Shown: positions 1 to 36,464 of the stretch, one piece after another
Numbering within the stretch: the first letter of the stretch is position 1
Layout of the letters: the number at the start of each line of letters is the position of its first letter
DNA from: a virus
Lineage: Duplodnaviria > Heunggongvirae > Uroviricota > Caudoviricetes
Length of the DNA stretch: 36,464 nt
Virus record (IMG/VR): IMGVR_UViG_2645727593_000019
Reading direction: 5' to 3' (one strand)
Position numbers and translations under genes: made by a program
The notes under the pieces: model-generated
The model's database searches: none
What the model saw: only the letters and a program-made list of their open reading frames with translations
Told to the model about the DNA's origin: nothing

Positions 1-993
1 CTAATCGATGGACAGTTTATGGACACTTTCAGCCAGCGGATTAAAGTTGATCGCGTCCTGTAAAAAGTCCGGCGAAAAATGAGCGTACGTCATTGTTTGC
101 TGAATCGTTGCGTGCCCCAGGATTCGTTGCAACGTAACAATATTTCCGCCATTCATCATAAAGTGTGTGGCAAATGTATGACGCATGACATGCGTAGCCT
201 GCCCCTTCGGCAAATCCGGTTTCACCTCCTGAAGAATCTCCCGGAACTTCAGATAATCAACCTGATACAATAACCCCGTTCGACGGGTTTTAATCAGAGG
301 CACGACCGAATCCGCCACAGGAACCGAACGGGATTTTCCGTTTTTGGTGTTAAAGAACGTCACCCGGTTGCCAACGATATGCTCTCCACGTAGTTCCGAT
401 GCTTCACTCCATCGGGCACCAGTAGAAAGACACAGAATGGCAACACGACGCGCATCACCCTCCAGTCGTTCAAGAAGCCGTTCAATCTCATCATCAGAAA
501 GAAAGGCCATCTCTGTGTTCTGAACTTTCAGTTTTCGTATACCGCGTACAGGGTTCGCGTTGTGAAAGACCTCAGCTTCAATCAGCACCGTGAACATGGT
601 AGACAGTACGCATAAGTCACGATTAATACTGGACGGCATTAATCCGGCCTGTAATTTCTCTGACCGATATTCAAGCATAAATTTTCGCGTCATCTGACTG
701 GCGCGAGGATCTCCCATTTCACGAACAACCTTCCCTAGCCTAACCCTGTAGCTATCCCCGTAAGCCTGATTACGCCCATCAAGCATCCACCACGCATCAA
801 GCAGCTCTGATAATCGCCGCTGATCAGCTGGCTTAGCCTGCCATGGCTTGTCATGAAAGTTCTGTAACACATACTTCTCAAACTCCTGAGCCTTTGATTT
901 CAGGGCAAAGATTTTTCGAATCCGCTTTCCTTCCGCCCCCTGCGGTCTGACATCGACCTGATAACGTCCGTCTTTGAGTTGCTTAATCGACAT
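1..993 (-). CDS. int: tyrosine integrase, P2 Int family
   Basis: Track ORF 1..1008; start trimmed to MSIKQLKDGRY to match the P2 Int N-terminus; C-terminal HxxR...Y region (MRHTFATHFM...MTYAHF) present; stop codon at bases 1-3. Confidence 0.9.
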   Translation of the reverse strand: MSIKQLKDGRYQVDVRPQGAEGKRIRKIFALKSKAQEFEKYVLQNFHDKPWQAKPADQRRLSELLDAWWMLDGRNQAYGDSYRVRLGKVVREMGDPRASQMTRKFMLEYRSEKLQAGLMPSSINRDLCVLSTMFTVLIEAEVFHNANPVRGIRKLKVQNTEMAFLSDDEIERLLERLEGDARRVAILCLSTGARWSEASELRGEHIVGNRVTFFNTKNGKSRSVPVADSVVPLIKTRRTGLLYQVDYLKFREILQEVKPDLPKGQATHVMRHTFATHFMMNGGNIVTLQRILGHATIQQTMTYAHFSPDFLQDAINFNPLAESVHKLSID

Positions 994-1062
994 GATTAGC
1001 CCCTCCAACGGATAAATTAACTAAACACTCCTTGCGATATGTAATTCGCTCAATGTGTAGAG

Positions 1063-1404
1063 TCAGCCAACATTGCGGCCTGATCGGGGTGATTTTTGGG
1101 TAATACCGATTGAAACCTGATCGCCCTCCGACTGAATAGATCCATCAAGAGAGAGAGCCGGAGCAATCTGCCCGGCGACAGGTAGCGTCTTATCTTTTAT
1201 TAGCCACAGCATGTATTTTTCAAAGCGATCGACTTGCAGAACCGCCTCAACGATTTTTGCTCTAGCGTTCTTTTGCCCCGATTCGTAATTCCTTATGGTT
1301 GCCAAAGACAACCCAGTAATATCCGCAAACTGCTTTTGTGTTAACCCTTCCGCCTTACGTATCTGACGTAACTTTTTTGCATAGTCTATTGACAAGATAA
1401 CCAT
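1063..1404 (-). CDS. C: immunity repressor, P2 C-like
   Basis: Track ORF 1063..1458 trimmed to MVILSIDYAKK; HTH (LTQKQFADITGLSLATIRNYESG) and GQIAPAL motif as in P2 C; divergent from the early operon. Confidence 0.75.
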   Translation of the reverse strand: MVILSIDYAKKLRQIRKAEGLTQKQFADITGLSLATIRNYESGQKNARAKIVEAVLQVDRFEKYMLWLIKDKTLPVAGQIAPALSLDGSIQSEGDQVSIGITQKSPRSGRNVG

Positions 1405-1449
1405 TTGAGTATTAACCTCTCGCACAAAGATAACCTTTTGGTTATCTTT
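1389..1449 (+). promoter_or_regulatory. early promoter Pe with repressor operator repeats
   Basis: TTGACA (1389-1394), 15-nt spacer, TATTAA (1410-1415); 8-bp direct repeat AGATAACC at 1395-1402 and 1428-1435 flanks the -10; the second copy lies in the perfect palindrome AAAGATAACC-TTTT-GGTTATCTTT (1426-1449). Confidence 0.55.
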
Positions 1450-1508
1450 ACAAGCCAAAACAAACCATCACAAGGCGCGACAAGCGCACCAACGCAAGAG
1501 GATAACAA

Positions 1509-2030
1509 ATGCGGGACTTCATTGCCGATAAAGAGTTATCTGACCACCAACCACTTCAGGAAAGTGACGCACTCAGCGGATCCATTGATGCCGCCAACGA
1601 CGACGAACACGAAGAAAACAAGAAAAAGCGTTCCTACAAAAAAGGAGCGACTTTACGGCTGGATGGTCCGATCGCCGGGCTTTGCTCTCTGGAAAAAGGC
1701 GCGGCATATATTGGGCTAACAAAATCTGCACTGCGCGTAGCCATTCATCGCGGTCAAATGCCGGGACACAAGACGCGCACAAACCCGGAAGATGAAAACT
1801 CAGACGGAGTATGGTGGTTTAACGCCAAAGAGTGGGACAAGTTGGCTGATGAGCTACCAGAGCACGAGCCCCCAGAATGGCACAACTGGAAAAGTTACTG
1901 GACGTATGACCGCCAGAAAAGGAAGTTCTCTCCAGCTAATAAAGAAGACTGCCAGACCATTAACGGTAAGCGAGTTTATACAGGCAGAAGCTCAAAACTG
2001 GACCAACTCAGAAACAACAGAGGCAACTAA
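1509..2030 (+). CDS. first early-operon protein at the cox position, predicted HTH regulator (Cox/excisionase-like?)
   Basis: Strong SD AAGAGGA before ATG 1509; HTH-like segment AAYIGLTKSALRVAIHRG; position equals P2 cox, but at 173 aa it is longer than P2 Cox. Confidence 0.55.
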   Translation: MRDFIADKELSDHQPLQESDALSGSIDAANDDEHEENKKKRSYKKGATLRLDGPIAGLCSLEKGAAYIGLTKSALRVAIHRGQMPGHKTRTNPEDENSDGVWWFNAKEWDKLADELPEHEPPEWHNWKSYWTYDRQKRKFSPANKEDCQTINGKRVYTGRSSKLDQLRNNRGN

Positions 2031-2034
2031 TCGT

Positions 2035-2457
2035 ATGAAAACAAACACGCCAGATTTCACAATAACTATTTCAAAAAATGACCAACCATTAATTGATAAC
2101 CTGAAATACCTTGCGGAAAAACATAATAACGGACGAATTGCAATTAATTTACGACACATCACAGGAGTAACAATTGTAACCAGTTACTGGCATCTATATC
2201 TAATCGCTAAATCAGTACTTGAAAACAAAGATTCTGTTGTCAATGGAAGAGATATAGATACTCTTCCTGCACAAATCAAACCGATAGCCTATCAATTGCG
2301 TAATCGTTTTAAAAATGAAGGTGGGATTATATTTGACTTTCCCGCAGCTGTAGCCGTGAGCTTCTCTCGGGAGGATATACTTCACTCATTTCGTTTTGCT
2401 CTATCAGGTGACGAGACATTATGGCAGCTAGAAGATGCCGGGAGCAGCCCGGCATAA
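2035..2457 (+). CDS. hypothetical protein, AT-rich cargo
   Basis: Track ORF 1792..2457 trimmed to the internal ATG at 2035 just after the upstream stop; low GC compared with flanks. Confidence 0.45.
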   Translation: MKTNTPDFTITISKNDQPLIDNLKYLAEKHNNGRIAINLRHITGVTIVTSYWHLYLIAKSVLENKDSVVNGRDIDTLPAQIKPIAYQLRNRFKNEGGIIFDFPAAVAVSFSREDILHSFRFALSGDETLWQLEDAGSSPA

Positions 2458-2463
2458 ATCAAA

Positions 2464-2655
2464 TTAAAAATCAACCAGTTGTGTGACAGGTGGGTATTTA
2501 CGCTGAATTTTGTCAGTTACTAACGCCAGTAATATATGAATCTCTGCGTTTAATGCGTCTTTATCACCCGTCGTTTTTACCCTGGGAGGGTTAATGTTAT
2601 CCAGAGCAGCACTAAGTTCACTCAACAAATTAACAACTTTTTTATCTTCTGACAT
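2464..2655 (-). CDS. hypothetical small protein (63 aa)
   Basis: Minus-strand ORF with SD AAGGGG upstream; convergent with 2035..2457; AT-rich. Confidence 0.4.
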   Translation of the reverse strand: MSEDKKVVNLLSELSAALDNINPPRVKTTGDKDALNAEIHILLALVTDKIQRKYPPVTQLVDF

Positions 2656-2790
2656 GAAAACCCCTTAACAATTTAATTAAACATAAGCCAGGACCTGAAC
2701 CGGCCAGTCCAAGTCCTAGACACACAAAAAATACCACAAATCAATACAAGGTGACACGAGTACACCTTACCGAAGGTACAGAGTTTTAAT

Positions 2791-3141
2791 ATGAAACTAC
2801 AGCGCAATTATTCACAGCAGCGCTTCCGCAACGGTGCGGAACGCCATGCTAACCGTTTCGCTATCAGTGCATCACGTAGCAACTCTCGCTACAGCCTGAG
2901 CGAAACACACGCAACGCCGGATGGCTACCCAATAAAACAAATCGGCGAGCATACCTGGCTGATTGAGAAAGCTGGAATTGTGGTCCACAAATGCCCACGC
3001 AATCCGTTTACCGGAAACCGCATTTTTGCATTGAGCTGCGGCGACAATCAGTTCGGGCAGGATTTCACATTATACGAAGCACTTCGCACGGTTGATCGTC
3101 TGCTTCGCGGGCAAAGTTTTATTAAACAGGCTGATTTATAA
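2791..3141 (+). CDS. hypothetical early protein
   Basis: Track ORF, first gene of a tightly packed rightward cluster. Confidence 0.45.
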   Translation: MKLQRNYSQQRFRNGAERHANRFAISASRSNSRYSLSETHATPDGYPIKQIGEHTWLIEKAGIVVHKCPRNPFTGNRIFALSCGDNQFGQDFTLYEALRTVDRLLRGQSFIKQADL

Positions 3142-3150
3142 CAGGTGCGT

Positions 3151-3439
3151 TATGACCAAAGAGCATGCACAAGGTGTATTTATCCGTTTTATTGATTTTC
3201 GCGGTGAACTGTTATTACGTGCATCCGCTATTGACGGAGTGACTCCGGCGGGTAAAAACGGAGCCGACGAAGCCACTTACGTTTATCTGAACGGCACGCG
3301 ACTGCTTGTGGAACTTCCGTACCAGACCGTACGAGAAATCATTAGCGAAGCTGAAAAGGCACGCCAGGCTAATGGCGATGAACCCTATATCGAAATTATT
3401 TGTATGGATTCAGAAGCTGAAATACAGAAAGCAGATTAA
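3151..3439 (+). CDS. hypothetical early protein
   Basis: Track ORF 3092..3439 trimmed to ATG 3151 (MTKEHAQG). Confidence 0.45.
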
Positions 3440-3447
3440 AGGGCGTT

Positions 3448-3693
3448 GTGATGGGCAAAGAATATAAAACTCTCATTAACAAAGCACTTGAGCGTTTTTA
3501 TTTTCGCTTAAGTGCATCAGGCGCTCATGCTGAACGTGCGGCCCGTGACTCATTGACCAGAGCAATCCGAAGTCTGTATGACGTGGCTTTTTACGCTGAT
3601 GATCTGGATGCACTTAACGAACTTTCCGAGCTGATCTGTGCCGCAGAATGCGGGGAACATATTGAACCGTATAAGCTGGGGAATATCGCATGA
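3448..3693 (+). CDS. hypothetical early protein
   Basis: Track ORF; stop overlaps the next small ORF start (ATGA). Confidence 0.45.
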   Translation: MMGKEYKTLINKALERFYFRLSASGAHAERAARDSLTRAIRSLYDVAFYADDLDALNELSELICAAECGEHIEPYKLGNIA

Positions 3694-3803
3694 GTATATT
3701 TATCTCATGGCTTGTTCTGATTATTTCGGTGGCCTGCGCTATTGGGATTATGCGAATTATTCATTCAGTAAAAAAGATTGAGCGTTTTTTCACTGAAGAA
3801 TAA
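3690..3803 (+). CDS. putative 37-aa single-pass membrane peptide
   Basis: ATG 3690 overlapping the upstream stop; translation MSIFISWLVLIISVACAIGIMRIIHSVKKIERFFTEE has a hydrophobic core; below the ORF-track length cutoff. Confidence 0.3.
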   Translation: MSIFISWLVLIISVACAIGIMRIIHSVKKIERFFTEE

Positions 3804-3838
3804 CAGCACAAATAAAACACACGATTAAATAAGAAAAC

Positions 3839-4156
3839 ATGAAAACAATCCGCACTCGCGGAGGTATCCATATATATAAACACGAGGTTAGCATGCTCAG
3901 GACAAATCAAAAAATACTGAAGGATGCATATTTTGACAGGGGGCGAGATCTCGCAAAGCTTTGCGCCGCACTAAAAGAAATCAGTCAGTATTTCACTGAT
4001 ATTGAAGATGATATAGCTAACAAAGGTGCCAGTATTACATTAGCGAACAGAGCACATTTTATGGGCTTTAATGTTTTCACAGCCATAAGAACATTAAAAG
4101 AACAAAAAGAAGAAATAGAAAAGCTCAAATACAGACATAAAGTCAAGAGGGTGTAA
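3839..4156 (+). CDS. hypothetical protein, AT-rich
   Basis: Track ORF; first gene of a translationally coupled run (3839-5960) with overlapping stop/start codons. Confidence 0.5.
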   Translation: MKTIRTRGGIHIYKHEVSMLRTNQKILKDAYFDRGRDLAKLCAALKEISQYFTDIEDDIANKGASITLANRAHFMGFNVFTAIRTLKEQKEEIEKLKYRHKVKRV

Positions 4157-4359
4157 TGGCAATTAAGCATTTTCCTGTCGTTCGCTTCACCTCCAGAGAC
4201 CGCGAATACGAGGTCGACGAACGACTGATTACCACTATCGACAAACATCGTTCGGAAAAGGATGCACATCACATCTATCTCACTGACGGCACTTACTTCT
4301 GCGCCACGAATGTGGTGCGGGTGAACCTTATCCGACAGGTACAGGAGTCACGCAGATGA
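4156..4359 (+). CDS. hypothetical protein
   Basis: Track ORF; TAATG overlap with the upstream gene. Confidence 0.45.
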   Translation: MAIKHFPVVRFTSRDREYEVDERLITTIDKHRSEKDAHHIYLTDGTYFCATNVVRVNLIRQVQESRR

Positions 4360-4622
4360 CCATTCTGGACTACATCGCTACCCATCCGGGTTGTAGCGGC
4401 GGAGAAATCGCCGCAGCACTGAATACCCCAACCACAGCCATCAATGCTGAGTTACGCCGACTCTGGCGCGGCGGCTTAGTCATCAGAACAAACCGCAGCA
4501 CAGGTGGTCGCGCTCGCAAAGCAGGAGGCCAGGCTTCTTACCACGTAAATCCGATGCCGTTCGGGTGTAGCAATCCACTTACTCACATGTTTAACCTGCT
4601 ACTGAAGGAAGCCAGAGCATGA
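4356..4622 (+). CDS. putative winged-helix DNA-binding protein
   Basis: Track ORF; ATGA overlap; sequence IATHPGCSGGEIAAALNTPTTAINAELRRLWRGGLV resembles a MarR/wHTH recognition region. Confidence 0.5.
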   Translation: MTILDYIATHPGCSGGEIAAALNTPTTAINAELRRLWRGGLVIRTNRSTGGRARKAGGQASYHVNPMPFGCSNPLTHMFNLLLKEARA

Positions 4623-4918
4623 GCGCCATCAACCACCAGGAATTACGCGAACTGGCGACTGACCTGCAACGAATGGCAACGCATCAAAAATTACTGGCGT
4701 TTCGCGCAATGCTCTCGCCATCTGCCGTGCTGGCACTGCTGGATGAGCTGGAGCACGCCAGAACCATGGCTCCTGCCATTCGTCTGACGCTCCATCATGA
4801 AATCAAGGATTTTTGCGCGACGCTGGAGTCACCAGGTGAATCAGAAACGCCGGAAGCAATGCAGCAGGAGCTGCTGCAACGCATCGACAACGTTTTCGAT
4901 TTTTTCCTTAACCAGTAA
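4619..4918 (+). CDS. hypothetical protein
   Basis: Track ORF; ATGA overlap with the upstream gene. Confidence 0.5.
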   Translation: MSAINHQELRELATDLQRMATHQKLLAFRAMLSPSAVLALLDELEHARTMAPAIRLTLHHEIKDFCATLESPGESETPEAMQQELLQRIDNVFDFFLNQ

Positions 4919-4929
4919 AGGACCGCGAT

Positions 4930-5133
4930 ATGAACAAAAAGACCTGGTTTCGCGCATACATGTGGGCGCTGGTATGCGTCCTCGTCTCTCTCATTCTGTA
5001 TGCAGGACTACTCCCCCGAATGATTTCATCAGACAGCTCCTTCCTGGTATTGCTGGGAATTTTCATTGCCATGCTGTACCCGGCAGGCGTTGTTCGCCTT
5101 TTCAGTAAGTACATCAAGGAAATCAAACAATGA
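4930..5133 (+). CDS. small two-TM membrane protein (possible NfeD-like partner of the SPFH protein)
   Basis: Two hydrophobic stretches (WALVCVLVSLILYAGLL and FLVLLGIFIAMLYPAGVV); stop overlaps the start of the downstream SPFH gene. Confidence 0.5.
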   Translation: MNKKTWFRAYMWALVCVLVSLILYAGLLPRMISSDSSFLVLLGIFIAMLYPAGVVRLFSKYIKEIKQ

Positions 5134-5960
5134 AGAAATTCAGACTCTTTCAGATTCTCCCGCTTTTTGCCGCCATCCTGCTGGTTGGTTGCGATCGCGT
5201 TGAGCCAGGTAATGTGGGCATCAAAGTCAACAAACTGGGCGACGACAAAGGCGTCGGTGAAGTGGTTGGCGTTGGCCGCTACTGGACAGGCTGGAATACA
5301 GAGGTTTACATCTTCCCGACCTTCAAACAAATGAAGAGTTACGATGAGCCGTTCAACTTCCAGATGAGTGACGGCACAACCATCGGCTATCACATCGGCG
5401 TGGCCTACAAAGTTGATCCATCCAAAGTTACCACGGTGTTTCAGACCTACCGCAAAGGCGTGGACGACATTACCGACACTGACCTGCGCCAGAAGATCGC
5501 CGATGCACTCAACCGACTGGCCAGCAAAATGACCACCGATAAGTTTATCGACGGTGGTAAGTCTGAACTGCTGGATTCAGCACTTAAAGATATTCAGGAA
5601 GAGATGACCCCCATCGGTATTCAGGTCATGAGCCTCTCTTATGTCGGTAAACCGGAATATCCGCCAACCGTTATCGACAGCATTAACGCCAAAGTCACGG
5701 CAAACCAGAAAACCCTGCAACGCGAACAGGAAGTCAAGCAGCGCGAAGCAGAAGCCAACATGTTGCGCGCAGAAGCTGCCGGACAGGCCGATGCCATTCG
5801 CACAAAAGCCCAGGCTGAAGCCGACGCCATTCGTTTACGCGGCGAAGCTCTGCGCCAGAATCCCGGCGTTATGGAGCTGGAAGCAATCAACAAATGGAAC
5901 GGCACGCTGCCGCAATACATGACCAGTAACACCGCTGTTCCGTTCGTTCCCGTGAAGTAA
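5130..5960 (+). CDS. SPFH/band-7 (stomatin-prohibitin-like) lipoprotein
   Basis: Signal peptide with lipobox LLVGC; band-7-like core followed by an Ala/Glu/Gln/Arg-rich coiled-coil tail (REQEVKQREAEANMLRAEAAGQADAIRTKAQAEADAIRLRGEA). Confidence 0.7.
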   Translation: MKKFRLFQILPLFAAILLVGCDRVEPGNVGIKVNKLGDDKGVGEVVGVGRYWTGWNTEVYIFPTFKQMKSYDEPFNFQMSDGTTIGYHIGVAYKVDPSKVTTVFQTYRKGVDDITDTDLRQKIADALNRLASKMTTDKFIDGGKSELLDSALKDIQEEMTPIGIQVMSLSYVGKPEYPPTVIDSINAKVTANQKTLQREQEVKQREAEANMLRAEAAGQADAIRTKAQAEADAIRLRGEALRQNPGVMELEAINKWNGTLPQYMTSNTAVPFVPVK

Positions 5961-5966
5961 TGACAC

Positions 5967-5991
5967 CCGGCCAGTGCAAACCGCTGGCCGG
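5967..5991 (+). terminator. stem-loop after the SPFH gene (possible terminator)
   Basis: CCGGCCAG/CTGGCCGG 8-bp stem; the T-run starts only about 14 nt downstream. Confidence 0.3.
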
Positions 5992-6327
5992 AGCAGCATC
6001 AGGATTTTTTAGTATGCCGTTCTCACAAAAAAACCGCTTGCCATGCCGCAATCAGTCAGGTTACATTTCCGCTGCACCTCATAAAACGGGGGCCGGGATT
6101 GGAACCCCGCAGACTACAAGAGCGCACAACCGCGCCAGCGGTTTTTTTGTGCGTACTGTATTGCCACGTCTTTTTCGCACACGAATTATGGTGGGGCGTA
6201 CGGGGCCGATTTCGGTCGGGCCGGGATCTCTTGTAGCCGGTAGTTCCAACCCTGTACGTCTCACCACCCCGAGCTTGGAACCTCTGGATGGTGAGTTTTC
6301 ACAACTTACTACAAGAGGCCACATATC

Positions 6328-6558
6328 ATGGCAAACCGCAAACAGCACCGCGCTATCGCGGAGCGTCGTCACATCCAGACTGAAATCAACCGCAGACTTT
6401 CCCGCGCATTCCGCGTCGCTAAAATCATGCACATCAATATGCTGCATGAGCGTAGCTGCGAACTTTCAAACCTCTACTCATCCGCTGTTTTCAGCTATCT
6501 GGCGGATGATCTGCGCGAGCTTCAGCAGCTCATCCAGCAGCAAAACAAACTCCATTAA
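6328..6558 (+). CDS. hypothetical basic protein (76 aa)
   Basis: SD ACAAGAGG 9 nt before ATG 6328; the same SD motif precedes the 6631 gene. Confidence 0.45.
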   Translation: MANRKQHRAIAERRHIQTEINRRLSRAFRVAKIMHINMLHERSCELSNLYSSAVFSYLADDLRELQQLIQQQNKLH

Positions 6559-6630
6559 TTCCTGTTCCGGGCCTTTCCTGCACCTTGCGGCGGGAGGCCT
6601 TCGCACATCTGTAACAAGAGGATTGCCGCA

Positions 6631-6996
6631 ATGATTCTCGCCAACGACTTTCTTGAATACCTGCTCAACACAGAGCGTGATCTTGCCGTTCGCGTGCGTG
6701 AACGTTATGACATGTACCTGAAATACCTGCCTGTACCGCAGCTCGCTGACGGAAAGATTGTTATTGATGGTCGCTACATGATTGACAGCCACGAGGGAAA
6801 TTACAGGCTTTACCGCATTGAAGGTGGCACCCCGTACGTTATTGGCATTTACCAGCGCCCATCCTCTGCAATCGTCGATGTGATTGCCGACAGCATCCGC
6901 ATCACACATCGCCATGCCGACACAGAAGACACCGTGCTGGAAATTCAGCGGCTGGCTACAGTCTGCCGCGACACCCTGAATGGTATGACGAAGTAA
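6631..6996 (+). CDS. hypothetical protein immediately upstream of A
   Basis: Track ORF with SD AAGAGG. Confidence 0.5.
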   Translation: MILANDFLEYLLNTERDLAVRVRERYDMYLKYLPVPQLADGKIVIDGRYMIDSHEGNYRLYRIEGGTPYVIGIYQRPSSAIVDVIADSIRITHRHADTEDTVLEIQRLATVCRDTLNGMTK

Positions 6997-7002
6997 ATCA
7001 CT

Positions 7003-9825
7003 ATGACGGCAGAGTACATCAGGGACTGGCAACAACCGCGCCACGCAGTGGGGCGTGAAGGAACGGGGATCCCCGCTCCTGAATCCGCGCTTTCCTCCTG
7101 GCTGGATGCCTACCAGGCAGAGAACGAGCGCCGACAGGAAAAGGCTGATGCGGCGTTCTCCGCCACGCCGCTGGGCAACCTGATTAATAAAAGCCTGGAC
7201 GCACAGGAAAAACAGGACAAAACCATCACGCTGGCAGGAGACGCCAGAAGACAGGCACGCGGCGCGGTGGATGAAGCCATGGCCTCGCTGCGCCTGCTGC
7301 CGTCCTATCTGCGCGATCCGCTTATTCGCCACCTCTCCTTCCTGCGCAAAAAACAGGAAGTCGATCGCCGGAAAGGCAAAAAGAGCTGGCAGGCAGAACG
7401 CTATGCACGCGGAACCCTGCGCAAAATATTCGAACGTCTGGATCGCACTGACGGACACTGGCTGACACCGGGTTATCGCTCCCTTGCCGGACGCGAACGC
7501 CTGGACGATTTGCTTTACCTGCCGCAGCTCAACAAACACCAGATACAGACGCTGGCCACCATGACGGCGGCGATGTTCAGCAGCACCTTCGAAAAACTCT
7601 GCGATGGCTTTGGTGCGACTGATGGCGAGCTGACCATGGATGTAACGCTGAAGGCGTATCAGATGCTGGCCCGCATGGCGTTACACCTGCACGCCATGCC
7701 TCCGCATTATGACGCACTGACAACAGACAAAGGCCGGAGGAACGAACCAGACACGGAGCTGCTGCCGGGCGCAATCCTTCGCCTGACCTGTGCGGAATGG
7801 TGGAAACGCAAACTGTGGCTGTTACGTTGCGAGTGGAGAGAAGAACAACTCCGCGCCGCCTGTCTGGTTTCCAGAAAAACATCGCCCTATCTGAGCCAGG
7901 ATGCGTTAAGCGAGTTTCGCGCACAGCGCGAGAAAACACGCGATTTCCTGAAAAGTTTCATGCTGGAAAACGAAGACGGGTTCACGATTGATCTTGAGAC
8001 AGTGTATTACGCGGGAGTAAGTAACCCGGTTCACCGTAAGGCAGAAATGATGGCCACCATGAAGGGGCTGGAACTTCTGGCCGAAGCCCGTGGCGACAGA
8101 GCGGTGTTTCTGACTGTCACCTGCCCGTCAAAATACCACGCAACAACGGAGAACGGTCATCCGAATCCCAAATGGAACGGGGCCACTATGCGCGACTCCA
8201 GCGATTACCTGGTTAACTCGTTTTTTGCGGCGGTCCGCAAGAAACTGAACCGCGACGGCCTGCGCTGGTATGGCATCCGCACGGTGGAGCCTCACCATGA
8301 CGGCACCGTGCACTGGCATATGATGGTCTTTGCTCATCCGGAAGAAATCGACACCATTGTGTCCCACACCCGCGATATTGCCATTCAGGAAGATCGTCAC
8401 GAGCTGGGTGATGATATTACCCCACGCTTTAAGGCAGAGTACGTCGACGGCTCAAAAGGCACACCGACCAGCTACATCGCCACCTACATCGGAAAGAACC
8501 TGGACAGCCGCGCCGTGGATGGTATCGACCCGAAAACGGGCAAGCCACGCGTTGACCACGAAACCGGAAAATCAATGGCCGAGAGCGTGGAGCGCGCCAT
8601 CGGCTGGGCGCGCCTTCACCGGGTCCGCCAGTTCCAGTTCTTTGGCATCCCCTCCCGTCAGGTGTGGCGTGAACTGCGCCGCCTTGCCAGCCAGATGGCA
8701 CGCAACCCGGAAGGCCCGCAACGGCTGAAGGATGACGCAATGGATGCAGTGCTCGCTGCCGCTGATGCCGGGTGTTTTGCCTCCTACATTGAAAAACAGG
8801 GCGGCGTACTTGTTCCACGCAAAGACTACCTGATTCGCACCGCCTACGACCTCGCAGATGAGCTGAACGATTACGGCGAACAGAGCGTACAGATTTACGG
8901 GATCTGGTCACCACTCATCGGGGAGTCTTCCCGTGTGTGCACACATCCGGATAACTGGAAGCTGGTAAGACGTAAACCGGAAGCGGAAGACAGCGCCCGC
9001 GAAAATGGTTTTGACCTTCAGGGCGGCCCTGCCGCCCCTTGGACTCGTGGCAATAACTGTCCCCGTGTACAGGAAACAGGCAACAACGGGACAGAACAGC
9101 CGGAAGAACGGCCAGCACCGTGGCCGCAGCTTCCTGACGGCGTTGAAGTAAATGAATGGATGCGCTCACTGAAACGGCACGAACGCCGGGCGCTGATGCG
9201 TTCGCTTCGTGACAAACAGGCAAAAAACAGCAGCGATGAAATGCAGAACTGGACACAGAGCCGCAAACAGCAGCGGCCTTTGCCTGATAACCACGAGTTA
9301 CTCGCTAAAGAATGGCGGGAGTCTGCTGAATCTCTCGGCCTGCATATCGGTGAACAACAGATGCAGCACCTGTTACGGGGCGGCAGTCTGTACGTTGACG
9401 GCAGCATCATTGCACCGCAGGGATTTGAAATTGTACGCAAACCGGATACCCGCCCGGACAGCCGAATCACGCAGCTCTGGCAGCGTCTGAGCCGTAATCA
9501 TGGCGTAAGCAGCACGGAGATCCGCCATAACCCGGTCGCCAGCTATCTGGCACAGCTGGGGGCATCAGACCCTGAAGCCGCCGCACGCCTGGCATCCACA
9601 CTTCAGCAGGACCAGAACACCATGAAAACACCCGTTACCGTGCTTTCTGACATGCTGCGCGCCATCCGCGACGCAGAGCACGCACAGAGAATCAGTGAAA
9701 CCACTGAACGCGCCAGCCGCAAAGCAGACCTGCTGCGGGGTGGCCTGACCAGTGGAAACAAAAAACAGACAGAAACGGGACTCACGAATCCCGTAAATGA
9801 GCAAAAAACGCGCAGCGATATATGA
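7003..9825 (+). CDS. A: rolling-circle replication initiator, P2 A family (HUH endonuclease)
   Basis: HUH motif VHWHMMVFAH (about 8305-8335) and catalytic YxxxY pair SYIATYIGKN (about 8466-8498); position after the early operon; 940 aa with a long C-terminal extension. Confidence 0.9.
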   Translation: MTAEYIRDWQQPRHAVGREGTGIPAPESALSSWLDAYQAENERRQEKADAAFSATPLGNLINKSLDAQEKQDKTITLAGDARRQARGAVDEAMASLRLLPSYLRDPLIRHLSFLRKKQEVDRRKGKKSWQAERYARGTLRKIFERLDRTDGHWLTPGYRSLAGRERLDDLLYLPQLNKHQIQTLATMTAAMFSSTFEKLCDGFGATDGELTMDVTLKAYQMLARMALHLHAMPPHYDALTTDKGRRNEPDTELLPGAILRLTCAEWWKRKLWLLRCEWREEQLRAACLVSRKTSPYLSQDALSEFRAQREKTRDFLKSFMLENEDGFTIDLETVYYAGVSNPVHRKAEMMATMKGLELLAEARGDRAVFLTVTCPSKYHATTENGHPNPKWNGATMRDSSDYLVNSFFAAVRKKLNRDGLRWYGIRTVEPHHDGTVHWHMMVFAHPEEIDTIVSHTRDIAIQEDRHELGDDITPRFKAEYVDGSKGTPTSYIATYIGKNLDSRAVDGIDPKTGKPRVDHETGKSMAESVERAIGWARLHRVRQFQFFGIPSRQVWRELRRLASQMARNPEGPQRLKDDAMDAVLAAADAGCFASYIEKQGGVLVPRKDYLIRTAYDLADELNDYGEQSVQIYGIWSPLIGESSRVCTHPDNWKLVRRKPEAEDSARENGFDLQGGPAAPWTRGNNCPRVQETGNNGTEQPEERPAPWPQLPDGVEVNEWMRSLKRHERRALMRSLRDKQAKNSSDEMQNWTQSRKQQRPLPDNHELLAKEWRESAESLGLHIGEQQMQHLLRGGSLYVDGSIIAPQGFEIVRKPDTRPDSRITQLWQRLSRNHGVSSTEIRHNPVASYLAQLGASDPEAAARLASTLQQDQNTMKTPVTVLSDMLRAIRDAEHAQRISETTERASRKADLLRGGLTSGNKKQTETGLTNPVNEQKTRSDI

Positions 9826-9870
9826 GGCGCGCACAAAACAGGCAAAAACGGGATTTCAGAATCCCGTAAA
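9772..9870 (+). repeat. two copies of the palindrome ACGGGA-N8-TCCCGTAAA (candidate centromere/operator)
   Basis: Copy 1 at 9772-9797 (inside the 3' end of A); copy 2 at 9846-9870 (intergenic, upstream of parM); centres 73 bp apart. Confidence 0.5.
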
Positions 9871-9901
9871 CGATTAATTAATCAACATAAGGAAAACCGA
9901 C

Positions 9902-10861
9902 ATGAAAATTTACATCGACGACGGCTCCACCAACATCAAGCTGGCATGGACTGAGAACGGCGAACGCCGCAACGCCATCAGCCCGAACAGCTTCAAGTCG
10001 GAATGGTCTGCGCCGTTCGGTGGCTCGCAGCCTGCTAACTACATGCTTGATGGCGTGCGCTATGGTTTTGATCCGGTCAGCGATCGCTTTGTCCAGACGA
10101 CCGACACGCAATACCAGTACAGCGATGTGAATGTCATTGCCATTCATCACGCGCTGGTCAAATCAGACATCACGCCACAGGAAGTGGATGTGGTTGTTAC
10201 CCTGCCACTGAGCGAATATTTCGACACAAACGCACAGCCGGACATGGCCAACATCAACCGCAAAAAAGCGAACGTCATGCGCCCGGTGGAGTACCAGAAC
10301 GGCGAAGCATTCACTATCCGTAACGTACGGGTTATGCCTGAATCCATTCCGGCTGGCTTTAAAGCACTGGCTGACATGAGTCCGTTTGAATCCCTGCTGA
10401 TTGTGGATTTGGGCGGAACCACGCTGGATGTGGCAAAGGTTCAGGGGCAACTGGCAGGTATCAGCCAGGTGTTTTGCGATCCACACGTAGGCGTTTCTCT
10501 TATGGCCGATGCCGTACTGTCGGTGATGGCCACTAACGGTATGCGCACCAGTCACCACATCGCCAATACCATTATCGAACATCGCCATAATGAAGCCTGG
10601 CTGCGCCAGCACATCCACAATGACGCGCATTACGCCAGCCTGATGGCGGTTATTCGTGAAAAGGAAGAAACACTGAAACAACGCGTGATCCGCGCGCTGG
10701 CGGTTTTTTCGGGTTACGGGCGGGTGATGGTTGTCGGTGGCGGGGCGGAGATTGTGGCACCCGCTATCCGCGAAGCCTGCGGAGTTAATGCGACTTTCAT
10801 CGCGGACGGGGTGCCACAGTTTGCTCTGGTTAATGGGCTGTACGCAATGGACAAGGAGTAA
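9902..10861 (+). CDS. parM: actin-like ATPase, ParM/StbA family
   Basis: N-terminus MKIYIDDGSTNIKLAW and motifs DLGGTTLD, VMPESIPAG, VVGGGAE match plasmid R1 ParM as I recall it. Confidence 0.85.
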   Translation: MKIYIDDGSTNIKLAWTENGERRNAISPNSFKSEWSAPFGGSQPANYMLDGVRYGFDPVSDRFVQTTDTQYQYSDVNVIAIHHALVKSDITPQEVDVVVTLPLSEYFDTNAQPDMANINRKKANVMRPVEYQNGEAFTIRNVRVMPESIPAGFKALADMSPFESLLIVDLGGTTLDVAKVQGQLAGISQVFCDPHVGVSLMADAVLSVMATNGMRTSHHIANTIIEHRHNEAWLRQHIHNDAHYASLMAVIREKEETLKQRVIRALAVFSGYGRVMVVGGGAEIVAPAIREACGVNATFIADGVPQFALVNGLYAMDKE

Positions 10862-10865
10862 ACCA

Positions 10866-11177
10866 ATGACGACACCAACCAGACGGATAAGTTTCTATCT
10901 GAAGCCCGCCGCCGTCAAGAACGAAGGAGAAGCATGCGCCTGGCTGGACAGCCTTACACCAGAAGCCCGCAAAAGCGGCCAACGCGTGGCTTTTCTGGCC
11001 GGGCTGGCACTTCTGAAGACGAATCCGGCAGAGGCTTACCGACTGGCCGCATGGGCTGATGATGAGATGTTACCTGTGACACAAATCAGCTCAAAAAAGT
11101 TTGAAGCACAGTCTGCACCAGTGGCTAAGATAACCAGCCAGATGGCTGGGAATATCCGGGCGTTATTTCCTGAGTAA
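10866..11177 (+). CDS. parR: ParR/StbB-like DNA-binding adaptor
   Basis: Track ORF 10731..11177 trimmed to ATG 10866; N-terminus RRISFYLKPA...LDSLTPEARKSGQRVAFLAGLAL parallels R1 ParR; starts 5 nt after parM. Confidence 0.6.
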   Translation: MTTPTRRISFYLKPAAVKNEGEACAWLDSLTPEARKSGQRVAFLAGLALLKTNPAEAYRLAAWADDEMLPVTQISSKKFEAQSAPVAKITSQMAGNIRALFPE

Positions 11178-11245
11178 AAGCATCTGCGCGAAAAATGCTC
11201 ACGTTTATAGAGACAGTATCATTCCATTTGGCACACTTACTTCAA

Positions 11246-11290
11246 TAATCGATCTGTTAAACAAATAGATTGTCTATTATCTATCGATTA
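11246..11290 (+). promoter_or_regulatory. nested palindrome upstream of a promoter (candidate operator)
   Basis: TAATCGAT...ATCGATTA outer inverted repeat with inner AATAGA-TTG-TCTATT; AT-rich. Confidence 0.35.
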
Positions 11291-11304
11291 AAACGATCAA
11301 TTAT

Positions 11305-11333
11305 CTTGACAGTAATGTGCCTTTTTGTAAGAT
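11305..11333 (+). promoter_or_regulatory. candidate sigma70 promoter, rightward
   Basis: TTGACA, 16-nt spacer, TAAGAT. Confidence 0.4.
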
Positions 11334-11382
11334 CGTTCGCATTGTGAGCGACAAGATAATTGCGCGGCATTGTCCATGCAAA

Positions 11383-11526
11383 ACGCCCCAATAGCAGCAA
11401 CTATTGGGGCGTAAAACTCGGTCGGACTCACTTAACCTGATATGCGTGCCTTCCGAAGTAAATCAAAATGTGCGTCGTATATTTTATTGCTTACACGCAC
11501 CTCTGTAAAGGCACGCATATTTTTCC
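11383..11526 (+). ncRNA. structured leader or small RNA upstream of the 11542 gene
   Basis: 12-bp perfect hairpin at 11383-11412; 12-bp inverted repeat ATATGCGTGCCT/AGGCACGCATAT (11440-11451/11509-11520) enclosing an inner GTGCGT/ACGCAC pair and followed by TTTT; ends 16 nt before the start codon. Confidence 0.35.
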
Positions 11527-11541
11527 TATGAGGTAAATAAA

Positions 11542-11811
11542 GTGCGGGCTAAAACAGGTATTTGCAAGAACCCTCATCGTTATAATCCAACATTTCTGTC
11601 TCTCCCTGAATATCAAGGACAAGAAGGTCGGCACAAATGCGCTGCCTGTGCTTTTGAGCTAGGCATAAAAGATGCGCTTGAAGGACGCGCTATGGCTCAG
11701 AATGATTTAGTTTTAGCTAACATTCCGTTTAGCCAGGCTGGAACTGTAAGGCACAGAGATGCCTATGAAGCATATGTTCGTGGTTGGCGATTAATAAACA
11801 GCAACAATTGA
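11542..11811 (+). CDS. hypothetical 89-aa protein with Cys/His cluster
   Basis: GTG start with SD GAGGT 7 nt upstream; CKNPH...HKCAACAF suggests possible metal binding; followed by a strong terminator. Confidence 0.5.
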   Translation: MRAKTGICKNPHRYNPTFLSLPEYQGQEGRHKCAACAFELGIKDALEGRAMAQNDLVLANIPFSQAGTVRHRDAYEAYVRGWRLINSNN

Positions 11812-11819
11812 TACTTTTG

Positions 11820-11843
11820 AAGCGCCGATAAGGCGCTTTTTTT
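11820..11843 (+). terminator. rho-independent terminator
   Basis: AAGCGCC-GATA-AGGCGC stem-loop followed by T7. Confidence 0.8.
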
Positions 11844-11845
11844 GT

Positions 11846-12297
11846 TTGCACGATAGTGCACAAGTTTGCACAATTTTTTTGAACGACTTTTTGTACTTCC
11901 GGCCCGCGTGGTGGCTGGATCCGTCAAGGATCCGTACGTGCACAAAAAAACGCGTTTTTTCTGCGCGCAGGTGACGGGGGAACAGCCCGCGTTTCAGGGG
12001 GTAAATAGCATCCCCTGAACGATGTCGCAGCGACACAACAGAATGGCTGTATTTCTCACGCTGAGCGTGAAAAAGACGTGAGGGCTTTTGATTTGATGGG
12101 GTGACAGATAAGGCCGTCAAAATCGCACTGAGGCGGCGAGAACATGCAGTCAACGCGGTGGGATTGCGTAAGAGCCTGACCGTCGATGATGGCGATAAGC
12201 TGGAAGACGTCGTGAAATTATCTGATTGATACAGGAGCTGGAGAGCCGGGGCATAAATTTTTTATGCCCCGACGAAGCAGCAGACAAGCGAAGCGCG
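11846..12297. other. cos/packaging region (exact cos position not determined)
   Basis: Lies between the accessory island and Q as in P2; phased TGCAC repeats at about 11846-11872; GGATCCGT direct repeat; A6-CGCG-T6 palindrome at about 11944-11961; G-rich candidates near 11975-11995 and 12130-12150 loosely resemble the P2/186 cohesive end. Confidence 0.4.
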
Positions 12298-13344
12298 TCA
12301 GGATGTGGGCTGGGTGTCTAACAGTGCGTAAGGGTTAAAGCGGATCACCTCTTCGCCAAGCCAGTCATTGATGTGCTTCATAGCCTCCATAACGGGCATC
12401 AGCTCGTTAATTGCATAAACCCGCGCGGCCTTCTCCACATCACCAAACGCACTTTTTTCGCCCGGCATCGCCCCCATCAGTTGCGGCGGAACGCGGTGCG
12501 CAGCCAGTACATCATCACGGGATGCCGCCTTAACATTCATGAACTCATCCTTTGCGGTGATCTGCTGGAACGGCAAAATTTGCACCCCCTCTTTGCCCCC
12601 GTTGGGCGCATGAATGAGCACATTTTTAAATGCACCACCACCACGCGCACCCTGTAACGTTTCTTTCAGGGAGTCCATGCTTTCGCGGTTTACCTGCGCT
12701 GCACCGATGTAGATGATGCACCCGGCGTGGGATCCGTTGTCGTAGTACAGTTTTCTGAACATGTCCGCCGAATGAGAAAGGCTGGCCGAGAGTAATGCGC
12801 CAAGATATTCCGGCATGCCGTAGATTTCCTGGTTAATATCCGGATTCATCAGGTGGCATACTTTGCCAGGGCGAAACTGAAACGCGTCCTTACCATCCTG
12901 CACATACCACCATGATTCAAGATCGCTTCCGCGTCGCATGTATTTCGCCAGGGCGTGCCGTAATTTAAGCGGTTCGCCGAGCATATTGCTTCGAAGCTCA
13001 AGGAATGCATTACCGAACACAAACCAGTCCAGCGCCAGCGCCGAGAAATCCTGCCGGGAAAGCAGCGGGTGCGGGATGTAGCAACCGAGTAATACATTGC
13101 GCTTAAAGTAAAGCGCAGACTGATGCCAGGACGTTTGCCGGGCTGCTCTTGCCAGACCGTACCAGTCCACCGGGGTTTCATACCACCGCCCGTTATCAGC
13201 ACAGTACGTATTGTCCAGCAGGTCATGCCCGGTCAGGCGATAAGGACCATCAAATGTGAATGCACTGAGCGATGATTCTTTCCTGAGCGCATCAGCGAGA
13301 TCAATGCGTGAACTCATGCGCACTTTTTTGTTTTTTCTGCTCAT
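12298..13344 (-). CDS. Q: portal protein
   Basis: Track ORF 12298..13425 trimmed to MSRKNKK; matches P2 Q (FTFDGP, HALAKYMRRG, DINQEIYG, RFNPY). Confidence 0.9.
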   Translation of the reverse strand: MSRKNKKVRMSSRIDLADALRKESSLSAFTFDGPYRLTGHDLLDNTYCADNGRWYETPVDWYGLARAARQTSWHQSALYFKRNVLLGCYIPHPLLSRQDFSALALDWFVFGNAFLELRSNMLGEPLKLRHALAKYMRRGSDLESWWYVQDGKDAFQFRPGKVCHLMNPDINQEIYGMPEYLGALLSASLSHSADMFRKLYYDNGSHAGCIIYIGAAQVNRESMDSLKETLQGARGGGAFKNVLIHAPNGGKEGVQILPFQQITAKDEFMNVKAASRDDVLAAHRVPPQLMGAMPGEKSAFGDVEKAARVYAINELMPVMEAMKHINDWLGEEVIRFNPYALLDTQPTS

Positions 13345-15095
13345 CAGAACTCCATAACCGTGAAACGCTCGTTTTCTCCTTCGCCGCCAATCGGTTCGTT
13401 CATGACAGCAAGCATGGTTGCCCACGCAAGGTCGCCGTGGCTGATCCCCCTCGCGCGGTCCGTTTCGTAAGTGATAAAGCCGCCCGGTGTTTTCACCTTA
13501 CGCACGGCGTTAAAGGCCGCGACCAGCTCGCGTTCGGCGCGATCGTATTCCCACCGCCCGGCACGCATTATTTGCAGCATTTTCAGTACCAGCGACCGTT
13601 TTGATGACAGCGTGAAGGTGTACGGAATAGCAGCAGGGAAAAACCGTTTCACTATCTGATAAACAGCCTCCCCGTTCCCGCCCGTCACATCAATGCCGAT
13701 GTGTTCCACGTTGTAGCGATACGTGAACTCTTCAATGACTCTGGCCTGTTCTTCAAACTCCAGCCCCTGAACGCGTCGCGTCTCCACCGTTCGAAAACGG
13801 CCACCAGGAACAGCCGGAGGAACCACCACGGACACAGCGCCGCTGTCGCCGTTGCCACTACTGCCGTTTGCGTCATACCCAATCCATACCGGACGATTCC
13901 CCATCGGGCGGGGAGCAAAAGGTTTCCAGTCTTTCCAGTCGTCGTATCCGTCAACACCGCAGCCAATCAGGATATTCAGGTTAAATGCCGATTCCCCTTC
14001 GCGGACAAACTCACACATATAGAGATTGAGGAACTCGTCTTCGGTGTTTTCATCACGAATTTCGTCGATATCAGTGTGTTTCCAGCCGTGATTAACCACA
14101 TCTTCCAGCGTGACAATTTGCCGCCACGTCCGGTCAGGGCAGATAAGCCCGTTATGCAGCGTTTTCCAGTCCACAGAAAAACGCTGGCGTTTATGCGAGG
14201 CCTTTTTCTCATTCCAGCGGTCGCCGTTCCAGTAGGCGTATGCCTCGTGCGTTTCGGTGGATGGCGTGGAGAAGTAGGTGCGCCGCAGTCCGCTGAGGGT
14301 TGCCATAGCGCCAGCCACCTTGCGCAGTTCAGCAAAGCGACTGACCCAGAAAAATTCATCAAAATAAAAATTGCCCGTATAGGACTGTGCCGACGCAGCA
14401 GAAGTGCCGAGAAAATGCAGCTCTGCGCCGTTGGAGAGGATGATTTTATCGCCCCCTTTCAGCTCCACATCAACTTCAGCCGCGGCCTTCTGAATAATGC
14501 TTTTAAACTGGAACGCCTGACGACGCGACGCAGACAAAAAAATCTGGTTACGCTGGTAAGGTTGCGCCACATCGTCACGCAGCGCCATCAGCAGTGCTTC
14601 CTGTGCAAAATACCAGGTCGCCCCAATCTGTCGGGATTTCAGGATCATCCTGTTACGTATCCCGGCTTCCCTGCAAAGGGTCAGGGAGTCAAACCAGCCC
14701 CGCTGATGCCACTCCAGCCTGCTGATGATTTTTTCCCGCAGTGCGGCAATCTGTTCCGGCGTGAAATGATTTTTGAGTTTTTTCGCCCGGCCTTTCTTTC
14801 CTGCGGCCGTCGCATCCGGCTGGCCATCATGCAGCTTTTTAAGCTGCCGGGTCAGCAGGTCTATTTCCTTAAAGTCACCGCCTGTTTTATTCTGTTTTTC
14901 AGTAAGCTGGATGAGGCGCGCATCGATGGACTGCGTGACACGCTGCACGGGTGGCGTTTCATCCCACTGGTCACGTTTTTTCCACGCATAAATCGTGTTC
15001 GGGTTTATTCCCATCAGACGTGATATTTCTGCGGGCGGATAACCCTGCCAGTAAAGTTGCCGCGCACGCTGGCGCACAAAAGCGTCCTGAATCAT
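13344..15095 (-). CDS. P: terminase large (ATPase) subunit
   Basis: Track ORF; P2 P-like N-terminus (RARQLYWQGY) and size; stop overlaps the Q start. Confidence 0.9.
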   Translation of the reverse strand: MIQDAFVRQRARQLYWQGYPPAEISRLMGINPNTIYAWKKRDQWDETPPVQRVTQSIDARLIQLTEKQNKTGGDFKEIDLLTRQLKKLHDGQPDATAAGKKGRAKKLKNHFTPEQIAALREKIISRLEWHQRGWFDSLTLCREAGIRNRMILKSRQIGATWYFAQEALLMALRDDVAQPYQRNQIFLSASRRQAFQFKSIIQKAAAEVDVELKGGDKIILSNGAELHFLGTSAASAQSYTGNFYFDEFFWVSRFAELRKVAGAMATLSGLRRTYFSTPSTETHEAYAYWNGDRWNEKKASHKRQRFSVDWKTLHNGLICPDRTWRQIVTLEDVVNHGWKHTDIDEIRDENTEDEFLNLYMCEFVREGESAFNLNILIGCGVDGYDDWKDWKPFAPRPMGNRPVWIGYDANGSSGNGDSGAVSVVVPPAVPGGRFRTVETRRVQGLEFEEQARVIEEFTYRYNVEHIGIDVTGGNGEAVYQIVKRFFPAAIPYTFTLSSKRSLVLKMLQIMRAGRWEYDRAERELVAAFNAVRKVKTPGGFITYETDRARGISHGDLAWATMLAVMNEPIGGEGENERFTVMEF

Positions 15096-15249
15096 TGCTC
15101 CCCCTGAGTAATTACAGGAAGATTACCCGCGCGCGAAACCGTTCTCCTTAACCCCCTGTTCTGGCCGTTTTCTTACAACAAAAGCCCTTTGTATCAGCCT
15201 GTTACGCTTTGCCATCATGACTGAAGAACCAGTCAGAGGGGCAAAAACT
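15096..15249. promoter_or_regulatory. divergent late promoter region between P and O
   Basis: Intergenic between divergent P and O as in P2; no clean TGT-N12-ACA Ogr site could be confirmed by eye. Confidence 0.4.
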
Positions 15250-16086
15250 ATGGCTAATGAAAAAAAGACATCCCGCAAAAAGTTTCGCGTGGCTGTCTCC
15301 GGATCAACTGTTGATGGCCGTGAAATCAGTCCGGTGCATCTGCGTGAAGCCGCCGAGAACTTCAACCCGGATGTTTACGCTGCCCGCGTGAACGTTGAGC
15401 ACTATCTCTCGCCATGCCCGTCAAGCGAATTTTCCGCAATGGGCGATGTCACCGCACTGAGTACGGAAGACATTACGGAAGGTCCGCTGGCCGGACGTAC
15501 TGCGCTGTATGCAGAAATCGAACCGACCGAGCGCATGAAGCAGCTTGTCGCGGACGGCAAGAAAATCTATTCCAGTATCGAACTGCACCCGCAGTTCTCC
15601 GTTAACGGGCGCGCCTATCTGGTCGGGCTGGCGATGACCGACACCCCGGCAAGCCTGGGCACTGAGCGCCTGAAATTCACGGCACAGCAACGTCAGGCGG
15701 TAATGACGTTCAACAGTGTCCAGGGTGAAGCGCCGCTTATCTCCGAAGCCATCGAGTCTGAAATCATCGAAATGGCAGAACAACGCCAGGAAGAAGGCAC
15801 CCAGTGGTTTAACCGCGTAATGGGGATTATTGGCCGTGGCCGCAAAGCGGATGACGCCAGTTTTTCCCGTATTCAGGAAGCGGTGGAAGGCGTCGCAACG
15901 TCACAGGCCGACATTATCGACCGTTTTAATGTGCTGGAAACCCGCCATCAGCAGGACCGCCAGAAAATCACGTCACTGACCACAGAGCTGACAGCACTGA
16001 AGGAAAAACTGCGCACGCAGGACGGCGATCCGCAGAACCGCTTCACCGCAACGGGCGCAGCCTCCGACCAGCTGGCTGACTTCTGA
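15250..16086 (+). CDS. O: capsid scaffolding protein
   Basis: Track ORF 15217..16086 trimmed to MANEKK with SD AGAGGGG; matches P2 O. Confidence 0.85.
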   Translation: MANEKKTSRKKFRVAVSGSTVDGREISPVHLREAAENFNPDVYAARVNVEHYLSPCPSSEFSAMGDVTALSTEDITEGPLAGRTALYAEIEPTERMKQLVADGKKIYSSIELHPQFSVNGRAYLVGLAMTDTPASLGTERLKFTAQQRQAVMTFNSVQGEAPLISEAIESEIIEMAEQRQEEGTQWFNRVMGIIGRGRKADDASFSRIQEAVEGVATSQADIIDRFNVLETRHQQDRQKITSLTTELTALKEKLRTQDGDPQNRFTATGAASDQLADF

Positions 16087-16109
16087 TAAGACAAAGGAGC
16101 AAATTTTTT

Positions 16110-17162
16110 ATGAATCTGGTGATGTCAGATATTACCCGCAACAAGCTGGGTTGCTATATGGCGCAGCAGGCGTCGCTTAACAATATCCCGGTATCTGCAC
16201 TGGTATCGCGATTTACCGTGGAACCCGCGGTGCAGCAGCGTTTTGAAAACGCCTCAAAGGAAAGTACCGAATTTACGAAAAGAATTAACGTGATCGGCGT
16301 GACCGACCAGAAAGGCGAAAAAATCCTCCTGGATACCACAGGACCGATTGCGCGCACGAATACCAGTTATGACGGCACAAAACGCCGTAACCCGAATAAC
16401 GTGGTTGATCTGAAAAACCGCAAATATCAGTGTGAACAGGTGAACTACGACACGTTTATTTCGTATCCGCAGCTTGATGCCTGGTCGGCACACCCTGATT
16501 TTCAGTCCCGCATCAGCGCACAGATTGCCCGACAGGTGGCGCTTGACCGCATCATGATCGGTTTCAACGGCACGTCTCACGCGGATGAGTCCAACTTCAG
16601 CACCAACAAGCTGCTTCAGGACGTTAACGTGGGATGGCTGGAGCACATCAGAACCGACGCCAGCGAACGCGTTATGAATGACGTGACGCTGACCTCCCGC
16701 AACATGGACAACACCGTGGCGCACGCGGGTAAGTATGCGAACGCTGATGCACTGGTACAGGACGCGCGTTCATCCCTGCTGGATGAATGGCACAAGGAAG
16801 CTGACGACCTTGTGGTGATTATGGGGCGCAACCTGTTTAACTCGCTGCGTCTGCCCGTGCTGAACAGCATCAGCGGCCAGAATCCCAATGCGGAATTACT
16901 TGCCGGGCAGCTCATCCTGTCATCGCGCACCATTGGCGGGCTGGGCGTGTTCCTTGCGCCGTTCTTCCCGGATGCAACGATGCTGATCACCTCGTTCAAC
17001 AACCTGTCGATTTACTGGCAGAAAGGTTCAATGCGTCGTCTGATGAAAGACGAACCGGAATACAACCGCATCGCCACCTACCAGTCCATCAATGACGCTT
17101 ATGTCGTTGAAGACTATGGCAAGTGCGCAATGATCACAGGCCTGAAGTTCGCCGACAGCTAA
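16110..17162 (+). CDS. N: major capsid protein
   Basis: Matches P2 N (KFTVEP, GEKI, NLSIY, VVEDY). Confidence 0.9.
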   Translation: MNLVMSDITRNKLGCYMAQQASLNNIPVSALVSRFTVEPAVQQRFENASKESTEFTKRINVIGVTDQKGEKILLDTTGPIARTNTSYDGTKRRNPNNVVDLKNRKYQCEQVNYDTFISYPQLDAWSAHPDFQSRISAQIARQVALDRIMIGFNGTSHADESNFSTNKLLQDVNVGWLEHIRTDASERVMNDVTLTSRNMDNTVAHAGKYANADALVQDARSSLLDEWHKEADDLVVIMGRNLFNSLRLPVLNSISGQNPNAELLAGQLILSSRTIGGLGVFLAPFFPDATMLITSFNNLSIYWQKGSMRRLMKDEPEYNRIATYQSINDAYVVEDYGKCAMITGLKFADS

Positions 17163-17207
17163 TCAACTCACGGCGGGCATCATGCCCGCCTGTAACGGAG
17201 AGAAAAA

Positions 17208-18008
17208 ATGATTACTCCTGCACAGCAACACTGGCAGAACGTGATGGCACAGCGCGCAGGCCGGGCGAATGAAGGCGTGGACCACGCCGCGCGTACCGCG
17301 CATGAAGAGGTGCTGTATCGTCTGCGTCTGGCACAGGCCCGGCTTAAGGGCGTACAGGCCAGAAGCGCGAAAGCCGCCATCAAAAAAGAGTTGTTGCCGG
17401 ACTTTTCCGGCTGGATTGAGGGAACGCTGGAGGCTGACGGCGGGCAGCAGGATGAAGTGATTGCCACGCTGATGGTGTGGGCGATTGACTGCGGCGATCT
17501 TCCACTGGCGCTGCGTATTGGTGCATATGTGGTCCGTCACAACCTCATCATGCCGGATAACTTTGGCCGTACTGCTGCCACGGTACTGACCGAAGAAATC
17601 TGCAACCCGGTACTGACGCAGGCCGGGACGGATGCCGACGCGGATTTATCCGCCTTTATCGAACCACTGGACACCCTCCGGGAGATTGTCACAGACCAGG
17701 ATATGCCGGACGAAGTACGCGCCAAATTATGCAAGGCGTGCGCCTTTGCCCGTCGTGGTCTGACCGATGCAGACAACATGGCCTTATCACTGAAGCTGCT
17801 GCGCGAAGCGATGCACCTGAACCCGAACGCAGGTGTGAAACGCGAGATTGCAACCCTTTCCCGCGCCCTGAAAAAAGCCGATTCCGCAGCCGAACCAGAA
17901 GACGCCAGCGCACCGCAGGCGCAGGACGAAAGCAGCAAAAGTAAAAAGACAACGCGGAAGCCTGCAACACGAAAAACCACCGCGACGCAGAAGGCGAAGC
18001 GCGGTTAA
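17208..18008 (+). CDS. M: terminase small (endonuclease) subunit
   Basis: Matches P2 M (DMPDEVRAKL and basic C-terminal tail). Confidence 0.85.
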   Translation: MITPAQQHWQNVMAQRAGRANEGVDHAARTAHEEVLYRLRLAQARLKGVQARSAKAAIKKELLPDFSGWIEGTLEADGGQQDEVIATLMVWAIDCGDLPLALRIGAYVVRHNLIMPDNFGRTAATVLTEEICNPVLTQAGTDADADLSAFIEPLDTLREIVTDQDMPDEVRAKLCKACAFARRGLTDADNMALSLKLLREAMHLNPNAGVKREIATLSRALKKADSAAEPEDASAPQAQDESSKSKKTTRKPATRKTTATQKAKRG

Positions 18009-18101
18009 CGACTGACCCCGTCAGCGGGCGGCGTGCGCGGTGTTCCGGTTTGACTCCGTGACCGTTTACACCGCGCACCCACCGCCCGATTTTTTTCAGG
18101 A

Positions 18102-18605
18102 GTGAACCCCATGAGTATGGTTGCCAGAACTGAACCCAGACCCGCAGAGGACGACATCACCGATACCGATGATGGCGACACTCGCATTTCAGCAGGTGCA
18201 TTCTGGCCGGATATTGTGCTGCGCGAGCTGCGTCTGGCGGTACGACTGCCGGGCCGCGTGACCACCTCCCGCCTGCTGCATACTGCCACCGGGGCTGTGG
18301 CACACGTTACCCGCGAGCTGGAAGCATGGCAGCAGGAACAGCAGGCGGCTGGCCATCAGACGCTGGCCGATGTTCCGGCACCCGTAATTAACGGAGAAAG
18401 CGTCAATCTCTGGCACTGGCGCAATGCGGTTTACACCGCCACACGCGCCCTGATTCTGGAGCGTTACCGCGATGCGGACACAACGGACAAGGGCGACCGC
18501 CGGGCGGACGCACTGGATATACAGACATCGGATTTGTGGCGCGATGTGAGCTGGGCCATCTCTGACATTCTGTGCCGCCCGCGAATCTTTGCGGAGTTGT
18601 GCTGA
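18102..18605 (+). CDS. L: head completion/stabilisation protein
   Basis: Matches P2 L (LADVPA, DLWRD, CRPRI). Confidence 0.85.
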   Translation: MNPMSMVARTEPRPAEDDITDTDDGDTRISAGAFWPDIVLRELRLAVRLPGRVTTSRLLHTATGAVAHVTRELEAWQQEQQAAGHQTLADVPAPVINGESVNLWHWRNAVYTATRALILERYRDADTTDKGDRRADALDIQTSDLWRDVSWAISDILCRPRIFAELC

Positions 18606-18805
18606 TGAAAGTGAAGGCACTGGAAGGCGACACCGTGGATTCGCTCTGTTTCCGGTACTACGGCACGACGCAGGGCGTCACCGAAAAGGTGCTGGATGCC
18701 AACCCCGGACTCTGTCAGCAGGTATTTCTGGACGCCGGGCAGGAAGTGGAGATGCCGGAGCCGGAGAAGAAGAAACGAGAAATGATTCAGTTGTGGGGGG
18801 AGTAG
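18605..18805 (+). CDS. X: tail protein X
   Basis: Track ORF 18572..18805 trimmed to MKVKALEG; size and position match P2 X. Confidence 0.75.
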   Translation: MKVKALEGDTVDSLCFRYYGTTQGVTEKVLDANPGLCQQVFLDAGQEVEMPEPEKKKREMIQLWGE

Positions 18806-18807
18806 CA

Positions 18808-19131
18808 GTGAGCACCATTCAAACAGGGATCACAGAGCAGGTTATTGCGTGGCTCTTTGACCACCTGCCAACGGTGTATGCAGTAGGCGCGGCGGTCAGC
18901 ATTTCCGCGCTGATGAGTCTTTATGACGGACGAACACTGGTTCAGACCGTAACGGGATCGCTGGCGTGCGGCGTTCTTGCCATGGCCGTGGCCGGGTCGT
19001 TGCGCTTCTTCGGTTTTCCTGAAGATGCCGTGACGTTTATCGGCGCATCAATCGGTTTTATGGGTGCAGAGAAAGCACGCGACAAGGTTATTGCGGCCTT
19101 TAATCGCAGGGTGAAGGAGAAGGACGAATGA
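18808..19131 (+). CDS. putative holin
   Basis: GTG start with SD GGGGGAG; three hydrophobic segments; immediately precedes the endolysin. Confidence 0.55.
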   Translation: MSTIQTGITEQVIAWLFDHLPTVYAVGAAVSISALMSLYDGRTLVQTVTGSLACGVLAMAVAGSLRFFGFPEDAVTFIGASIGFMGAEKARDKVIAAFNRRVKEKDE

Positions 19132-19520
19132 GCAACACATTTAAATTCAGCAGCCGGAGCGAAAAGAATTTGCAGGGCGTAAATCCTGATCTGGTGAAAG
19201 TGACCCGACGGGCACTGGAAATCTCGGAAGTGGATTTTGGTATCACCGAAGGGTTGCGCAGCCGTTACCGCCAGAAGCAACTGGTGGCCACGGGTAAGAG
19301 CCAGACCATGAACAGCCGCCACCTTACGGGGCATGCCGTGGATGTTGTGGCTTATATCGGCAGCCAGGTGTCATGGGAATGGCCGCTGTACGAAAAAATC
19401 GCAGCAGCATTCAGACAGGCCAGCCGGGAACTGAATATTCCGGTGGAATGGGGCGGCGACTGGAAGACCCTGAAAGACGGACCGCATTTTCAGTTACCAC
19501 ACGGAGCCTATCCGGCATGA
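19128..19520 (+). CDS. endolysin, L-alanyl-D-glutamate peptidase (M15 family)
   Basis: Close to phage T5 endolysin as I recall it (SEKNL, RRALE, HxxGxAVD, WGGDW); not a P2 K-type lysozyme. Confidence 0.85.
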   Translation: MSNTFKFSSRSEKNLQGVNPDLVKVTRRALEISEVDFGITEGLRSRYRQKQLVATGKSQTMNSRHLTGHAVDVVAYIGSQVSWEWPLYEKIAAAFRQASRELNIPVEWGGDWKTLKDGPHFQLPHGAYPA

Positions 19521-19924
19521 AGCTCTGGCCCACGCTGGGCGTCGCTTTCCTTCTGATTGCCGCATGGGGAACATCCATGCGTCTGTCGTGGTCGCTGGGC
19601 CGGGAGAACGCCAGAAACGAAGCGCAGGCCAGCGCCCTGAAAAGTACCGTCGACACCCTGAATATCATCAGCACCGGGGTACAGGATATGCAGCAGGTGC
19701 TGGCGCAACTCCGCGTGGAAAATCAACAGCGAAATCAGGACGGAGAGGCCAGACGTGAACAGCTACGCAACGATATTGCAAAAGATGAATGCGCCCACGC
19801 TTTGCCTGACGCTCGTTTTACTGACAGGTTGCGCAGGCACGCAGAACGCGCCACGGCCAGCGCCGTCAGTCCGGCTTATACCGCAGACGCTGACCATACC
19901 AGTAATGCCTCCCCCCTTCCCTGA
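19517..19924 (+). CDS. lysB: i-spanin (LysB/Rz-like)
   Basis: Track ORF 19373..19924 trimmed to MKLWPT; N-terminal TM helix then a coiled-coil-like region. Confidence 0.65.
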   Translation: MKLWPTLGVAFLLIAAWGTSMRLSWSLGRENARNEAQASALKSTVDTLNIISTGVQDMQQVLAQLRVENQQRNQDGEARREQLRNDIAKDECAHALPDARFTDRLRRHAERATASAVSPAYTADADHTSNASPLP

Positions 19925-20075
19925 TACTCCCACATGGGGAAATCTCGGTATATGGGGCGACCGCCTTCTGGATGCACTGGAAACCTGTAACGCGGATAAA
20001 CGGGCCATTGAATTACTGGAACAGCGCAGACTGCAACGACTGAACAACGAGGACAACAACCATGCTGAAAACTGA
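19785..20075 (+). CDS. lysC: o-spanin lipoprotein (LysC/Rz1-like)
   Basis: Track ORF 19755..20075 trimmed to MNAPTLCLTLVLLTGC; lipobox LLTGC; Pro-rich; overlaps lysB in another frame and the R start. Confidence 0.6.
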   Translation: MNAPTLCLTLVLLTGCAGTQNAPRPAPSVRLIPQTLTIPVMPPPFPDTPTWGNLGIWGDRLLDALETCNADKRAIELLEQRRLQRLNNEDNNHAEN

Positions 20076-20529
20076 TTCCCTGCGTGAAGCCATGACCCGT
20101 TCATGCCGATGGTGTCAGGCCAACCCGGAAAAATTCACCATTTTCGTGGAGAGCGGCAACATTGAAACGACCGGAGAAACGCCCTCGTTTGTTTACCGCT
20201 ATCAGATGGTGATGTTTGTCATGGATTACGCCGGGGAGTTGGACGACCTCACGCTGCCGCTACTGGCGTGGTTATCAGAAAATCAGCCACAGTTGTTGCT
20301 CAATCCGGAGCGTAATCAGGACATCAAATTCTCCGCCGTTATCAATGACGATGACAGCGCCGATCTCCTGTTTACGCTCCCTCTGCGGGAACGCGTTCGC
20401 ATCACGCGCAGCAGTCAGGGCACGCCGCAGGCAGAACACCTGCCGGAGCCAAAACCCCGCCTGCCATCTTCCGAAGGCGACTGGTCGCATGTATTCCAGG
20501 ATGTGACGTGGGGTGAAAGCGATGGATAA
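20062..20529 (+). CDS. R: tail completion protein R
   Basis: 155 aa; position after the lysis cassette as in P2. Confidence 0.8.
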   Translation: MLKTDSLREAMTRSCRWCQANPEKFTIFVESGNIETTGETPSFVYRYQMVMFVMDYAGELDDLTLPLLAWLSENQPQLLLNPERNQDIKFSAVINDDDSADLLFTLPLRERVRITRSSQGTPQAEHLPEPKPRLPSSEGDWSHVFQDVTWGESDG

Positions 20530-21157
20530 GGCATTCACCCGCGTGGATGAAACCTTTGAGGCCATCCGCGACAGCCTGAATCAGCAGGCCATCAATAACA
20601 TCGCCAGAAAGCTGGCACAGGATTTACGCCGCGCCCAGCAGGCGCGTATCCGGTCACAGAAAGCGCCGGACGGGACCGCGTGGACACCACGCAGACGCCG
20701 CGTAACCCGGATACAGGAACGCATTCGCTTTATCTGGAATAACGAAGCACGCACGCTGAAAAACTGGCATCACGACACGGGGAAATACGGGCGAACCATT
20801 ACCGGGTGGGATGAGGATAAAAATAATATCCGCACGTTTTACCGGGATGACATCGACCGTTTTCTGGAAATACGCACCCGGCGCATCAACCAGGACAGCA
20901 CAAAGCGCGTCCCCATGTTCGTAAAACTGCGCACCGCCCGCTACCTGAAAGCCCGTGCAGATGCTTCCGGTGTGACGGTGGGTTACAGCGGCGTGGCCGC
21001 ACGTATTGCCCGCGTTCATCAGTTCGGTGAGCGCGATCAGGTTGCGCCGGGCATTTTCACCGATTACCCGGTACGTGAGCTGCTGGGTATCAGCCAGGCA
21101 GATGAGCGCCTGATTTATAACACGGTGCTGGGCCGGATTGCGGAGGCTGTACGGTGA
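20513..21157 (+). CDS. S: virion morphogenesis/tail completion protein S-like
   Basis: C-terminal region FVKLRTARYLKA...GVTVGYSG...ARVHQFG typical of the gpS family; longer than P2 S. Confidence 0.65.
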   Translation: MKAMDKAFTRVDETFEAIRDSLNQQAINNIARKLAQDLRRAQQARIRSQKAPDGTAWTPRRRRVTRIQERIRFIWNNEARTLKNWHHDTGKYGRTITGWDEDKNNIRTFYRDDIDRFLEIRTRRINQDSTKRVPMFVKLRTARYLKARADASGVTVGYSGVAARIARVHQFGERDQVAPGIFTDYPVRELLGISQADERLIYNTVLGRIAEAVR

Positions 21158-21735
21158 GCGCAGAACTCATGCGACTGCTGAGCAATATCATCCGCACCGG
21201 GATCATCTCTGAAGTTGATGAGAAGTCCTGGCGCGTGCGCGTTCGCAGCGGCGAACTGGAAACAGGCTGGCTGCGCTGGAACACCACGCGCGCGGGAGCC
21301 TTCAATGTGTGGCTGCCGCCATCACCAGGCGAACAGGTGGTAATTGCCTGCATTGGCGGCAACCCGGAAACCGCCATGATAATTGGCAGCCTGTGGAGTG
21401 ATGCCAATCCGGCACCCGGCAAAAGCCTGAAAGAAATCGTGATCAGCGCGCCGGACGGCGCGGTGTTCCGCTACGACGCGGACGCTGGCGCACTGAGCGC
21501 CAGCGGCATGAAAACGGCCACTTTACAGGCATCCGTCAGCGTGAAACTGGATACGCCCGTCGTGGAATGCACAAACCTTCTGAGAACGGCGACGCTTGAC
21601 GTCACAAAAGGAGGAAAGATGAGCGGCAATATCACGCACAGCGGCGGCAACTTCACCTCAAACGGCATTACCGTGCATACGCATAAACACGGTGGCGTGA
21701 AAGGCGGCAGCGATTCGACAGGAGGCCCGCAGTGA
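21154..21735 (+). CDS. V: baseplate spike/assembly protein V
   Basis: Position and size; Gly-rich C-terminus. Confidence 0.8.
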   Translation: MSAELMRLLSNIIRTGIISEVDEKSWRVRVRSGELETGWLRWNTTRAGAFNVWLPPSPGEQVVIACIGGNPETAMIIGSLWSDANPAPGKSLKEIVISAPDGAVFRYDADAGALSASGMKTATLQASVSVKLDTPVVECTNLLRTATLDVTKGGKMSGNITHSGGNFTSNGITVHTHKHGGVKGGSDSTGGPQ

Positions 21736-22082
21736 CAACCCGCTACACAGGAATGAATCCGGACGGGACGGGAAACCTGAACGATATGGAGCACCTGAAA
21801 CAGTCAGTCAGGGATATCCTGACCACCCCGCTGGCAAGCCGGGTTATGCGACGGGAATATGGCAGCCTTGTGCCTGATTTGATTGACGAACCCATGAATA
21901 ACACCACGCGTCTGCAATGCATGAGTGCTGCCGTGATTGCGCTGACACGATGGGAACCCCGCATTGCCCTGGATGCCATCGACGTTGTCTGGAAAGCGGG
22001 AGGCCGCGCCGGGGTGACGCTGTCGGGCACTGTCATGCAGACCATGCAAAATGTTGAATTAACCATCACGCTGAGGGAGTAA
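21732..22082 (+). CDS. W: baseplate protein W
   Basis: 116 aa; synteny. Confidence 0.8.
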   Translation: MTTRYTGMNPDGTGNLNDMEHLKQSVRDILTTPLASRVMRREYGSLVPDLIDEPMNNTTRLQCMSAAVIALTRWEPRIALDAIDVVWKAGGRAGVTLSGTVMQTMQNVELTITLRE

Positions 22083-22085
22083 ATC

Positions 22086-22982
22086 ATGCCTGCCGTTGAC
22101 CTTTCCCAGTTACCGGAACCCGCCATCATCGCGGAGCCTGACTTTGAGGCAATTCTGGCTGACACAAAGGCCATGATGATTGCGGCTTATCCCGCCGAAC
22201 AGCGTGAAGCCGTCTCCGCCGCGCTGGAGCTGGAATCGGAACCCCTGAACGTTATCGCCCAGACAACAGCGTTTCGTGAAATGCTGTTACGCCAGCGGGT
22301 CAATGAGGGGGCACGCGCCTGCATGTTAAGCCACAGCGCCGGGACAGACCTGGACAACCTCGCGGGCAATATGAACACAAAGCGCCTGACCATCACTCCG
22401 GCAACGGATACCACCGACGCGGTGATGGAGAGCGACACCTCGCTGAGACTGCGGGCGCAGCGGGCGTACGACGGCCTGAGTGTTGCTGGCCCGTCAGGTG
22501 CATACGAGTATTTTGCCCGCAGCGCCAGCGGTCTGGTGCGTGATGCGCGGGCTATCAGCCCGTCTCCGGCAAATGTGACGGTTTCCATCCTGTCCACTGA
22601 GGGCGACGGCACAGCAACGGAGGCGTTGCTTAATACCGTTCGCGCCGTTCTGAATGCAGAGGATACCCGCCCGGTGGCCGACCGCCTGACCGTACAGAGC
22701 GCCAGAATCGTGACATGGCGGCTGAATGCAAAACTGTACTTTTACCCCGGCCCGGAATCCGAACCTATTCTGGCCGCGGCTGAATCGTCGTTCAGGAAGT
22801 GGCTGGCTGAGCAGGGGCTTATCGGTCAGGACGTGGCGTTGTCCGCCATTGCTGCCGCACTGCATGTGCACGGTGTGCAACGCGTGGAGATAATCGAACC
22901 CACACAGAATATGACCATCAGCGACATACAGGCGGCGCGCTGTGAGTCATTCACCATCAGCGAAGGTGGACGCAATGAGTAA
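22086..22982 (+). CDS. J: baseplate protein J
   Basis: 298 aa; synteny. Confidence 0.85.
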   Translation: MPAVDLSQLPEPAIIAEPDFEAILADTKAMMIAAYPAEQREAVSAALELESEPLNVIAQTTAFREMLLRQRVNEGARACMLSHSAGTDLDNLAGNMNTKRLTITPATDTTDAVMESDTSLRLRAQRAYDGLSVAGPSGAYEYFARSASGLVRDARAISPSPANVTVSILSTEGDGTATEALLNTVRAVLNAEDTRPVADRLTVQSARIVTWRLNAKLYFYPGPESEPILAAAESSFRKWLAEQGLIGQDVALSAIAAALHVHGVQRVEIIEPTQNMTISDIQAARCESFTISEGGRNE

Positions 22983-23583
22983 TTCACTGTTACCACCATC
23001 AGCCAGCAATTTCATGCGTTGTGCCGAAGCCGTCGGAACACGCATTACAGACATTCCGGTAGACCTCAACACGCTGTGGTCGCCGGACACCTGCCCGGTG
23101 CATCTGCTGCCTTATCTCGCCTGGGCGTTTTCCGTTGACCGCTGGGATCGCAACTGGCCGGAAGAGACAAAGCGACAGGTAATTCGTGATGCATGGCTGA
23201 TACACCGACACAAAGGGACCATCAGCGCACTGCGAAGAGCCGTGGAGCCTCTCGGCTACCTGATTGAAGTAAAGGAGTGGTGGCAACTCAACGAGGAGCC
23301 AGGAACATTTCGCATTGTTGTCGGAGTACTTGATCAGGGCATCACCGATGAAATGTATCAGGAACTTGAGCGCCTTATTGCGGATGCAAAACCAGTAAGT
23401 CGCCATCTGACGGGGCTGGCGATCAGCCTGAGTGTGAACGGAAAGATTTTCGTTGGTACGGGATGCTATCACGGCGATGCCCTGACGGTTTATCCCTACA
23501 CCCCGGAGTCCATTATTGTCGAAGGGGATTATTTCCCTGCCCCGGCCATTCATTTAATTGATAATCTGAGAGTAAACGCATGA
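22975..23583 (+). CDS. I: baseplate protein I
   Basis: Track ORF 22942..23583 trimmed to MSNSLLPP; synteny. Confidence 0.8.
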   Translation: MSNSLLPPSASNFMRCAEAVGTRITDIPVDLNTLWSPDTCPVHLLPYLAWAFSVDRWDRNWPEETKRQVIRDAWLIHRHKGTISALRRAVEPLGYLIEVKEWWQLNEEPGTFRIVVGVLDQGITDEMYQELERLIADAKPVSRHLTGLAISLSVNGKIFVGTGCYHGDALTVYPYTPESIIVEGDYFPAPAIHLIDNLRVNA

Positions 23584-25214
23584 CAGTGAAATACTACGCC
23601 ATTCTGACTAATCAGGGCGCAGCACGACTGGCTAACGCGACGATGCTCGGCAGTAAGCTGAATCTGACGCAAATGGCCGTTGGTGATGCAAATGGTGTGT
23701 TACCAACACCAGACCCTGCACAAACAAAACTGATTAACCAGAAACGCATTGCACCGCTGAATCTTCTGAGTGTTGACCCTAACAATCAGAGCCAGATTAT
23801 TGCGGAGCAAATCATCCCTGAAAACGAGGGAGGATTCTGGATCCGTGAGATTGGTCTTTATGATGATGAAGGTGCACTCATTGCGGTGGCAAACTGCCCG
23901 GAAACGTACAAACCGCAGTTGCAGGAAGGCAGTGGACGCACCCAGACTATCCGCATGATTCTGGTTGTCACGAACACCGAAGCCATCACGCTGAAAATCG
24001 ACCCGTCTGTGGTTCTGGCAACCCGCAAATATGTGGATGATAAAATATCAGAGCACGAACAGTCACGACGTCACCCGGACGCCTCGCTGACCGTAAAAGG
24101 TTTTACTCAGTTAAGCAGTGCAATTAACAGTGAATCAGAAACACTGGCCGCAACACCGAAAGCGGTTAAGGCTGCATATGACCTGGCTAACGGGAAATAT
24201 ACCGCCCAGAACGCCACCACTACACAAAAAGGGATTGTTCAGCTCAGTAGCGCCACGAACAGCACGTCTGAAACGCTGGCAGCGACACCAAAAGCTGTTA
24301 AGGCGGTAATGGATGAAACGAACAAGAAAGCACCATTAAACAGCCCGGCACTGACCGGAACGCCAACAACACCAACAGCGCCACAGGGGACTAATAGTAC
24401 CCAGATCGCAAGCACGGCTTTCGTTATGGCTGCGATTGCCGCACTTGTAGATTCGTCACCTGATGCACTGAACACGCTGAACGAACTGGCTGCAGCGCTG
24501 GGCAATGACCCGAATTTTGCGACCACCATGACTAACGCGCTTGCGGGTAAGCAACCGAAGGATGCCACCCTGACGGCGCTGGCGGAGCTTGCTACATCAG
24601 CAGATAAACTCCCATATTTTACAGGGGCAGATCGTGCCGCGTTAACCGCGTTGACAAGTGTTGGACGTGCCATTCTTGGTAAAACCAGCACTCAGGGAGT
24701 TCTTGATTACCTTGGTTTAGGAGAAGCGGCGAAAAGGGATGTGGGCACGACAGTCGGAACCGTTGCCGCTGGTGATGATTTACGCATAATAGGAGCACTT
24801 CAAAAGGCAAATAATCTTTATGAGTTAACAAATAAATCTGACGCAAGAGCTAATCTTGGGTTAGGAACCGTTGCAACAAAAAACGTGGGAAATAGTGCTG
24901 GGCAAATACCTGATATGTCTTACTGGTCTTCCGTATCGGGTGGCGTTAATTTCCCTAATGGATTCCAGATGCGATTCGGTGCTATCGCTGGTAATGGTGG
25001 AAAATTATTTTCTACGCCATTTACAAATCAGTGCTATGGCATTGTTTTCGGACAAACATATGTAGCCAACTACTGGATGTTCAGCCCGATGTACAGAGCA
25101 TCTGATCTGAGTAATACCGGTTTTGCATTCATTAACAAAACCTGGTCTGGCGTTCCGGGGACAGGTGCTCAGGACGCTGGTGAATCAGTTTTTTATATTG
25201 CAGTAGGGTATTAA
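23580..25214 (+). CDS. H: tail fibre protein (expressed orientation)
   Basis: N-terminus MTVKYYAILTNQGAARLANA typical of P2-type H; repeated SETLAATPKAVKA motifs; distinct C-terminal domain. Confidence 0.85.
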   Translation: MTVKYYAILTNQGAARLANATMLGSKLNLTQMAVGDANGVLPTPDPAQTKLINQKRIAPLNLLSVDPNNQSQIIAEQIIPENEGGFWIREIGLYDDEGALIAVANCPETYKPQLQEGSGRTQTIRMILVVTNTEAITLKIDPSVVLATRKYVDDKISEHEQSRRHPDASLTVKGFTQLSSAINSESETLAATPKAVKAAYDLANGKYTAQNATTTQKGIVQLSSATNSTSETLAATPKAVKAVMDETNKKAPLNSPALTGTPTTPTAPQGTNSTQIASTAFVMAAIAALVDSSPDALNTLNELAAALGNDPNFATTMTNALAGKQPKDATLTALAELATSADKLPYFTGADRAALTALTSVGRAILGKTSTQGVLDYLGLGEAAKRDVGTTVGTVAAGDDLRIIGALQKANNLYELTNKSDARANLGLGTVATKNVGNSAGQIPDMSYWSSVSGGVNFPNGFQMRFGAIAGNGGKLFSTPFTNQCYGIVFGQTYVANYWMFSPMYRASDLSNTGFAFINKTWSGVPGTGAQDAGESVFYIAVGY

Positions 25215-25215
25215 T

Positions 25216-25659
25216 ATGGAAATGGTTTATAGCGCCTCAAATAATAGTTTTTTCGCTAAAAATGATGTGGCGAAATATGAACAGGCCGGATGGGAACTTG
25301 CTGATATTGTCGAAGTGACATATGACACTTACCTGGAATTTATTGAAGACAGAACGTTGCAAGGGAAAGTACGCATCGCGGGTGATGATGGCCTTCCCAC
25401 CTGGGGGGAAATTCCACCGCCAACTCATGAGGAACAAATTGCCGCAGCCGAACTGGAAAAGCAGCAATTGATTAATCAGGTCAACGAATACATATACAGT
25501 AAGCAATGGCCTGGTAAAGCAGCGATTGGTCGCCTGAAAGGTGAGGAACTGGCGCAATATAATTTGTGGCTGGATTATCTGGACGCACTGGAACTGGTCG
25601 ATACTTCCGGTGCGCCAGATATTGAATGGCCTACGCCTCCGGCAGTTCAGGCCAGATGA
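25216..25659 (+). CDS. G: tail fibre assembly chaperone
   Basis: Immediately after H; C-terminus APDIEWPTPP mirrors the opposite-strand paralogue. Confidence 0.75.
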   Translation: MEMVYSASNNSFFAKNDVAKYEQAGWELADIVEVTYDTYLEFIEDRTLQGKVRIAGDDGLPTWGEIPPPTHEEQIAAAELEKQQLINQVNEYIYSKQWPGKAAIGRLKGEELAQYNLWLDYLDALELVDTSGAPDIEWPTPPAVQAR

Positions 25660-26224
25660 CGTCCGGCGCTGTGCTGGTATCTGTTGCCGTCACCGCGTCA
25701 ATATAATCCAGCACAGCGTTAAGTCGGGTGTTTTCTGGCTGCGTCAGCTTCCGCCCGGCCTGTAATTTCAGTTGAATCAGACTGATGGAAGCCATTGCAG
25801 CATCAATCAGCGACTGGCGCTGTGCTTCTGCAGCTTCTACTGCGGCGCTATGCTGTGCCTCGGTATCCGTCACCCATTTCTCACCATCCCATTTATCGTA
25901 TGGCGTTAACGGTGAAAGCGTGACATAACCGTCTTTGATGGCACCGATATAATCCACTGTAACAGCTGCGCCATTTTCAGTTGAGTAAACGGTCTCATTG
26001 CGATGGTCTTCTTCATGGCTCCATCCCTTACCCGTAAATACTGCCACTCTTCCCGGAATGTATTCGCCCGGGTCAATACCAGTGGAACAAACGGGCATAC
26101 TTACGCCAGTATTAATATATTCATCAGACCAGCCCGTATATTCAGACGTTACTGCATCATAATAATAACAACGCATATCACCCGGCACTGTAGCCAGCCC
26201 ATTTTCATCAAAAACAGGTTTCAT
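25631..26224 (-). CDS. alternative tail fibre assembly chaperone (silent orientation)
   Basis: Minus-strand paralogue of G with C-terminus APDVIWPELP; its 3' end overlaps G by 29 bp. Confidence 0.7.
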   Translation of the reverse strand: MKPVFDENGLATVPGDMRCYYYDAVTSEYTGWSDEYINTGVSMPVCSTGIDPGEYIPGRVAVFTGKGWSHEEDHRNETVYSTENGAAVTVDYIGAIKDGYVTLSPLTPYDKWDGEKWVTDTEAQHSAAVEAAEAQRQSLIDAAMASISLIQLKLQAGRKLTQPENTRLNAVLDYIDAVTATDTSTAPDVIWPELPEA

Positions 26225-26715
26225 TATGCAGCCCTCACAATATAATTAAAGGCGATGTTACGTGGACGGTTTTCATTAGCTGTTGGCACGACACGAGAGG
26301 CGTCGAATCCAAGGTCATCGGTTTTGCCTATATCAGTTGTGTTATTCGGCATTCTCGCAGATCGTGTTCCTGCATCATAAAAAGCCCCTCTGATTGCATC
26401 AAAAGACATACCGATCCCGCCATCTGCGAATCCCTCAATATTTCTTATTGCATCCCCCTGTGAAGATAATAATTGTCGCCCGGCATCCACACCACGTCCG
26501 TCATCCCAGCCACGAATAAATTCACCGCGTAAATCCGGCAATTTATTTGTCGGATAAACCTTTGCCAGTTCCGGGTATTCTTCAGCAGAAAAAGCCGCAC
26601 CGTTGCATTTCAGCCAGCCAGTAGGCGGTGTGGCTGAAGGCCACGGAACAGGCACACCAACGGGTAATGCCGAACCTTCTCCCAAACCAACGTTTTCGTT
26701 TTTATCCCTACCTAT
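26224..26715 (-). CDS. alternative tail fibre C-terminal cassette (promoterless; 5' limit approximate)
   Basis: Minus-strand frame encoding a collar-type fibre tip (LKCNGAAFSAEEYPELAKVYP...RGEFIRGWDDGRGVD...NIAFNYIVRA); junction residues NVGLGEG resemble H residues NLGLGTV. Confidence 0.65.
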   Translation of the reverse strand: MGRDKNENVGLGEGSALPVGVPVPWPSATPPTGWLKCNGAAFSAEEYPELAKVYPTNKLPDLRGEFIRGWDDGRGVDAGRQLLSSQGDAIRNIEGFADGGIGMSFDAIRGAFYDAGTRSARMPNNTTDIGKTDDLGFDASRVVPTANENRPRNIAFNYIVRAA

Positions 26716-26757
26716 ACCAACTCTGTATTTTTCACGAAACAAAGAGGATGTTTTTTT

Positions 26758-27357
26758 ATGCAAATTGGCTATATTCGTGTGTCAACAAATGACCAGAACA
26801 CGGATTTACAACGCAATGCACTGAACTGCGCAGGATGTGAACTGATTTTTGAAGATAAAATCAGCGGAACGAAATCAGCCAGACCGGGATTGAAAAAACT
26901 GCTCAGAACGCTATCAGAAGGAGATACGCTGGTTGTCTGGAAGCTGGACAGACTGGGCAGAAGTATGAAACACCTGATCACGCTTATTGAGGAATTGCGG
27001 GAAAAAGGTGTTAATTTCCGTAGTCTGACGGACAGCATTGACACATCAACACCCATGGGGCGTTTCTTTTTTCACGTCATGGGGGCTTTAGCCGAAATGG
27101 AACGTGAATTAATTGTAGAGCGTACACTGGCCGGGCTGGCAGCAGCACGCGCACAAGGACGCATTGGCGGACGTCGCCCGAAGTTGACAAAAGAACAACA
27201 CGAGCAAATAGCGAGGCTGATTAAAAACGGTCATGACAGGAAACAACTGGCGATCATTTACGACATCGGCATATCGACGATTTATCGTTATCACCCTGTA
27301 GGCGATATACAGGCTGAAGAAACAACCAGGCAGACTCAGGAAAATAAAAACCGCTAA
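26758..27357 (+). CDS. serine DNA invertase (Gin/Hin/Pin/Cin family)
   Basis: N-terminus MQIGYIRVSTNDQ with the catalytic Ser; C-terminal HTH; adjacent to the inverted fibre cassette. Confidence 0.9.
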   Translation: MQIGYIRVSTNDQNTDLQRNALNCAGCELIFEDKISGTKSARPGLKKLLRTLSEGDTLVVWKLDRLGRSMKHLITLIEELREKGVNFRSLTDSIDTSTPMGRFFFHVMGALAEMERELIVERTLAGLAAARAQGRIGGRRPKLTKEQHEQIARLIKNGHDRKQLAIIYDIGISTIYRYHPVGDIQAEETTRQTQENKNR

Positions 27358-27376
27358 TCTGACCATTAGCGGTTTT
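27346..27376. terminator. bidirectional terminator between the invertase and U
   Basis: AAAAACCGCTAAT-CTGACC-ATTAGCGGTTTT perfect hairpin flanked by A and T runs; spans the invertase stop codon. Confidence 0.7.
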
Positions 27377-27383
27377 GCGTTAA

Positions 27384-27878
27384 TCAAAACAGCCCTTTAA
27401 CGGAGCTGGCCGCGCTGTTAAGGGATGATGTGACCTTATCTTTGAAGCCGGACAGCATATCACTGAACGATGAGGATTGCAGGCGCTCCCGCAAATCCTC
27501 ATCACAGCGTTCAAGAGTCAGTGAAAATTCTATCTTTTTCGCCTTACCGTAGCGATCAAACTCGGAACGGGTCGTATTCGTTTCAGTCAGTACATACATG
27601 CCGTAAATCTGCCCGACACCATCAATCAGAGGCCAGGGGCGTCCTGTATATGCCTGCGTGGTCAGCAACGAAAGCGACACTTCGCCACCTGTAATTTCAG
27701 GATAAAGCACGCCGGAAAGCACGATGCGATCATCACCTGCGCCGATATACTGCCAGCTTGCTGAACGGTTAACGCGTTCATTTTTCACATGCCGCCAGCT
27801 TTTGTTTTGCTGTAACTGCTGATGCGGCAATGTGCGCAGCTCAAAAACAAACATGCCATAGATCATCATCATGGCCAT
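27384..27878 (-). CDS. U: tail protein U
   Basis: Directly downstream of T on the minus strand; size as P2 U. Confidence 0.7.
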   Translation of the reverse strand: MAMMMIYGMFVFELRTLPHQQLQQNKSWRHVKNERVNRSASWQYIGAGDDRIVLSGVLYPEITGGEVSLSLLTTQAYTGRPWPLIDGVGQIYGMYVLTETNTTRSEFDRYGKAKKIEFSLTLERCDEDLRERLQSSSFSDMLSGFKDKVTSSLNSAASSVKGLF

Positions 27879-27884
27879 GACTCC

Positions 27885-30692
27885 TCAATCTTTATCGTAA
27901 AAACTGCCACGTCCGGCACGGTCGCGTCGTTCCAATTCTGCCCTGACCATTTCACCGACCAGTTTCGCCAGTTCGCGGGGATTCTGCGTAACAACGTTAT
28001 GCAGATGAACATGAATTTCACCGCCAAATCCGGAGACAACAGGCTCCCGGTTACGGGAAGTTGCAGGAACTGATGCCACTGGCGATCGTATGGCCTCCGC
28101 CACCGGGCGGGAGCTGGCCGCAACAACAGGGACCAGCGCCGGAGGCAGAGGAGTCGGGACCACGGGTGTGATGTTGATTGCGGAAGCAGGCTTACTGACC
28201 TGCGCAATCTTCCGCTCCTGCCACTCCCCACGAACAGCAAGTGCGCGGGGCAGATTCTTAAAGACAATATCGCCGGGGCCAATGCGTTTTTTCGTCTCAT
28301 CAACCAGCTTACCTGTGTTATCAGCAATTTTGCTGAGTCTGCGTAGCGTACCGGTATTGCTGTCTGTGAGCGGTTTGTTGTCTTTGGGTTTATCACCTCC
28401 GGTGCCATTGCCATTTTCCACAGGCTTCGGCGGATTGATTTTCGCCAGGTCCCCCTGAAGCAAGGCAACCTTGTCCTGAAGAATGGCCGCACGCTGTGCG
28501 TCTTCGATTTTCTTGCGCGCCCTTTCCGCTTCATCCGGAAGGACGCCAAGTTTTTCAAGTATCCACGCCAGCGTATCCAGTAGCATTTTTGCAGGCGTCA
28601 GAACAAGTTGTAACGCACCGCCAAGAACGTTACCGAATATCTCGCCAGCACTGGTACATTTATCCAGCGTTTCCTTGCTGGACTCCATCGGTGACAGCAG
28701 CGATTTAAACCAGTTAAACACCTGGCTGATCCCGCTTCCGATTGCGTCAAAAACAGGACCAAACCGTTCAAAGGTTTCGCGCAACGGGGCCAGCCTTTCC
28801 ATAATCCCGCTGAACACCCCGGCAAAAAATGCCCTGATGGGATCCCAGTATTTCCAGATAAGTACGGCAGCTCCGGCAAGTGCAGCCACGATAAGACCAA
28901 CCGGACTGAACAGCGCCCCGATAGCGCCTCCCAGTAAAGAAACGGAACCCGTCACCATTCCCCATAGTGCTGGCAGGACCCTGACAGCATTCATTGATCC
29001 GGTCAGGAAAGAAAAACCAAGACGCAGTTTTGCCAGCGGACCAGCAAGCACACCAATAGCCAGCGACAACGAGCCAACCGTTGCAGTCATTGCTAGCAAC
29101 GCACCGCCTGCTATCAGTAGCTGGCGCGTCAGTGCCGGATGGGCCTGCGCCAGCGCCGTCACCCTTGATACCACCCGCGTGAGCCACTGCGTGACAGAAC
29201 GCAGCGGACCGTCAATCAGATCTGCAATGCGGATGCGCAACCCTTCCCATGCACTGCCGAGTGATTTCAGATCGCCGTCAAGGTTGTTGGCCATAACCTT
29301 TGCTGTGCGTTCAGCCTCACCGCGCGCGCCTTCAAGTTCTTTTCTCAGTTTGGGTAAGGAACCGTCACCCGCTGCATCAACGAGCGCCATAAACGATGTG
29401 AAAGCCTCTTCTCCGGCAATGTCCTTAAAGAACGATACCCGGTCAACTTCCCCGTATTTGCGGGTGGCTTTATAAAGGTCGGCCAGCACATCCTCCATCG
29501 GGCGCATTTTGCCCCCGGCATCCGAGACGGACACGCCCAGCTCTTTCAGAGCTTCTGCCGCCGCCTTTGGCGGTGATGCCAGACGAGCCAGGCTGGCACG
29601 CATTGCCGTCCCGGCATCACTCCCTCTGATGCCCATATTCGCCAGCACGCCAGCCATCGCTGCGGCCTGCTCCAGCGATATTCCCAGCTTACCCGCCACC
29701 GGACCTGCATATTTCATGGTTTCGCCCAGTGCGCGAAGGTCAGTGTTGGTACGGGTAAACGCTGCGGTGAGTGTGTCACCGACCCGGTCCATCTGGTCAG
29801 CAGAAAGGCCGAACTGCGTCAGGATATTTGAGCCAATATCTGCCGTCTCGCCGAGATCCATACCGCCAGCCGTTGCCATGCTCAGCACTCCGGGAAGCGC
29901 AGCCTGAATGGCCTGCGGTGTGAAGCCAGCCATTGCAAGAAATGCCTGCCCACTGGCGGCATCGCCTGCGGTGAACTGCGTTTCAGAGCCAAGTTTTAAC
30001 GCCTGCTCACGCAGCGCCTTAAACTGCGGGCTGTTCTGGTCGATTCGCGTCAGCGCCTGAACGCGGGACATCTCTTTGCCGAACCCGATCGCGGGCTGCA
30101 AAAAACGCCCGGCAGCATAGCCGCCCGCCGCTGCCGCACCAATTGCCAGCGCACCACCTGTTTTCAGTTTTCCCGCGGTTTCCTGCGCGCGCGAATACCG
30201 CTCACGCGCCCGCGTTACACGCGCAAGCGCCTGCCGTTCGCGTTCAAGCTGGTTGTTGTACTGTTCGGTGCGTCTGATGGCCTGCTGGATGGTGTTATCG
30301 CTGCCTGTCAGGGAAATGCCGTGGCGTTTCAGCTCTCCGCCAAGTTCCCGCATTTTCTGAATTTCCCGTGTGCGCGATTCATTCAGGCGTTCAAGCCGGG
30401 TGCTTAACTGCTGCATCAGCTTTTGTTGTTTTTCGCTGAGCACTGTACCCGTGCGTTGTAACTGATTAAGAGCGTTAAGCTGGCGTCGTGCTTTCAATAT
30501 GCCAGCATCCGCTTTACTGACAGCGTCACGGGCGCGCTCAAATGAACGCGCCTGACGCTCGAGATTTTTGATCGCCCCCTGCGTTCGCTGGATGGAGTCA
30601 CCAAACTGCCCCATCAGGCGGCGGGCGTTTTCGGCAGGCCGGGTCAGCCTGTCAACGGCGCTGAAAGCGACCCGGATATCAAGAGTCTTCAT
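27885..30692 (-). CDS. T: tail tape measure protein
   Basis: Track ORF 27885..30728; start chosen at MKTLDIRVAFSAVDRLTRP to align with the P2 T N-terminus; Ala/Gly-rich TM-like core. Confidence 0.85.
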   Translation of the reverse strand: MKTLDIRVAFSAVDRLTRPAENARRLMGQFGDSIQRTQGAIKNLERQARSFERARDAVSKADAGILKARRQLNALNQLQRTGTVLSEKQQKLMQQLSTRLERLNESRTREIQKMRELGGELKRHGISLTGSDNTIQQAIRRTEQYNNQLERERQALARVTRARERYSRAQETAGKLKTGGALAIGAAAAGGYAAGRFLQPAIGFGKEMSRVQALTRIDQNSPQFKALREQALKLGSETQFTAGDAASGQAFLAMAGFTPQAIQAALPGVLSMATAGGMDLGETADIGSNILTQFGLSADQMDRVGDTLTAAFTRTNTDLRALGETMKYAGPVAGKLGISLEQAAAMAGVLANMGIRGSDAGTAMRASLARLASPPKAAAEALKELGVSVSDAGGKMRPMEDVLADLYKATRKYGEVDRVSFFKDIAGEEAFTSFMALVDAAGDGSLPKLRKELEGARGEAERTAKVMANNLDGDLKSLGSAWEGLRIRIADLIDGPLRSVTQWLTRVVSRVTALAQAHPALTRQLLIAGGALLAMTATVGSLSLAIGVLAGPLAKLRLGFSFLTGSMNAVRVLPALWGMVTGSVSLLGGAIGALFSPVGLIVAALAGAAVLIWKYWDPIRAFFAGVFSGIMERLAPLRETFERFGPVFDAIGSGISQVFNWFKSLLSPMESSKETLDKCTSAGEIFGNVLGGALQLVLTPAKMLLDTLAWILEKLGVLPDEAERARKKIEDAQRAAILQDKVALLQGDLAKINPPKPVENGNGTGGDKPKDNKPLTDSNTGTLRRLSKIADNTGKLVDETKKRIGPGDIVFKNLPRALAVRGEWQERKIAQVSKPASAINITPVVPTPLPPALVPVVAASSRPVAEAIRSPVASVPATSRNREPVVSGFGGEIHVHLHNVVTQNPRELAKLVGEMVRAELERRDRAGRGSFYDKD

Positions 30693-31217
30693 TGTCTGTA
30701 TTCCCGCTGCGAAGTGCCGCCCGCTCACGCCAGCTAACCACTTCGCCGGGAGTCATCATGAAGATTTCGGCGGGCGACCAGTTAAAAATGGTGGCAATAT
30801 CCGCCACCAGATCTTCGATGTGCTCAAAGCACACCAGGGTGATTACGCTGCCGTCTCCTGCACGCTCTTCGCGCCAGAGTCTGGCTCGCTCATAAAATTT
30901 ACAGCCACAGCGCACAACTGAATAAAATCGCGTGACGACATTTTTTTAATCATCACTTCATCCAGTTGTGGCGAGGTCACGCGAGGCAACAGCGTGAACA
31001 TGGTATCCGCTTTCAGATTCAGCACATCAGACAGCGACAGACCACGCAGGGATCCCGCCTGCTCAATAGCCCCGGTGATCTCCACATATGTGATTTTTTC
31101 GGCACCACGCTCAATTGGCCGGGAAAGTTTTACACCACGTTCGACAGCCATATCCTCACCTGCCGTCACATCATCCGCTACGGTGTTATTCCGGGTTTCA
31201 GTATCGATATTTTTCAT
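30679..31217 (-). CDS. E+E' fusion made by a programmed -1 frameshift
   Basis: The -1 frame (track ORF 30679..30915) opens right after an A7 run (plus strand T7 at 30941-30947) inside E; same arrangement as P2 E/E' and lambda G/GT. Confidence 0.55.
30843..31217 (-). CDS. E: tail assembly chaperone E
   Basis: Track ORF between FII and T; 124 aa. Confidence 0.7.
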   Translation of the reverse strand: MKNIDTETRNNTVADDVTAGEDMAVERGVKLSRPIERGAEKITYVEITGAIEQAGSLRGLSLSDVLNLKADTMFTLLPRVTSPQLDEVMIKKMSSRDFIQLCAVAVNFMSEPDSGAKSVQETAA

Positions 31218-31272
31218 CAGTTGTCTCCTTTTCAGTCAGAGGCGACGCACTGCGCCGCCTGCATATTACTTA

Positions 31273-31785
31273 TCAGCCAAGCCCGAGCGCGGAACGGATG
31301 CGATCGGGCACAATGTCCTTGCCGTCCTTCCGGTAAATGAAGTTCAGCAGGTCAATCTCCCACAACGGGCGATCGTTAACACTCAGCTTGTAGTAGGTGT
31401 TTTTAATGGCGTAAGTGTGTGATGTGGCTTCGCCCTGTTTGGCTTCCCCCATATCAATTTCCGTCACACGTCCGCGCATTTCGACTTCATACAGGTCGCT
31501 TTCTGCATCGGTGTAATATTCACCCGCAAAACGCAGCAGCGTGCCGTCAATCGTGCCGCCATACTTAAGGAACAGCTCACGAACTGCGCCCCCCATGACA
31601 AAGCTCGCATCAAGCGCGGAGTCGTCCAGACCGAGATCAATACTTACCGCCCCCATCATGCCACCACCCCGGTAGCTGTCGGTTTTGCGCGTCAGCTTAG
31701 GCAGGGTGACGGACGTCACCTTACCCACTTCGTTTTCACCATCCACAAACAGCGTAAAAAAGCGAAGATGTTTTGGCACAGCCAT
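31273..31785 (-). CDS. FII: tail tube protein
   Basis: Matches P2 FII (VTLPKLTRK, YRG, DLGLDD, RFAG, MRGR). Confidence 0.85.
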   Translation of the reverse strand: MAVPKHLRFFTLFVDGENEVGKVTSVTLPKLTRKTDSYRGGGMMGAVSIDLGLDDSALDASFVMGGAVRELFLKYGGTIDGTLLRFAGEYYTDAESDLYEVEMRGRVTEIDMGEAKQGEATSHTYAIKNTYYKLSVNDRPLWEIDLLNFIYRKDGKDIVPDRIRSALGLG

Positions 31786-32969
31786 CAGGCACCTCCCAGC
31801 ACCGCAAATGCGGGTTCAAAGTATTCATCAGTAAACGTCTGGTAAAGCTCCATGTCTTCCAGCGGAGGAACTGGCGTATATTTGTAGCGAATACGCACAC
31901 GCCCCTGACGTAAATCCGTGGTGCTGTTATCCACCACGTCATACCAGCACTCCGCGCCAATCAGTTTCCCGGCAGTCACCAGTGAATCCAGTTTTGCCCT
32001 GATGGCACTGATAACATCCTTCACGTTCGCAGGCGTCAGTGGACTGTCGATGGTTTCAAACTGCGCTTCCGCAATTGAATCAGCCAGCACCTGTGCGGTT
32101 CGGGTATACACCTCAAAGATGTAGGCGTTCGTTTCCGGTGTGCGGTTGCCCCAGAAGCGGAACCCGTTGCGACGAATAATGGTCGTGATTTCTTTGTTGT
32201 TGAGGCTGTTGGCATCACTGTCTTCGACCTGCAACGACCAGAACACATGCCTGGACATCCCCAGCACATTTTTAACCGGAACGTTGGACAGCGATTTGTG
32301 CCAGCCCTGCTCATGGTCAATGTACGCACGAAGGCCGCACGCATAGGCAGGTGCGGGGAACGTTTCGTTTTTGCCACTTTTCGAGTTGTAGGCGATGAAG
32401 TCCGGCCATAAGAGCATCACCTCACGTTCGTTGAATTTCTGGCGGTAGGTAATCGCCTCAGCCATCGTGTTACAGCCGTGACATGAGGCATACACAAACG
32501 CGCGCAGTTTACCCGCAATCACGCACAGGGATTTTGTTACCGCCTCCGTGTCCAGCTCCGGCGCGGCCAGAATACGCGGACGGTATCCGATGCTTTCATC
32601 CTGCTCTGCAACAAGCAGCGCATACATCCCCGTATAGCTGCCGTCAGATTCAGAACCACCGATAACCAGTTGATCCTGCGTTTTTCCGTCTTCTTCTTTG
32701 TGTTCAGCCACGCGAACGACGATCACCTTTGTGCTCACCTGGTCTGCGATGGCCTTAAGCGCACGATAAAGCGTCCCCGTTGTCCCGCATTTTCCCAGCA
32801 CGTCATTGACGCGGGTCAGCAGTGTGGGCTTGTTCAGCGGGAACAGCTCCGCATCCGCATCATCCGCCGTTGCCACGATACCGATAACACTGGAATCAAC
32901 ATCATTAATCGCTGTTACCAGGTCGGTACTTTCCGTAACACGGGCACCATGAAAACGAGTTTCACTCAT
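31785..32969 (-). CDS. FI: tail sheath protein
   Basis: Matches P2 FI (ADDADAELFPLNKP, KLRAF, WPDF, EQGWHK, RRNGFRFWGNRT, YTRTAQV, YTPVPPLE). Confidence 0.9.
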   Translation of the reverse strand: MSETRFHGARVTESTDLVTAINDVDSSVIGIVATADDADAELFPLNKPTLLTRVNDVLGKCGTTGTLYRALKAIADQVSTKVIVVRVAEHKEEDGKTQDQLVIGGSESDGSYTGMYALLVAEQDESIGYRPRILAAPELDTEAVTKSLCVIAGKLRAFVYASCHGCNTMAEAITYRQKFNEREVMLLWPDFIAYNSKSGKNETFPAPAYACGLRAYIDHEQGWHKSLSNVPVKNVLGMSRHVFWSLQVEDSDANSLNNKEITTIIRRNGFRFWGNRTPETNAYIFEVYTRTAQVLADSIAEAQFETIDSPLTPANVKDVISAIRAKLDSLVTAGKLIGAECWYDVVDNSTTDLRQGRVRIRYKYTPVPPLEDMELYQTFTDEYFEPAFAVLGGA

Positions 32970-33126
32970 AGCTTCAGCCCCTTGTATCCGTTAAATGATT
33001 CAGCAACAATCATCACCCACCACGCGCGTAATCTCACCCCTGCGTTATTCTCCCGCCACGGCGACAACAAAAAGCAGTAACCCACTCCGCACGCACATGC
33101 GACCATGCCGCACAGGGAGGGAACAG
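32970..33126. promoter_or_regulatory. divergent intergenic region between FI and D (late promoters expected)
   Basis: 157-bp gap between divergent operon starts; SD GGGAGGG before the D start. Confidence 0.35.
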
Positions 33127-34236
33127 ATGACCGACACCACCATGCAATTGCTCAGTCAGGGCACAGACCCCGTGAAAATGCCGGATTTTGATATTCTCGC
33201 GGAGGGTAAAACGCTGTCCGGCGTGGCAGAGCGCCTGATGAGCCTGTCGCTGACCGACAACCGGGGATTTGAGGCGGACCAGCTCACCATCACGCTGGAT
33301 GATGCCGATGGCCAGTTGCAGCTACCGCCACGGGGAGCGCCTCTGACGGTTCTCATTGGCTGGAAAGGGGAACCGCTGACAGAAAAAGGCACTTACATTG
33401 TTGATGAAATCGCTCACGAAGGACCGCCGGACAGGCTGACTGTTTCAGCCAGAAGCGCAGATTTTCGGGATGAATTTAACGTTAAACGTGAGGTGTCCTG
33501 GCATGATGTGACCGTTGAGCGTGTGGTATCCGCCATCGCTCATCGGTATGGTCTGAAACCGCAAATCAGCGAAATGCTGATGGATATCGAAATCGACCAC
33601 GCCGACCAGACCGAAGAAAGCGACATGTCCTTCCTTACGCGCATGGCGGAAATGCTGGGCGCAATCACCACGGTAAAAAGCGGCAATCTGTTATTCATCA
33701 TGCCAGGCGGTGGCGTGAACGCACAGGGCCAGCCGTTGCCCTCGTTCGCCATCACACGCAGCAGCGGCGATCGCCATCAGTTCCGCATTGCTGACCGCGA
33801 GGCGTATACGGGGGTACGCGCCTACTGGCTTGATCTTAATTACGGGAAAAAGAAAAAAGTCAGCGTGAAACGCCGTAAACCGCCAAAACCCAAAAAGGAG
33901 AAAAGCAGCAGCCGTGAAGGTGATTATATGGAAGGCGCGGAAGGCAATGTGTTTGTGTTACGCAAGACTTATCAGAACGAGCAGGCAGCAAGACACGCAG
34001 CGGCGGCAAAGTGGCAGCAACTACAACGCGGAGCCGCATCATTCTCCATCACACTGGCTCGTGGACGCGCAGAACTCTACCCCGAAATGCATGGCACGGT
34101 GACAGGCTTCAAAAGTGACATCGACAATCAGGACTGGATTATTGCAAAAGCCGAGCACACCATTGATAACAGCGGCTTTACCACGCAGCTTGAGCTTGAA
34201 GCAAAAATCCCGGAATGGATAGCAGAAACAGAGTGA
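33127..34236 (+). CDS. D: tail protein D (late control D family)
   Basis: Track ORF 32995..34236 trimmed to MTDTTMQ with SD; gpD-family features including a lysine-rich linker (KKKKVSVKRRKPPKPKKEK). Confidence 0.8.
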   Translation: MTDTTMQLLSQGTDPVKMPDFDILAEGKTLSGVAERLMSLSLTDNRGFEADQLTITLDDADGQLQLPPRGAPLTVLIGWKGEPLTEKGTYIVDEIAHEGPPDRLTVSARSADFRDEFNVKREVSWHDVTVERVVSAIAHRYGLKPQISEMLMDIEIDHADQTEESDMSFLTRMAEMLGAITTVKSGNLLFIMPGGGVNAQGQPLPSFAITRSSGDRHQFRIADREAYTGVRAYWLDLNYGKKKKVSVKRRKPPKPKKEKSSSREGDYMEGAEGNVFVLRKTYQNEQAARHAAAAKWQQLQRGAASFSITLARGRAELYPEMHGTVTGFKSDIDNQDWIIAKAEHTIDNSGFTTQLELEAKIPEWIAETE

Positions 34237-34278
34237 GCAACTTAGAATAGCGGCAGCACCACGTTAAAGGAGGTCGCT

Positions 34279-34539
34279 ATGTTCCGTTGTCCGCTTTGTG
34301 GCGCATCTGCCCGTATCCGCACCAGTCGTTCGGAAAATGATTCAAACACCGTACGGAAAAAATATTACCAGTGTAACAACCTGGAATGCGGCATAAGTTT
34401 CTCAACACTGGAAGCTTTCCATAAATTCACATCGAAACACGCCCCCGGCGTTCACTCTTCAGAAGGTATCCCGTGGCATGAGTTGCCAGCTTCACACAGG
34501 GGAAACAATCAGATGAGTTTGCCTTTATCTCAGAATTAA
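34279..34539 (+). CDS. ogr: Ogr/Delta-family zinc-finger late transcription activator
   Basis: MFRCPLCG...YYQCNNLECG matches the P2 Ogr Cys4 pattern (MFHCPLC...YHQCQNVNC). Confidence 0.8.
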   Translation: MFRCPLCGASARIRTSRSENDSNTVRKKYYQCNNLECGISFSTLEAFHKFTSKHAPGVHSSEGIPWHELPASHRGNNQMSLPLSQN

Positions 34540-34730
34540 CAGGCAGAATTGCCGGAGTAACAAAAAAGCGATAGATTACGCGCGGGTGCCTTTCGGCTGA
34601 TGGTCGGAGGGAATACCCGAAGGCCGGATGTGGAAAGGCCCCGGAAAACATCTCTGTTTAACCGAGGCCCTAACATATCTACCTTAAGCAAGTGATAGGT
34701 TAGCGCCTCTCCAACAAAGGAGCAAGCGCT

Positions 34731-34871
34731 ATGTCGCAAAAATCGCTTACGGCCATCACGTTCTGCGTGACGGTAATCCTCATAATCTGGATGCTGCACG
34801 GTTCGCTGTGTGAAATACGGATGAGCTTCTGGGGAGCGGAGTTTGCGGCGTTCTTACAGTGTAAGCAGTAA
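34731..34871 (+). CDS. hok: Hok/Gef-family type I toxin
   Basis: 46-aa ORF MSQKSLTAITFCVTVILIIWMLHGSLCEIRMSFWGAEFAAFLQCKQ: TM helix followed by the SLCEIR and AAFL.CK signatures of Hok proteins; SD AAGGAG 9 nt upstream. Confidence 0.6.
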   Translation: MSQKSLTAITFCVTVILIIWMLHGSLCEIRMSFWGAEFAAFLQCKQ

Positions 34872-34957
34872 GGAAACCGCGACGGGGGAGCAATCCCCCG
34901 TCAATCGGTTGCCAGGGTAAGGTCGATAAGGCACCCTATCTCACAGACATGAACAAC

Positions 34958-34992
34958 AAACCCGCAGCGTAAAAACTGCGGGTTTTCTTTTT
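34958..34992 (+). terminator. rho-independent terminator after hok
   Basis: AAACCCGCAG-loop-CTGCGGGTTT followed by a T-rich tract. Confidence 0.7.
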
Positions 34993-35023
34993 GGTTCCCT
35001 CACTCATGAGGACACCAAAAACA

Positions 35024-35055
35024 AAGCCCATAGCATAGAATGCTGTGGGCTTTTT
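35024..35055 (+). terminator. second hairpin/terminator
   Basis: AGCCCATAGCA/TGCTGTGGGCT stem with one mismatch, followed by TTTTT. Confidence 0.45.
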
Positions 35056-35130
35056 GCATTCAAAGATGGACGTTATATGGACACTTAAAAATAAAATCCA
35101 TTTATTTTCAAATAATTAAACTTCTACTTA

Positions 35131-35152
35131 AAGCGCCCGCAGGCGCTTTTTA
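35131..35152. terminator. hairpin at the serS 3' end (candidate bidirectional terminator)
   Basis: AGCGCC-CGCA-GGCGCT followed by TTTTT on the plus strand, 20 nt from the serS stop. Confidence 0.5.
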
Positions 35153-35171
35153 GATTCAGAAAAATTGGGTA

Positions 35172-36464
<1,293 letters not shown>

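Follow-up and report, generated by a model that had tools for sequence, protein, structure and literature searches.

SPFH proteins such as HflK/C, prohibitin, stomatin, flotillin and erlin build membrane cages whose clients and purposes are debated. In the HflK/HflC-FtsH complexes of E. coli (PDB 7vhp, 7vhq, 7wi3 and 9cz2), the SPFH domain lies on the periplasmic side of the inner membrane. In SPFH-NfeD operons, an SPFH gene is transcribed together with a dedicated gene for a small membrane protein, as in QmcA-YbbJ (PDB 8z5g), YqiK-YqiJ and the Pyrococcus stomatin pair PH1511-PH1510, and partner and SPFH are fused in some lineages. Phages also encode small envelope exclusion factors that are dispensable for growth, including Imm and Sp of T4, SieA of P22, Llp of T5 and Cor of phi80; T4 produces Imm and Sp at an early stage of the lytic cycle. 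None of these factors has an SPFH domain or any sequence or fold relation to the gene pair described here.

Phage genes closer to this pair are gp19-gp20 of coliphage N4 and gp11-gp12 of P88 (PHROG 1130 plus PHROG 200). A more distant counterpart, mbpV-mbpS, occurs in virulent Kayvirus phages (phage K/MSA6), where a gene for a small membrane protein lies upstream of, and overlaps, an SPFH gene; it has been proposed that MbpV-MbpS helps Tgl secretion, and MbpV has been said to resemble holins (PMC7150955). The reason for phage carriage was called unclear in a 2026 paper (PMC13239085). Our literature searches found no functional study of SPFH proteins in connection with prophages, superinfection exclusion or anti-phage activity, nothing on N4 gp19/gp20, and no experiment on any member of the subfamily. 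The domains and genes of the module are already annotated in public databases and the family is catalogued.

The window analysed here, a viral sequence of 36,464 nucleotides (IMGVR_UViG_2645727593_000019), is a P88-like E. coli prophage (Xuanwuvirus, P2 family), and positions 3839-5991 are part of its long cox-to-A early lytic operon. The original prediction placed a six-gene operon here, ending in a small two-transmembrane protein and an SPFH lipoprotein. All six plus-strand ORFs are present, the first four of them, with an associated insertion, as follows:

3839..4156, plus strand: gene 1, 105 aa, AT-rich cargo of variable slot 1 (GC 37%)
3868..4143, no strand: insertion 1, with blastn breakpoints against four Xuanwuviruses
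4156..4359, plus strand: gene 2, 67 aa, Xuanwuvirus backbone; phrog_3459 (E 7.5e-45)
4356..4622, plus strand: gene 3, 88 aa, MarR-type winged-HTH protein, backbone; phrog_1687
4619..4918, plus strand: gene 4, 99 aa, backbone, kept by relatives; phrog_4144 (E 3.6e-61)

The operon does not begin at 3839, as had been proposed, because four more close-packed plus-strand genes occupy 2791-3803; the gap from these to 3839 is 35 nt, with no promoter predicted between. Overlapping stop and start codons had been described throughout, and we found them at four of the five junctions (TAATG between genes 1 and 2; ATGA at genes 2/3, 3/4 and 5/6). The exception is the junction of genes 4 and 5, which are 11 nt apart, with a Shine-Dalgarno sequence (AAAGGA) in the spacer. 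Stop/start overlaps are commonplace in phage operons and carry no signal by themselves.

Comparisons by blastn revealed that the six genes do not form a single unit, either in evolution or in function. The region has three evolutionary layers: backbone genes 2-4, an AT-rich single-gene insertion (gene 1) and a 1.1-kb mobile cassette (4919-6023) that carries genes 5 and 6. The AT-richness attributed to the first four genes belongs to gene 1, as genes 2-4 have a GC content of 50-55% against a window mean of 53%. Insertion 1 is missing in P88 and P884B11, and its site in 705R2 and Shae_phiSM holds an unrelated 136-aa gene instead. The sole match to gene 1 is phrog_21900 (E 2.9e-71), whose function is listed as unknown; there was no match in Pfam, NCBIfam, PADLOC or PDB.

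Genes 2-4 are kept within Xuanwuvirus and missing from P2. The DNA identity of gene 2 to its counterparts in related phages is 88-94%. In the 246-aa family phrog_19053, profile positions 84-134 correspond to gene 2 and 162-243 to gene 3; judging by this profile, some phages carry gene 2 fused to a gene-3-like domain. The predicted winged-HTH protein is gene 3, which matches MarR_2 (31.4 bits, cut-off 27) and HTH_24 (22.7 bits, cut-off 21.9) and is named 'MarR family transcriptional regulator' by PGAP. Gene 4 has weak N-terminal similarity to Ead_Ea22 (21.6 bits, under the cut-off of 27). PDB sequence searches with genes 1, 2 and 4 returned chance-level matches only.

The pair formed by genes 5 and 6 is an accessory cassette whose insertion site lies between two genes that adjoin each other in related phages:

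4919..6023, no strand: insertion 2 (the SPFH cassette), 1105 bp, in variable slot 2, flanked by the Ead-like gene and the isrK/C4 RNA region
4930..5133, plus strand: gene 5, 67 aa, two-transmembrane hairpin, partner of the SPFH lipoprotein
5130..5960, plus strand: gene 6, 276 aa, SPFH/Band-7 lipoprotein; phrog_200 (E 6e-112)
5967..5991, plus strand: GC-rich 10-bp hairpin at the cassette's 3' end; folding energy -24 kcal/mol (z -2.8)

Breakpoints against the four Xuanwuviruses are clean at 4918/6024. Slot 2 is empty (~18 bp) in 705R2 and P884B11, holds a gene for a 183-aa DNA-binding protein in Shae_phiSM, and contains the pair in about 6 of 60 sampled E. coli genomes (~10% of related prophages). 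As originally noted, P2 has no such genes between cox and A, where only orf78, B and orf80-83 are found. The pair and gene 1 are missing from P2 and from most P88-like prophages and thus are not core P2-family early or replication genes. Neither outcome that would have refuted the original prediction was seen: the Band_7 domain is matched, and the pair is accessory, not conserved P2-like core. The hairpin at 5967-5991 has no adjacent U-tract and is thus not a canonical terminator, and a terminator scan did not call it. A candidate seventh gene, the 224-aa ORF at 5960-6634, overlies two ncRNA genes and was dismissed as a likely miscall; other annotations call it an 'ash family' protein or a 'transcriptional regulator'. 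Antisense minus-strand ORFs inside the SPFH gene (4908-5393 and 5639-5932) were likewise discarded for want of support.

The SPFH core of gene 6 is clear. The protein matches Pfam Band_7 (PF01145) with 108.2 bits (cut-off 23.6; E 6.5e-31) across residues 23-209, covering the full profile (positions 2-176). An AF2 monomer model of moderate quality (pLDDT 69) has strands at 28-95, helices at 111-162, a strand at 164-176 and, after the SPFH core, one long helix at 179-243, in agreement with the coiled-coil tail that had been predicted. The last 25 C-terminal residues have low confidence, as expected of an assembly-dependent region. Foldseek returned full-length matches (probability 1.00) to HflC/K, erlin, prohibitin, stomatin, QmcA, flotillin and vault, with E values of 7e-13 for HflC/K (7vhq) and 5e-8 for QmcA-YbbJ (8z5g); HflK in 7vhq is also a sequence-level match (E 1e-4). 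Given its homology to HflK/C, QmcA-YbbJ, prohibitin, erlin and stomatin, the protein is expected to form a ring or cage.

The closest solved relatives in both sequence and fold are HflK/HflC in FtsH complexes, with which the window protein shares the SPFH core, the long coiled-coil helix and a predicted periplasmic location at the inner membrane, unlike the cytoplasmic QmcA. The module may therefore mimic HflK/C, its SPFH ring enclosing or competing for FtsH or another inner-membrane protease, and the altered turnover of phage or host membrane and regulatory proteins (for example, lysogeny factors of the CII type) would tune the choice between lysis and lysogeny or stabilise phage proteins. 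Early expression would suit such a decision-stage function in temperate phages. However, the similarity is remote, with an identity of 17-18%, a window protein ~140 residues shorter than HflK, and scores over 100 bits short of the NCBIfam equivalog cut-offs (TIGR01932 hflC, 25.7 vs 134.4 bits; TIGR01933 hflK, 23.4 vs 159.4 bits), which argues against orthology to either protein. The module has a single SPFH gene and no HflK/HflC heteropair, a lipid anchor replaces the N-terminal transmembrane helix, and virulent phages, which make no lysogeny decision, carry the module equally. We consider HflK/C mimicry unlikely.

The N-terminus of the gene 6 product supports the predicted lipoprotein: MKKFRLFQILPLFAAILLVGC is followed by DR, with the lipobox L-V-G-C and Cys21. 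As in other signal peptidase II substrates, an n-region with positive charge leads into a hydrophobic h-region and the lipobox ([LVI][ASTVI][GAS]C), with a signal peptide at residues 1-20, Asp at +2 and, at the other end of the protein, a conserved C-terminal NKWxGxLP...PF motif. The lipobox Cys is invariant in the SPFH alignment, and at least 107 of the 140 representatives of the family carry a lipobox-like motif. In E. coli, the classical signal for retention in the inner membrane is Asp at +2 (the '+2 rule'), and from it we predict that the lipoprotein is probably kept in the inner membrane. Among the representatives the +2 residue varies, T and S being commonest after the lipobox-like Cys, and inner-membrane retention may thus not be general.

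Retention bears on a host-directed role, in which the lipoprotein would reach the outer membrane or vesicles and act, through lysogenic conversion, as a TLR1/2 agonist or virulence factor. A precedent by analogy is PM0222 of Pasteurella multocida, an HflK/C-like SPFH protein of a prophage island that reportedly is secreted in vesicles, signals via TLR1/2 and aids virulence (PMC9872710), and the window's nearest matches come from E. coli of human origin, O6:H16 strains among them. Nevertheless, Asp at +2 and the fusions to a transmembrane hairpin described below favour the inner membrane, no independent promoter is predicted, and the module also occurs in lytic phages and in phages whose hosts are soil, plant or environmental bacteria. 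This role appears highly improbable.

The two-transmembrane character of the gene 5 product was confirmed by hydropathy, with hydrophobic segments at ~6-28 and ~38-58. Both ends carry positive charge, and the segments are separated by a short loop (PRMISSDSS). An alignment of partners reveals that this loop, predicted to be periplasmic, is kept across homologues as LLPxM(I/V)SSxD. Gene 5 belongs to phrog_1130 ('membrane protein', E 1.3e-22), a family that PHROG assigns to 'moron, auxiliary metabolic gene and host takeover', and matches no Pfam family. The pair had been likened to bacterial NfeD-SPFH operons. The arrangement is indeed that of an adjacent, co-oriented and translationally coupled pair, but the partner is not NfeD: there was no match to PF01957 at E<=1 in the window partner or six diverse homologues, and NfeD identity is thereby ruled out for these seven. 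A protein of 67 aa with two transmembrane segments and a loop also leaves no room for an OB-fold domain. The module further differs from SPFH-NfeD operons in being phage-borne and mobile, with an SPFH domain predicted to be periplasmic.

The two-transmembrane and SPFH genes form a conserved, translationally coupled module in many unrelated phages. We identified it in coliphage N4, N4-like, P1-like, lambdoid/Stx (phiP27), Burkholderia and Pseudomonas phages, and overall in ~1.6% of sequenced phage genomes. A small transmembrane gene overlaps the SPFH start in N4 (gp19-gp20), the N4-like phages SPSP and Fifi051, a P1-like phage, phiE125 (gp44-gp43) and Hali, and an unannotated 62-aa ORF lies at the partner position in phiP27. 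The partner gene is present in 216 of 218 analysable IMG/VR loci; here the family-alignment query retrieved close relatives only, and divergent queries were added for the wider set. Searching from the partner side, we found Band_7 downstream with a 4-nt overlap in all seven places. In about 19 of 140 family representatives (~14%) the two are naturally fused, in the order first transmembrane segment, loop motif, second transmembrane segment, third hydrophobic segment, lipobox and SPFH. This architecture fits an N-in/C-in hairpin with a periplasmic SPFH domain in the inner membrane, and agrees with inner-membrane sorting of the SPFH lipoprotein.

In P88 and N4 the module is the same as in the window: a two-transmembrane gene overlaps the start of a ~276-aa Band_7 lipoprotein (SPFH identity 98.9% for P88 and 63% for N4), and both share the partner loop motif and the C-terminal KWxG motif. 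N4 differs in being virulent, in having Tyr, not Asp, at +2 and in a partner that is only 25% identical. DNA homology of the window to phiP27/Stx phages and P1-like plasmids begins at about the lipobox Cys codon (5187-5190) and ends at the stop codon (5960) in the P1-like plasmids and at ~5926 in phiP27. The aligned mature SPFH parts are 92% identical, whereas the partners are only 23-45% identical.

The Kayvirus pair is related more loosely. MbpS is 25% identical to the window SPFH protein over 95% of its length, but the host is Gram-positive, MbpS has a signal anchor without a lipobox, MbpV has one transmembrane segment and a charged tail, and the pair lies within a lysis/cell-wall module, between the endolysin gene lysK and tgl. 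This position raises the possibility of an envelope-integrity or lysis-timing device that keeps the energised inner membrane stable, or ties up proteins of the holin or spanin type, so that lysis does not come too soon and the productive period is extended. Phage N4, a carrier of the pair, shows strongly delayed lysis, which is in keeping with such a device, as are faint matches to the holin family PF07332 in two of seven partner sequences. These matches are non-significant, however (best E 0.038), homology of the single-segment Kayvirus partner is not demonstrable, and in the window, lambdoid and P1-like phages the pair is distant from the lysis genes and early, not late. We regard lysis timing as unlikely, and place it after HflK/C mimicry.

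The genomic context of the pair informs when it is expressed. It is on the same strand as cox and A and sits in the repressor-controlled early lytic operon. A crude scan for a sigma-70-like consensus predicted no promoter near 3839 or 4930; a weak or non-sigma-70 promoter could still drive expression in the prophage state. In P1-like phages the pair lies between dmt/tRNAs and ban, where canonical P1 has the C1-controlled ban operon, and in lambdoid phages between a CI-like repressor and int. The pair of phiE125 follows a divergent gene and must therefore have its own promoter, and annotated terminators flank the pair in the N4-like phage SPSP. Homologous pairs are carried by virulent phages (N4, N4-like phages and Mydovirus), with the analogous mbpV-mbpS in Kayvirus, and in N4 the pair adjoins a gene annotated as superinfection exclusion. 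The P1 genes plp/upl were rejected as a further instance of this pair, since plp of canonical P1 encodes 125 aa and lies on the opposite strand; only P1-like variants hold the SPFH pair in that P1 slot.

The original prediction was of a defence expressed by the prophage, in which the lysogen transcribes the pair as a lysogenic-conversion moron and excludes other phages or aborts their infection. Consistent with this idea, the pair is accessory cargo in a variable slot, recombination spreads it among temperate phages, its partner carries the PHROG moron category, and its lambdoid position is the region of sieB- and rex-type genes. On the other hand, only an 11-nt spacer and no predicted promoter separate the pair from the preceding early gene. 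No PADLOC model was matched: in PADLOC-DB v2 the SPFH protein had no match and the partner only a non-significant one (E 0.0078 over 21 residues), and we therefore rejected assignment to a known defence system; the notion that one named system contains SPFH found no support. Moreover, the pair is frequent in obligately lytic phages, which can have no lysogen to protect. Taken together, the absence of a predicted promoter, the repressor-controlled early operon and the virulent carriers suggest a role in lytic growth rather than prophage-expressed defence, which we judge improbable and rank below lysis timing.

We propose, with slightly better than even confidence, that the pair is an early-lytic module in which an SPFH ring and a two-transmembrane adaptor at the inner membrane condition the infected cell's envelope. 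The module most likely yields an SPFH ring that sits on the inner membrane, faces the periplasm and is assembled together with the adaptor; we infer its topology, retention, ring form, timing of expression and physiological role from the features above. Gene 5 would provide an N-in/C-in two-helix inner-membrane protein of 67 aa with only its short periplasmic loop exposed, and the SPFH protein would be lipid-anchored, facing the periplasm and probably held in the inner membrane by Asp at +2. The ring would enclose a small area of the inner membrane, and the two-transmembrane protein would be its integral-membrane adaptor or client. The module would be made alongside the early lytic genes and not as a prophage-state moron, and secondary phages might thereby be prevented from damaging the inner membrane of the infected cell or passing their genomes through it. 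We favour superinfection exclusion or envelope protection as its putative role; the form that we favour, exclusion of the T4 Imm/Sp type, is suggested by analogy and by the annotation of one neighbouring gene.

A broader version of this proposal, which we consider doubtful, is that the pair represents a hitherto unrecognised, near-universal class of phage 'membrane cage', an early-built, periplasm-facing SPFH nanodomain that shields the inner membrane. Its carriers would include N4, P1-like, P2-like and lambdoid phages, with analogues in Kayvirus and jumbo phages. Such a cage could keep out the genomes of competing phages or protect from abortive-infection effectors that disrupt the membrane. 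In this scheme the conserved SPFH ring would serve as the scaffold, and specificity would come from the two-transmembrane partner, which evolves fast and recombines.

For the window itself the analysis is mostly clarifying: the 'six-gene operon' is a backbone with two unrelated cargo insertions, and its genes are already annotated publicly. For SPFH biology, a compact, dispensable and mobile version that consists of one lipoprotein and a 67-aa adaptor would offer an easy genetic and structural handle on SPFH cages. An early-lytic module of this kind would also give a role to the frequent phage pair of 'hypothetical membrane protein' and lipoprotein, whether in exclusion, envelope protection or protease control.

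Escherichia phage P88 (Xuanwuvirus, Peduoviridae) shares 93% identity with the region, and prophages of human E. coli isolates, O6:H16 strains among them, share 99.7%. The original prediction described a six-gene early operon ending in a pair arranged like bacterial NfeD-SPFH operons, and ORF calling recovered all six genes as described. Profile searches assigned them as follows:

3839-4156 (+): gene 1, matching only PHROGs without known function
4156-4359 (+): gene 2, matching only PHROGs without known function
4356-4622 (+): gene 3, the expected winged helix-turn-helix protein, of MarR type and above Pfam cut-offs
4619-4918 (+): gene 4, with only a sub-threshold Ead/Ea22-like stretch
4930-5133 (+): gene 5, a 67-aa two-TM protein matching PHROG 1130 ('membrane protein')
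5130-5960 (+): gene 6, a 276-aa SPFH/Band_7 lipoprotein matching PHROG 200 ('lipoprotein')

Overlapping junctions had been claimed throughout; they are found at genes 1/2 (TAATG) and at genes 2/3, 3/4 and 5/6 (ATGA), but genes 4 and 5 are separated by an 11-nt spacer with a Shine-Dalgarno sequence. The AT-richness ascribed to the first four genes is confined to gene 1 (37% GC), genes 2-4 having 50-55% GC. A single 246-residue profile, PHROG 19053, spans gene 2 and then gene 3 (window 4156-4622) in consecutive parts, indicating that the two occur fused in other phages and probably act together. No sigma-70-like promoter was predicted ahead of gene 1 or gene 5 in the promoter scan. The gene order is int, C, cox, ..., DUF4761, a hypothetical gene, DUF4754, a 37-aa membrane protein, the six genes, RNA genes, a 76-aa 'derepression protein', ORF121 and replication endonuclease A, and the six genes are thus part of a long early lytic operon rather than an operon of their own. 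P2, as stated originally, has no such genes between cox and A, where only orf78, B and orf80-83 lie.

Comparison of the window by blastn with P88, vB_EcoM-705R2, P884B11 and Citrobacter phage Shae_phiSM revealed conserved blocks at 3600-3867, 4144-4918 and 6024-7100, and two insertions:

3868-4143: insertion 1, carrying gene 1; missing from P88 and P884B11, with an unrelated 136-aa gene instead in 705R2 and Shae_phiSM
4919-6023: insertion 2 (slot 2, from the blastn breakpoints), carrying genes 5-6 and a hairpin

The six genes are therefore not one unit, as had been proposed: genes 2-4 are backbone at the genus level, and gene 1 and genes 5-6 are separate insertions. In 705R2 and P884B11 slot 2 measures about 18 bp, and in Shae_phiSM it is occupied by a gene for a 183-aa DNA-binding protein. 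With its joined flanks as query, we found the slot-2 backbone in 1,431 of 5,426 complete E. coli genomes; among 60 evenly spread records in which occupancy was read, the slot was mostly empty (span 2,292 nt), with the SPFH cassette in six and other cargo in one. The pair is thus dispensable accessory cargo, present in roughly a tenth of such prophages. A third variable slot of the early operon lies between cox and the DUF4761 gene, where window 1792-2720 is additional DNA relative to P88, with the same insertion in 705R2; it contains a plus-strand ORF, a 63-aa minus-strand ORF (2464-2655) and a hairpin with a 14-bp stem (2688-2719). For the gene next after replication endonuclease A (9902-10861, +), the annotations of P88 and of E. 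coli relatives give a plasmid segregation protein of ParM type, an unusual cargo in an integrating P2-family phage.

That gene 6 encodes an SPFH/Band_7 protein, as predicted, is clear from its score of 108 bits (cut-off 23.6). Its N-terminus, MKKFRLFQILPLFAAILLVGC followed by DR, contains the expected lipobox; the lipobox cysteine is Cys21, and Asp follows at +2. The AF2 model (pLDDT 69) comprises an SPFH core and a single long helix (179-243), and full-length Foldseek alignments were obtained with HflC/HflK (E 7e-13), erlin, prohibitin, stomatin, QmcA-YbbJ, flotillin and vault, all of which form rings or cages. The closest solved chain by sequence is HflK (E 1e-4). Gene 6 is not an HflK/C orthologue, as it misses the NCBIfam HflK/HflC equivalog cut-offs by more than 100 bits. 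One rival reading of the pair is that it modulates FtsH.

Gene 5 is the anticipated small two-TM protein: a short loop joins its two hydrophobic segments, and both ends are positively charged. It is not an NfeD-type partner: NfeD gave no match at E<=1 in seven partner members. The partners instead have in common a loop motif between the TM segments, (L/V)(L/V)Px(M/L)(I/V)S(S/A)xD. A profile built from seven partners retrieved 125 proteins, none with a Pfam domain, and at all seven genomic places inspected for three distant partners the next gene encodes a 275-aa Band_7 protein and overlaps by 4 nt.

By tblastn, the SPFH protein matched 798 of 50,697 phage records, including virulent phages (N4-like, Mydovirus, Kayvirus, jumbo), crAss-like and Lak phages and haloarchaeal viruses. 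In the proteobacterial cases inspected, a small hydrophobic ORF lies directly upstream and mostly overlaps the SPFH start, as in N4 (gp19-gp20), the N4-like phages SPSP and Fifi051, P1-like Ro157c2YLVW, Pseudomonas phage Hali and Burkholderia phiE125 (gp44-gp43). In phiP27 (NC_003356), an unannotated 62-aa two-TM ORF (3762-3950) shares ATGA with the start of SPFH lipoprotein L05 and is the partner that the annotation lacks. The exceptions are Mydovirus KNP2, with a hydrophobic gene two genes upstream, and Pseudomonas Clew-1, with a 1-TM ORF 105 nt upstream. Across four scans the partner was present in 216 of 218 analysable IMG/VR loci, the other two being truncated contigs. In GenBank the SPFH gene of phiP27 and of Stx2 phages is entered as 'serine protease' or 'putative serine protease', a name for which its domain content gives no support.

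An exhaustive HMMER search (E<=1e-30) returned 223 clusters at 50% identity. A lipobox-like motif occurs in at least 107 of the 140 full-length sequences among the best 150, and a C-terminal KWxG motif in 113. About 19 of the 140 are natural fusions with the order TM1, loop motif, TM2, third hydrophobic segment, lipobox Cys and SPFH, the Cys being retained inside the single polypeptide (16 of these, of 322-392 aa: family representatives P0247, P0253, P0258, P0259, P0262, P0268, P0272, P0273, P0287, P0290, P0294, P0300, P0321, P0334, P0347 and P0390). These fusions are the strongest evidence that both proteins work together in one membrane, and they fit an N-in/C-in hairpin joined to a periplasmic SPFH domain.

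DNA homology of the window to phiP27/Stx2 phages or P1-like plasmids starts at 5187-5190, the lipobox Cys codon, and ends at the stop at 5960 (P1-like plasmids) or about 5926 (phiP27). Across these, the mature SPFH parts are 92% identical but the partners only 23-45%, so the partner and signal peptide are swapped as one segment and the mature scaffold as another. Canonical P1 (NC_005856, 11349-13009) has plp-upl-tciABC between its tRNA genes and ban, where P1-like phages (L015, 1370-3624) and ~90-kb plasmids have the two-TM/SPFH pair; this slot is a cargo hotspot within the C1-controlled ban operon.

The genes of the window are already catalogued, under names such as 'SPFH domain-containing protein' or 'lipoprotein', 'membrane protein' and 'MarR family transcriptional regulator'. 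Our analysis adds the strict coupling to a dedicated non-NfeD two-TM partner, the natural fusions, the lipobox recombination joint and the slot structure. The original prediction was largely right in its observations and partly right in its interpretation.

The cassette has a hairpin at its 3' end and is directly followed by two RNA genes, the latter in a stretch conserved in all Xuanwuviruses compared:

5967-5991: hairpin 3' of the SPFH stop, -24 kcal/mol, without a U-tract
6074-6148 (+): isrK Hfq-binding sRNA (Rfam 67.4 bits, cut-off 50), with a promoter-like site at 6038-6067 and an intrinsic terminator at 6128-6143
6184-6271 (+): C4 antisense RNA (Rfam 79.2 bits, cut-off 45), with a promoter-like site at 6161-6189

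The two RNA genes look like an RNA immunity module of the P1 c4/P4 CI type, here in a P2-family phage. Transcription running on past the SPFH gene would meet the isrK terminator, so the early transcript may end about here, in line with the operon end originally proposed. A 76-aa ORF just 3' of the C4 RNA (6328-6558, +), 89% identical to P88 gp14 'derepression protein', sits where c4-icd-ant-like modules have their antirepressor-type gene. It is overlapped in a different frame by a 224-aa ORF (5960-6634, +) that crosses both RNA genes and corresponds to a 205-aa 'transcriptional regulator' or 'ash family protein' in relatives; given its low-complexity translation, it is probably miscalled over non-coding RNA.

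A 2026 paper left the physiological role of the phage SPFH gene unexplained (PMC13239085), and published proposals are limited to assistance with Tgl secretion in Kayvirus (PMC7150955) and a contribution to virulence by an SPFH protein from a Pasteurella prophage (PMC9872710). That the SPFH protein is a host-directed lipoprotein is a rival reading, as is a role of the pair in setting lysis timing. A further rival, prophage-state defence, is unsupported. No PADLOC model matched gene 5 or gene 6 significantly. In P1-like phages the pair occupies the position of canonical P1's C1-controlled ban operon, and in lambdoid prophages it lies between a CI-like repressor and xis/int. This early, repressor-controlled context in other temperate phages, together with presence in obligately lytic phages, points to a function in lytic growth. 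The analysis establishes domain, fold, lipobox, pairing and fusions, and that the pair is accessory and mobile. We infer that the lipoprotein is kept in the inner membrane (from the Asp+2 rule and the fusions), faces the periplasm and oligomerises into an HflK/C-like ring, for which the two-TM protein would be an adaptor or client, its conserved periplasmic loop being the sole exposed part. By analogy with T4 Imm/Sp, and given that the N4 pair adjoins a gene annotated as superinfection exclusion, we favour a role in which the pair conditions the envelope of the infected cell or excludes superinfecting phages from it.

Follow-up and report, generated by a model that had tools for sequence, protein, structure and literature searches.

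A probable RNA-based secondary immunity switch in the early operon of a P88-like Escherichia coli prophage

Introduction

The stretch of viral DNA analyzed here (36,464 nucleotides of a member of the Caudoviricetes, IMG/VR record IMGVR_UViG_2645727593_000019; referred to below as the window) contains a 367-bp gap at positions 5961 to 6327, between an SPFH gene and the next early gene. The question raised by this locus is what the gap does. A previous reading, which was made from the sequence alone, described the gap as a GC-rich, highly structured, and non-coding region, and suggested that it might encode a small RNA, a retron-like or tRNA-like element, or a replication or regulatory site upstream of gene A. 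The results presented here indicated that the gap very likely serves as the control region of a secondary immunity switch that is RNA-based and of the P1 immI/P4 immunity type (we put the probability at about 0.85). The locus lies within the early operon of an E. coli prophage that is P88-like (Xuanwuvirus, P2-like). Systems of this kind are already known, and they have so far been unannotated in P88-like (Xuanwuvirus) phages.

Results

Two small RNA families in the gap

A covariance-model scan against Rfam, which the sequence-only reading had proposed, identified two RNA families in the gap, isrK and C4. Both scored above their gathering scores, which established the family membership of the two RNAs and bore out the suggestion that the gap encodes small RNA. 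The RNAs and the associated features were as follows.

6038-6067, + strand: σ70 promoter found in a consensus scan (-35 TTGCCA at 6038-6043, 18-nt spacer, -10 TACATT at 6062-6067)
6074-6148, + strand: isrK/P4 seqA-type small RNA (Rfam RF01394)
6099-6105, + strand: a1, UUGGAAC, in the hairpin loop of isrK
6114-6122, + strand: b1, CUACAAGAG, in the single-stranded linker of isrK
6128-6143 (stem) and 6142-6148 (U-run), + strand: isrK intrinsic terminator found in a terminator scan
6161-6189, + strand: second promoter-like site before C4, called in this window
6184-6271, + strand: C4/P4 CI-type antisense RNA (Rfam RF01695, clan CL00128)
6228-6236, + strand: b′, CUCUUGUAG, in the loop of C4 hairpin 2
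6243-6249, + strand: a′, GUUCCAA, in the C4 junction
6275-6281, + strand: a2, UUGGAAC, exact complement of a′
6309-6317, + strand: b2, CUACAAGAG, exact complement of b′

The isrK match was full length (model positions 1 to 77 of 77) and scored 67.4 bits versus a gathering score of 50; a weak match to c4-a1b1 (RF03163) was also found at 6061 to 6113. When 16 loci were aligned, the TTGC core of the -35 element of the module promoter was invariant, the -10 element was TACATT in 14 of the loci, and the spacer was variable. The predicted transcription start was at about 6074. At the 3′ end of isrK, the hairpin and run of seven Ts that had been noted at 6129 to 6148 were indeed present (6128 to 6148), and this was the sole + strand terminator-like site between 1000 and 11000 with an unbroken T run directly after the stem. 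Five of the six terminator stem pairs were invariant, and the sixth was altered on one side only. Hence, the promoter and the terminator were both conserved, and isrK had, at the sequence level, its own promoter and a Rho-independent 3′ terminator. The stability of the isrK stretch as a whole was not above that of shuffled sequences (z = -0.9), and the significance of isrK is derived from its covariance-model score, not from folding energy.

The C4 match covered model positions 1 to 87 of 87 and scored 79.2 bits versus a gathering score of 45 (E = 9e-16). The minimum-free-energy fold of C4 was the Rfam consensus, which consists of a long closing stem around two hairpins. The internal complementarity reported earlier at 6190 to 6270 corresponded to this structure (-43.3 kcal/mol; z = -4.3), and none of 200 shuffled sequences folded equally well. 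The 27 internal pairs of C4 were 99.6 to 100% paired in the 16 loci, and five of these pairs covaried, with changes on both sides. By analogy to the annotated P1 c4 RNA, mature C4 was predicted to extend from 6190 to 6268 (79 nt). RNase P processing of such C4-type precursors has been reported in the P1 and P4 literature. The description of the gap as GC-rich was marginal (54.5% G+C versus 52.8% for the window) and applied only to C4, which was 61% G+C. The 3′ end of C4 carried CCACC, and the only tRNA-like property of C4 was its acceptor-like closing stem.

The second promoter-like site, at 6161 to 6189, was probably not the usual source of C4 because its -35 element was not conserved (TCGCCA or TCGTCA in 13 of 16 relatives). 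In this window, the site could free C4 from isrK read-through.

Covarying target words on both sides of C4

The exposed a′ (7 nt) and b′ (9 nt) words of C4 had exact complements both upstream (a1/b1) and downstream (a2/b2). The downstream word b2 overlapped the Shine-Dalgarno sequence AAGAGG (6313 to 6318) of an epsilon-like gene, whose ATG follows 11 nt after the end of b2. Beyond a1/b1 and a2/b2, the 36-kb window had no composite a and b sites on its + strand.

Among 16 epsilon-like loci, 15 different combinations of a and b words were observed, and the partners changed together. The a1:a′ and b1:b′ helices were 100% paired, with 11 covarying pairs; the a2:a′ and b2:b′ helices were 100% and 97.9% paired, respectively, with 10 covarying pairs. 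Each of the four intermolecular helices contained five to six covarying pairs, and pairing was about 40% when the partner columns were slid. In 16 further phage loci, the matching words of isrK and C4 behaved likewise. These data established the complementarities and their covariation, and they supported the earlier suggestion of a regulatory site upstream of gene A. Because the RNA pairing partners covaried strongly, the objection that the region might have no covariation support failed.

A sequence at the ribosome-binding site of orf121 (UAACAAGAG, 6612 to 6620) was considered as a third target of C4 and rejected. This sequence was constant while b′ changed among relatives, and its partial match was thus attributed to chance. 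A loose scan of IMG/VR for the word pair, a followed by b, yielded only single, variably spaced chance matches. An exact IMG/VR scan for the C4 specificity of the window yielded five loci, all of which were P88-like and none of which was a satellite; thus, the scan provided no evidence of satellites that share the address of the window.

As for the distribution of the module, isrK and C4 were located at a fixed distance 5′ of the epsilon-like gene in 16 of 16 Rfam-scanned epsilon-like loci, including that of the window; in five further epsilon-like loci, the RNAs were placed by alignment only. The diversity of epsilon-like loci was gathered via a protein database and contig look-ups, and a single-protein scan of species-representative genomes gave only three loci. 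Close copies of the region (at least about 80% identity) occurred in 1297 of the 5426 complete E. coli genomes covered.

Genes downstream of the gap

Three genes follow the RNA module.

6328-6558, + strand: epsilon-like gene, 76 aa (Pfam "Derepression" family PF25738)
6631-6996, + strand: orf121, which matches only phrog_3237 (function unassigned)
7003-9825, + strand: gene for replication endonuclease gpA, 940 aa (PF05840 Phage_GPA, E = 2e-130)

The match of the epsilon-like protein to PF25738 was just above threshold (29.5 bits versus a cutoff of 27), and its BLASTP match to P4 epsilon was weak but consistent (29% identity, E = 1e-8). The epsilon-like family has 148 members of 72 to 80 aa, and the numbers of variable columns at codon positions 1, 2, and 3 of the gene were 36, 27, and 58, respectively. 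No NCBIfam model matched the epsilon-like protein, and NCBIfam gave no name for any of the four proteins tested. In all 19 loci checked for gene content (out of 21), the epsilon-like gene was followed by zero to two small ORFs and then by a GPA gene. By analogy to known systems, the epsilon-like gene would be the first gene under control of the switch, and orf121 and gpA would be the downstream genes of its transcription unit. Two other assignments were considered and rejected: the epsilon-like protein had no similarity to P1 Icd, and orf121 had no similarity to P4 orf151.

The repressor encoded in the window (1063 to 1404, minus strand) was a P2 C-family protein with 50.6% identity to the P2 and Wphi C proteins, and the E (epsilon) protein of P4 binds P2 C (PMC2995052). 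We speculate that the epsilon-like protein acts as an anti-repressor against the P2 C-type repressor of its own phage.

A conserved frame across both RNA genes

The gap is also crossed by a long open frame.

6014-6634, + strand: eta-like ("Ash", PF10554) frame, with a conserved ATG at 6014 that is preceded by AGGA at 6001-6004

Further upstream, the frame in this window remained open as far as an ATG at 5960, which overlapped the SPFH stop codon (TAATG), and the end of the frame overlapped orf121 (ATGA). The frame spanned the promoter, isrK, C4, a2/b2, the entire epsilon-like gene (which is in another frame), and the spacer. None of the 16 loci had a stop codon in this frame, as compared with one to six stop codons in the other non-epsilon frame over the epsilon coding sequence. 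When synonymous codons were resampled, the probability that the frame stays open was 0.005 to 0.35 per gene. Moreover, the spacer lengths were multiples of three in 15 of the 16 loci. The peptide encoded by the eta-like frame was poorly conserved over the epsilon overlap (59% versus 71%), and the argument for its translation therefore comes solely from the missing stop codons.

The ORF at 5960 to 6634 matched Pfam PF10554 (Phage_ASH) with 31.1 bits versus a cutoff of 26, and the match covered aa 35 to 118 (nucleotides 6062 to 6313). In view of this match and of the open frame in all 16 related loci, it was doubtful that the gap was non-coding or that the ORF was implausible, as had been claimed. 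As judged from the sequence comparisons, the gap did not appear to be simply non-coding, since a conserved eta-like frame crossed both RNA genes. PF10554 also matched the old P4 "cI" ORF, as well as the extension at the N terminus of lambdoid Rha proteins; this Pfam family largely mirrors the RNA genes.

A hairpin outside the conserved module

One more structure had been noted in the gap.

5967-5991, + strand: stem-loop CCGGCCAGUG...CGCUGGCCGG, just 3′ of the SPFH stop codon

This hairpin was present as described, with a 10-bp stem, a folding energy of -20.3 kcal/mol, and a z value of -4.1 relative to shuffled sequences. It had no adjacent U-run, and thus it was not a canonical intrinsic terminator; it was also absent from the calls of the terminator scan. 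Homology to Xuanwuviruses that lack the SPFH gene began only at about 6024, and the hairpin was part of the upstream SPFH cargo gene and lay outside the conserved RNA module. The sequence-only reading overlooked this ownership, as well as the conserved overlapping frame and the P1/P4 identity of the region.

Comparison with known immunity regions

The immI region of P1 and P7, in which c4 and the words a1/b1 and a2/b2 control icd-ant, showed the same layout as the window. The Rfam C4 model matched both P1 and the window, and the two regions shared the order of promoter, a1, b1, C4, a2, b2, and start codon, with words of 7 nt and 8 to 9 nt. The distances from the -10 element to a1 (32 nt; the P1 promoter is P1c4), from a1 to b1 (14 to 15 nt), and from the end of b2 to the ATG (11 nt; the gene is icd in P1) were also alike, and b2 overlapped the ribosome-binding site. 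In addition, the specificity words differ between P1 and P7, as they do among the relatives of the window. The P1 region differed in several ways. The upstream a1/b1 segment of P1 matched only c4-a1b1, whereas that of the window was a full isrK-type RNA with its own terminator; the first gene in P1 is icd, followed by ant, whereas the window contained an epsilon-like gene with no similarity to icd, followed in turn by gpA; and no eta-like frame covered the P1 region.

The P4 immunity region consists of seqA, the CI RNA, and seqC in eta/kil, followed by epsilon, orf151, and alpha. The C4 and isrK models of Rfam detect CI and seqA (PMC3632133; PMC10111431), and both models matched P4 at the seqA and CI positions, with epsilon next and with the same order and orientation as in the window. 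A long PF10554 frame over the RNAs, an internal constitutive-type promoter, an epsilon homologue, and a downstream replication gene were also shared. In contrast to the satellite P4, the window is a complete P2-like phage, which is most similar to P88, and it encodes the rolling-circle nuclease gpA rather than the alpha primase-helicase. The P4 satellite gene set (alpha primase, sid, delta, and psu) was not found, and the replication gene was Phage_GPA; thus, the locus would work like the P4 immunity region, yet it does not belong to a P4-like satellite. Furthermore, P4 seqC covers the kil site, which is nested in frame within eta, whereas b2 of the window covers the site of the epsilon-like gene, which is in a different frame. 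The long frame of P4 ends at the start of epsilon, whereas that of the window continues across the whole epsilon-like gene. The specificity words of P4 also differed from those of the window.

The isrK-orf45 (STnc1160)-anrP region of Salmonella prophage Gifsy-1 resembles the window in several respects. An isrK-family RNA, equipped with a promoter of its own and a leaky terminator, lies ahead of a C4-type RNA; IsrK is complementary to the downstream RNA; and the next gene is of the anti-repressor type, with translation that depends on the RNA interplay. IsrK is the equivalent of seqA, STnc1160 is the equivalent of CI, and IsrK activates translation of the downstream genes (PMC4825925). However, Gifsy-1 is lambdoid and controls AnrP, and its published output is the AntQ antiterminator, whereas gene A is the expected output in the window. 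Lambdoid, N15-type, and other prophages (Stx2 phages, mEp460, cdtI, ST64B, and N15) also carried both RNAs with matching covarying words, in an early operon directly before anti-repressor and replication genes. In most of the lambdoid copies, the long frame was fused in frame to a Rha/Ant domain, unlike that of the window, and nucleotide identity to the window was about 72%.

Discussion

A proposed mechanism

In the mechanism that we propose, transcription would start at about 6074 from the conserved promoter at 6038 to 6067. The majority of transcripts would end at the intrinsic terminator and yield an isrK/seqA-like RNA of about 75 nt, and read-through transcripts would carry C4, whose excision would give a stable, roughly 79-nt antisense RNA. 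Pairing of b′ and a′ of C4 with a2/b2 on the mRNA would cover the epsilon-like ribosome-binding site and turn off translation of the epsilon-like gene, and polarity or premature termination would also turn off transcription of the epsilon-like gene, orf121, and gene A. The a1/b1 words of isrK could pair with C4 in cis on the precursor molecule, or they could do so when isrK serves as a trans-acting decoy. Because isrK carries the same two words as the mRNA target, we propose that the balance between isrK and C4 sets the switch.

Transcripts that start at the upstream early promoter would be translated throughout the region in the eta-like frame, which was shown here to be conserved as an open frame. 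This translation would strip or block C4 and prevent termination, and lytic transcription would then reach gene A. In P4, translation of eta prevents termination (PMC10111431). Four parts of this scheme are modeled on P1, P4, and Gifsy-1: C4 processing, the direction in which the switch regulates, the action of isrK as a decoy, and translation-driven anti-termination. The ends of isrK and C4 in this prophage are predicted by homology. Only for Gifsy-1 are Hfq binding, read-through that gives mRNA, and activation of translation in trans by the short form known (PMC4825925). Since the replication gene here is gpA instead of P4 alpha, the consequences of the switch may differ.

Alternative explanations

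Could the region simply be a protein-coding "Ash" gene, whose conservation is that of the protein and from which no functional RNAs are made? PF10554 scored above threshold, PGAP calls an "ash family protein," and the frame was open in all 16 loci. However, a protein cannot explain the three-way compensatory changes, in which a′ and b′ always complemented both a1/b1 and a2/b2 across 15 combinations. Both covariance models scored far above their gathering scores. In addition, P1, N15, and other phages retain the RNAs without the long ORF, and homology at the protein level ended where the RNA homology ended (aa 21 to 141). We therefore consider this explanation very improbable. An inert untranslated spacer, with hairpins that serve as terminators or mRNA stabilizers for the SPFH cargo gene and the early operon, seems slightly less probable still. 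The hairpin at 5967 to 5991 resembles a 3′ stabilizer of the SPFH gene and the hairpin with seven Ts is a canonical terminator, but the module was conserved in phages that lack the SPFH gene, and it contained two Rfam families, a conserved internal promoter, and covarying long-range pairing. The least probable reading, which we regard as negligible, is that of a retron-like or tRNA-like element or a gpA replication origin. The acceptor-like closing stem and 3′ CCACC of C4, as well as the location upstream of gene A, are in its favor. However, ARAGORN found no tRNA or tmRNA, no retron RNA (msr/msd) family reached the Rfam threshold, and no reverse transcriptase was present among the Pfam-scanned neighbor proteins. 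No sign of an origin was seen, and the repeated words noted in the gap were the a and b target words of the RNAs. P2-type origins lie inside gene A.

A more serious alternative, which we nevertheless consider unlikely, accepts the same RNAs and gives them another main job. Here, C4 would act chiefly in trans against other elements, as a heteroimmunity or anti-satellite device aimed at superinfecting P88-like phages of the same a/b type or at P4-like satellites, and control of the phage's own induction and replication would not be its main job. The words were highly diversified (15 combinations in 16 loci) among phages that are otherwise about 90% identical, and such diversity is expected from selection for immunity specificity, as in P1 and P7. 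Moreover, Barquist et al. (PMC3632133) brought up the idea that the lambdoid copies act against satellites. On the other hand, copies with the exact specificity of the window were found in IMG/VR only in P88-like loci and in no satellite, and the words of P4 differ from those of the window. In addition, self-regulation and superinfection immunity are compatible, and both operate in P1 and P4.

A broader reading and its implications

The switch reading can be extended into a four-part reading, which we offer tentatively and at somewhat less than even odds for the four parts jointly. The eta-like frame with the promoter, isrK, and C4, together with the epsilon-like gene and gpA, would be a mobile RNA-gated replication/derepression cassette that P2-like prophages share with those of the lambdoid type, and the immunity region of their satellite P4 would be a relative of it. 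The two-word address (a and b) would be under diversifying selection, which would produce many RNA-based immunity types. The eta-like frame would be free of stop codons across the epsilon-like gene and the spacer solely for the passage of ribosomes from the early operon; these ribosomes would overcome both C4 and termination and then enter the next gene by coupling, such that the track would matter and the peptide would not. Finally, the phage would make its own anti-repressor against its P2 C-type repressor, namely the epsilon-like protein.

If the switch reading is correct, P88-like helper-type phages would control an anti-repressor-like gene and replication at a second, RNA-based level, and this level of control would be homologous to that of their satellite P4. 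The natural address variants would provide a ready set of compensatory mutants for RNA-based immunity specificity. Recognition of the locus as an isrK-C4 switch also corrects current annotations, in which the region appears as a truncated "ash family protein" (pseudogene), is assigned hypothetical proteins on one strand or the other, or forms the N terminus of a "transcriptional regulator." Satellite surveys have relied on PF10554 to mark P4 "epsilon" (PMC8628076), although P4 epsilon itself belongs to PF25738, not PF10554.

isrK and C4 RNAs in the gap

The gap at 5961-6327, between the SPFH gene and the next early gene, contained two RNA genes of known families whose targets covary, together with a promoter, a terminator, and an open frame that are all conserved. 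The sequence-only reading had considered a small RNA or a tRNA-like element here and had named a covariance-model scan as one check. When the whole window was scanned with Rfam, with gathering scores as the threshold, exactly two matches exceeded them. Both were full-model matches to the + strand of the gap: isrK, a small RNA of the P4 seqA type, and C4, an antisense RNA of the P1 c4/P4 CI type. The small RNA proposal was thus supported; ARAGORN detected no tRNA or tmRNA, which argued against a tRNA-like element. A third family, c4-a1b1 (RF03163, "a1, b1 targets of C4"), gave a sub-threshold match over the 5' half of isrK.

Features of the gap and adjacent genes (window positions, + strand)
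5130-5960: Band_7/SPFH gene, upstream of the gap
6074-6148: isrK (RF01394), 67.4 bits (gathering score 50), with the T7 hairpin forming its 3' end
6184-6271: C4 antisense RNA (RF01695), 79.2 bits (gathering score 45)
6228-6236: C4 recognition word b', CUCUUGUAG, in the loop of C4's second hairpin
6243-6249: C4 recognition word a', GUUCCAA, in the C4 junction
6328-6558: 76-aa ORF (epsilon-like gene), downstream of the gap
6631-6996: 121-aa ORF (orf121), downstream of the gap
7003-9825: Phage_GPA replication endonuclease (gpA), 940 aa, downstream of the gap

All three stem-loops noticed earlier were recovered, and the segment described at 6190-6270 was C4 itself; its fold (6190-6268) had a long closing stem enclosing two hairpins (-43.3 kcal/mol, z = -4.3). 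The hairpin with T7 at 6128-6148 was the sole terminator-like site with an unbroken T run directly after the stem on the + strand of the scanned region (1000-11000). The hairpin at 5967-5991 had a 10-bp stem (-20.3 kcal/mol, z = -4.1 relative to dinucleotide shuffles). Because homology to Xuanwuviruses without the SPFH gene started only at about 6024, this hairpin goes with the SPFH cargo gene and not with the conserved module. The upstream cargo block (4930-5991), which some P88-like phages have and others lack, consisted of a 67-aa hydrophobic ORF (4930-5133), the SPFH/Band_7 lipoprotein-like gene, and this strong hairpin. The description of the gap as GC-rich held only slightly (54.5% G+C versus 52.8% in the window).

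Across an alignment of 16 loci, the -35 element (TTGCCA in the window) kept an invariant TTGC core, and the -10 element was TACATT in 14 of the loci, while the 18-nt spacer between them varied freely. The predicted transcription start, at about 6074, was the first base of the isrK model. A second promoter-like site ahead of C4 (6161-6189) was not conserved in this alignment.

Covariation of the C4 words and their targets

The b' word was exactly complementary to b1 (6114-6122, inside isrK) and b2 (6309-6317, downstream), and a' was exactly complementary to a1 (6099-6105, inside isrK) and a2 (6275-6281, downstream). On the + strand of the 36-kb window, a1/b1 and a2/b2 were the only composite a+b sites. 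The b2 site overlapped the Shine-Dalgarno sequence (AAGAGG) of the epsilon-like gene and ended 11 nt short of its ATG; in P1, b2 lies equally far from icd.

We compared the window with 14 module-bearing phage loci (including P88, two other Xuanwuviruses, Stx and other lambdoid phages, ST64B, N15, a Klebsiella phage, a Yersinia phage, and P1), with P4, and with 16 further loci picked through diverged epsilon-like proteins. Every locus scanned with Rfam had C4 with isrK ahead of it (c4-a1b1 alone in P1); beyond the scanned loci, five epsilon-like loci were positioned by alignment only. The C4 scaffold was conserved; the a' and b' words varied between loci, and a1/b1 and a2/b2 changed along with them. 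Two other Rfam families were matched near C4 modules of these phages: ryfA in Yersinia phage vB_YpM_44 (locus L014, 115-413, - strand) and sRNA-Xcc1 over the "antB2" anti-repressor ORF of phage P13374 (locus L010, 2523-2606, + strand).

Covariation of four intermolecular helices in an alignment of 16 epsilon-like loci
a1:a': cells paired, 100%; both-side changes in 5/7 pairs
b1:b': cells paired, 100%; both-side changes in 6/9 pairs
a':a2: cells paired, 100%; both-side changes in 5/7 pairs
b':b2: cells paired, 97.9%; both-side changes in 5/9 pairs

Pairing fell to about 40% when the partner columns were slid by 1-3 positions. The observed covariation score was reached by 0 of 500 shuffles, a statistic that overstates significance because the loci are phylogenetically non-independent; more reliable evidence comes from the slid-partner controls and from the count of distinct word combinations. 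There were 15 different a/b combinations among the 16 loci, and four Xuanwuviruses with flanks about 90% identical had four different ones. Such diversity is what would be expected if the words set immunity specificity here, as is the case for P1 and P7. Since the four helices covaried and the words were diverse, the alternative that the gap was simply a conserved spacer, with no covariation support, did not hold.

Downstream genes and a putative anti-repressor

The 76-aa protein matched the Pfam "Derepression" family (PF25738, 29.5 bits versus a cutoff of 27) and was 29% identical to P4 epsilon (E = 1e-8). The repressor of this phage belonged to the P2 C family (50.6% identity to the C proteins of Wphi and P2). 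P4's anti-repressor E (epsilon) binds P2 C (PMC2995052), so the epsilon-like protein may plausibly be this phage's own anti-repressor. A G+C-rich hairpin, GGCCUUUCCUGC...GCGGGAGGCC, at about 6568-6601 in the epsilon-like/orf121 spacer was kept in most P88-like loci.

An open frame across the RNAs and the epsilon-like gene

The ORF at 5960-6634 had been dismissed in the sequence-only reading, which called the gap non-coding. That label is questionable: the ORF matched Pfam PF10554 (Phage_ASH) above threshold exactly over the isrK and C4 DNA (6062-6313), and its eta-like frame (6014-6634) was stop-free in 16/16 epsilon-like loci, through the RNA region, the whole epsilon-like gene (in another frame), and the following spacer. 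The other non-epsilon frame had 1 to 6 stops in the epsilon coding sequence. In 15/16 loci the eta-like frame ended at an ATGA overlap with the next gene, and the spacer length was a multiple of three in 15/16, with at least five unrelated spacer sequences. Synonymous redrawing of the epsilon-like codons kept the frame open in no more than 0.5-35% of trials, depending on the gene.

The epsilon frame had the signature of a real protein gene, with 36, 27, and 58 variable columns at codon positions 1, 2, and 3, and the peptide of the overlapping frame was poorly conserved (59% versus 71%). Stop-free yet with a poorly conserved peptide, the eta-like frame appears to be maintained for ribosome passage and not for a protein product. 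P1, N15, and some other phages had the RNAs without any such frame.

PF10554 also matched the obsolete P4 "cI protein" ORF, which forms part of eta, and the extension at the N-terminus of Rha anti-repressors in lambdoid phages; its matches outside the window were noted at L003, 8168-8584, and L006, 1146-2297. This "Ash protein family" model matched the conceptual translation of the isrK and C4 DNA, which PGAP annotates as a pseudogene for an "ash family protein". In one survey, P4-like satellites were searched with PF10554 as the "epsilon" marker (PMC8628076), but P4 epsilon itself belongs to PF25738, not PF10554.

Comparison with known systems and a proposed mechanism

In the P4 genome, the isrK and C4 models matched at the seqA and CI RNA positions in the window's order, followed by epsilon, orf151, and alpha. 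The P1 immI record has the order promoters, a1, b1, c4 RNA, a2, b2, and icd, and gives the role of b2 as "repression of icd ant translation". The distance from -10 to a1 was 32 nt in the window, matching P1, and the a1 to b1 spacing was 15 nt versus 14 nt in P1. The equivalence of isrK with seqA and of C4 with CI, and the pair itself in P4, P1, P7, N15, and lambdoid prophages, have been published (PMC3632133; PMC10111431; PMC4825925).

In P4, CI causes premature termination (PMC4825925; PMC10111431), and "Eta translation prevents termination" (PMC10111431). In Gifsy-1, short IsrK activates the downstream anti-repressor operon at the level of translation, and the isrK promoter is needed for the C4-like STnc1160 (PMC4825925). 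By analogy, we infer C4 processing, the direction of regulation, a decoy role for isrK, eta-like translation, and the epsilon-like function. The promoter would yield a short isrK/seqA-type RNA, and read-through would yield a precursor that is then cut to release C4. This antisense RNA would pair with a2/b2 and block the ribosome-binding site of the epsilon-like gene, so that this gene, orf121, and gene A would be silenced together. Bearing the same words as the target, isrK could sequester C4 in cis or act as a decoy in trans. Ribosomes reading the eta-like frame across the region would let transcripts from the upstream early promoter escape.

The Shine-Dalgarno sequence of the epsilon-like gene also lay within a local hairpin, CCUCU...AGAGG (6283-6318), and UGGUGAG (6289-6295) could pair with CUCACCA (6260-6266) on the 3' side of the C4 closing stem. 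Before processing, the transcript may adopt such alternative structures, comparable to structures A and B of the Gifsy-1 locus.

Distribution of the module

The prophage in the window is P88-like (genus Xuanwuvirus, Peduoviridae, P2-like). Its closest phage record was P88 (92.6% identity over 5900-6650), and a close copy was present in 1297/5426 complete E. coli genomes. We found no description of the isrK-C4 pair in P88-like or P2-like phages, it appears to go unmentioned in the P88 genome paper, and the records annotate the region as proteins; this is thus a newly recognised case of a known RNA system. The pair is already annotated in at least one deposited phage record. Three points may go beyond published work: the address words are very highly diverse, a stop-free frame spans the entire epsilon-like gene, and the module has a fixed linkage to an epsilon-like gene, with a gpA gene coming next, immediately or after one or two small ORFs. 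This linkage occurred in both P2-like and lambdoid-type backgrounds. At five loci (L021-L024 and L031), the isrK-C4-epsilon-like block was followed directly by a shorter (640-aa) Phage_GPA gene in lambdoid-type surroundings (DUF1627, Ead/Ea22, DUF968, antiterminator Q), which argues that the block moves between phage types as a cassette.

Directly after gpA in the window, a ParM protein (StbA_N and ParM_N domains) and a Plasmid_stab_B protein were encoded at 9902-11177. They make up a partition module of the plasmid type within a P2-like prophage, hinting that a plasmid state is possible, as in P4. A contig labelled Vagococcus sp. (L020, NZ_JBQPOM010000071.1), and so assigned to a Gram-positive genus, carried an enterobacterial P88-like early region. 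Besides isrK and C4, this region had an epsilon-like gene sharing 84% identity with that of the window; assembly contamination is likely. Another record (L157, IMGVR_UViG_2654587568_000020) was 100% identical to the window protein for protein, at identical coordinates, and is probably the same prophage sequence.

Follow-up and report, generated by a model that had tools for sequence, protein, structure and literature searches.

The analyzed window, a 36.5-kb stretch of DNA, contains a P2-type prophage of E. coli. It starts with the integrase gene, continues with P2-type head, tail, and lysis genes, and ends with ogr and hok followed by the host gene serS. The junction with host DNA is contained within the window on the right side only. 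The P2-type gene set abutting serS agrees with the original prediction of an integrated P2-like prophage. The parM and parR genes are located between gene A and the cos/portal region, where that prediction had placed them. The features of the window are as follows.

1–1008, minus strand: integrase gene, at the left start of the window.
7003–9825, plus strand: gene A, encoding a gpA-type rolling-circle replication endonuclease of 940 amino acids (Pfam Phage_GPA, E 2e-130, residues 179–503).
9759–9800: repeat unit 1, of 42 nt, within the 3′ end of gene A; candidate distal parC or ParR-binding site, with palindrome 1 at 9775–9794.
9832–9873: repeat unit 2, 42 nt, intergenic, with its palindrome 54 nt upstream of the parM ATG; candidate proximal parC site or operator.
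9902–10861, plus strand: parM, encoding an actin-like segregation ATPase of 319 amino acids (matches to Pfam, PHROG, and the R1 ParM structure).
10866–11177, plus strand: parR, encoding a predicted ribbon-helix-helix centromere-binding adaptor of 103 amino acids (Plasmid_stab_B PF10784, phrog_2515).
11178–12297: variable cargo segment together with the cos region, separating parR from the portal gene, with parR-portal distance and gene content differing among loci.
11542–11811, plus strand: open reading frame of 89 amino acids inside the cargo segment, function unassigned, with a match to phrog_3941 and promoter-like and terminator-like sites of its own.
12298–13425, minus strand: portal gene (gpQ homologue), the far boundary of the gpA-gpQ locus, which NZ_CP016625.1 names "phage portal protein" in an identical stretch.
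34731–34871, plus strand: toxin gene of the hok/gef family, at the right end of the prophage; a tblastn search with the Hok/Gef protein annotated in NZ_CP016625.1 matched it at 98% identity over 46 amino acids.
35172–36464: host gene serS, at the right end of the window, adjoining the prophage.

The prophage hok is a homolog of the second stability locus of plasmid R1 (parB, that is hok/sok) and is positioned outside the ParMRC cassette. It fits the same reading of a plasmid-style stability toolkit as parMR.

The ParM protein of the prophage is a genuine member of the R1 family, as the original prediction of an actin-like ATPase implied. It is composed of an StbA_N domain (PF06406, E 9.7e-81) and a ParM C-terminal domain (PF21523, E 3e-68), both far over the cut-offs, and aligns over its full length with ParM of plasmid R1 (PDB 1mwk, residues 1–316, 50% identity, E 7.7e-92). 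The motifs yiDDGSTNIKl, MPESIPAG (containing E147), ivDLGGTTLD (containing D169), and vvGGGAE are identical in the two proteins. In R1 ParM, as established, DDGSTN is the phosphate 1 motif, E148 and D170 are catalytic, and GGGA is the adenosine motif. The dN/dS ratio of parM is 0.05–0.2, including 0.05 at a dS of 0.61 in the comparison with Hafnia, and the gene is thus under strong purifying selection.

The start of parR was taken as the ATG located 4 nt past the parM stop codon, within a mechanically called reading frame (10731–11177) that begins at an upstream TTG. ParR matches the Plasmid_stab_B family (PF10784, E 9.8e-24, residues 6–71), and phrog_2515 covers all 103 of its positions. A profile of phage and plasmid ParRs matches the structure of pB171 ParR (PDB 2jd3, E 7.4e-11, positions 5–80). 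The profile and structure searches proposed for the two proteins therefore matched both to their expected families, and the ParR-like assignment holds. The protein is intact, with a length of 103–104 amino acids, in nearly all of ~90 related loci. It consists of a conserved N-terminus, a hypervariable linker of ~30 amino acids, and a C-terminal motif N-I-(R/Q)-x-(L/F/M)-F-P-E. Residues N96 and F101 of the tail are invariant, plasmid ParRs included, and the motif N-x-x-x-[LFM]-F is common to phage and plasmid proteins. The phage ParR shares with that of R1 the Pfam family, the ribbon-helix-helix N-terminus, and the N-x-x-x-L-F tail, but is shorter (103 versus ~120 amino acids) and belongs to a phage-only subfamily. 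Among 72,556 plasmids, this subfamily is present in only seven records, all of which carry the same gpA-parM-parR phage DNA; plasmid ParRs were too distant to be found by tblastn with the phage protein.

Two 42-nt direct repeats (9759–9800 and 9832–9873, 81% identity) precede parM, the first of which falls within the last ~50 nt of the gpA gene. Each of them embeds a 20-nt palindrome. Palindrome 1 (ACGGGACTCACGAATCCCGT, 9775–9794) is built as ACGGGACT-CACG-AATCCCGT, and palindrome 2 (ACGGGATTTCAGAATCCCGT, 9848–9867) as ACGGGATT-TCAG-AATCCCGT. The palindromes are 73 bp apart, start to start, and each is followed by AAA; the original description of two ACGGGA-N8 palindromic repeats with this spacing, one of them within gene A, was accurate. 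The pattern ACGGGA-N8-TCCCGT, with at most one mismatch, occurs exactly twice in the window, compared with 0.03 expected occurrences, and none of 100 shuffled sequences reached two. The palindromes are located at −127 and −54 from the parM ATG, with a spacing of 73 ± 1 bp, in ~90 loci from E. coli, E. albertii, Salmonella, and Hafnia. Their positions and spacing are kept even where the flanking sequence diverges, and the arms are nearly invariant while the central 4 nt vary.

The order of cis site, parM, and parR is that of the parMRC locus of R1 and IncFII plasmids (parA locus; StbA/StbB). The two iteron blocks of R1-like plasmid relatives also repeat at 72–73 bp. The blocks differ in content: the candidate parC of the phage is formed by two 20-bp palindromes (four half-sites), whereas the R1 type uses arrays of 11-bp TCTCA-type direct iterons, several per block in the R1-like loci that we examined. 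The parC site of R1 contains ten iterons. The two phage palindromes might thus be only an operator.

The coding sequence of gene A contains one of the phage blocks, and the two blocks, unlike those of R1, have no strong sigma-70 promoter between them. A consensus scan of positions 9500–9902 identified no sigma-70 promoter upstream of parM, although a weak or activated promoter could escape such a scan; the best hand-picked candidate, TTCAGA-16-ATTAAT, agrees with the consensus at only 8 of 12 positions. Near-consensus promoters of the TTGACA/TATAAT type occur between the iterons of the plasmid relatives. A sequence scan found no plus-strand terminator between A and parM. In the rightward early operon (cox...B...A), the cassette takes the 3′-terminal position and lacks a strong promoter of its own; from this, with the consensus scan as the only basis for the expression timing, we infer that it is co-expressed with gpA.

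On the minus strand, both palindromes form hairpins of ~−10 kcal/mol with a U-rich tail and score as terminator-like, with an 8-bp stem and a T-rich tail. They could thus be tandem intrinsic terminators of leftward (antisense) transcription, or signals of gene A or of the origin, with ParR binding elsewhere or acting only in autoregulation. The sites co-occur with a lineage-specific C-terminus of gpA as tightly as with parMR, which leaves their link to ParR tentative; the ParR N-termini are invariant in all alleles found, and protein-site covariation is therefore unusable for linking the two. Nevertheless, we consider such a role of the palindromes quite unlikely. No leftward gene ends at them, and if they shielded against antisense transcription from cargo or late genes, they should sit downstream of parR and not 1.3 kb beyond that point. 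For terminators, the stems are weak, and the tail of the first copy reads TTCTGTCTG. The location directly upstream of parM, the 73-bp blocks as in plasmid relatives, and the fixed arms and spacing fit a protein-binding array better.

The order gpA (940 amino acids)-parM-parR is constant in ~90 related loci, and is followed by a variable segment of 0.8–2.5 kb before the portal gene. The parR-to-portal distance ranges from 802 to 2481 bp, with differing gene content. The real hotspot therefore starts downstream of parR, and the proposal that parMR is cargo of a tin/old-like hotspot does not hold. The survey of P2-like prophages that had been suggested shows that the cassette is common and fixed beside gpA. 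The 240 C-terminal amino acids of gpA are lineage-specific, being found by tblastn solely in the same 14 parMR-carrying phage records. The cassette is a near-constant neighbor of the 940-amino-acid gpA in P88-like (Xuanwuvirus) P2-type temperate phages.

This arrangement bears on a proposed role in defense or exclusion, in which ParM and ParR would be repurposed against incoming phages or ParMRC-bearing (IncFII-type) plasmids, as tin and old occupy the corresponding slot in P2. The module does sit in the gpA-gpQ locus, which is a defense hotspot, and its ParM is half identical to that of R1. However, it is fixed beside gpA, unlike swapped defense cargo, while the genes after parR vary, and PADLOC returned no matches for either protein. 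The cis sites are conserved along with the genes and therefore point to a self-directed function. The GGGATT/AATCCC palindromes differ from the TCTCA-type iterons of plasmids, and ParR is too far from plasmid ParRs for tblastn, which makes cross-talk with plasmid centromeres unlikely. We regard a defense role, for which the original prediction thus finds no support, as highly improbable.

The proximity to gpA could alternatively mean that ParM and ParR are mainly cofactors of the gpA HUH nickase, by promoting nicking or by organizing the replisome, and not a segregation motor. In R1, ParM and ParR interact with TraI and enhance its activity as a relaxase (PMC4949242), and srpC adjoins oriT in SXT/R391 elements (PMC4489591). 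In the phage, the cassette abuts gpA, one candidate ParR site is within gene A, and the genes co-occur with the gpA C-terminal extension. The idea rests purely on analogy. Approximately 6% of the genomes in which this gpA C-terminus occurs have no complete parM, which indicates that gpA can exist without the gene, although decayed prophages account for some of them. Moreover, all polymerization-related motifs of ParM and the ParR tail are conserved, as a motor would need. A cofactor role is therefore, in our assessment, improbable.

The parM gene is present in 1303 of 5426 complete E. coli genomes (24%), at 1441 chromosomal places and two on plasmid records. The cassette is real and conserved, yet it is not new. 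RefSeq/PGAP already names both genes, and they are also named in the records of phage P88, Sakai prophage Sp13, and phage D6; the annotation of Sp13 from E. coli O157:H7 Sakai carries "stbA". Rousset et al. 2022 listed the same genes in the gpA-gpQ locus as a "putative plasmid partitioning system" of E. coli P2-like phages, in one sentence and table entries, with a frequency of "around a fourth" that matches ours (PMC9122126). A search of the text and supplements of that study returned no cis sites, lineage linkage, selection, or function test (PMC9122126), and we found no experiments on this cassette in the literature searched. Contrary to the original expectation, a partition system on an integrating P2-type phage is not unexpected, given this frequency and the existing annotation. 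ParM-type systems are also known from other integrating elements, namely srpMRC of SXT/R391 (PMC4489591) and AlpAC of CGP3 (PMC4446434).

Rousset et al. proposed that the phages are "maintained as plasmids" (PMC9122126), and the original prediction likewise suggested episomal maintenance, that is, that the cassette lets P88-like phages persist as stable low-copy plasmids instead of integrating. Record NZ_CP148288.1 in PLSDB is a closed circular "plasmid" of 34,461 bp in which an entire P88-like genome is joined at attP. In addition to the partition genes, the phage has hok, which is the other stability function of R1, and a related StbA/StbB pair is found in D6, a true plasmid prophage. Nevertheless, 1441 of the 1443 parM places in complete E. 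coli genomes are chromosomal, as are all 311 places found for the integrase type of the circular record, and the closed circle is equally explained as an excised or induced form caught by long-read assembly. The integrase is kept at every locus examined. Replication protein gpA is the only replication function identified in the window and annotated relatives, with no theta-type replicon or copy-control module among those, and no consensus promoter precedes parM for expression under repressor control. A stable plasmid lifestyle is hence unlikely; like a defense role, it is less likely than action on extrachromosomal phage circles.

R1 is a plasmid that also carries hok, whereas the replicon of the phage cassette is an integrating P2-type phage. 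Phage D6, P1-like, is the only other phage with an R1-type ParM (47% identity) in a collection of 50,697 records. However, D6 is a 91-kb plasmid prophage with plasmid-type TCTCA iterons upstream, whereas P88-like phages are integrating phages with palindromic sites. The GenBank note of D6 already cites "phage P88 StbA".

The srpMRC system of SXT/R391 integrative and conjugative elements is, like the phage cassette, a ParM-type partition system on a normally integrated element, and acts on the excised circular form, which is replicated by an HUH nickase (Carraro et al. 2015, PMC4489591). Its srpC is a small centromere of four 13-bp repeats that works (PMC4489591). SrpM and SrpR are distant from R1 ParM and ParR, whereas the phage proteins are close R1 homologs; the function of srpMRC was shown experimentally (PMC4489591), whereas that of the phage cassette is predicted. 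The AlpAC/alpS system of Corynebacterium glutamicum prophage CGP3 similarly pairs a prophage actin-like filament protein with a DNA-binding adaptor specific for certain phage sites, and acts on phage DNA after induction (Donovan et al. 2015, PMC4446434; PMC5539076). It aids viral DNA replication of the prophage (PMC4446434). AlpAC differs in belonging to a distant actin-like family and an actinobacterial host, and what has been shown for it is a role in transporting viral DNA and making its replication efficient, as distinct from classical partition.

With moderate confidence, we propose that the prophage carries a complete, functional R1-family type II (ParMRC) cassette, most likely moving extrachromosomal phage circles. 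Dimers of ParR would bind the four half-sites of the two palindromes through the N-terminal ribbon-helix-helix. The palindromes, separated by ~7 helical turns, would form a small centromere upstream of parM and probably also its operator. The C-terminal peptide of ParR (N-I-R-A-L-F-P-E) may capture the ends of ATP-ParM filaments, and filaments growing between two ParR-parC complexes would push phage DNA circles apart. Two points weigh against this proposal: a cis-acting nickase drives P2-type replication in the lytic phase, and partition offers no benefit to a circle that is single and unreplicated. If made together with gpA, parMR would act on phage DNA that has entered the cell but is not yet integrated, on DNA that has been excised, or while gpA drives rolling-circle replication. 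Both daughter cells would thereby receive phage copies, or the copies would be distributed within the cell, comparable to the action of srpMRC on excised SXT/R391 elements and of AlpAC on CGP3.

The prophage in the window is of the P2 type and carries an intact, selectively maintained ParMRC cassette with a distinctive cis element of two palindromes. The cassette lies next to the replication gene and is fixed in the P88-like (Xuanwuvirus-type) branch of these phages. The prophage and its surroundings are organized as listed here.

1–1008, minus strand: integrase gene
7003–9825, plus strand: gene A, encoding a gpA-type replication endonuclease of 940 residues, the last gene of the rightward early operon
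12298–15095, leftward: portal and terminase genes
After the portal and terminase genes: P2-family capsid, lysis and tail genes, then ogr
34731–34871, plus strand: hok/gef-family toxin gene at the right prophage end, 3' of ogr
35172–36464: host gene serS

Of the two host junctions, the window includes only the right one, and no tRNA genes were found in it. Positions 9700–11300 are 100% identical to a prophage located between btuC and ihfA in FRIK944 (O157:H7). The two are not the same prophage: beyond this stretch, the one in the window is a mosaic relative, and it adjoins serS. The hok/gef product shares 98% identity with the Hok/Gef annotated in FRIK944; in phage 520873 and in the circular record NZ_CP148288.1, hok is found at the corresponding prophage end. 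With hok at its end and parMRC beside its replication gene, the phage thus has homologs of both stability loci of plasmid R1, parMRC and hok/sok. The early region contains adjacent Rfam matches above the gathering score to the Hfq-binding RNA isrK (6074–6148, 67 bits) and to C4 antisense RNA (6184–6271, 79 bits), both on the plus strand, upstream of derepression/ash-like genes and gene A. The pair suggests a C4 antisense immunity element of the P1/P7 style within a P2-type prophage.

The parM reading frame (9902–10861) encodes a protein of 319 residues composed of a StbA_N domain (Pfam, E 1e-80) and a ParM C-terminal domain (E 3e-68). An alignment with the sequence of plasmid R1 ParM from its crystal structure (1mwk) spans the full length at about 50% identity (E 8e-92), and the phosphate-binding and catalytic motifs of R1 ParM, DDGSTNIK, MPESIPAG and DLGGTTLD, are kept in the phage protein. 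Pairwise dN/dS values of parM range from 0.05 to 0.2, with 0.05 at a dS of 0.61 for the Hafnia variant. The gene is under strong purifying selection.

The parR gene starts with an ATG at 10866, 4 nt past the parM stop codon, and encodes 103 residues. ParR matches Plasmid_stab_B of Pfam (E 1e-23) and, across its entire length, the PHROG 'partition protein' family, and a profile of phage and plasmid ParRs matches the solved structure of pB171 ParR (2jd3, E 7e-11). Profile and structure-database searches therefore bear out the ParM-like ATPase and the ParR-like protein of the original prediction. ParR, which is intact in nearly all loci examined, is built from an N-terminal part that is invariant in residues 1–16 and remains conserved up to about residue 62, a linker that is hypervariable (roughly residues 66–95), and a conserved C-terminal motif N-I-(R/Q)-x-(L/F/M)-F-P-E. 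Owing to the linker, only 76% of the DNA query was matched in some phages. The N and F of the C-terminal motif are invariant in phage ParRs and, alike, in the plasmid ParRs of six R1-like loci (L008–L013, in which ParM is 47–51% identical). The ParR tail of R1 and pB171 binds ParM, and the two invariant residues would fit a ParM-binding tail in the phage protein. Phage-type ParR was not found by tblastn among 72,556 plasmids, bar seven records, which bear phage DNA with gpA-parM-parR of identical type. The phage-type ParRs thus form a phage-specific subfamily.

The candidate parC consists of two palindromes at 9775–9794 and 9848–9867, 73 bp apart, with the first one inside gene A, as had been predicted. 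The pattern occurs twice in the window, against 0.03 occurrences expected, and no further copies were found there even when two mismatches were allowed. The palindromes form the cores of two 42-nt direct repeats (9759–9800 and 9832–9873, 81% identical). In loci from E. coli, E. albertii, Salmonella and Hafnia, the palindromes are located at −127 and −54 relative to the start of parM, their spacing is 73±1 bp, and they are kept even where the gene A sequence around them diverges. The arms GGGA(T/C)T and AATCC(C/T) are fixed, and variation is seen in the four central bases and at the outermost positions. In IMG/VR, the pattern CGGGATT-N4-AATCCCG is present in 79 P88-like loci and in 40 unrelated, single-copy occurrences, the latter consistent with chance background. 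Covariation could not be used to tie ParR to the palindromes because the N-terminal, DNA-reading strand of ParR is invariant in every recovered allele, down to 42% identity. Searches for more distant phages bearing ParR and ParM returned only near-identical loci or plasmid-type systems. Both palindromes resemble weak intrinsic terminators when read on the minus strand, and we keep minus-strand termination, in place of ParR binding, as a rival reading of their function.

The R1-like plasmid loci and phage D6 have TCTCA-type direct iterons around a near-consensus sigma-70 promoter, whereas the phage cassette has palindromes. Their two iteron blocks nevertheless repeat at 72–73 bp, which is the geometry of the phage palindromes. 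A centromere can be small: srpC of SXT/R391 works with just four short repeats, which are bound stably as pairs (PMC4489591).

The cassette is positioned at the distal end of the early operon, and a consensus scan found neither a plus-strand terminator after gene A nor a consensus promoter before parM. From this, we infer that the cassette is co-expressed with gpA; expression would then fall in periods in which the phage DNA is outside the chromosome, following infection or excision or in the course of rolling-circle replication. We propose that ParR binds the four half-sites of candidate parC, probably with two pairs of dimers on one face of the helix. The C-terminal tails of ParR would catch the ends of ParM filaments, and insertional growth of the filaments would drive two phage circles apart in the manner of R1. 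Such action on extrachromosomal phage circles resembles that of srpMRC, which acts on excised, relaxase-replicated SXT/R391 circles (PMC4489591), and of AlpAC, which acts on induced CGP3 DNA (PMC4446434). Searching the literature for where the P2 ori lies yielded nothing usable.

The 1.6-kb cassette segment is present at 94% or higher DNA identity in 14 phage records in or near Xuanwuvirus (Peduoviridae), including P88, 520873, 503458, PhiR44_2, P884B11, Citrobacter phiSM and Chuche. Of 5426 complete E. coli genomes, 1303 contain parM; the gene was found at 1441 places on chromosomes and at two on plasmid records. The order is gpA (913–941 residues), parM, parR in every fetched locus, a set of 80 loci from IMG/VR and further loci with ParR alleles diverged to between 84% and 54% identity. 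The C-terminal 240 residues of gpA were detected by tblastn only in the 14 phage records that carry parMR too, and no relatives with this C-terminus and without parMR, which could separate the palindromes from gene A, were found in the phage collection. Among E. coli genomes, at a coverage of at least 80%, the gpA C-terminus is present in 1357 and parM in 1279; about 78 genomes have the C-terminus without full parM. Residues 701–940 (window 9103–9822) match no Pfam domain and are a lineage-specific extension of the replication nuclease. The invariant order and the linkage to the gpA C-terminus make the cassette a lineage-constant neighbor of the replication gene.

The original prediction placed the cassette in the tin/old hotspot as cargo. 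This placement does not hold, since the cassette is beside gpA in all fetched loci, and the variable 'tin/old-like' slot begins 3' of parR, where a segment of 0.8–2.5 kb with gene content differing between loci precedes the portal gene. In the window, the slot contains a reading frame of 89 residues (11542–11811, plus strand) with its own promoter-like and terminator-like signals, a phrog_3941 match and a C-x-x-C motif. The promoter-like sites of the slot converge, with TTGACA-16-TAAGAT on the plus strand (11306–11333) and TTTACA-17-TAAAAT on the minus strand (11509–11481). A strong hairpin with a U-run lies on the minus strand at 11411–11384, and the 107-nt minus-strand segment that contains it (11476–11370) has a fold of −36.5 kcal/mol (z −3.7). 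This arrangement resembles that of an antisense RNA, roughly 95 nt long, which would overlap the 5' leader of the 89-residue frame; an Rfam scan of the whole window gave no match above the gathering score for this candidate.

The sequence behind parR differs in other loci as well. Three loci with the 54%-identity ParR allele (L017–L019) have a reading frame of 42 residues right behind parR (5309–5437) with a weak StbA_N match in Pfam, which looks like what is left of a second parM fragment and hints that par cassettes have recombined here in the past. In the defective prophage Sp13 of O157:H7 Sakai (L301), an IS629/IS1203 insertion (7201–8270) takes the place of the segment behind parR; head genes are absent from Sp13, and gpA-stbA-parR is still intact. 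A 226-kb contig labelled Vagococcus sp. (NZ_JBQPOM010000071.1) contains a 97%-identical enterobacterial P88-like gpA-parM-parR and is probably a contamination or a mislabelled assembly.

Stable lysogeny as a plasmid, the episomal option of the original prediction, has a precedent in plasmid-prophage D6 and a candidate example in one closed 34.5-kb circle in PLSDB. This circle, the 'plasmid' record NZ_CP148288.1 (34,461 bp, from a cat isolate of E. coli), comprises an entire P88-like phage genome closed at attP. Its integrase, parMR and hok are intact, and it may represent either a true episome or an excised form. We disfavor plasmid lysogeny because of the 1441:2 bias towards the chromosome, the intact integrases, and gpA being the sole replication function identified. 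The suggested defense or exclusion role is likewise disfavored, as there are no PADLOC matches, the module is constant, and its cis sites are self-directed. It is also possible that the cassette serves as a cofactor of the gpA nickase, to which it might be physically coupled. This is suggested only by analogy with ParMR and TraI of R1 (PMC4949242) and by the tight linkage to the gpA C-terminal extension.

The presence of these genes in P2-type phages and the main hypothesis of the original prediction were already public and are not a discovery. RefSeq names the proteins 'plasmid segregation protein ParM' and 'plasmid partitioning/stability family protein', the same genes in Sp13 are annotated stbA, and the GenBank record of D6 refers to 'phage P88 StbA'. 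In a survey of P2-like phages of E. coli, Rousset et al. (2022) covered the gpA-gpQ locus, from gene A to the portal gene, and drew attention to these genes with the hypothesis of maintenance as plasmids; StbA and Plasmid_stab_B arrangements are listed in their tables (PMC9122126). The phiSM paper classes its parM gene as a 'fitness' factor (PMC6456863). A literature search for functional studies of P88, Xuanwuvirus or ECs2634 returned annotation-level mentions only. The present analysis adds the candidate parC and its conservation. It also shows that the cassette is a module of the lineage, as opposed to hotspot cargo, defines a phage-specific subfamily of ParR in which the linker is mosaic, and provides evidence against a generally plasmid-borne lifestyle.

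The cassette is kept by selection inside P2-type prophages of about one quarter of sequenced E. coli strains, and the value of the finding is a well-defined and easily testable question, with the cis sites now pinpointed. We speculate, as a long shot, that the two-palindrome centromere lying partly in the replication gene, the R1-type ParM and ParR, and hok together serve a regulated plasmid-like phase, possibly coupled to the gpA nickase. Such a phase of P88-like phages could provide a heritable carrier state, or could ensure that both daughter cells are lysogenized, and, if true, would be a lifestyle step outside the P2 paradigm for a quarter of E. coli P2-type prophages. A transient plasmid-like stage, if real, would bear on lysogenization frequency, prophage loss and carrier states, and would widen the overlap between integrative elements and plasmids shown for SXT/R391.

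Follow-up and report, generated by a model that had tools for sequence, protein, structure and literature searches.

The region at positions 11245-11849 of the 36,464-nt stretch of DNA analyzed here (the window) is an autonomous, horizontally mobile cargo cassette ('moron') of a P2-like E. coli prophage. We give a probability of about 0.5 to the overall explanation that this is an opposed-promoter, antisense-controlled and Dam-sensitive cassette for a GATC-linked protein. Two strong sigma-70-type promoters would lie face to face. The plus-strand promoter (P+) would direct synthesis of an mRNA with a folded leader of ~200 nt and a paired ribosome-binding site, while the minus-strand promoter (P-) would give an antisense RNA of ~96 nt, complementary to the middle of the leader and carrying a GC-rich hairpin at its 3' end. 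Expression would be set by promoter competition, in the form of transcriptional interference, with the duplex of antisense RNA and leader causing processing or decay of the mRNA; it would not be set by an attenuator. Depending on Dam state, the cassette would behave differently on fully methylated prophage DNA and on newly replicated or newly entered DNA. Its product, protein X, would be a small zinc-stabilised two-repeat protein with pseudo-two-fold symmetry, and is most likely a module for DNA recognition, linked to methylation of GATC (Dam/DpnII-type). The features are as follows.

11245-11304, no strand assigned: imperfect palindrome with arms at 11245-11270 and 11279-11304, 26 nt each and 73% complementary
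11306-11333, plus strand: promoter P+, TTGACA-16-TAAGAT, matching 10 of 12 consensus positions
11340-11541, plus strand: predicted structured mRNA leader of ~200 nt, folding at -68.2 kcal/mol (z = -4.7)
11383-11412, minus strand: GC-rich 12-bp hairpin H2, with perfect arms at 11383-11394 and 11401-11412
11440-11524, plus strand: attenuator-like 13-bp long-range stem that encloses an inner hairpin and is followed by a U-run (perfect arms at 11440-11452 and 11508-11520)
~11474 to ~11378, minus strand: predicted cis-antisense small RNA of ~96 nt, its ends placed from P- and from H2 with its tail
11509-11481, minus strand: promoter P-, TTTACA-17-TAAAAT, facing P+ and matching 10 of 12 consensus positions
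11542-11811, plus strand: GTG-started gene encoding protein X (89 aa), with GAGG 7 nt upstream, and CKNPH and HKCAACAF motifs
11819-11849, plus strand: intrinsic terminator closing the cassette, with a stem at 11819-11839 (8 pairs, 5 of them G-C) followed by a T-run

A promoter and terminator scan of the window showed that the gene is flanked by its own promoter and its own terminator. The cassette occupies the gpA-gpQ hotspot of its P2-like host phage, a cargo site in phages of this kind (PMC9122126). Homologous cassettes are located downstream of cI in a P22-like phage, again a cargo site (PMC7067206), and, in a Providencia phage, in the interval from Q to the lysis genes. We count the occurrence of homologous cassettes at three different classic cargo sites as evidence for autonomy. 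These data bear out the original prediction, made from the letters of the DNA, of a self-contained unit in a defence hotspot with a strong terminator behind the gene. Among complete E. coli genomes, 166 of 5,426 carry the cassette, in every case on the chromosome, and the regulatory design is conserved from Gilliamella to E. coli. The copy in E. coli 300709 is 100% identical, and E. coli O111:H- 11128 is another lysogen. The ORF exists as four alleles among 36 E. coli loci, too few for dN/dS.

The promoter anticipated in that prediction, TTGACA-N16-TAAGAT, is P+, with a predicted transcription start at ~11340. Leaders of related loci keep an equivalent, TTGAnn-16/17-TAnnnT. The predicted start of P- lies ~134 bp from that of P+. 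We found the P- element at a fixed place in all 94 phage-type loci, which form 27 sequence clusters, and in none of 64 other loci. Its -35 and TAnnnT bases are invariant in relatives and its spacer has a constant length of 17 nt, with many different spacer sequences; in an alignment of 22 clusters, GTAAAG plus the A and T of TAnnnT form invariant columns. By consensus scan, the region holds 2 promoter-like matches versus 1.6 expected from shuffles, which is not above chance. Hence the case for both promoters rests on their conservation in relatives, and on this basis the predicted opposed-promoter architecture is well supported. P- had escaped the first reading of the DNA.

Directly upstream of the P+ -35 element lies the palindrome, which is nested, as had been noticed, in that its imperfect arms enclose an inner perfect pair (TAATCGAT/ATCGATTA). 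GATC is placed symmetrically within it, at 11251-11254 and 11295-11298, and the palindrome region is conserved in related loci L118-L122. The element is operator-like. We also considered the palindrome as a parC centromere bound by ParR and ruled this out, as the parC-like repeats differ in sequence and sit upstream of parM.

H2 lies between the two promoters. Many different compensating stems occur at this place across the 27 clusters. The covariation score of H2 was 0.51, compared to 0.21 in shuffles, a value reached by none of 500 shuffles; slid controls scored 0.04-0.23, and five of eight pairs covary. RNAalifold worked on a subset of 12 sequences, whereas the full MAFFT alignment of 22 sequences gave no structure, with stems out of register. 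The T-rich tail of H2 is on the minus strand, and AAAAC follows the hairpin on the plus strand; the strand of this tail had not been remarked on before. On the minus strand, the tail is UUU(G) in this cassette, against UUUCC or UCCCC in relatives (hairpin plus tail, 11412 to 11379). A simple terminator scan did not call H2, its T-run being too short. With so short a tail, and with no terminator called, the position at which the antisense RNA would stop is uncertain. H2 is likely the 3' hairpin, or a weak terminator, of the predicted antisense RNA. G-U pairs in H2 number 11 on the minus strand versus 4 on the plus strand, and results for single hairpins were mixed; G-U pairing is only suggestive of the strand. 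The original prediction had the perfect 12-bp hairpin right and took it for a leader element of the mRNA alone; its place is more likely at the 3' end of an antisense transcript.

The predicted antisense RNA would be complementary to the leader from ~+39 to ~+135 and would stop short of the Shine-Dalgarno element and start codon. Its predicted equivalents in relatives measure 65-75 nt, and in all clusters they end upstream of the Shine-Dalgarno element. That a small RNA is involved, as had been proposed, is very likely; the strand is another matter, as the RNA is predicted to arise in cis from the opposite strand. A search of Rfam gave no family match (best E 0.17, below the gathering score), and the best candidates, ctRNA_pGA1 and sar (E ~0.2), matched merely the hairpin. 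Two ideas for how such an RNA might act were tried and set aside. One was a structural switch at the ribosome-binding site: blocking the antisense target in silico by constrained folding neither opened nor closed the Shine-Dalgarno element consistently, leaving this idea unsupported. The other was a leader peptide that would stop at the conserved TGTAAAG; in a Salmonella-type leader, inspection by eye found no ORF with a start codon that terminates at this sequence.

The leader itself was expected to be highly structured, and RNA folding agrees. None of 200 shuffles equalled the fold of the window leader, and leaders of 26 related sequence clusters gave z = -4.6 on average. In 19 of these 26 clusters, the plus strand of the whole leader folds more stably than the minus strand. 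In the minimum-energy fold the Shine-Dalgarno sequence GAGGT (11531-11535) is paired, and access to the Shine-Dalgarno region is poor in most related leaders.

GATC is the commonest 4-base palindrome in these leaders. Across 27 of them we counted 98 GATC sites versus 23.9 expected, with the caveat that the 27 leader clusters are mutually related and the excess does not amount to 27 independent observations. Close relatives have 3-5 GATC per 250 nt, against a background of ~0.5. The sites fall on promoter elements. In the regulatory region here there are three, at 11251, 11295 and 11331. The last, at 11331-11334, overlaps the final three bases of the P+ -10 hexamer, and another lies 7 nt upstream of the P+ -35 element, a position (6-7 nt upstream) kept in nearly all leaders. 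Short-type leaders have an invariant GATC immediately after the P- -10 element. GATC is absent from P- in the E. coli-type leader. From the presence of GATC on promoter elements, we infer that the balance between the promoters is probably sensitive to Dam methylation. Counting against this, some related sequences lack these sites: stand-alone copies of the gene in Citrobacter and Klebsiella lack P- as well as GATC clusters, and no GATC cluster was found at the promoters of Firmicutes cassettes. In L118, GAGCTC stands where the other leader type has its invariant GAGATCTC/GTGATCAC. The three GATC sites of the regulatory region were not commented on in the first reading.

We turn to the protein. 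The GTG-started ORF of 89 aa with a CKNPH...HKCAACAF cluster is present as described. In the family alignment C8, H12, C33 and C36 are invariant, as are two RHK motifs, and the four residues suggest a zinc site. The sequence is built of two tandem 32-aa repeats of the pattern LPxxQxGxxRHKxxxxAYExGYxxG (hhalign probability 98.9%). The family comprises 173 cluster representatives from many phyla; this number comes from an exhaustive HMMER search, and a word-index protein search gave only two clusters. The protein family had gone unrecognised in the first reading, and homology and structure searches agree with this. Pfam, NCBIfam and PADLOC gave no family match, and comparison of an AlphaFold2 model (pLDDT 90) returned no known fold and no known DNA-binding fold. 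The best profile match is phrog_3941 (E 9.1e-49, residues 4-89 against profile positions 1-86 of 86), which has no assigned function and gives protein X a label only. Ribosome modulation factor (PF04957) was examined as a candidate and rejected: matches were weak, in 11 of 45 members (best E 0.0016), hhalign against E. coli RMF gave a probability of 5% over one helix, and neither a sequence nor a fold match was found in the PDB. For described reader domains (RAMA, SRA, winged helix, ASCH and HARE-HTH), there was no Pfam match among 45 members and no structural match.

The suggested link of protein X to GATC comes solely from gene neighbourhood. In 80 species loci, the neighbours include a D12 methylase (40 loci), a DpnII endonuclease (33) and an N6_N4 methylase (35). 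Family members lie inside cassettes of Dam-type methylase, DpnII and second methylase in about half of the 80 species, and these cassettes come in three different gene orders, the protein X gene being between methylase and endonuclease in Firmicutes, last in Bacteroidota and convergent in Treponema. Runella locus L165 is one example of a DpnII-type cassette with the gene. Searches of the literature yielded no description of a fourth component of DpnII (GATC) systems. Several family members are fused to nucleases. Of three NOV_C fusions whose surroundings were looked up, two occupy the fourth gene position of a GATC cassette, and the third adjoins a D12 methylase and a PDDEXK nuclease. Among 12 other fusions of 210-325 aa that were scanned, 11 have an HNH or NOV_C nuclease domain; HNH_2 also occurs among the fusions, and longer fusions have DndB/DpdB-like or WYL domains. 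Since nuclease fusions of the module occur together with GATC methylases, methylated self GATC cannot be where it directs cleavage. More probably, the module marks DNA that is unmethylated (foreign), or another non-self feature.

The same neighbourhoods could be read in terms of gene control. Protein X might be a transcription regulator of restriction-modification operons, or of prophage or host genes, with GATC being simply its operator sequence and the prophage copy regulating itself. Its position between methylase and endonuclease in Firmicutes is the typical place of a controller protein, the palindromes at both promoters contain GATC, and a pseudo-symmetric two-repeat protein would suit a palindromic site. 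Yet no helix-turn-helix (Xre-type) or other known regulator fold was found, and the frequent HNH and NOV_C fusions are typical of target-recognition modules. Moreover, the methylase of the Firmicutes cassettes has an HTH_17 domain of its own, and the operon promoter there has a conserved operator without GATC. We regard this reading as rather unlikely.

A type I toxin-antitoxin system is unlikely as well. Here protein X would be toxic, and the antisense RNA would be the antitoxin that silences a stable, folded and translationally inert mRNA. Conservation of the antisense promoter beside the gene, sequestration of the ribosome-binding site in a very stable leader, and location in a prophage hotspot all fit such a system, as does the protein itself in being basic and probably binding nucleic acid. 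However, protein X is not small and hydrophobic, is unrelated to SymE or RalR and has no Pfam match, and the predicted antisense RNA stops short of the ribosome-binding site. Further, 64 of 158 loci have no antisense promoter, many of them lying in ordinary operons, some of these co-directional. The existence of the family in such loci argues against intrinsic toxicity, and the idea of a potentially toxic product, raised when the DNA was first read, is not borne out.

It is quite improbable that protein X is an anti-restriction or protecting factor, one that would cover unmethylated GATC, either on phage DNA or on the genome of a host in which a cassette is becoming established, and so shield it from DpnII/MboI-type enzymes. 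Such a role would account for the linkage of the gene to GATC restriction-modification cassettes and for its carriage by phages and a few conjugative plasmids, and GATC at its own promoters could couple expression to undermethylation. On the other hand, nuclease fusions inside the same cassettes point to attack rather than protection, and the plasmid copies are in accessory regions, not in obvious leading regions. The hosts of the prophage are Dam-positive, so that its DNA normally resists DpnII/MboI-type enzymes already, which also counts against this role.

Distinctly improbable, too, is a plus-strand attenuator at 11440-11524, in which stem and U-run would stop most transcripts until an alternative fold or a factor brings relief: a perfect 13-bp stem with four T's behind it does lie 17 nt upstream of the start codon, and the antisense RNA would tie up the stem's 5' arm and could act in anti-termination in this lineage, but the 55-nt loop between the arms is atypical for an intrinsic terminator, the terminator scan of the region did not report the stem, and stem and U-run are missing from the nearest relatives with the same promoter and hairpin (L118-L122) and from all short-type leaders. 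By this comparison the stem is specific to the E. coli lineage, and its absence from relatives means that attenuation is not the conserved mechanism. The attenuator layout put forward in the original prediction thus does not hold up in the other leaders; the inverted repeat and its inner hairpin are real, with arms of 13 nt instead of 12 and T's that run to 11524, 17 nt and not 16 nt before the GTG at 11542.

The opposed-promoter, antisense-controlled and Dam-sensitive cassette is accordingly the explanation we retain, and its two halves might be joined. Protein X would then found a new class of GATC methylation-state readers, and the cassette would be an epigenetic switch. The zinc-stabilised, pseudo-symmetric module would recognise GATC that lacks methylation as non-self, in cells that methylate their own GATC. 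It would serve as an accessory of DpnII-type restriction, aim the HNH or NOV_C nucleases to which it is fused, and act as a prophage-borne exclusion or regulatory factor. GATC on the opposed promoters, together with the antisense RNA, would ensure that the protein is made only from under-methylated DNA. We consider this joint reading possible, though doubtful. If protein X does read the methylation state of GATC, it would be a new kind of self/non-self DNA reader, and this could explain the target choice of such cassettes and of the nuclease fusions. The family is wide and unstudied, with repeated ties to a restriction system that is among the best known (DpnII, GATC). By combining opposed promoters with an antisense RNA and Dam sites, the compact cassette would be a convenient model in which to study how cargo genes of prophages come under epigenetic control. 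Many genes in the gpA-gpQ hotspot of P2-like phages are untested, and for one of its hypothetical proteins there is now a concrete hypothesis.

Comparison with known systems helps to place both the protein and its control. The RAMA domain, HARE-HTH and the DpnI winged helix are reader modules found in restriction nucleases and adenine-methylase operons (PMC4738411). Like protein X, modules of this type stand alone in N6-adenine methylase operons or are fused to HNH, restriction-endonuclease-fold or ParB-like (DndB) domains. Protein X differs from them in being a zinc-type tandem-repeat module of ~85 aa with no similarity in sequence or fold. In addition, the co-residence of protein X with GATC methylases argues against methylated GATC as its target. 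The C proteins of restriction-modification systems have an Xre-type helix-turn-helix fold, which was not found in protein X. With hok/sok, symE/symR and ralR/ralA the cassette shares a predicted cis-antisense RNA, a folded and translationally closed leader and frequent occurrence in prophages. The differences are that protein X has no toxin-like features and that most of its family has no antisense partner.

In control, the cassette most resembles systems with opposed promoters or Dam sites. In IS10/Tn10, with its promoters pIN and pOUT, RNA-OUT covers the ribosome-binding site and start codon of RNA-IN, and expression depends on methylation state through Dam. Opposed promoters, a stem-loop antisense RNA of ~70 nt (here a predicted one) directed against the 5' part of the mRNA, and GATC in a core promoter element are common to both. 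As in IS10 or R1 CopA-type systems, a promoter on the opposite strand of the 5' untranslated region and an antisense stem-loop are conserved; in none of the clusters does the predicted antisense RNA overlap the ribosome-binding site, and the Salmonella-type leader shows no leader peptide that it could overlap. The predicted antisense RNA here ends ~60 nt upstream of the Shine-Dalgarno element, unlike RNA-OUT, and the product is not a transposase. The P22 gtr, agn43 and pap loci are phase-variable in a Dam-dependent manner and need OxyR or Lrp sites that overlap GATCs. They have in common with the cassette a cluster of conserved GATC in the promoter region, and gtr is likewise a phage-borne cargo operon; a convergent antisense promoter is a feature of the cassette and not of those loci. 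Finally, pR/pL of phage 186 and Pe/Pc of P2 are face-to-face promoters subject to transcriptional interference and set by CI and Apl/Cox. Here, too, two sigma-70-type promoters would converge over ~60-130 bp in a P2-family genome, a geometry that predicts interference. Those switches control lysis-lysogeny regulators, whereas here the promoter pair would govern a cargo cassette, one that is also present in P22-like and lambdoid phages and that carries GATC.

The cassette (∼11245–11849) lies in a P2-like prophage and shares 99.2% identity with Escherichia phage 520873 (Peduoviridae, Xuanwuvirus). The genes and elements run in the following order:

7003–9825, replication protein gpA (Pfam Phage_GPA)
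9902–10861, ParM
10866–11177, ParR (Pfam Plasmid_stab_B)
11306–11333, plus strand, promoter
11383–11412, 12-bp hairpin
11509–11481, minus strand, facing promoter
11542–11811, plus strand, 89-aa ORF with GTG start, encoding protein X
beyond the cassette, minus strand, portal and large terminase genes

The stretch from gpA to the portal gene gpQ is a known defence/cargo hotspot of P2-like phages, roughly one in four of which has a partition system at this site (PMC9122126). We found the unit (723 nt) in 166 of 5,426 complete E. coli genomes, chromosomal in every case and always with at least 95% identity. That it is an autonomous mobile cassette is well supported.

Other features of this region were seen in passing. 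The gpA-type protein has 940 residues, of which only 179–503 form the Phage_GPA domain, leaving a long C-terminal extension unaccounted for. Two copies of AAACGGGA-N7/8-ATCCCGTAAA (9774–9797, within the 3′ end of gpA, and 9846–9870) lie just 5′ of parM and probably serve the prophage partition system as parC, the centromere and operator bound by ParR. Between the cassette terminator and the portal gene are direct repeats, GTTTGCAC(G/A)AT twice with GTGCAC palindromes and GGATCCGT twice (11844–11874 and 11917–11935), which may be part of the cos/packaging region. In E. coli O111:H- 11128, a further hypothetical gene, of 174 aa, separates the 89-aa gene from the portal gene (locus L084, 4197–4721); thus, the hotspot varies even 3′ of the cassette. 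In Escherichia phage 503458 (NC_049341, ∼24839–25554), the ORF copy is a split tblastn match (residues 9–66, 86% identity, two places) and is probably frameshifted or degraded; the sole annotation under it is ‘partition protein’.

Every element listed in the original prediction is present in the sequence. A consensus scan gave two promoter matches against 1.6 expected, so the scan alone lends no statistical support. A minus-strand promoter, TTTACA-17-TAAAAT, had been overlooked and is as good as the plus-strand one. Relatives of protein X with 50–63% identity, taken from genome and viral collections (hosts include Salmonella, Enterobacter, Yersinia, Rahnella, Pantoea, Providencia, Proteus and Gilliamella), have this upstream design in common although the sequence itself is mostly different. 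Read on the plus strand, the minus promoter becomes AnnnTA-N17-[A/T]GTAAAG, a pattern found in 94 of the 158 loci with enough upstream sequence (27 clusters at <∼90% identity). All 94 are phage-type; the pattern is absent from the other 64, which represent other contexts and phyla. By our own estimate, fewer than 1 in 1,000 upstream regions of this kind would contain it by chance. When 22 clusters are aligned, GTAAAG does not vary, nor do the A and T of the minus –10 hexamer, and the spacer is free in sequence and constant in length. This conservation is strong evidence that the minus element is a real sigma-70-type promoter firing away from the gene. Relatives keep the plus promoter as TTGAnn-16/17-TAnnnT.

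The antisense RNA predicted from the minus promoter is 65–75 nt long in most lineages and ∼96 nt here (∼11474 to 11378); it spans the middle of the leader and ends short of the Shine–Dalgarno sequence. Its 3′ end would be formed, with moderate confidence, by the 12-bp hairpin, which is followed by AAAAC on the plus strand and by TTT(G) on the minus strand, a point of strandedness missed earlier. Every cluster has an equivalent at the matching relative place, with stems that differ greatly in sequence and yet compensate. Both sides change in five of eight pairs in a 12-sequence alignment, and the covariation score is 0.51, versus 0.21 in shuffles (reached by 0 of 500) and 0.04–0.23 in slid controls. 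G–U pairs number 11 on the minus strand versus 4 on the plus strand, which is suggestive of the former. The minus-strand tail is short and U-rich (UUUG here, UUUCC or UCCCC elsewhere), and a simple scan does not call the hairpin a terminator; it is a weak one at best. The two facing promoters and the covarying hairpin, all conserved, are well supported; they predict an mRNA and a cis-antisense RNA. Hence the small RNA originally proposed is retained as a prediction, but as an antisense RNA from the opposite strand.

As anticipated, the leader folds far better than shuffled sequences (–68.2 kcal/mol, z –4.7). High stability holds across 26 clusters (mean z –4.6), and a poorly accessible ribosome-binding site is a conserved trait. 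An attenuator, also originally suggested, is possible; however, the 13-bp stem and U-run 5′ of the start codon are missing both from the closest relatives (L118–L122), which have the promoter, palindrome and hairpin in common with the window, and from all short-type leaders, those of the type other than the E. coli one. Attenuation is thus not the conserved controlling element. Blocking the antisense target in silico changed Shine–Dalgarno accessibility in no consistent direction. We therefore prefer a model of promoter interference and duplex-dependent processing to one based on a structural switch. Interference between the facing promoters, plus such processing, would set expression, and this is how the antisense RNA would act.

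GATC sites, also overlooked originally, occur at 11251, 11295 and 11331, the last overlapping the plus –10 hexamer (TAAGATC). The 27 leaders contain 98 GATCs versus 23.9 expected from dinucleotide-preserving shuffles, and GATC outnumbers every other 4-base palindrome, ATAT and TATA included, in these AT-rich regions. Close relatives have 3–5 per 250 nt versus ∼0.5 in the flanks. One GATC lies 6–7 nt 5′ of the plus –35 in nearly all leaders, and many have one in or directly after the plus –10. Short-type leaders carry an invariant GAGATCTC or GTGATCAC just 3′ of the minus –10, and their minus spacer often holds a further GATC. In the E. coli lineage, only the plus promoter has such sites. A conserved GATC excess at the promoters is therefore well supported. 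The hosts presumably all belong to Dam-bearing groups, which, with the conserved positions, makes it reasonable to infer that the promoter balance may be sensitive to Dam methylation.

Protein X matches phrog_3941 (function not assigned; E 9e-49). As first noted, its family is not a recognized one: searches of Pfam, NCBIfam and PADLOC gave no match, and all database copies are named ‘hypothetical protein’. Exhaustive HMMER searching yielded 173 cluster representatives, and a species-level genome scan yielded 219 relatives in Proteobacteria, Bacteroidota, Firmicutes, Spirochaetes, Myxococcota and other phyla. C8, H12 and C36 never vary and C33 rarely does (conserved in ≥90% of members), a C-H-C-C set that forms a putative zinc site; R30-H31, G41, Q65 and R70-H71 are also conserved. 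Residues 17–48 and 57–88 form a tandem repeat (hhalign probability 98.9%, E 3e-17), giving the monomer pseudo-two-fold symmetry. A faint similarity to ribosome modulation factor did not survive testing. Protein X thus represents a real, widespread, unclassified zinc-type tandem-repeat module, a well-supported assignment; it is predicted to bind DNA.

Of 80 species-level loci, 40 have a D12-class (Dam-like) methylase as a neighbor of the module, 33 a DpnII endonuclease and 35 an N6_N4 methylase; representatives of each family were confirmed by Pfam. These three genes constitute a DpnII-type GATC cassette (PMC4738411). In Firmicutes, X lies between the first methylase and the endonuclease, with methylase 2 last; in Bacteroidota and others, it comes after methylase–endonuclease–methylase 2; and in Treponema, the arrangement is convergent. 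The linkage is thus kept in three gene orders. Fusions join the module to DndB/DpdB-like domains (inside DpnII-type GATC cassettes), to a WYL domain and, foremost, to nucleases (HNH or NOV_C in 11 of 12 scanned proteins of 210–325 aa). Of three NOV_C fusions examined in context, two occupy the fourth position in a cassette of D12 methylase, DpnII and N6_N4 methylase, and the other adjoins a D12 methylase and a PDDEXK nuclease. This repeated genomic tie to Dam/DpnII-type systems and nucleases is well supported, and no description of it for GATC restriction-modification was found in the literature searched. NOV_C nucleases have the zinc module at the N-terminus in some proteins and DUF3427 at the C-terminus in many others (P0215–P0315), so the two appear to be swappable target-recognition modules. 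Since a module-aimed nuclease co-resides with GATC methylases, methylated self GATC is excluded as its target; unmethylated DNA or another non-self feature is more likely.

The module could instead be a controller protein of these cassettes. However, Firmicutes methylases have an N-terminal HTH_17 domain of their own, and the conserved operator of the operon lacks GATC; both points weaken this possibility. At L030, L044, L056 and related Firmicutes loci, GGTATTGCTATTATTCGAGTTTTAGAATATAAT is conserved in the operon promoter region, ∼60–90 nt 5′ of the D12 methylase gene; the arrangement suggests autoregulation by the methylase. Type I toxin–antitoxin and anti-restriction functions are likewise possible, and each of the four alternatives, attenuation included, meets at least one contrary observation. 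Stand-alone copies elsewhere lie in mobile or accessory regions, and only 12 of 72,556 plasmid records hold a relative. One copy, on an E. marmotae plasmid, sits among toxin–antitoxin and TIR genes. Another, in Citrobacter (L028, 5308–6303), has a DUF4062 protein gene directly after it and an integrase gene nearby, and may belong to a different two-gene module. Neither has the GATC/antisense leader.

In the lysogen, protein X may have a defence, exclusion or regulatory role. IS10 pIN and the gtr operon of phage P22 are precedents for methylation-sensitive promoters. The design predicted here is a new variation on three known themes, namely promoters that face each other, antisense RNA acting in cis, and control through Dam sites.

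Follow-up and report, generated by a model that had tools for sequence, protein, structure and literature searches.

An invertible tail-fibre segment of the Pin/Gin type in a P2-family prophage of Escherichia coli

Both orientations of the tail-fibre segment

We found that the Gemsvirus-like Peduoviridae prophage in the window, the whole 36,464-nucleotide stretch of DNA analysed here (IMG/VR record IMGVR_UViG_2645727593_000019), contains a tail-fibre segment whose inversion, with exchange at the centre of the crossover site, is directly documented. Very probably the region is a two-state invertible segment of the Pin/Gin type, carried by an E. coli prophage of the P2 family (Gemsvirus-like; Table 1). 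A sequence-only reading had predicted an invertible cassette with a Gin/Hin-family invertase, and this was borne out by the invertase domains, the two sites and the finding that prophages alike in every other respect occur with the segment in either orientation. The gene order that it described (H, G, an inverted chaperone, an inverted silent tip and a serine invertase) holds by open reading frames and Pfam domains, and the 29-bp overlap that it placed between the 3' ends of the chaperone genes on opposite strands is exact (25631-25659). Its range of 24850-27357 takes in the later parts of the element and leaves out 150 bp at the start of the invertible segment, since the left site lies 150 bp upstream of 24850.

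Table 1. Features of the invertible tail-fibre segment and its surroundings (positions in the window)
Feature	Coordinates	Strand	Basis or remark
Tail fibre gene H	23580-25214	+	ORF; Pfam Phage_tail_fib and Phage_fiber_2
H constant N-terminal part (aa 1-378)	23580-24713	+	ORF; Pfam
Left crossover site, 12+2+12 bp, inside H	24700-24725		TTCTTGATTACC TT GGTTTAGGAGAA; encodes ..DYLGLGE..
Invertible segment, 1,975 bp between both central dinucleotides	24714-26688		in-silico flip equals contig L008
Fibre tip A, H aa 379-544 (tip-specific: aa 383-544)	24714-25214	+	expressed in window orientation
Chaperone A (G; tail fibre assembly protein, P2 gpG-like)	25216-25659	+	co-expressed with tip A; Caudo_TAP 1.5e-29; phrog_188
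Chaperone B (tail fibre assembly protein)	25631-26224	-	silent in window orientation; Caudo_TAP 3.7e-27; phrog_105
Fibre tip B cassette	26224-26688	-	silent in window orientation; Pfam Collar 4.4e-15
Right crossover site	26677-26702		TTCTCCCAAACC AA CGTTTTCGTTTT; second-best matrix score
Serine DNA invertase, 199 aa, Gin/Pin/Hin/Cin family	26758-27357	+	Pfam Resolvase and HTH_7
Putative recombinational enhancer (sis)	26779-26842		inside 5' end of invertase gene; two Fis-type 15-mers, by homology
Hairpin terminator between convergent invertase and gpU genes	27347-27376		12-bp stem, then T run

Reverse complementing 24714-26688 in silico generated an in-frame fibre of 532 aa, identical to a database protein (WP_052905928.1) that is found on at least six contigs. 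The window flipped in this manner matches a public E. coli contig (L008) at 100.000% over 13,599 bp with 0 mismatches, and the native window matches another public contig (L013) at 100% over 13,635 bp. Inversion was also seen in closed complete genomes: O157:H7 strains FRIK944 and BB24-1 have the same prophage, 100% identical in the flanks, in versions that differ by a precise 1.9-kb inversion whose ends fall at the homologous sites. The contiguous junction of constant H with tip B is present in 100 complete E. coli genomes. A search for the native H-tip A junction found no complete E. coli genome with at least 80% coverage and, tip A being rare, is unusable for counting orientations; the two orientations are documented by comparing different isolates.

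The breakpoint of the inversion maps to the left site in the comparisons L003/L004 and L008/L013, and the right-site breakpoint is also visible when flipped and native contigs are compared. An A/G difference between the inner half-sites (24719 and 26683) changes sides in flipped copies, which confines the exchange to 24712-24718, central dinucleotide included. These data bear on whether the orientation polymorphism could have arisen independently of the invertase, through RecA-dependent recombination between short inverted repeats or as an assembly artefact, an origin that we consider highly improbable. The repeats do share 18 nt at 89% identity, and short-read contigs L011, L012 and L014 stop inside the segment or at the right site. 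However, the perfect match between the repeats spans only 7 nt, which is far too short for efficient homologous recombination, and the exchange maps to 7 bp containing the central dinucleotide, as predicted for a serine invertase. Moreover, the inversion is found in closed complete genomes and, by PCR, in E2348/69, and an intact cognate invertase lies 68 bp away.

Crossover sites

We scanned the whole 36-kb window with a site matrix built from the half-sites of Mu gix and e14 pix, and found that the left site (score 24.1) and the right site (18.1) were the top two positions, against shuffle maxima of 17.0 (50 shuffles) and 17.6 (100 shuffles, matrix from Mu and e14 only). The imperfect 26-bp inverted sites anticipated in H and near the invertase start were thereby located by computational search. 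Their central dinucleotides, TT on the left and AA on the right, are the same after inversion. The outer half-site on the right matches the matrix poorly (score 2.9), a degeneracy that its counterpart in e14 shares. The left site is also the point where homology to other prophages and phages stops, the constant part of H being 99% identical in related prophages as far as the crossover site.

The positions at which the sequence-only reading had sought the crossovers required correction. Its right candidate, 26690-26750, overlaps the true site in part but misses the exact position, and its left candidate, 24860-24900, is no site at all (matrix score -3.5), the true left site being that at 24700-24725. 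We rejected the left candidate as a decayed paralogue of the LGLG peptide encoded by the site, with 26 of 42 nt identical between NLGLGTVATKNVG and YLGLGEAAKRDVG; the core of this second LGLG motif (24850-24890 in H) reads ATC TT GGG, versus ACC TT GGT in the true site.

The number of sites also bears on the choice between a two-state segment and a multi-site shufflon, which would have at least three sites for crossover and a repertoire of more than two fibres, multi-site inversion being exemplified by Min of p15B. Although the E2348/69 prophage (98-99% identical) has three sites and H contains the second LGLG motif at 24850-24890, a shufflon is very unlikely here: the matrix places just two sites in the 36 kb of the window, the position ranked third scoring 11.3, inside the shuffle range; the second LGLG motif has a mutated core along with its negative score; and there are two tips and two chaperones only.

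Less specific searches performed poorly at this locus. When inverted repeats were sought without a site model, the 25 pairs listed with seed 8 did not include the true pair, an 18-nt repeat of 89% identity, which came only 16th by length with seed 7, so that a repeat search alone cannot separate the pair from chance. The core pattern AAACCNNGGTTT, with two mismatches allowed, gave 19 matches versus 16.8 expected and was uninformative. We also considered, and rejected, flipping of the adjoining FI-U tail block by the same invertase: the borders of this block carry no gix-like sites (best score 7.2), and the best inverted repeat there (11/14) is within the shuffle range.

Invertase, putative enhancer and transcription signals

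The invertase matched Pfam families Resolvase (PF00239, 1.5e-51) and HTH_7 (PF02796, 1.4e-12), the DNA invertase family phrog_125 (1e-98) and the Mu Gin structures 4m6f and 3uj3 (E 3e-91). NCBIfam gave sub-threshold matches only for the invertase, and no match for the fibre, tips or chaperones. The protein is 72.5% identical to Gin, 82% identical to PinE and 100% identical to the enzyme of the E2348/69 P2-like prophage, and it retains the catalytic S9 in the motif YIRVSTNDQ. Its residues K46, K47, R50, Q150, R153 and L154 are, with an offset of -1, those through which Hin contacts Fis and the enhancer; in Hin numbering, K47, K/R48, K/R51, Q151, R154 and L155 are conserved only in invertases that depend on Fis and the enhancer (PMC3798978).

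Two G-N13-C 15-mers lie at nt 22-36 and 71-85 of the invertase gene (26779-26793 and 26828-26842), and Mu gin, e14 pinE and the O157 invertase gene all have the same 15-mers at the corresponding register. The encoded protein is conserved at these positions too, so conservation of the DNA is no independent evidence for an enhancer. In the Din family the enhancer is a cis-acting element made up of two Fis sites that are spaced by about 48 bp and lie early in the gene for the invertase; that of Mu was reportedly placed within the 5' end of gin by Kahmann and colleagues in 1985.

A promoter scan of the stretch from the right site to the invertase ATG found no sigma-70-like promoter. This result, together with the degenerate outer half of the right site, is what one would look for in a frozen relic, in which the cassette was kept while the invertase or the sites died and inversion ceased; many prophage invertible regions do decay, as in L002, with a truncated invertase, and L016, a prophage remnant. 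Nevertheless, there is very little chance that the segment is such a relic, given that both orientations occur among prophages that are 100% identical over 13.6 kb and again in O157:H7 strains with identical flanks, and that the full-length invertase, catalytic Ser included, is identical to the enzyme of a prophage that inverts experimentally (PMC4272514).

Fibre tips and chaperones

In the window state the fibre comprises 544 aa (constant H plus tip A) with chaperone A downstream, and in the flipped state it comprises 532 aa (constant H plus tip B) with chaperone B directly downstream (L007-L010). Tip B is silent in the window orientation because it has neither an N-terminus nor a promoter of its own, and a promoter scan of the - strand upstream of tip B found no promoter-like site. 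Gene callers split or mis-start this silent tip, beginning it at a TTG at 26685 or extending the ORF to 26763, across the invertase start.

The tips had been described as unrelated, and BLASTP of tip A against tip B agrees (E = 35). Chaperones A and B share only their C-terminal 72 aa (38% identity, E 9e-11); e14, the O157:H7 prophage and E2348/69 show the same 29-bp overlap of their chaperone genes. Tip B is 98.7% identical to the fibre of phage SKA5 and 71% identical to HK97 Stf. Tip A is the sole unusual part of the element and is rare among sequenced phages: it is a divergent gp53-like tip with a weak Gp53-like_C match (E 0.023), and its best matches in a collection of 50,697 phage records have 33-45% identity, with none above ~45%, over part of the tip. 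It also carries a 44-aa insert containing a decayed copy of the crossover-site peptide.

By homology with Mu, P1 and e14, we infer that the two orientations would confer different receptor and host specificities. It is conceivable, though doubtful, that tip A represents a rarely sampled receptor-binding module and that the switch toggles between a very common specificity of the HK97-Stf/Collar type and an uncharacterised one.

Proposed mechanism and significance

In the mechanism that we propose for this two-state segment, the invertase would bind the two inverted 26-bp sites (24700-24725 and 26677-26702), cut at the central TT/AA and invert the 1,975 bp between them, a reaction that, judging from Gin and Hin, probably requires Fis bound to the putative enhancer early in the gene of the invertase itself. 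Because the left site lies inside H, the constant N-terminal 378 codons would join either tip A or tip B. Whichever way the segment points, the upstream late operon V-W-J-I-H would drive expression of the constant part, with the unexpressed tip and its chaperone predicted to point the wrong way and to stand without a promoter.

The device is already well described and is an ordinary two-state switch of the e14/Pin type. Gin/Pin-type invertible tail-fibre segments have been textbook material since the 1980s and a prophage with 98-99% identical flanks and the identical invertase has been shown to invert in EPEC E2348/69, so the discovery value is small. The practical consequences concern annotation and comparison: with the corrected site coordinates both fibre isoforms can be annotated, and strain comparisons at this locus will yield spurious "structural variants". 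Short-read assemblies can break at crossover sites; several of the short-read contigs examined here (L011, L012 and L014) end inside the segment or at the right site. For the engineering of phage host range, tip A offers a candidate receptor-binding domain that is as yet uncharacterised.

The cassette is also found in an unrelated e14/Mu-like backbone, with homology beginning exactly at the crossover site, which suggests that the invertase site may also act as a junction for cassette exchange between phage families. The idea that cassettes are exchanged via invertase sites goes back to the 1990s, when it was put forward for Mu, P1, P2 and p15B.

Comparison with known systems

The parallel with the Mu G and P1 C segments holds, in that the window follows the same Sc-Sv/U versus Sv'/U' logic with a site inside the fibre gene. 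Shared with Mu and P1 are the site consensus ..AAACC NN GGTTT.. and an invertase gene immediately downstream, the distance from the centre of the right site to the invertase ATG being 68 bp in the window and 67 bp in Mu. In contrast to the 3-kb Mu segment, which has perfect 34-bp repeats with central TC/GA, the window has a 2-kb segment whose sites are imperfect and have TT/AA at their centre; there is no overlap between the chaperone genes of Mu, and the tips in the window are unrelated to the Mu tips at the DNA level. With Salmonella Hin/hix the window shares the invertase family, the 26-bp sites and the residues contacting Fis and the enhancer, and its putative enhancer would lie, like the Fis-dependent one of Hin, within the invertase gene. 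Whereas Hin flips a promoter and has its own gene inside the segment, the window switches a coding fusion and has its invertase gene outside.

The P segment and PinE of e14 were reportedly described by Plasterk and van de Putte in 1985. As a cryptic prophage of E. coli K-12 carrying these two components (PMC4272514), e14 shares with the window the entire order of constant fibre part, site, tip, chaperone, inverted chaperone, inverted tip, site and invertase, including the convergent chaperone overlap. The right site is identical to the e14 right site TTCTCCCAAACCAACGTTTATGAAAA at 20 of 26 positions, the inner half-sites are identical or 1 nt apart, and parts of the segment show 77-89% DNA identity; an e14-like prophage of E. 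coli PT62 has the whole cassette in common with the window at 92%. However, e14 is a defective element with another baseplate and another constant fibre part, whereas the prophage in the window is a complete myovirus of the P2 family. The left sites also differ in their outer halves (TTCTTGATTACC in the window versus CTCTCGAAAACC in e14), tip A is different too, and the window invertase extends 15 aa further at the C-terminus.

Goldberg et al. (2014, PMC4272514) demonstrated inversions by WGS and PCR in the P2-like prophage at 1.89 Mb in E2348/69, where three inverted repeats support four variants through two overlapping inversions of about 2.0 and 1.6 kb, compared to two sites and two variants in the window. 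Between the sites the two prophages carry different cassettes, which align only in short stretches at ~83% identity. The flanks, in contrast, are 97.9% (left) and 99.3% (right) identical, and the outer half-sites are the same, as is the invertase protein throughout its length.

Organization of the prophage and its fibre cassette

The 36-kb window approximates one complete P2-family prophage, flanked opposite the integrase side by the chromosomal serS gene, which marks the chromosomal junction region. By gene order and DNA similarity it groups with the Gemsvirus Escherichia phage 500465-2 (family Peduoviridae), as well as with prophages found in EPEC E2348/69 and in E. coli O157:H7. Canonical P2 order is H G FI FII E T U D; here the tail block FI-FII-E-E'-T-U is inverted compared to that order, and also compared to a second P2-like prophage of E2348/69, in which FI to U follow the invertase on its own strand. 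The inverted block is common to phage 500465-2, O157:H7 and the E2348/69 prophage at 1.89 Mb, and is therefore a lineage trait; its borders lack gix-like sites, and inverted repeats there do not exceed chance. This integrated prophage carries a plasmid-type partition module, located between replication gene A and the portal gene, and its early region encodes an SPFH/Band-7 family protein that could be a moron or a defence-related cargo gene.

Features of the prophage and its fibre cassette
Feature	Position	Strand	Domain or placement
Integrase	1-1008	-	
SPFH/Band-7 family protein	5130-5960	+	PF01145, 6.5e-31
cox-like gene			Between integrase and gene A
Replication gene A	7003-9825		
ParM/StbA actin-like segregation ATPase and Plasmid_stab_B protein	9902-10861 and 10731-11177	+	PF06406 1e-80, PF21523 (ParM/StbA)
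Portal, terminase, capsid, lysis genes			Between gene A and R, S
R, S, V, W, J, I	V at 21154		In this order, then H and G, ahead of invertible region
H (tail fibre)	23580-25214		
G (chaperone A)	25216-25659	+	Caudo_TAP
Chaperone B	25631-26224	-	Caudo_TAP
Silent tip ORF, long form	26224-26763	-	Collar
Invertase	26758-27357	+	Resolvase/invertase with HTH_7
gpU, tape measure, E, tube, sheath (tail block)	27384-32969	-	3' of invertible region and invertase
gpD	about 33128-34236	+	
serS (seryl-tRNA synthetase)	35172-36464	-	Chromosomal

The sequence-only reading named five cassette genes, and each is there with the domains expected of it: H has a P2-type fibre N-terminus and fibre repeats, and the invertase matches Mu Gin crystal structures over residues 1-185 (E 3e-91). 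The proposed 29-bp overlap of the chaperone genes is exact (25631-25659) and recurs in e14 (tfaP/tfaE), the O157:H7 prophage and the second E2348/69 prophage; the two chaperones are alike solely over their C-terminal 72 residues (38% identity). As had also been claimed, the fibre tips are unrelated (BLASTP E = 35) and the silent tip is promoterless, with no promoter-like site upstream on its own strand. Its long ORF is an artefact that crosses the crossover site into the invertase start. Gene callers assign the silent tip spurious starts: a TTG lying within the crossover site at 26685 (a 153-aa call in E. coli contig L013), and the start of the long ORF at 26763, an ORF overlapping the start codon of the invertase. 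RefSeq annotation of related genomes (the E. coli DETEC-S589 prophage and one O157:H7 prophage locus) breaks H into several pseudogene fragments.

Crossover sites

General repeat finders were uninformative, the true pair being an 18-nt, 89% inverted repeat of rank 16 by length among chance repeats. Using a position matrix derived from gix (Mu) and pix (e14) half-sites in fetched loci, with hixL added in one version, we found that the top two positions in the whole window are 24700-24725 (TTCTTGATTACC TT GGTTTAGGAGAA) and 26677-26702 (TTCTCCCAAACC AA CGTTTTCGTTTT). These score 24.1 and 18.1 with hixL and 23.0 and 18.1 without it, compared to 11.3-12.0 for the next-best position and to maxima of 17.0 and 17.6 in 50 and 100 shuffles, respectively. 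Megablast matches from unrelated prophages and phages begin at query 310-313 and stop at 2294-2296, corresponding to window 24709-24712 and 26693-26695. The central dinucleotides are identical after inverting one site, as a serine invertase requires. A multi-site shufflon is unsupported, as no third site was found in the window.

A left-site candidate had been proposed near 24860-24900; it scores -3.5 and was rejected. The peptide encoded there, NLGLGTVATKNVG, is a copy of the true junction peptide YLGLGEAAKRDVG that has diverged (26/42 nt), a resemblance that explains why this stretch was chosen. The motif (window 24843-24892), a decayed paralogue of the site-encoded junction, sits in a 44-aa insert of the expressed tip (tip A) that the O157 gp53-like tip does not have, and is possibly left over from an earlier junction.

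Both orientations in public genomes

With 24714-26688 reverse-complemented in silico, H remains in frame and gives a 532-aa fibre ending in the Collar tip (tip B), with the junction reading ...VLDYLGLGE followed by GSALPVGVPVPW... By exact-sequence look-up, this flipped fibre (WP_052905928.1, E. coli) and the native 544-aa H (WP_249436910.1) are both public. We then compared fetched contigs encoding either fibre with the native and flipped window, and found that two match the flipped window (L008, GCA_902505465.1, 100.000% identity over 13,599 bp; L012, 100% over 7,731 bp) and another the native window (L013, GCA_001267335.1, 100% over 13,635 bp). The existence of 100%-identical copies in both orientations excludes a frozen relic that no longer inverts. 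A one-base difference between the inner half-sites (A at 24719 versus G opposite 26683) has swapped sides in flipped copies and the outer mismatch at 24711 is unmoved, placing the exchange within 24712-24718, central TT included. O157:H7 FRIK944 and BB24-1 carry the same prophage with 100% identical flanks and the 1.9-kb segment precisely inverted at homologous sites, and the junction of constant H to tip B is contiguous in 100 complete E. coli genomes.

The 114-kb short-read contig L011 (GCA_001265165.1, JHQV01000098.1) has its last base at flipped-window 26687, inside the right crossover site (...TTCTCCTAAAC), and contigs L012 and L014 stop inside the invertible segment. Such ends would be expected had the cultures mixed both orientations, which they do no more than suggest.

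At the E2348/69 locus, inversions from 1,891,695 / 1,892,127 to 1,893,703 were detected by whole-genome sequencing and PCR, as was inversion in e14 and a second P2-like prophage (Goldberg et al., PMC4272514). That 1.89-Mb prophage has flanks 97.9% and 99.3% identical to those here and the same outer half-sites. Because its invertase (NC_011601.1 1,893,763-1,894,362) is 100% identical in protein to ours, the enzyme encoded here is one whose activity has been shown by experiment. RecA-mediated or artefactual inversion is unlikely, given that the perfect match between the repeats is just 7 nt, that exchange maps to the site centre, and that inversion is visible in closed genomes and PCR-confirmed in the sister prophage. 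The sequence-only reading of an invertible tail-fibre switch is correct. The analysis fixed the coordinates of the two sites and established the in-frame alternative fusions, the tip-chaperone pairing and, by comparison across isolates, both orientations in otherwise identical prophages.

The two tips

Tip B is common, sharing 98.7% identity with the fibre of phage SKA5 and about 71% with HK97 Stf, and in 450 phage records matches span 80% or more of it. Tip A is rare: its best phage matches show 33-45% identity over part of its length, its match to Gp53-like_C is sub-threshold (E 0.023), and its fusion to this constant region was found in no complete E. coli genome. E. coli PT62 has an e14/Mu-like prophage in which the whole cassette is found at 92% identity, with homology starting precisely at the left site. 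Conservation across the locus is lowest in tip A and the N-terminal half of its chaperone (24726-25407). The closest prophage, that of DETEC-S589, is 97-99% identical on both sides and unrelated across 24749-25407, a pattern pointing to replacement inside the cassette, downstream of the site. It is reasonable to infer that the two tips give different receptor specificity.

Proposed inversion mechanism and comparison with known systems

By analogy with the family, invertase dimers sitting on the two sites would form a synapse with a Fis-bound enhancer, followed by strand exchange through subunit rotation. The catalytic S9 supports this mechanism. Hin residues K47, K/R48, K/R51, Q151, R154 and L155 are reported to be specific to Fis/enhancer-dependent invertases (PMC3798978), and the window invertase keeps these contact residues (K46, K47, R50, Q150, R153, L154), in further support. 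Two Fis-type G-N13-C 15-mers at nucleotides 22-36 and 71-85 of the invertase gene (26779-26793 and 26828-26842 in the window), which match gin and pinE in register, form a putative enhancer in the 5' end of the gene, an assignment tied to protein conservation, of which the DNA match is not independent. No sigma-70-type promoter was found for the invertase.

The spacing from site centre to invertase ATG, 67 bp in Mu versus 68 bp here, also supports the family mechanism. The E2348/69 locus differs in having three sites and four variants, compared to two sites and two variants in the window. Overall, this Gemsvirus-like prophage of the P2 family has a standard fibre switch of the e14/Pin type, familiar in kind and, in effect, familiar in this lineage too.

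Follow-up and report, generated by a model that had tools for sequence, protein, structure and literature searches.

The tail genes of phage P2 and the structure of its late operons are well described, and its late promoters share the consensus TGT-N12-ACA (PMC3931495). The records of P2, SopEPhi and Kapieceevirus all show FI, FII, E, T, U, D and ogr running in one direction, which bears out the canonical order that a preliminary description of this DNA had taken as its reference. In P2-type genomes, including the SopEPhi/Fels-2-like phages and Kapieceevirus, the U and D genes overlap, and D lacks a separate promoter. For the P2-like phage Smp131, a single TGT-N12-ACA dyad has been assigned to the divergent late promoters PP' and PO' (PMC3931495). 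Nearer to the locus studied here are P88 and the Salmonella phages SEN4 and SEN5; neither the orientation of the tail genes nor an inversion is mentioned in the papers on P88 (PMC5285337), SEN4/5 (PMC5261728) and a C. rodentium prophage (PMC6456863) and in a preprint on Serratia PP4. A keyword literature search likewise returned, among searchable papers, none discussing an inversion of the block or a promoter between FI and D. Publicly available genomes already contain the arrangement.

The window analyzed here, the whole 36,464-nucleotide stretch of an IMG/VR virus record, contains all the P2-type contractile tail families (GpU, PhageMin_Tail, Phage_tube, three sheath domains and Phage_GPD), and it shares with P2 the internal FI-to-U order and the position of ogr after D. 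It departs from the canonical co-directional FI-FII-E-E'-T-U-D operon with its U/D overlap: FI to U are encoded on the minus strand, D on the plus strand. Because the P2, SopEPhi and Kapieceevirus records are co-directional throughout, the block is inverted relative to P2.

Gene content and boundaries of the tail block

Open reading frames and Pfam matches together assign U, T, E/E', FII and FI to a minus-strand block at 27384-32969 and D and ogr to the plus strand, in agreement with the preliminary description. On one side the block is flanked by a hairpin terminator and a serine invertase gene, and on the other by a divergent region facing D and ogr. The tail protein U gene (27384-27878) matches Phage_P2_GpU at 5.5e-39. 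The tape-measure gene T matches PhageMin_Tail at 3.7e-58; its open reading frame covers 27885-30728, and homology to annotated relatives places the likely start at 30692, the T gene being 2808 nt long in both P88 and E2348/69. The tail tube gene FII (31273-31785) matches Phage_tube at 7.5e-47, and the tail sheath gene FI (31785-32969) matches Phage_sheath_1, Gp18_domIII_N and Phage_sheath_1C.

Between T and FII, an open reading frame at 30843-31217 was assigned to the tail chaperone E, and a frame at about 30679-30834 to E', its GpE-family frameshift extension, both on the minus strand. These two identities derive from position and from the annotation of relatives, in which the corresponding genes are labeled 'tail protein' and 'GpE family phage tail protein'; a profile scan, which covered E, gave no Pfam match at E<=0.001.

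On the plus strand, the gene for the baseplate hub and late control protein D (33127-34236; Phage_GPD, 2.4e-17) starts at the ATG at 33127, preceded by its own Shine-Dalgarno sequence GGGAGGG at 33115-33121. This start codon aligns with that of annotated D in P88 and Shae_phiSM; an alternative start at 32995 was rejected, as the longer frame is a mere in-frame upstream extension of D. The ogr gene (34279-34539; Ogr_Delta, 1e-15), encoding an Ogr/Delta-type zinc-finger late activator, begins 42 bp 3' of D. No terminator-like site was found in the D-ogr gap, and hairpins at 34880-34903 and 34958-34985 come after ogr.

The left boundary is a hairpin with a 12-bp stem at 27347-27376, between the convergent invertase and U genes. 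It had been described as a bidirectional terminator, and this is borne out in part: the hairpin folds on both strands (-15.7 kcal/mol and z-score -3.8 on the plus strand; -17.6 kcal/mol and z-score -3.0 on the minus strand), but a good T-run follows it on the minus strand alone, the U side, where the tail reads TTTTTATTTT. The right boundary is the divergent FI-D spacer at 32970-33126, whose 157 bp match the length previously given.

Distribution of the inverted order

Close relatives were compared with the window over 25000-35000. In megablast, P88, P884B11 and Shae_phiSM each gave a single collinear match of 94-96% identity over 8.2 kb, and the span from the invertase through U..FI to D and ogr was also found at 92-96% identity in 520873 and 500465-2, there split into two or three joined segments. 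In P88 and Shae_phiSM, the block has the same annotated strands and gene order as in the window. PhiR44_2 and Chuche align only from about 27300 onward, a position in the 3'-terminal part of the invertase gene. By these comparisons, the window is a P88-like prophage, probably of the genus Xuanwuvirus (family Peduoviridae); the genus threshold is about 70% nucleotide identity over the entire genome. Members of this genus (P88, P884B11, Citrobacter phage Shae_phiSM, 520873, 500465-2 and PhiR44_2) share with it the strands, the 157-bp spacer, the dyad and the -10 elements described below; their tail-fibre cassettes upstream of 26764 differ from those of the window, since the match begins only at the invertase. 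In some relatives, IS100 insertions lie inside the block.

A wider survey demonstrated that the arrangement extends far beyond this genus. All 43 informative loci from about 20 Enterobacterales genera, with D 64-98% identical to that of the window, have J, I and H running rightward, then U, T, E, FII and FI leftward, then D and ogr rightward. An invertase beside U was detected in just 6 of 46 bacterial-genome loci, and the gene order was the same regardless. Across a total of 128 loci, the block was inverted in every informative locus with D at least 60% identical (120/120) and canonical in every locus with D at most 54% identical (8/8); the canonical order is that of SopEPhi, Kapieceevirus, P2, phiCTX and PHL101. 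In neighbor-joining trees of D and of FI, built on a thinned locus set and rooted on phiCTX, the inverted loci were monophyletic.

SEN4 and SEN5 (Senquatrovirus) resemble the window in having U, T, E, FII and FI leftward and D rightward, separated by a short divergent spacer with a TGT-N12-ACA dyad. They differ in a D protein only 63% identical, in a -10 element without the exact TGn register and in the annotation of ogr; moreover, SEN5 carries the inverted block with no invertase, and the same holds for SEN4.

The inverted block is thus the normal, inherited order of a branch of P2-like phages that includes P88/Xuanwuvirus, SEN4/5 and many enterobacterial prophages, and of the explanations first put forward it is the lineage-specific architecture that these loci and the collinear P88, P884B11 and Shae_phiSM genomes uphold. 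The suggestion of a recent inversion is contradicted, as close relatives overwhelmingly share the arrangement. The full account that we regard as very probable comprises a lineage-fixed block, a single ancestral FI-to-U inversion, the resulting split of the operon and an inferred promoter for D.

The divergent FI-D spacer

Alignment of relatives identified a single conserved dyad in the spacer, an Ogr-type activator site TCT-N12-ACA at 33049-33066 (centre 33057.5; flank ACAACAAAAAG). Of 100 unique FI-D spacers, 94 contain the motif T[GC]T-N12-ACAA; many relatives have TGT at the aligned position of the left half, so that the window site is a one-base variant of the TGT-N12-ACA consensus, and the N12 varies freely. 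An exact search for TGT-N12-ACA gave five matches, below chance and none in the FI-D spacer; it missed the dyad because one half reads TCT in the window, and the site was recovered only through the alignment. The P-O spacer of the window holds a site of the same type. A generic sigma-70 scan found no promoter in the FI-D spacer, which is expected of activator-dependent promoters lacking a -35 element.

On the FI side, a candidate -10-like hexamer of the putative FI-FII-E-T-U promoter (PF), GATGAT, lies on the minus strand at 33009-33014, 46 bp from the dyad centre. Almost all of the 94 unique dyad-bearing relatives have an nAnnAT hexamer at this 46-bp offset, and the PF of the canonical-order phage SopEPhi has GAACAT there, an identical dyad/-10 geometry. 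P2, the SopEPhi/Fels-2-like phages and Kapieceevirus carry an Ogr-type dyad 5' of FI at the same distance from the -10 element as in the window. The distance from dyad to FI start codon is 78-81 bp in SopEPhi and Kapieceevirus versus 88 bp in the window.

On the D side, a candidate extended -10 element of a putative D-ogr promoter (PD), TGCGACCAT (TGn followed by GACCAT), lies on the plus strand at 33098-33106. It would mirror the PF -10 across the same dyad at 46 bp. In almost every one of about 80 unique sequences with D at least 66% identical, TGnnAnnnT and the dyad centre are separated by 46 (+/-1) bp, the exceptions being two sequences at 43 bp; among homologous sequences such constancy could partly reflect shared descent. 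The TG, A2 and T6 positions of the element rank with the best-conserved columns of the alignment. SEN5-like members, with D 60-64% identical, are the most distant, and their D-side element is out of the exact TGn register. Across relatives, the dyad and the FI ATG are 78 to 88 bp apart and the spacer measures 157 to 198 bp, while the 46-bp spacing is maintained, indicating that indels are tolerated in the leaders and not between dyad and -10. The D-side element is absent 5' of the PF dyad in canonical-order phages, in which terminator hairpins stand where the window has its inferred divergent promoter. An origin of PD as a duplicate of PP or PF was considered and rejected: beyond the dyad and a CGCGCG motif, pairwise alignments gave no persuasive sign of homology.

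This geometry points to a single activator site serving FI-U as well as D-ogr, and D appears to have its own promoter. In the proposed model, a single Ogr-type site near -55 would activate both divergent late promoters. Late promoters of P2 depend on an Ogr-family activator that contacts the alpha subunit of RNA polymerase, and they have a -10 element but no good -35. The P2 Ogr site is reportedly located at -55, and the window dyad would lie near this position if transcription starts, as assumed, about 7 nt after each hexamer. Since ogr is downstream of D, Ogr would in this proposal reinforce its own late synthesis. The Smp131 dyad offers a parallel; it is assigned to the head-gene P/O pair, whereas the window dyad would serve a lineage-specific PF/PD pair produced by inversion. 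We give even odds to the complete model, that is, a mirror-symmetric bidirectional late promoter descended from an ancient inversion, with the one dyad at 33049-33066, a -10 element 46 bp to each side, FI-U and a new extended -10 promoter for D-ogr under joint control, and feedback by ogr.

A less likely, though still serious, alternative is that the orientation is lineage-fixed but that D-ogr is driven independently of the shared dyad, from a constitutive, early or other-factor promoter such as an activator-independent extended -10. A TGn extension can free a promoter from a -35 element or an activator, and two features of the spacer fit this reading. The dyad flanks are asymmetric, with the T-rich extension distal for PF and PP and proximal for PD; the flank orientation therefore suits PF and PP and not PD, and the dyad may be optimized for PF alone. 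In addition, a CGCGCGC block is conserved between the dyad and the D-side -10 and may be bound by another protein. Against an independent promoter stand the mirrored 46-bp spacing, kept in nearly all of the roughly 80 sequences while leaders vary, and the weak hexamers (GACCAT, AACTAT, GATCCT), which are typical of activator-dependent promoters. D is also a late structural protein, needed together with the FI-U products.

Origin of the inverted order and the neighboring invertase

Under the single-inversion account, the event would have taken place once, long ago, in the ancestor of this P2-like branch, with one breakpoint in the moron/terminator region that follows the tail-fibre genes and the other precisely at the U-D boundary. 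The effect would have been to divide the 'F operon' of P2 (FI FII E E' T U D) into a leftward FI-FII-E/E'-T-U unit and a rightward D-ogr unit, and the old PF promoter with its Ogr-binding dyad would have been carried along with the block. D, no longer translationally coupled to U, would have gained its own ribosome-binding site.

The polarity of gene order cannot be proved from extant genomes alone, and tail modules recombine among P2-like phages; the inverted order might accordingly be ancestral for Peduoviridae and the P2 order derived, or the block might have been gained in reverse by module exchange. We consider this improbable: the genes run in one direction in phiCTX and PHL101, the outgroups, as in every other genus sampled, and whether the tree is built on D or on FI, the inverted loci group as a single nested clade. 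Furthermore, FI and D identities drop in parallel across loci, the pattern expected if the block was inverted in place and the genes then diverged together. It may nevertheless be that a module in reverse orientation replaced the original one, with no in-place inversion.

The gene adjoining the block, a serine DNA invertase of the Gin/Cin/Pin/Hin type (26758-27357, plus strand; Resolvase 1.5e-51, HTH_7 1.4e-12), is annotated as a DNA invertase in P88 and Shae_phiSM. A query with Mu gixL at up to 3 mismatches found no match in the window, and a looser query with several hix, gix and cix sequences revealed two cix/gix-like sites. The left site (24700-24725, matched at 24710-24725, minus strand) lies inside the tail-fibre gene H and reads TTCTCCTAAACCAAGG; the right site (26677-26702, matched at 26677-26692, plus strand) lies just upstream of the invertase gene and reads TTCTCCCAAACCAACG. 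They are mutually inverted and are the sole two matches in the window within 3 mismatches. The sites bracket the H C-terminus/G and G'/H' cassettes, and the minus strand of the segment carries Collar-domain and Caudo_TAP open reading frames. With an invertase, two inverted sites and alternative fibre cassettes, the segment 24700-26702 has, as judged from genes and sites alone, the components of an invertible segment, and it resembles the Mu G, P1 C and e14 P segments in its inverted cix-like sites about 2 kb apart and its alternative H C-terminus/G cassettes. From this arrangement we conclude that the left cix-like site is probably the true invertase substrate, outside the inverted tail block, and that the invertase would switch tail-fibre cassettes only, between 24700-24725 and 26677-26702, and is unrelated to the orientation of the block. 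Unlike the Gin/Cin/Pin/Hin segments, the 5.6-kb tail block lies outside the switch, has no crossover sites and was never found flipped.

Serine invertases occasionally use quasi-sites. Given this general property and the adjacency of the gene, a recent or ongoing 5.6-kb inversion by the invertase at pseudo-cix sites at 27340-27390 and 32970-33130 was considered, having been raised in the preliminary description as inversion through a secondary site. No cix-like site was found in either interval within 3 mismatches, and inverted-repeat searches yielded chance-level pairs only, with no repeat bracketing the block; these searches also missed the cix-like sites of the fibre segment, which are too short or degenerate for that tool. 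SEN5 and most of the 43 informative loci have the same arrangement without an invertase. Among 5426 complete E. coli genomes, the intact FI-D junction was present in 1355 and the intact invertase-U junction in 620, whereas a synthetic canonical U-to-D junction, as expected of the flipped state, was present in none. With the only two cix/gix-like sites flanking the fibre segment, an invertase-driven origin of the block orientation is extremely improbable. An assembly artefact, whether a contig mis-join or a mis-orientation of the tail block, has nothing in its favor except that the order is unusual relative to P2, and has a negligible probability, given that hundreds of complete genomes, as well as independently sequenced phages, contain both block junctions at 95-99.9% identity, that the FI-D junction is also found in independently sequenced, induced phages, and that the divergent spacer contains conserved regulatory elements.

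Taken together, these results make the inverted block a marker of the P88/SEN4-like lineage of Peduoviridae, carried by about one in four complete E. coli genomes. It represents neither a rearrangement event nor a phase-variable element nor an error. The divergence of FI and D is a simple synteny character by which this clade can be told apart from prophages of the P2, 186, Fels-2-like and Kapieceevirus types. The split of the F operon required a new route for the expression of D and ogr, and the strongly conserved mirror-image architecture around one Ogr-type dyad makes it easy to test whether an activator site came to be shared once an inversion had broken an operon. If the model is correct, the locus would be a natural example of an inversion-split operon rewired by re-use of an existing symmetric activator site, and ogr would be under direct positive feedback from its own product.

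Gene order of the tail region

Gene identities were assigned from an ORF map combined with Pfam scans, which agreed with the earlier gene calls for the U-T-E-FII-FI block. The tail-fibre gene H (23580-25214) and the fibre assembly gene G (25216-25659) lie on the plus strand, followed by the minus-strand alternative assembly (25631-26224) and fibre-tip (26224-26763) cassettes and a plus-strand serine invertase gene (26758-27357). U (27384-27878), T (27885-30728, start probably at 30692), E (30843-31217), FII (31273-31785), and FI (31785-32969) are all on the minus strand, and D (33127-34236) and ogr (34279-34539) are on the plus strand. The convergent invertase and U genes are separated by a 12-bp hairpin (27347-27376) that folds well on either strand, with the superior T-tail facing U. 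The divergent FI–D spacer (32970-33126) is 157 bp long, as previously noted. D starts at ATG 33127, with GGGAGGG ahead of it; position 32995 was rejected as a start, being merely an in-frame extension upstream of this codon. The long ORF that opens at 32995 (the stretch concerned is 32995-33126) and P88 gp50 (a 43-aa "hypothetical protein" annotated in the FI–D spacer at 12173-12304 of L001, the P88 locus) overlap conserved promoter elements; they are probably not genes, because indels vary this spacer among relatives.

In P2, SopEPhi, and a Kapieceevirus, U and D overlap, and the series FI-FII-E-E'-T-U-D-ogr runs on one strand. Since all three series are co-directional, the block in the window is inverted relative to the canonical order, confirming the arrangement as an observation.

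The invertase and its substrates

Two cix-like sites were the sole matches in the window at up to three mismatches: TTCTCCTAAACCAAGG at 24710-24725 on the minus strand, inside H, and TTCTCCCAAACCAACG at 26677-26692 on the plus strand, directly upstream of the invertase gene. They enclose the customary alternative tail-fibre cassettes, namely the H C-terminus and G together with the opposed G' and H' (24700-26702). These two sites are the real substrates of the invertase, and 24700-26702 together with the invertase gene constitutes a complete Cin/Gin-type tail-fibre switch. At the fibre cassettes the region does not match P88-like phages; the matches of these cassettes to SKA5 and Klebsiella Kp48xx phages, among others, indicate cassette exchange.

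The preliminary description had raised the possibility that the invertase inverted the block through a secondary site. A search of 27340-27390 and 32970-33130 for gix- or hix-like sites revealed nothing comparable to the cix-like sites at up to three mismatches, and no inverted repeats enclosing the 5.6-kb block were found. This explanation is refuted; all three defining features tested are absent, which places the block outside the class of invertible segments.

Conservation and age of the inverted arrangement

Megablast of window positions 25000-35000 against phage genomes provided the alignment to P2-like relatives, and the close phages proved collinear with the window on the same strands. 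Escherichia phage P88, Xuanwuvirus P884B11, and Citrobacter phage Shae_phiSM each gave a single collinear match of 94-96% identity from the invertase to past ogr; phages 500465-2 and 520873 covered the same span at 92-95% identity in two or three joined pieces. The public records of P88 and Shae_phiSM annotate these genes on the same strands as in the window. Among 5426 complete E. coli genomes, 1355 carried the intact FI–D junction and 620 the intact invertase–U junction, and a synthetic canonical junction (U then D) was covered by a single match in none. The collinear relatives, the 1355 genomes, and the zero canonical count also dispose of a recent event or an assembly artefact: the block order is neither of these, nor a switch.

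Individual relatives carry lesions of their own. Phages 520873 (NC_049344) and 503458 (NC_049341) have IS100 (IS21-family) inserted in the tape-measure/sheath region of the tail block, and these otherwise P88-like prophages are probably defective. The E. coli E2348/69 prophage (L135, NC_011601 1900388-1902092) has junctions 99.9% identical to those of the window; RefSeq places a pseudogene fragment and a shortened 792-nt VgrG/Pvc8-family D gene 3' of its FI–D spacer, and an additional 666-nt hypothetical gene ahead of ogr. D seems to be disrupted or rearranged there and intact in the window.

A D-protein scan using one genome per bacterial species yielded 46 loci with D 64-98% identical, from about 20 Enterobacterales genera including Salmonella, Citrobacter, Klebsiella, Enterobacter, Kosakonia, Serratia, Erwinia, Pantoea, Pectobacterium, Brenneria, Edwardsiella, and Symbiopectobacterium. 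By tblastn with the window proteins, all informative loci share the order J> I> H> ... U< T< E< FII< FI< D> ogr>; the invertase adjoins U in only 6 of the 46. Two loci with D 97-98% identical come from assemblies labelled Firmicutes despite an E. coli-type prophage D: a 226-kb Vagococcus sp. WN89Y contig (L004), which holds the complete block from J to ogr, and a 4.2-kb Planococcaceae MAG contig (L045). Enterobacterial contamination or mis-binning of these assemblies is most likely.

The set was enlarged by 80 IMG/VR contigs and reference phages, and it divided cleanly: the block was inverted in each of the 120 loci whose D is at least 60% identical to that of the window and canonical in each of the 8 whose D is at most 54% identical. 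Salmonella phage SEN5 (Senquatrovirus; D 63% identical) is inverted like the window but lacks the invertase; in phiCTX and Mannheimia phage PHL101 the series is co-directional. Neighbour-joining trees built for D and for FI, with phiCTX as the root, place the inverted loci in one clade that holds no canonical member. The simplest reading is a single ancient inversion that the common ancestor of the P88/SEN4-like Peduoviridae branch fixed. The earlier interpretation is partly supported: lineage-specific architecture was the right option, while a role of the invertase and an assembly artefact are both refuted. The window belongs to the P88-like Xuanwuvirus prophages, and its arrangement is already known from databases, as it is seen in many deposited, annotated genomes; no published comment on it was found in the literature searched.

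The FI–D spacer and probable expression of the split operon

FI–D spacers of diverged relatives were aligned, and 100 unique sequences were then analyzed. Four elements are strongly conserved, and the rest varies freely. The first is a dyad, T(G/C)T-N12-ACAACAA, in 94 of the 100 (TCT..ACA at 33049-33066 in the window, centre 33057.5); it fits the Ogr-dependent P2 late-promoter consensus TGT-N12-ACA (PMC3931495), the window half-site being TCT rather than TGT. The second is an FI-side -10-like hexamer, nAnnAT, 46 bp from the dyad centre (GATGAT, 33009-33014, minus strand). The third is a D-side extended -10, TGnnAnnnT, 46 (±1) bp from the dyad centre, with the putative window copy TGCGACCAT at 33098-33106 on the plus strand; it occurs in every spacer whose D is at least 66% identical, in two of them at 43 bp, and its TG, A2, and T6 columns rank among the best conserved. 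In the SEN5-like group, a D-side -10-like hexamer lies about 1 base farther out. The fourth is a CGCGCGC block between the dyad and the D-side -10. This alternating sequence, at 33080-33097 and aligned positions in loci L005-L126, is conserved across the entire inverted clade, and CGCGCG similarly precedes the -10 elements of the P promoter (PP) and the FI–U late promoter (PF) in the window; it may serve these late promoters as a spacer or as part of their -35 region, or be recognized by some other factor. Across relatives, the spacer measures 157-198 bp and the dyad lies 78-88 bp from the FI ATG, while the 46-bp distances remain constant on both sides, those two 43-bp cases aside.

The Ogr/Delta site of P2 late promoters is centred at about -55 (P2/P4 literature). 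Assuming a start about 7 nt past each hexamer, the dyad centre falls at about -55 for both promoters. Judged from these patterns, the chances are about even that one symmetric Ogr-type site is shared by two divergent late promoters, leftward PF and a rightward D–ogr promoter (PD). The PF of canonical SopEPhi has a dyad/-10 geometry equal to that of the window's FI side, suggesting that the old PF was carried with the inverted block. Canonical-order phages have a terminator hairpin 5' of the PF dyad and lack the mirrored -10; PD would be a lineage-specific new late promoter opposite PF on the same Ogr-type site. It would transcribe D and ogr jointly. The 42-bp gap between them holds nothing resembling a terminator, and ogr is followed by hairpins at 34880-34985. 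Such cotranscription would provide late positive feedback on ogr.

The divergent P–O spacer (15096-15216) contains a single TCT-N12-ACA dyad (15160-15177) with the same T-rich flank, TTTTGTTGT, as the PF site, and on its P side a -10-like TAATCT at 46 bp with CGCGCGC ahead of it. Only about 48 bp separate the dyad centre from the start codon of O, which makes a -55 position impossible for the O promoter, and no second dyad for it was found in this spacer. In phage Smp131, one dyad has been suggested to serve two divergent late promoters, those of P and O (PMC3931495), as proposed here for PF and PD.

The chief alternative makes PD an extended -10 promoter independent of Ogr, which would be compatible with the asymmetry of the dyad flanks and with the CGCGCGC block, for which a shared site does not account. 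Separately, two overlapping sigma-70-like matches (GTGACA-18-GACAAT and GTGACA-16-GATTAT) lie at 34099-34142 on the plus strand, near the end of the D gene and about 140 bp ahead of ogr. They score only 9/12, such matches being no commoner than expected by chance, and could represent an independent early ogr promoter resembling Pogr of P2.

The proposed PF/PD architecture is a modest and testable addition.

Follow-up and report, generated by a model that had tools for sequence, protein, structure and literature searches.

A probable hok/sok-type toxin–antitoxin module, lacking a mok frame, at the right-hand end of a P88-like prophage

The hok/sok locus of plasmid R1 is the paradigm type I toxin–antitoxin system. 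It encodes a small membrane toxin of 52 amino acids with an SLCE motif, and the leader of its mRNA extends for 173 nt to the hok AUG. [quoted passage not shown] The classical expectation for hok/sok systems is that they act in stabilisation against loss. Translation of R1 hok depends on a further reading frame, mok (PMC9841398, PMC4147584), and in the truncated R1 hok mRNA the last stem-loop protects the 3′ end (PMC9841398).

Related loci are found on the Escherichia coli K-12 chromosome (hokB/sokB and hokC, also known as gef) and in prophages. [quoted passage not shown] 2021, PMC8621323) and aids lysis and phage release after induction (PMC8621323). A recent catalogue identified seven positions (M1, C16, T18, L30, C31, E32 and E41) that are more than 80% conserved across 1264 Hok peptides, and deliberately left out Mok, Sok and the mRNA elements (Escalera-Maurer et al., bioRxiv 10.1101/2025.08.07.668861).

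Here we describe a locus of this kind in a 36,464-nucleotide stretch of viral DNA (IMG/VR record IMGVR_UViG_2645727593_000019), the whole of which is referred to below as the window. The prophage is P88-like (Xuanwuvirus, P2-family). An earlier reading of the letters alone (the original prediction) had proposed a 46 amino acid Hok-like ORF with its own SD between ogr and serS, and this is found exactly as described: the ORF begins with ATG and occupies 34731..34871 on the plus strand, its SD (AAGGAG, 34717–34722, by direct reading) is spaced 8 nt from the ATG and its peptide is MSQKSLTAITFCVTVILIIWMLHGSLCEIRMSFWGAEFAAFLQCKQ, with a hydrophobic N-terminal stretch at residues 6–22 (LTAITFCVTVILIIWML) that is apparent on direct reading of the sequence. 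The gene immediately upstream (34279–34539) encodes an Ogr/Delta zinc-finger protein (Pfam PF04606, E 1e-15) and is itself preceded by a gpD-like tail gene, and downstream of the hok ORF lies serS (35172–36464) on the minus strand. Very probably, the locus is an intact hok/sok-type module that forms accessory cargo (a ‘moron’) of a P88-like prophage, at whose right end it lies; the prophage is integrated in the serS terminator. Its features are as follows, with the basis for each.

34549..34577, plus strand: putative hok promoter, −35 TTGCCG (34549–34554), 17-nt spacer, −10 TAGATT (34572–34577); direct reading
34584..34992, plus strand: putative complete hok transcript, approximately 409 nt; 5′ end from position 1 of Rfam RF01794
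34584..34592, plus strand: tac box GGGUGCCUU, 5′ side of the fold-back pairing; perfect 9-nt complement of 34928–34936
34637..34669, plus strand: leader hairpin in which the ucb-like GGCCCCGG pairs with CCGAGGCC, the latter containing a GAGG box (34664–34667); fold and covariation
34701..34731, plus strand: SD/anti-SD hairpin, CUCC (34709–34712) with GGAG (34719–34722), closed by AGCGC/GCGCU; minimum free energy (MFE) fold
34731..34871, plus strand: hok coding sequence, 46 codons and stop; Pfam, PHROG, RefSeq and the Hok catalogue
34843..34851, plus strand: downstream box UUGCGGCGU in the codons for FAAF, pairing with AUGUCGCAA at 34731–34739; alifold
34875..34909, plus strand: 3′ stem-loop just past the stop codon; consensus fold and covariation
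34928..34936, plus strand: fbi box AAGGCACCC, 3′ side of the pairing with tac; complementarity, conservation and consensus fold
34958..34992, plus strand: intrinsic terminator of the hok transcript; 10-bp stem with six G-C pairs, and T-run
34697..34725, minus strand: putative Sok promoter, −35 TTGCTC (34725 to 34720), −10 TAACCT (34702 to 34697); sokB geometry
34628..34689, minus strand: predicted Sok RNA of about 55–62 nt; geometry and fold as in K-12 sokB
35023..35055, no single strand: second hairpin, terminating in both directions and located in the attP arm of the prophage, outside the hok module; fold and T-runs on both sides
35130..35149, no single strand: attR core AAAGCGCCCGCAGGCGCTTT, formed by the hairpin that terminates serS transcription; 20 bp common to attL, attR and the empty site

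Membership of the Hok/Gef family, also put forward in the original prediction, is supported by two profiles. Pfam HOK_GEF (PF01848) matches the peptide with 30.1 bits (E 3.7e-7), the cut-off being 22, aligning residues 7–44 with profile positions 5–42 of 42. PHROG 251 (‘MokW-like host killing’), of which gp52 of phage P88 is an example member, matches over its full length (residues 1–46 on profile positions 2–49 of 50) with 82.8 bits and an E-value of 2.5e-23, PHROGs having no curated cut-off. Two NCBIfam models fall below theirs: the HokA equivalog NF007290 (35.8 against 89) and the Hok subfamily NF007279 (23.6 against 73). Alignment with K-12 HokB and HokC, a check that had been suggested at the outset, gives an identity of only 24%, yet the key positions (the helix C/T pair, LCE and the E further on) are retained relative to both proteins and align with those of HokC. 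All seven of the conserved Hok positions are found, with an offset of four (M1, C12, T14, L26, C27, E28 and E37). Judged by its sequence, the ORF encodes a Hok/Gef-family membrane toxin that is related to the named K-12 paralogues without being one of them.

In the Hok catalogue the identical peptide is listed as entry 1628, in cluster 72 (bioRxiv 10.1101/2025.08.07.668861). Two members of this cluster were cloned for toxicity assays, in which the coding sequence stood behind a constant, non-native SD: 72_1621, which differs from the window peptide by V15A only, and 72_1589, the 76%-identical Stx-phage variant. The constructs named as non-toxic, out of 45, are 19_179, 60_1482 and 69_1540 (bioRxiv 10.1101/2025.08.07.668861); there is no cluster-72 construct, and hence no one-residue variant, amongst these three. 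The grounds named for abandoning the original prediction, lack of a family match and of toxicity, therefore do not apply. By analogy, the product of the window locus itself would be expected to be toxic. Among homologues from E. coli, E. albertii, Salmonella and Citrobacter (counted here as four genera), 14 distinct peptide variants all keep the reading frame, of 46–47 codons, free of stops and frameshifts. The 46-codon ORF is a genuine gene rather than a chance ORF: a toxin gene that was missed by a 60 amino acid ORF filter on account of its shortness, yet is real.

There is nothing unusual about the module, which is very widespread and has been annotated and catalogued before. At the same locus RefSeq uses the label ‘Hok/Gef family protein’, as for WP_000078920.1, which follows ogr in strain UTI89 and whose locus translates to the identical peptide. 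About a third of complete E. coli genomes (1750 of 5426) carry the 392-bp module (34549–34940), at up to nine copies per genome, and the copies in these genomes are always annotated in this way. In searches for relatives that used a two-sequence alignment as query, relatives of the peptide were found to be encoded in 247 IMG/VR stretches, and the peptide is identical in 63 of the 80 best IMG/VR loci. Cluster 72 shares with the window both an identical peptide and, in P88-like phages, the same position after ogr: in P88, Chuche, P884B11 and 500465-2 (Xuanwuvirus, Peduoviridae) the module directly follows ogr at 95–97% identity. Identity to P88 stops at 34992. In strain Bongo, three tandem hok modules are seen beside serS, likewise at a prophage end. 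Matches were also obtained to contigs from a Planococcaceae MAG, a Vagococcus sp. and Xanthomonas pisi, all of enterobacterial-like sequence and probably contamination; the Xanthomonas contig was included in an exploratory alignment only, and all three suspect contigs were left out of the alignment used for covariation.

An 82%-identical copy is found in around 176 Stx-converting and related phages, and in Stx and lambdoid prophages it lies among tail genes. Because similarity to the Stx-phage copy begins at the −35 box and ends just past fbi, the mobile unit spans approximately 34549–34940. This copy was considered as a candidate for hokW and rejected, since the primers used for hokW reveal another leader and another peptide: HokW is 51 amino acids in length, starts MKQQKAM and belongs to another Hok cluster, and its likeness to the window locus is that of a prophage-borne hok/sok module. 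The Stx-phage copy is a second hok, distinct from hokW.

The end of the prophage was mapped by comparing attL of strain W13-16, which has the same junction, with attR of the window and with the empty K-12 serS–dmsA site. The attL was taken from W13-16 because the window starts within int, leaving attL outside; an exact-repeat search for attL inside the window found only a 12-mer chance match. This comparison with the empty site, which the original prediction had recommended as the way to place attR, defines the 20-bp core at 35130–35149. Identity between K-12 and the window begins at 35130, and the core forms a hairpin of −16 kcal/mol on the serS strand. Since the core maps to 35130–35149, prophage DNA must extend to 35129, and the hok stop codon is therefore located some 260 bp inside the prophage, short of the core. 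In the empty K-12 site serS and dmsA are 238 bp apart and hok is absent. The locus had been placed at the prophage–chromosome junction, and whilst it is indeed near the prophage end, it lies inside the prophage and is phage cargo. The annotation of the window is thereby settled: the prophage terminates at the serS terminator, with the attR core at 35130–35149.

A consensus promoter scan called no promoter on either strand, and for this reason the promoters are proposed only from homology of position and from conservation. The hok promoter boxes match the consensus at 8 of 12 positions, which is under the scan threshold, but the arrangement of TTGnnn, a spacer of 17–18 nt and TAGAnT is kept in the E. 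albertii, Citrobacter and Stx-phage homologues despite diverged flanking sequences. This points to a weak hok promoter with a putative start at G34584, 7 nt past TAGATT. The same nucleotide is indicated by Rfam model RF01794, which matches the plus strand from 34584 to 34741 over the full length of the model with 43.9 bits (E 2.6e-8), a score that is under the gathering score of 59 but within the range of other cluster-72 loci (42–50 bits). Although it is named ‘sok’, RF01794 models the hok 5′ leader, because in K-12 hokB and hokC it is the hok-sense leader that this model picks up (110–118 bits, against 44 bits in the window); as position 1 of this leader model falls at G34584, this is the predicted 5′ end.

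At the other end of the transcript, two tandem terminators had been predicted. Both exist, but only the first belongs to hok. This hairpin (34958–34985, with a T-run to 34992) is common to P88 and UTI89 and absent from the Stx-phage copy, and is therefore specific to the P88-like context. The second (35023 to approximately 35055) folds with −21.3 kcal/mol (z −5.4) on the plus strand and −17.5 kcal/mol on the minus strand, has no counterpart past the hok terminator of P88 and Chuche and is located in the attP arm.

The full-length hok RNA has an MFE of −171.9 kcal/mol (z −6.3), with none of 100 shuffled sequences folding as well, and its MFE fold is closed by the 5′–3′ pairing of tac with fbi. 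The tac/fbi helix is paired in both the MFE fold and the alifold consensus, with 90.5% of cells paired across 18 homologues; there is no covariation in this helix among the 18, as both boxes are nearly invariant. The SD hairpin, with 93.4% of cells paired in the same homologues, displays one-sided changes from G-C to G-U only. For these two helices it is conservation only that argues for the proposed pairing. The original prediction had looked for both the fold-back and the antisense target in the leader. The tac box and the antisense target are indeed present there, but fbi is found in the 3′ UTR.

The helices of the leader hairpin have 80–89% of cells paired and four pairs that are changed on both sides; the opposite strand of this hairpin would form the predicted Sok stem-loop. 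On alignment to R1, the GAGG box appears to lie at the position of the mok SD. The position of the R1 mok SD itself was taken from PMC9841398. In the alifold consensus the AUG and the next six nucleotides are paired with the downstream box (columns 160–168 with 275–283), and these pairs are kept in 17–18 of 18 homologues, with changes that are one-sided only; in this model the pairing would hide the start codon. The 3′ stem-loop is the best conserved in these terms, with 98.8% of cells paired and compensatory two-sided changes in four of nine pairs (34881–34902). By analogy with R1, it is likely to be the 3′ end protector of a processed mRNA. A match to a ‘terminator’ on the minus strand (34903–34880) is the same palindrome.

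The tac/fbi helix, the leader hairpin (34637–34669), the SD hairpin and the 3′ stem-loop were also tested together across the 18 homologues. In these four helices 91.6% of cells are paired, compared with no more than 50% for slid partners, and eight pairs are changed on both sides. The covariation score is reached by none of 500 shuffles, with the compensatory changes concentrated in the 3′ stem-loop. The structural elements of a hok mRNA are therefore present and conserved.

On the minus strand, a check for a Sok-like antisense gene had been proposed, and its outcome is mixed: sokB-like spacing and a sokB-like fold are seen, but no promoter is called by the consensus scan. The order TTGCTC, 17 nt, TAACCT, 7 nt, G (34689) has the same geometry as the annotated K-12 sokB (TTGCCG, 17 nt, TAAGAT, 7 nt, G) and is found at the homologous place, with the −35 box overlapping the hok SD. 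The −10 box matches the consensus at three of six positions and the promoter as a whole is under the scan threshold. The complement of the −10 box, AGGTTA, is invariant in all 18 homologues, and TTG is retained in the −35 box of 17 of them (as TTGCTC, TTGCCT, TTGTCT or TTGACT), the exception being TTTACT. The predicted Sok RNA would fold into a 5′ single-stranded tail of roughly 13–17 nt followed by a single extended stem-loop (−22.9 kcal/mol, z −3.1), a shape also adopted by SokB (−22.2 kcal/mol) and SokC (−21.6 kcal/mol), and the stem GGCCUCGG...CGGGGCC is common to all three. By homology, a Sok-like antisense gene is predicted on this strand. Taken together, the Rfam leader match, the tac/fbi pairing, the conserved helices and the Sok-like features support the type I toxin–antitoxin architecture that had been foreseen for the locus.

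The module thus resembles R1 hok/sok in its small membrane toxin with the SLCE motif, its tac/fbi fold-back, its probable protective 3′ stem-loop, its ucb-like, GAGG and dcb-like boxes and its predicted antisense promoter. It differs in the length of the peptide (46 amino acids, against 52) and of the leader to the hok AUG (147 nt, against 173 nt) and in being carried by a prophage rather than a plasmid. It differs also in having no mok. In the window, no upstream frame starting with ATG, GTG or TTG reaches the hok SD, all three frames being closed between the leader and the SD, whereas R1 has a mok frame and K-12 hokB and hokC have mokB and mokC, which the same script detected as a control, starting 58 and 57 nt upstream of hok. 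A frame that reaches the hok SD is absent from most of the homologues too. The upstream ATGs at 34600 and 34628 were considered as a substitute for mok and rejected, since among homologues they are inconstant in frame, in length (6–79 codons) and in whether they occur at all; the uORF from ATG 34628 ranges from 8 to 79 codons and is missing in 5 of 38 leaders.

As no mok frame reaches the hok start, Sok would have to act here without mok coupling. It is possible, though less likely than not, that cluster 72 as a whole has dispensed with mok yet keeps tac, ucb, GAGG, dcb and fbi, in which case silencing by Sok would be mok-independent in this cluster. Such a route could, for example, involve decay triggered by the duplex, or the blocking of a ribosome standby or refolding site around 40 nt upstream of the start. 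One specific scheme, an ‘anti-anti-SD’ switch in which GAGGCCCUAAC captures the anti-SD after 3′ truncation and Sok blocks this capture, found no support, as the SD was not freed in silico. In partition-function folding the mean unpaired probability of 34718–34723 (one base off the SD at 34717–34722) is 0.33 in the full-length, truncated and Sok-masked RNA alike. Neither truncation nor Sok masking released the SD from pairing, and the activation step was thus not reproduced computationally.

By homology with R1 hok/sok and K-12 hokB/sokB, the following sequence of events can be proposed. The weak promoter would give rise to a stable hok mRNA of about 409 nt that is translationally silent, owing to the pairing of tac with fbi, the sequestration of the SD in the anti-SD hairpin and the pairing of the AUG with the downstream coding box. 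Slow trimming from the 3′ end as far as the stem-loop at 34875–34909 would strip fbi from the mRNA and permit refolding. The short, unstable Sok RNA (approximately 34689 to 34628) would pair with the leader, such that the mRNA remains untranslated and/or becomes a target for RNase III. Should the supply of Sok end, through loss of the prophage, shut-off of transcription or induction, Hok would be made, would enter the inner membrane and would kill or lyse the cell. Both the processing and the action of Sok at this locus are proposed on the strength of this analogy. The most likely role of the module would then be as a selfish stabiliser of the prophage end; by analogy with hokW–sokW, it might possibly also help lysis on induction.

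A different view is that the main role of the module is to aid the phage and not to stabilise the prophage, acting in lysis and release on induction or in superinfection exclusion by abortive infection. P2-like phages are not known to respond to SOS induction of the classical kind, and the trigger may accordingly differ from that of hokW–sokW. That locus offers the sole precedent from experiments on a prophage: hokW–sokW doubles the release of Sp5, HokW appears after mitomycin C treatment in a RecA-dependent manner (PMC8621323) and R1 hok/sok lowers the plating of T4 (as cited in PMC8621323). HokW, however, comes from a different Hok cluster. The genomic context is in keeping with a phage function, as ogr, the late activator gene, immediately precedes the module and has the same orientation and, in Stx and lambdoid prophages, the same module is found among tail genes. 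The 44-nt gap between ogr and hok has neither a hairpin (by direct reading) nor a scan-listed terminator, making late read-through from ogr possible. We nevertheless regard aid to the phage as rather unlikely to be the main role.

It is improbable, in our judgement, that the locus is a decaying or silent remnant, with an intact toxin gene rendered natively untranslatable by loss of the mok coupling frame. The K-12 chromosomal hok loci are known to be partly inactivated, and neither in the window nor in the majority of homologues does an upstream ORF extend to the hok SD; in addition, the uORF from ATG 34628 is variable and the SD is paired in all of the in silico states. Set against this, hok has a strong SD of its own at an 8-nt spacing, most of the best IMG/VR loci (63 of 80) encode the identical peptide, and selection on the whole module is indicated by the conservation, with compensatory changes, of the peptide, the promoter boxes, tac, fbi, the hairpins and the Sok elements between species and between phage types. 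As for the suggestion that the locus merely reflects the insertion site, a chromosomal marker rather than phage cargo, its position as the last gene before serS and the tandem modules beside serS in Bongo might seem to favour it. The Bongo modules, however, also lie at a prophage end; the module is present in free phage genomes, some 260 bp separate the hok stop from the att core further on, and the empty K-12 site has no hok. The att mapping and the empty site refute an origin at the insertion site, and this reading is almost certainly wrong. An intact module, most likely serving as a selfish stabiliser of the prophage end, remains our preferred explanation.

In itself, the locus is one more copy of a common, catalogued module and leaves the field unchanged. 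The protein of cluster 72 was already known; what is described here are the RNA elements of the cluster. The only feature of wider interest is the absence of mok from an abundant Hok cluster, which makes cluster 72 a natural test case for Sok-type control of hok without translational coupling.

The prophage has integrated into the transcription-terminator hairpin of serS, the target being a 20-bp core identified by comparison of the right-hand attachment site in the window (35130-35149) with the empty serS-dmsA site of K-12 (L004) and with the lysogen W13-16 (L006), which supplies attL. The hairpin is re-formed at attR, with the seven-U tail found in K-12 replaced on the serS strand by UUUAAGUAG, and because of this replacement termination of serS may be weaker in lysogens. 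The other boundary of the window falls exactly within the integrase ORF, or at its end (1-1008, minus strand), so that neither attL nor the part of the junction towards dmsA is included. Three further features are found in the attachment-site arms:

35023-35055, both strands: strong hairpin of 14 bp in the attP arm, each strand having a T-run (-21.3 kcal/mol on the + strand, -17.5 kcal/mol on the - strand)
35066-35083: in the attR arm, two copies of ATGGAC(G/A) spaced 11 bp apart (AGATGGACGTTATATGGACACTT)
W13-16 attL arm, near int: a pair resembling the attR-arm repeats (GATGGACAGTTTATGGACACTT)

The hairpin, which has no counterpart at the same position in phages P88 and Chuche, could block both serS read-through into the prophage and the exit of phage transcripts from it. 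The repeat pairs in the two arms are candidate arm-type integrase binding sites.

Rfam family RF01794 is labelled 'sok antitoxin', and its match lies on the hok-sense strand, running from the 5' end of the mRNA to the hok AUG (34584-34741 in the window; also loci L008 and L009). At its gathering score the model fails to detect loci of cluster 72, the Hok cluster that includes the window peptide (42-50 bits versus 59). Enterobacterial hok modules are also present on genome contigs labelled Planococcaceae MAG, Vagococcus sp. and Xanthomonas pisi (L010, L011 and L014), with peptide identities of 100%, 100% and 74%, respectively; these contigs are probably the product of assembly contamination.

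Prophages at serS seem to gather hok modules at their attR-proximal end. In E. coli strain Bongo (L102/L103, NZ_CM153263.1 1662391-1663729), three tandem modules, encoding peptides ~50-90% identical to that of the window, directly precede serS; the prophage at whose end they lie is a different one and carries another tail module. In Chuche (L003), a com/DNA-methyltransferase (mom-like) cassette lies between the hok terminator and int, and a com/DNA-methyltransferase cassette again follows hok in strain 700481 (L097); the segment from hok to attP thus serves as a site of variable cargo. Lambdoid prophages (L098, L100) also carry cluster-72 modules, located between gpJ and the gene for the tail fibre, and one such module adjoins a type B L31 gene in O157:H7 DEC4E. 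The cluster-72 hok module is a unit of ~390 bp that shifts between unrelated phage types.
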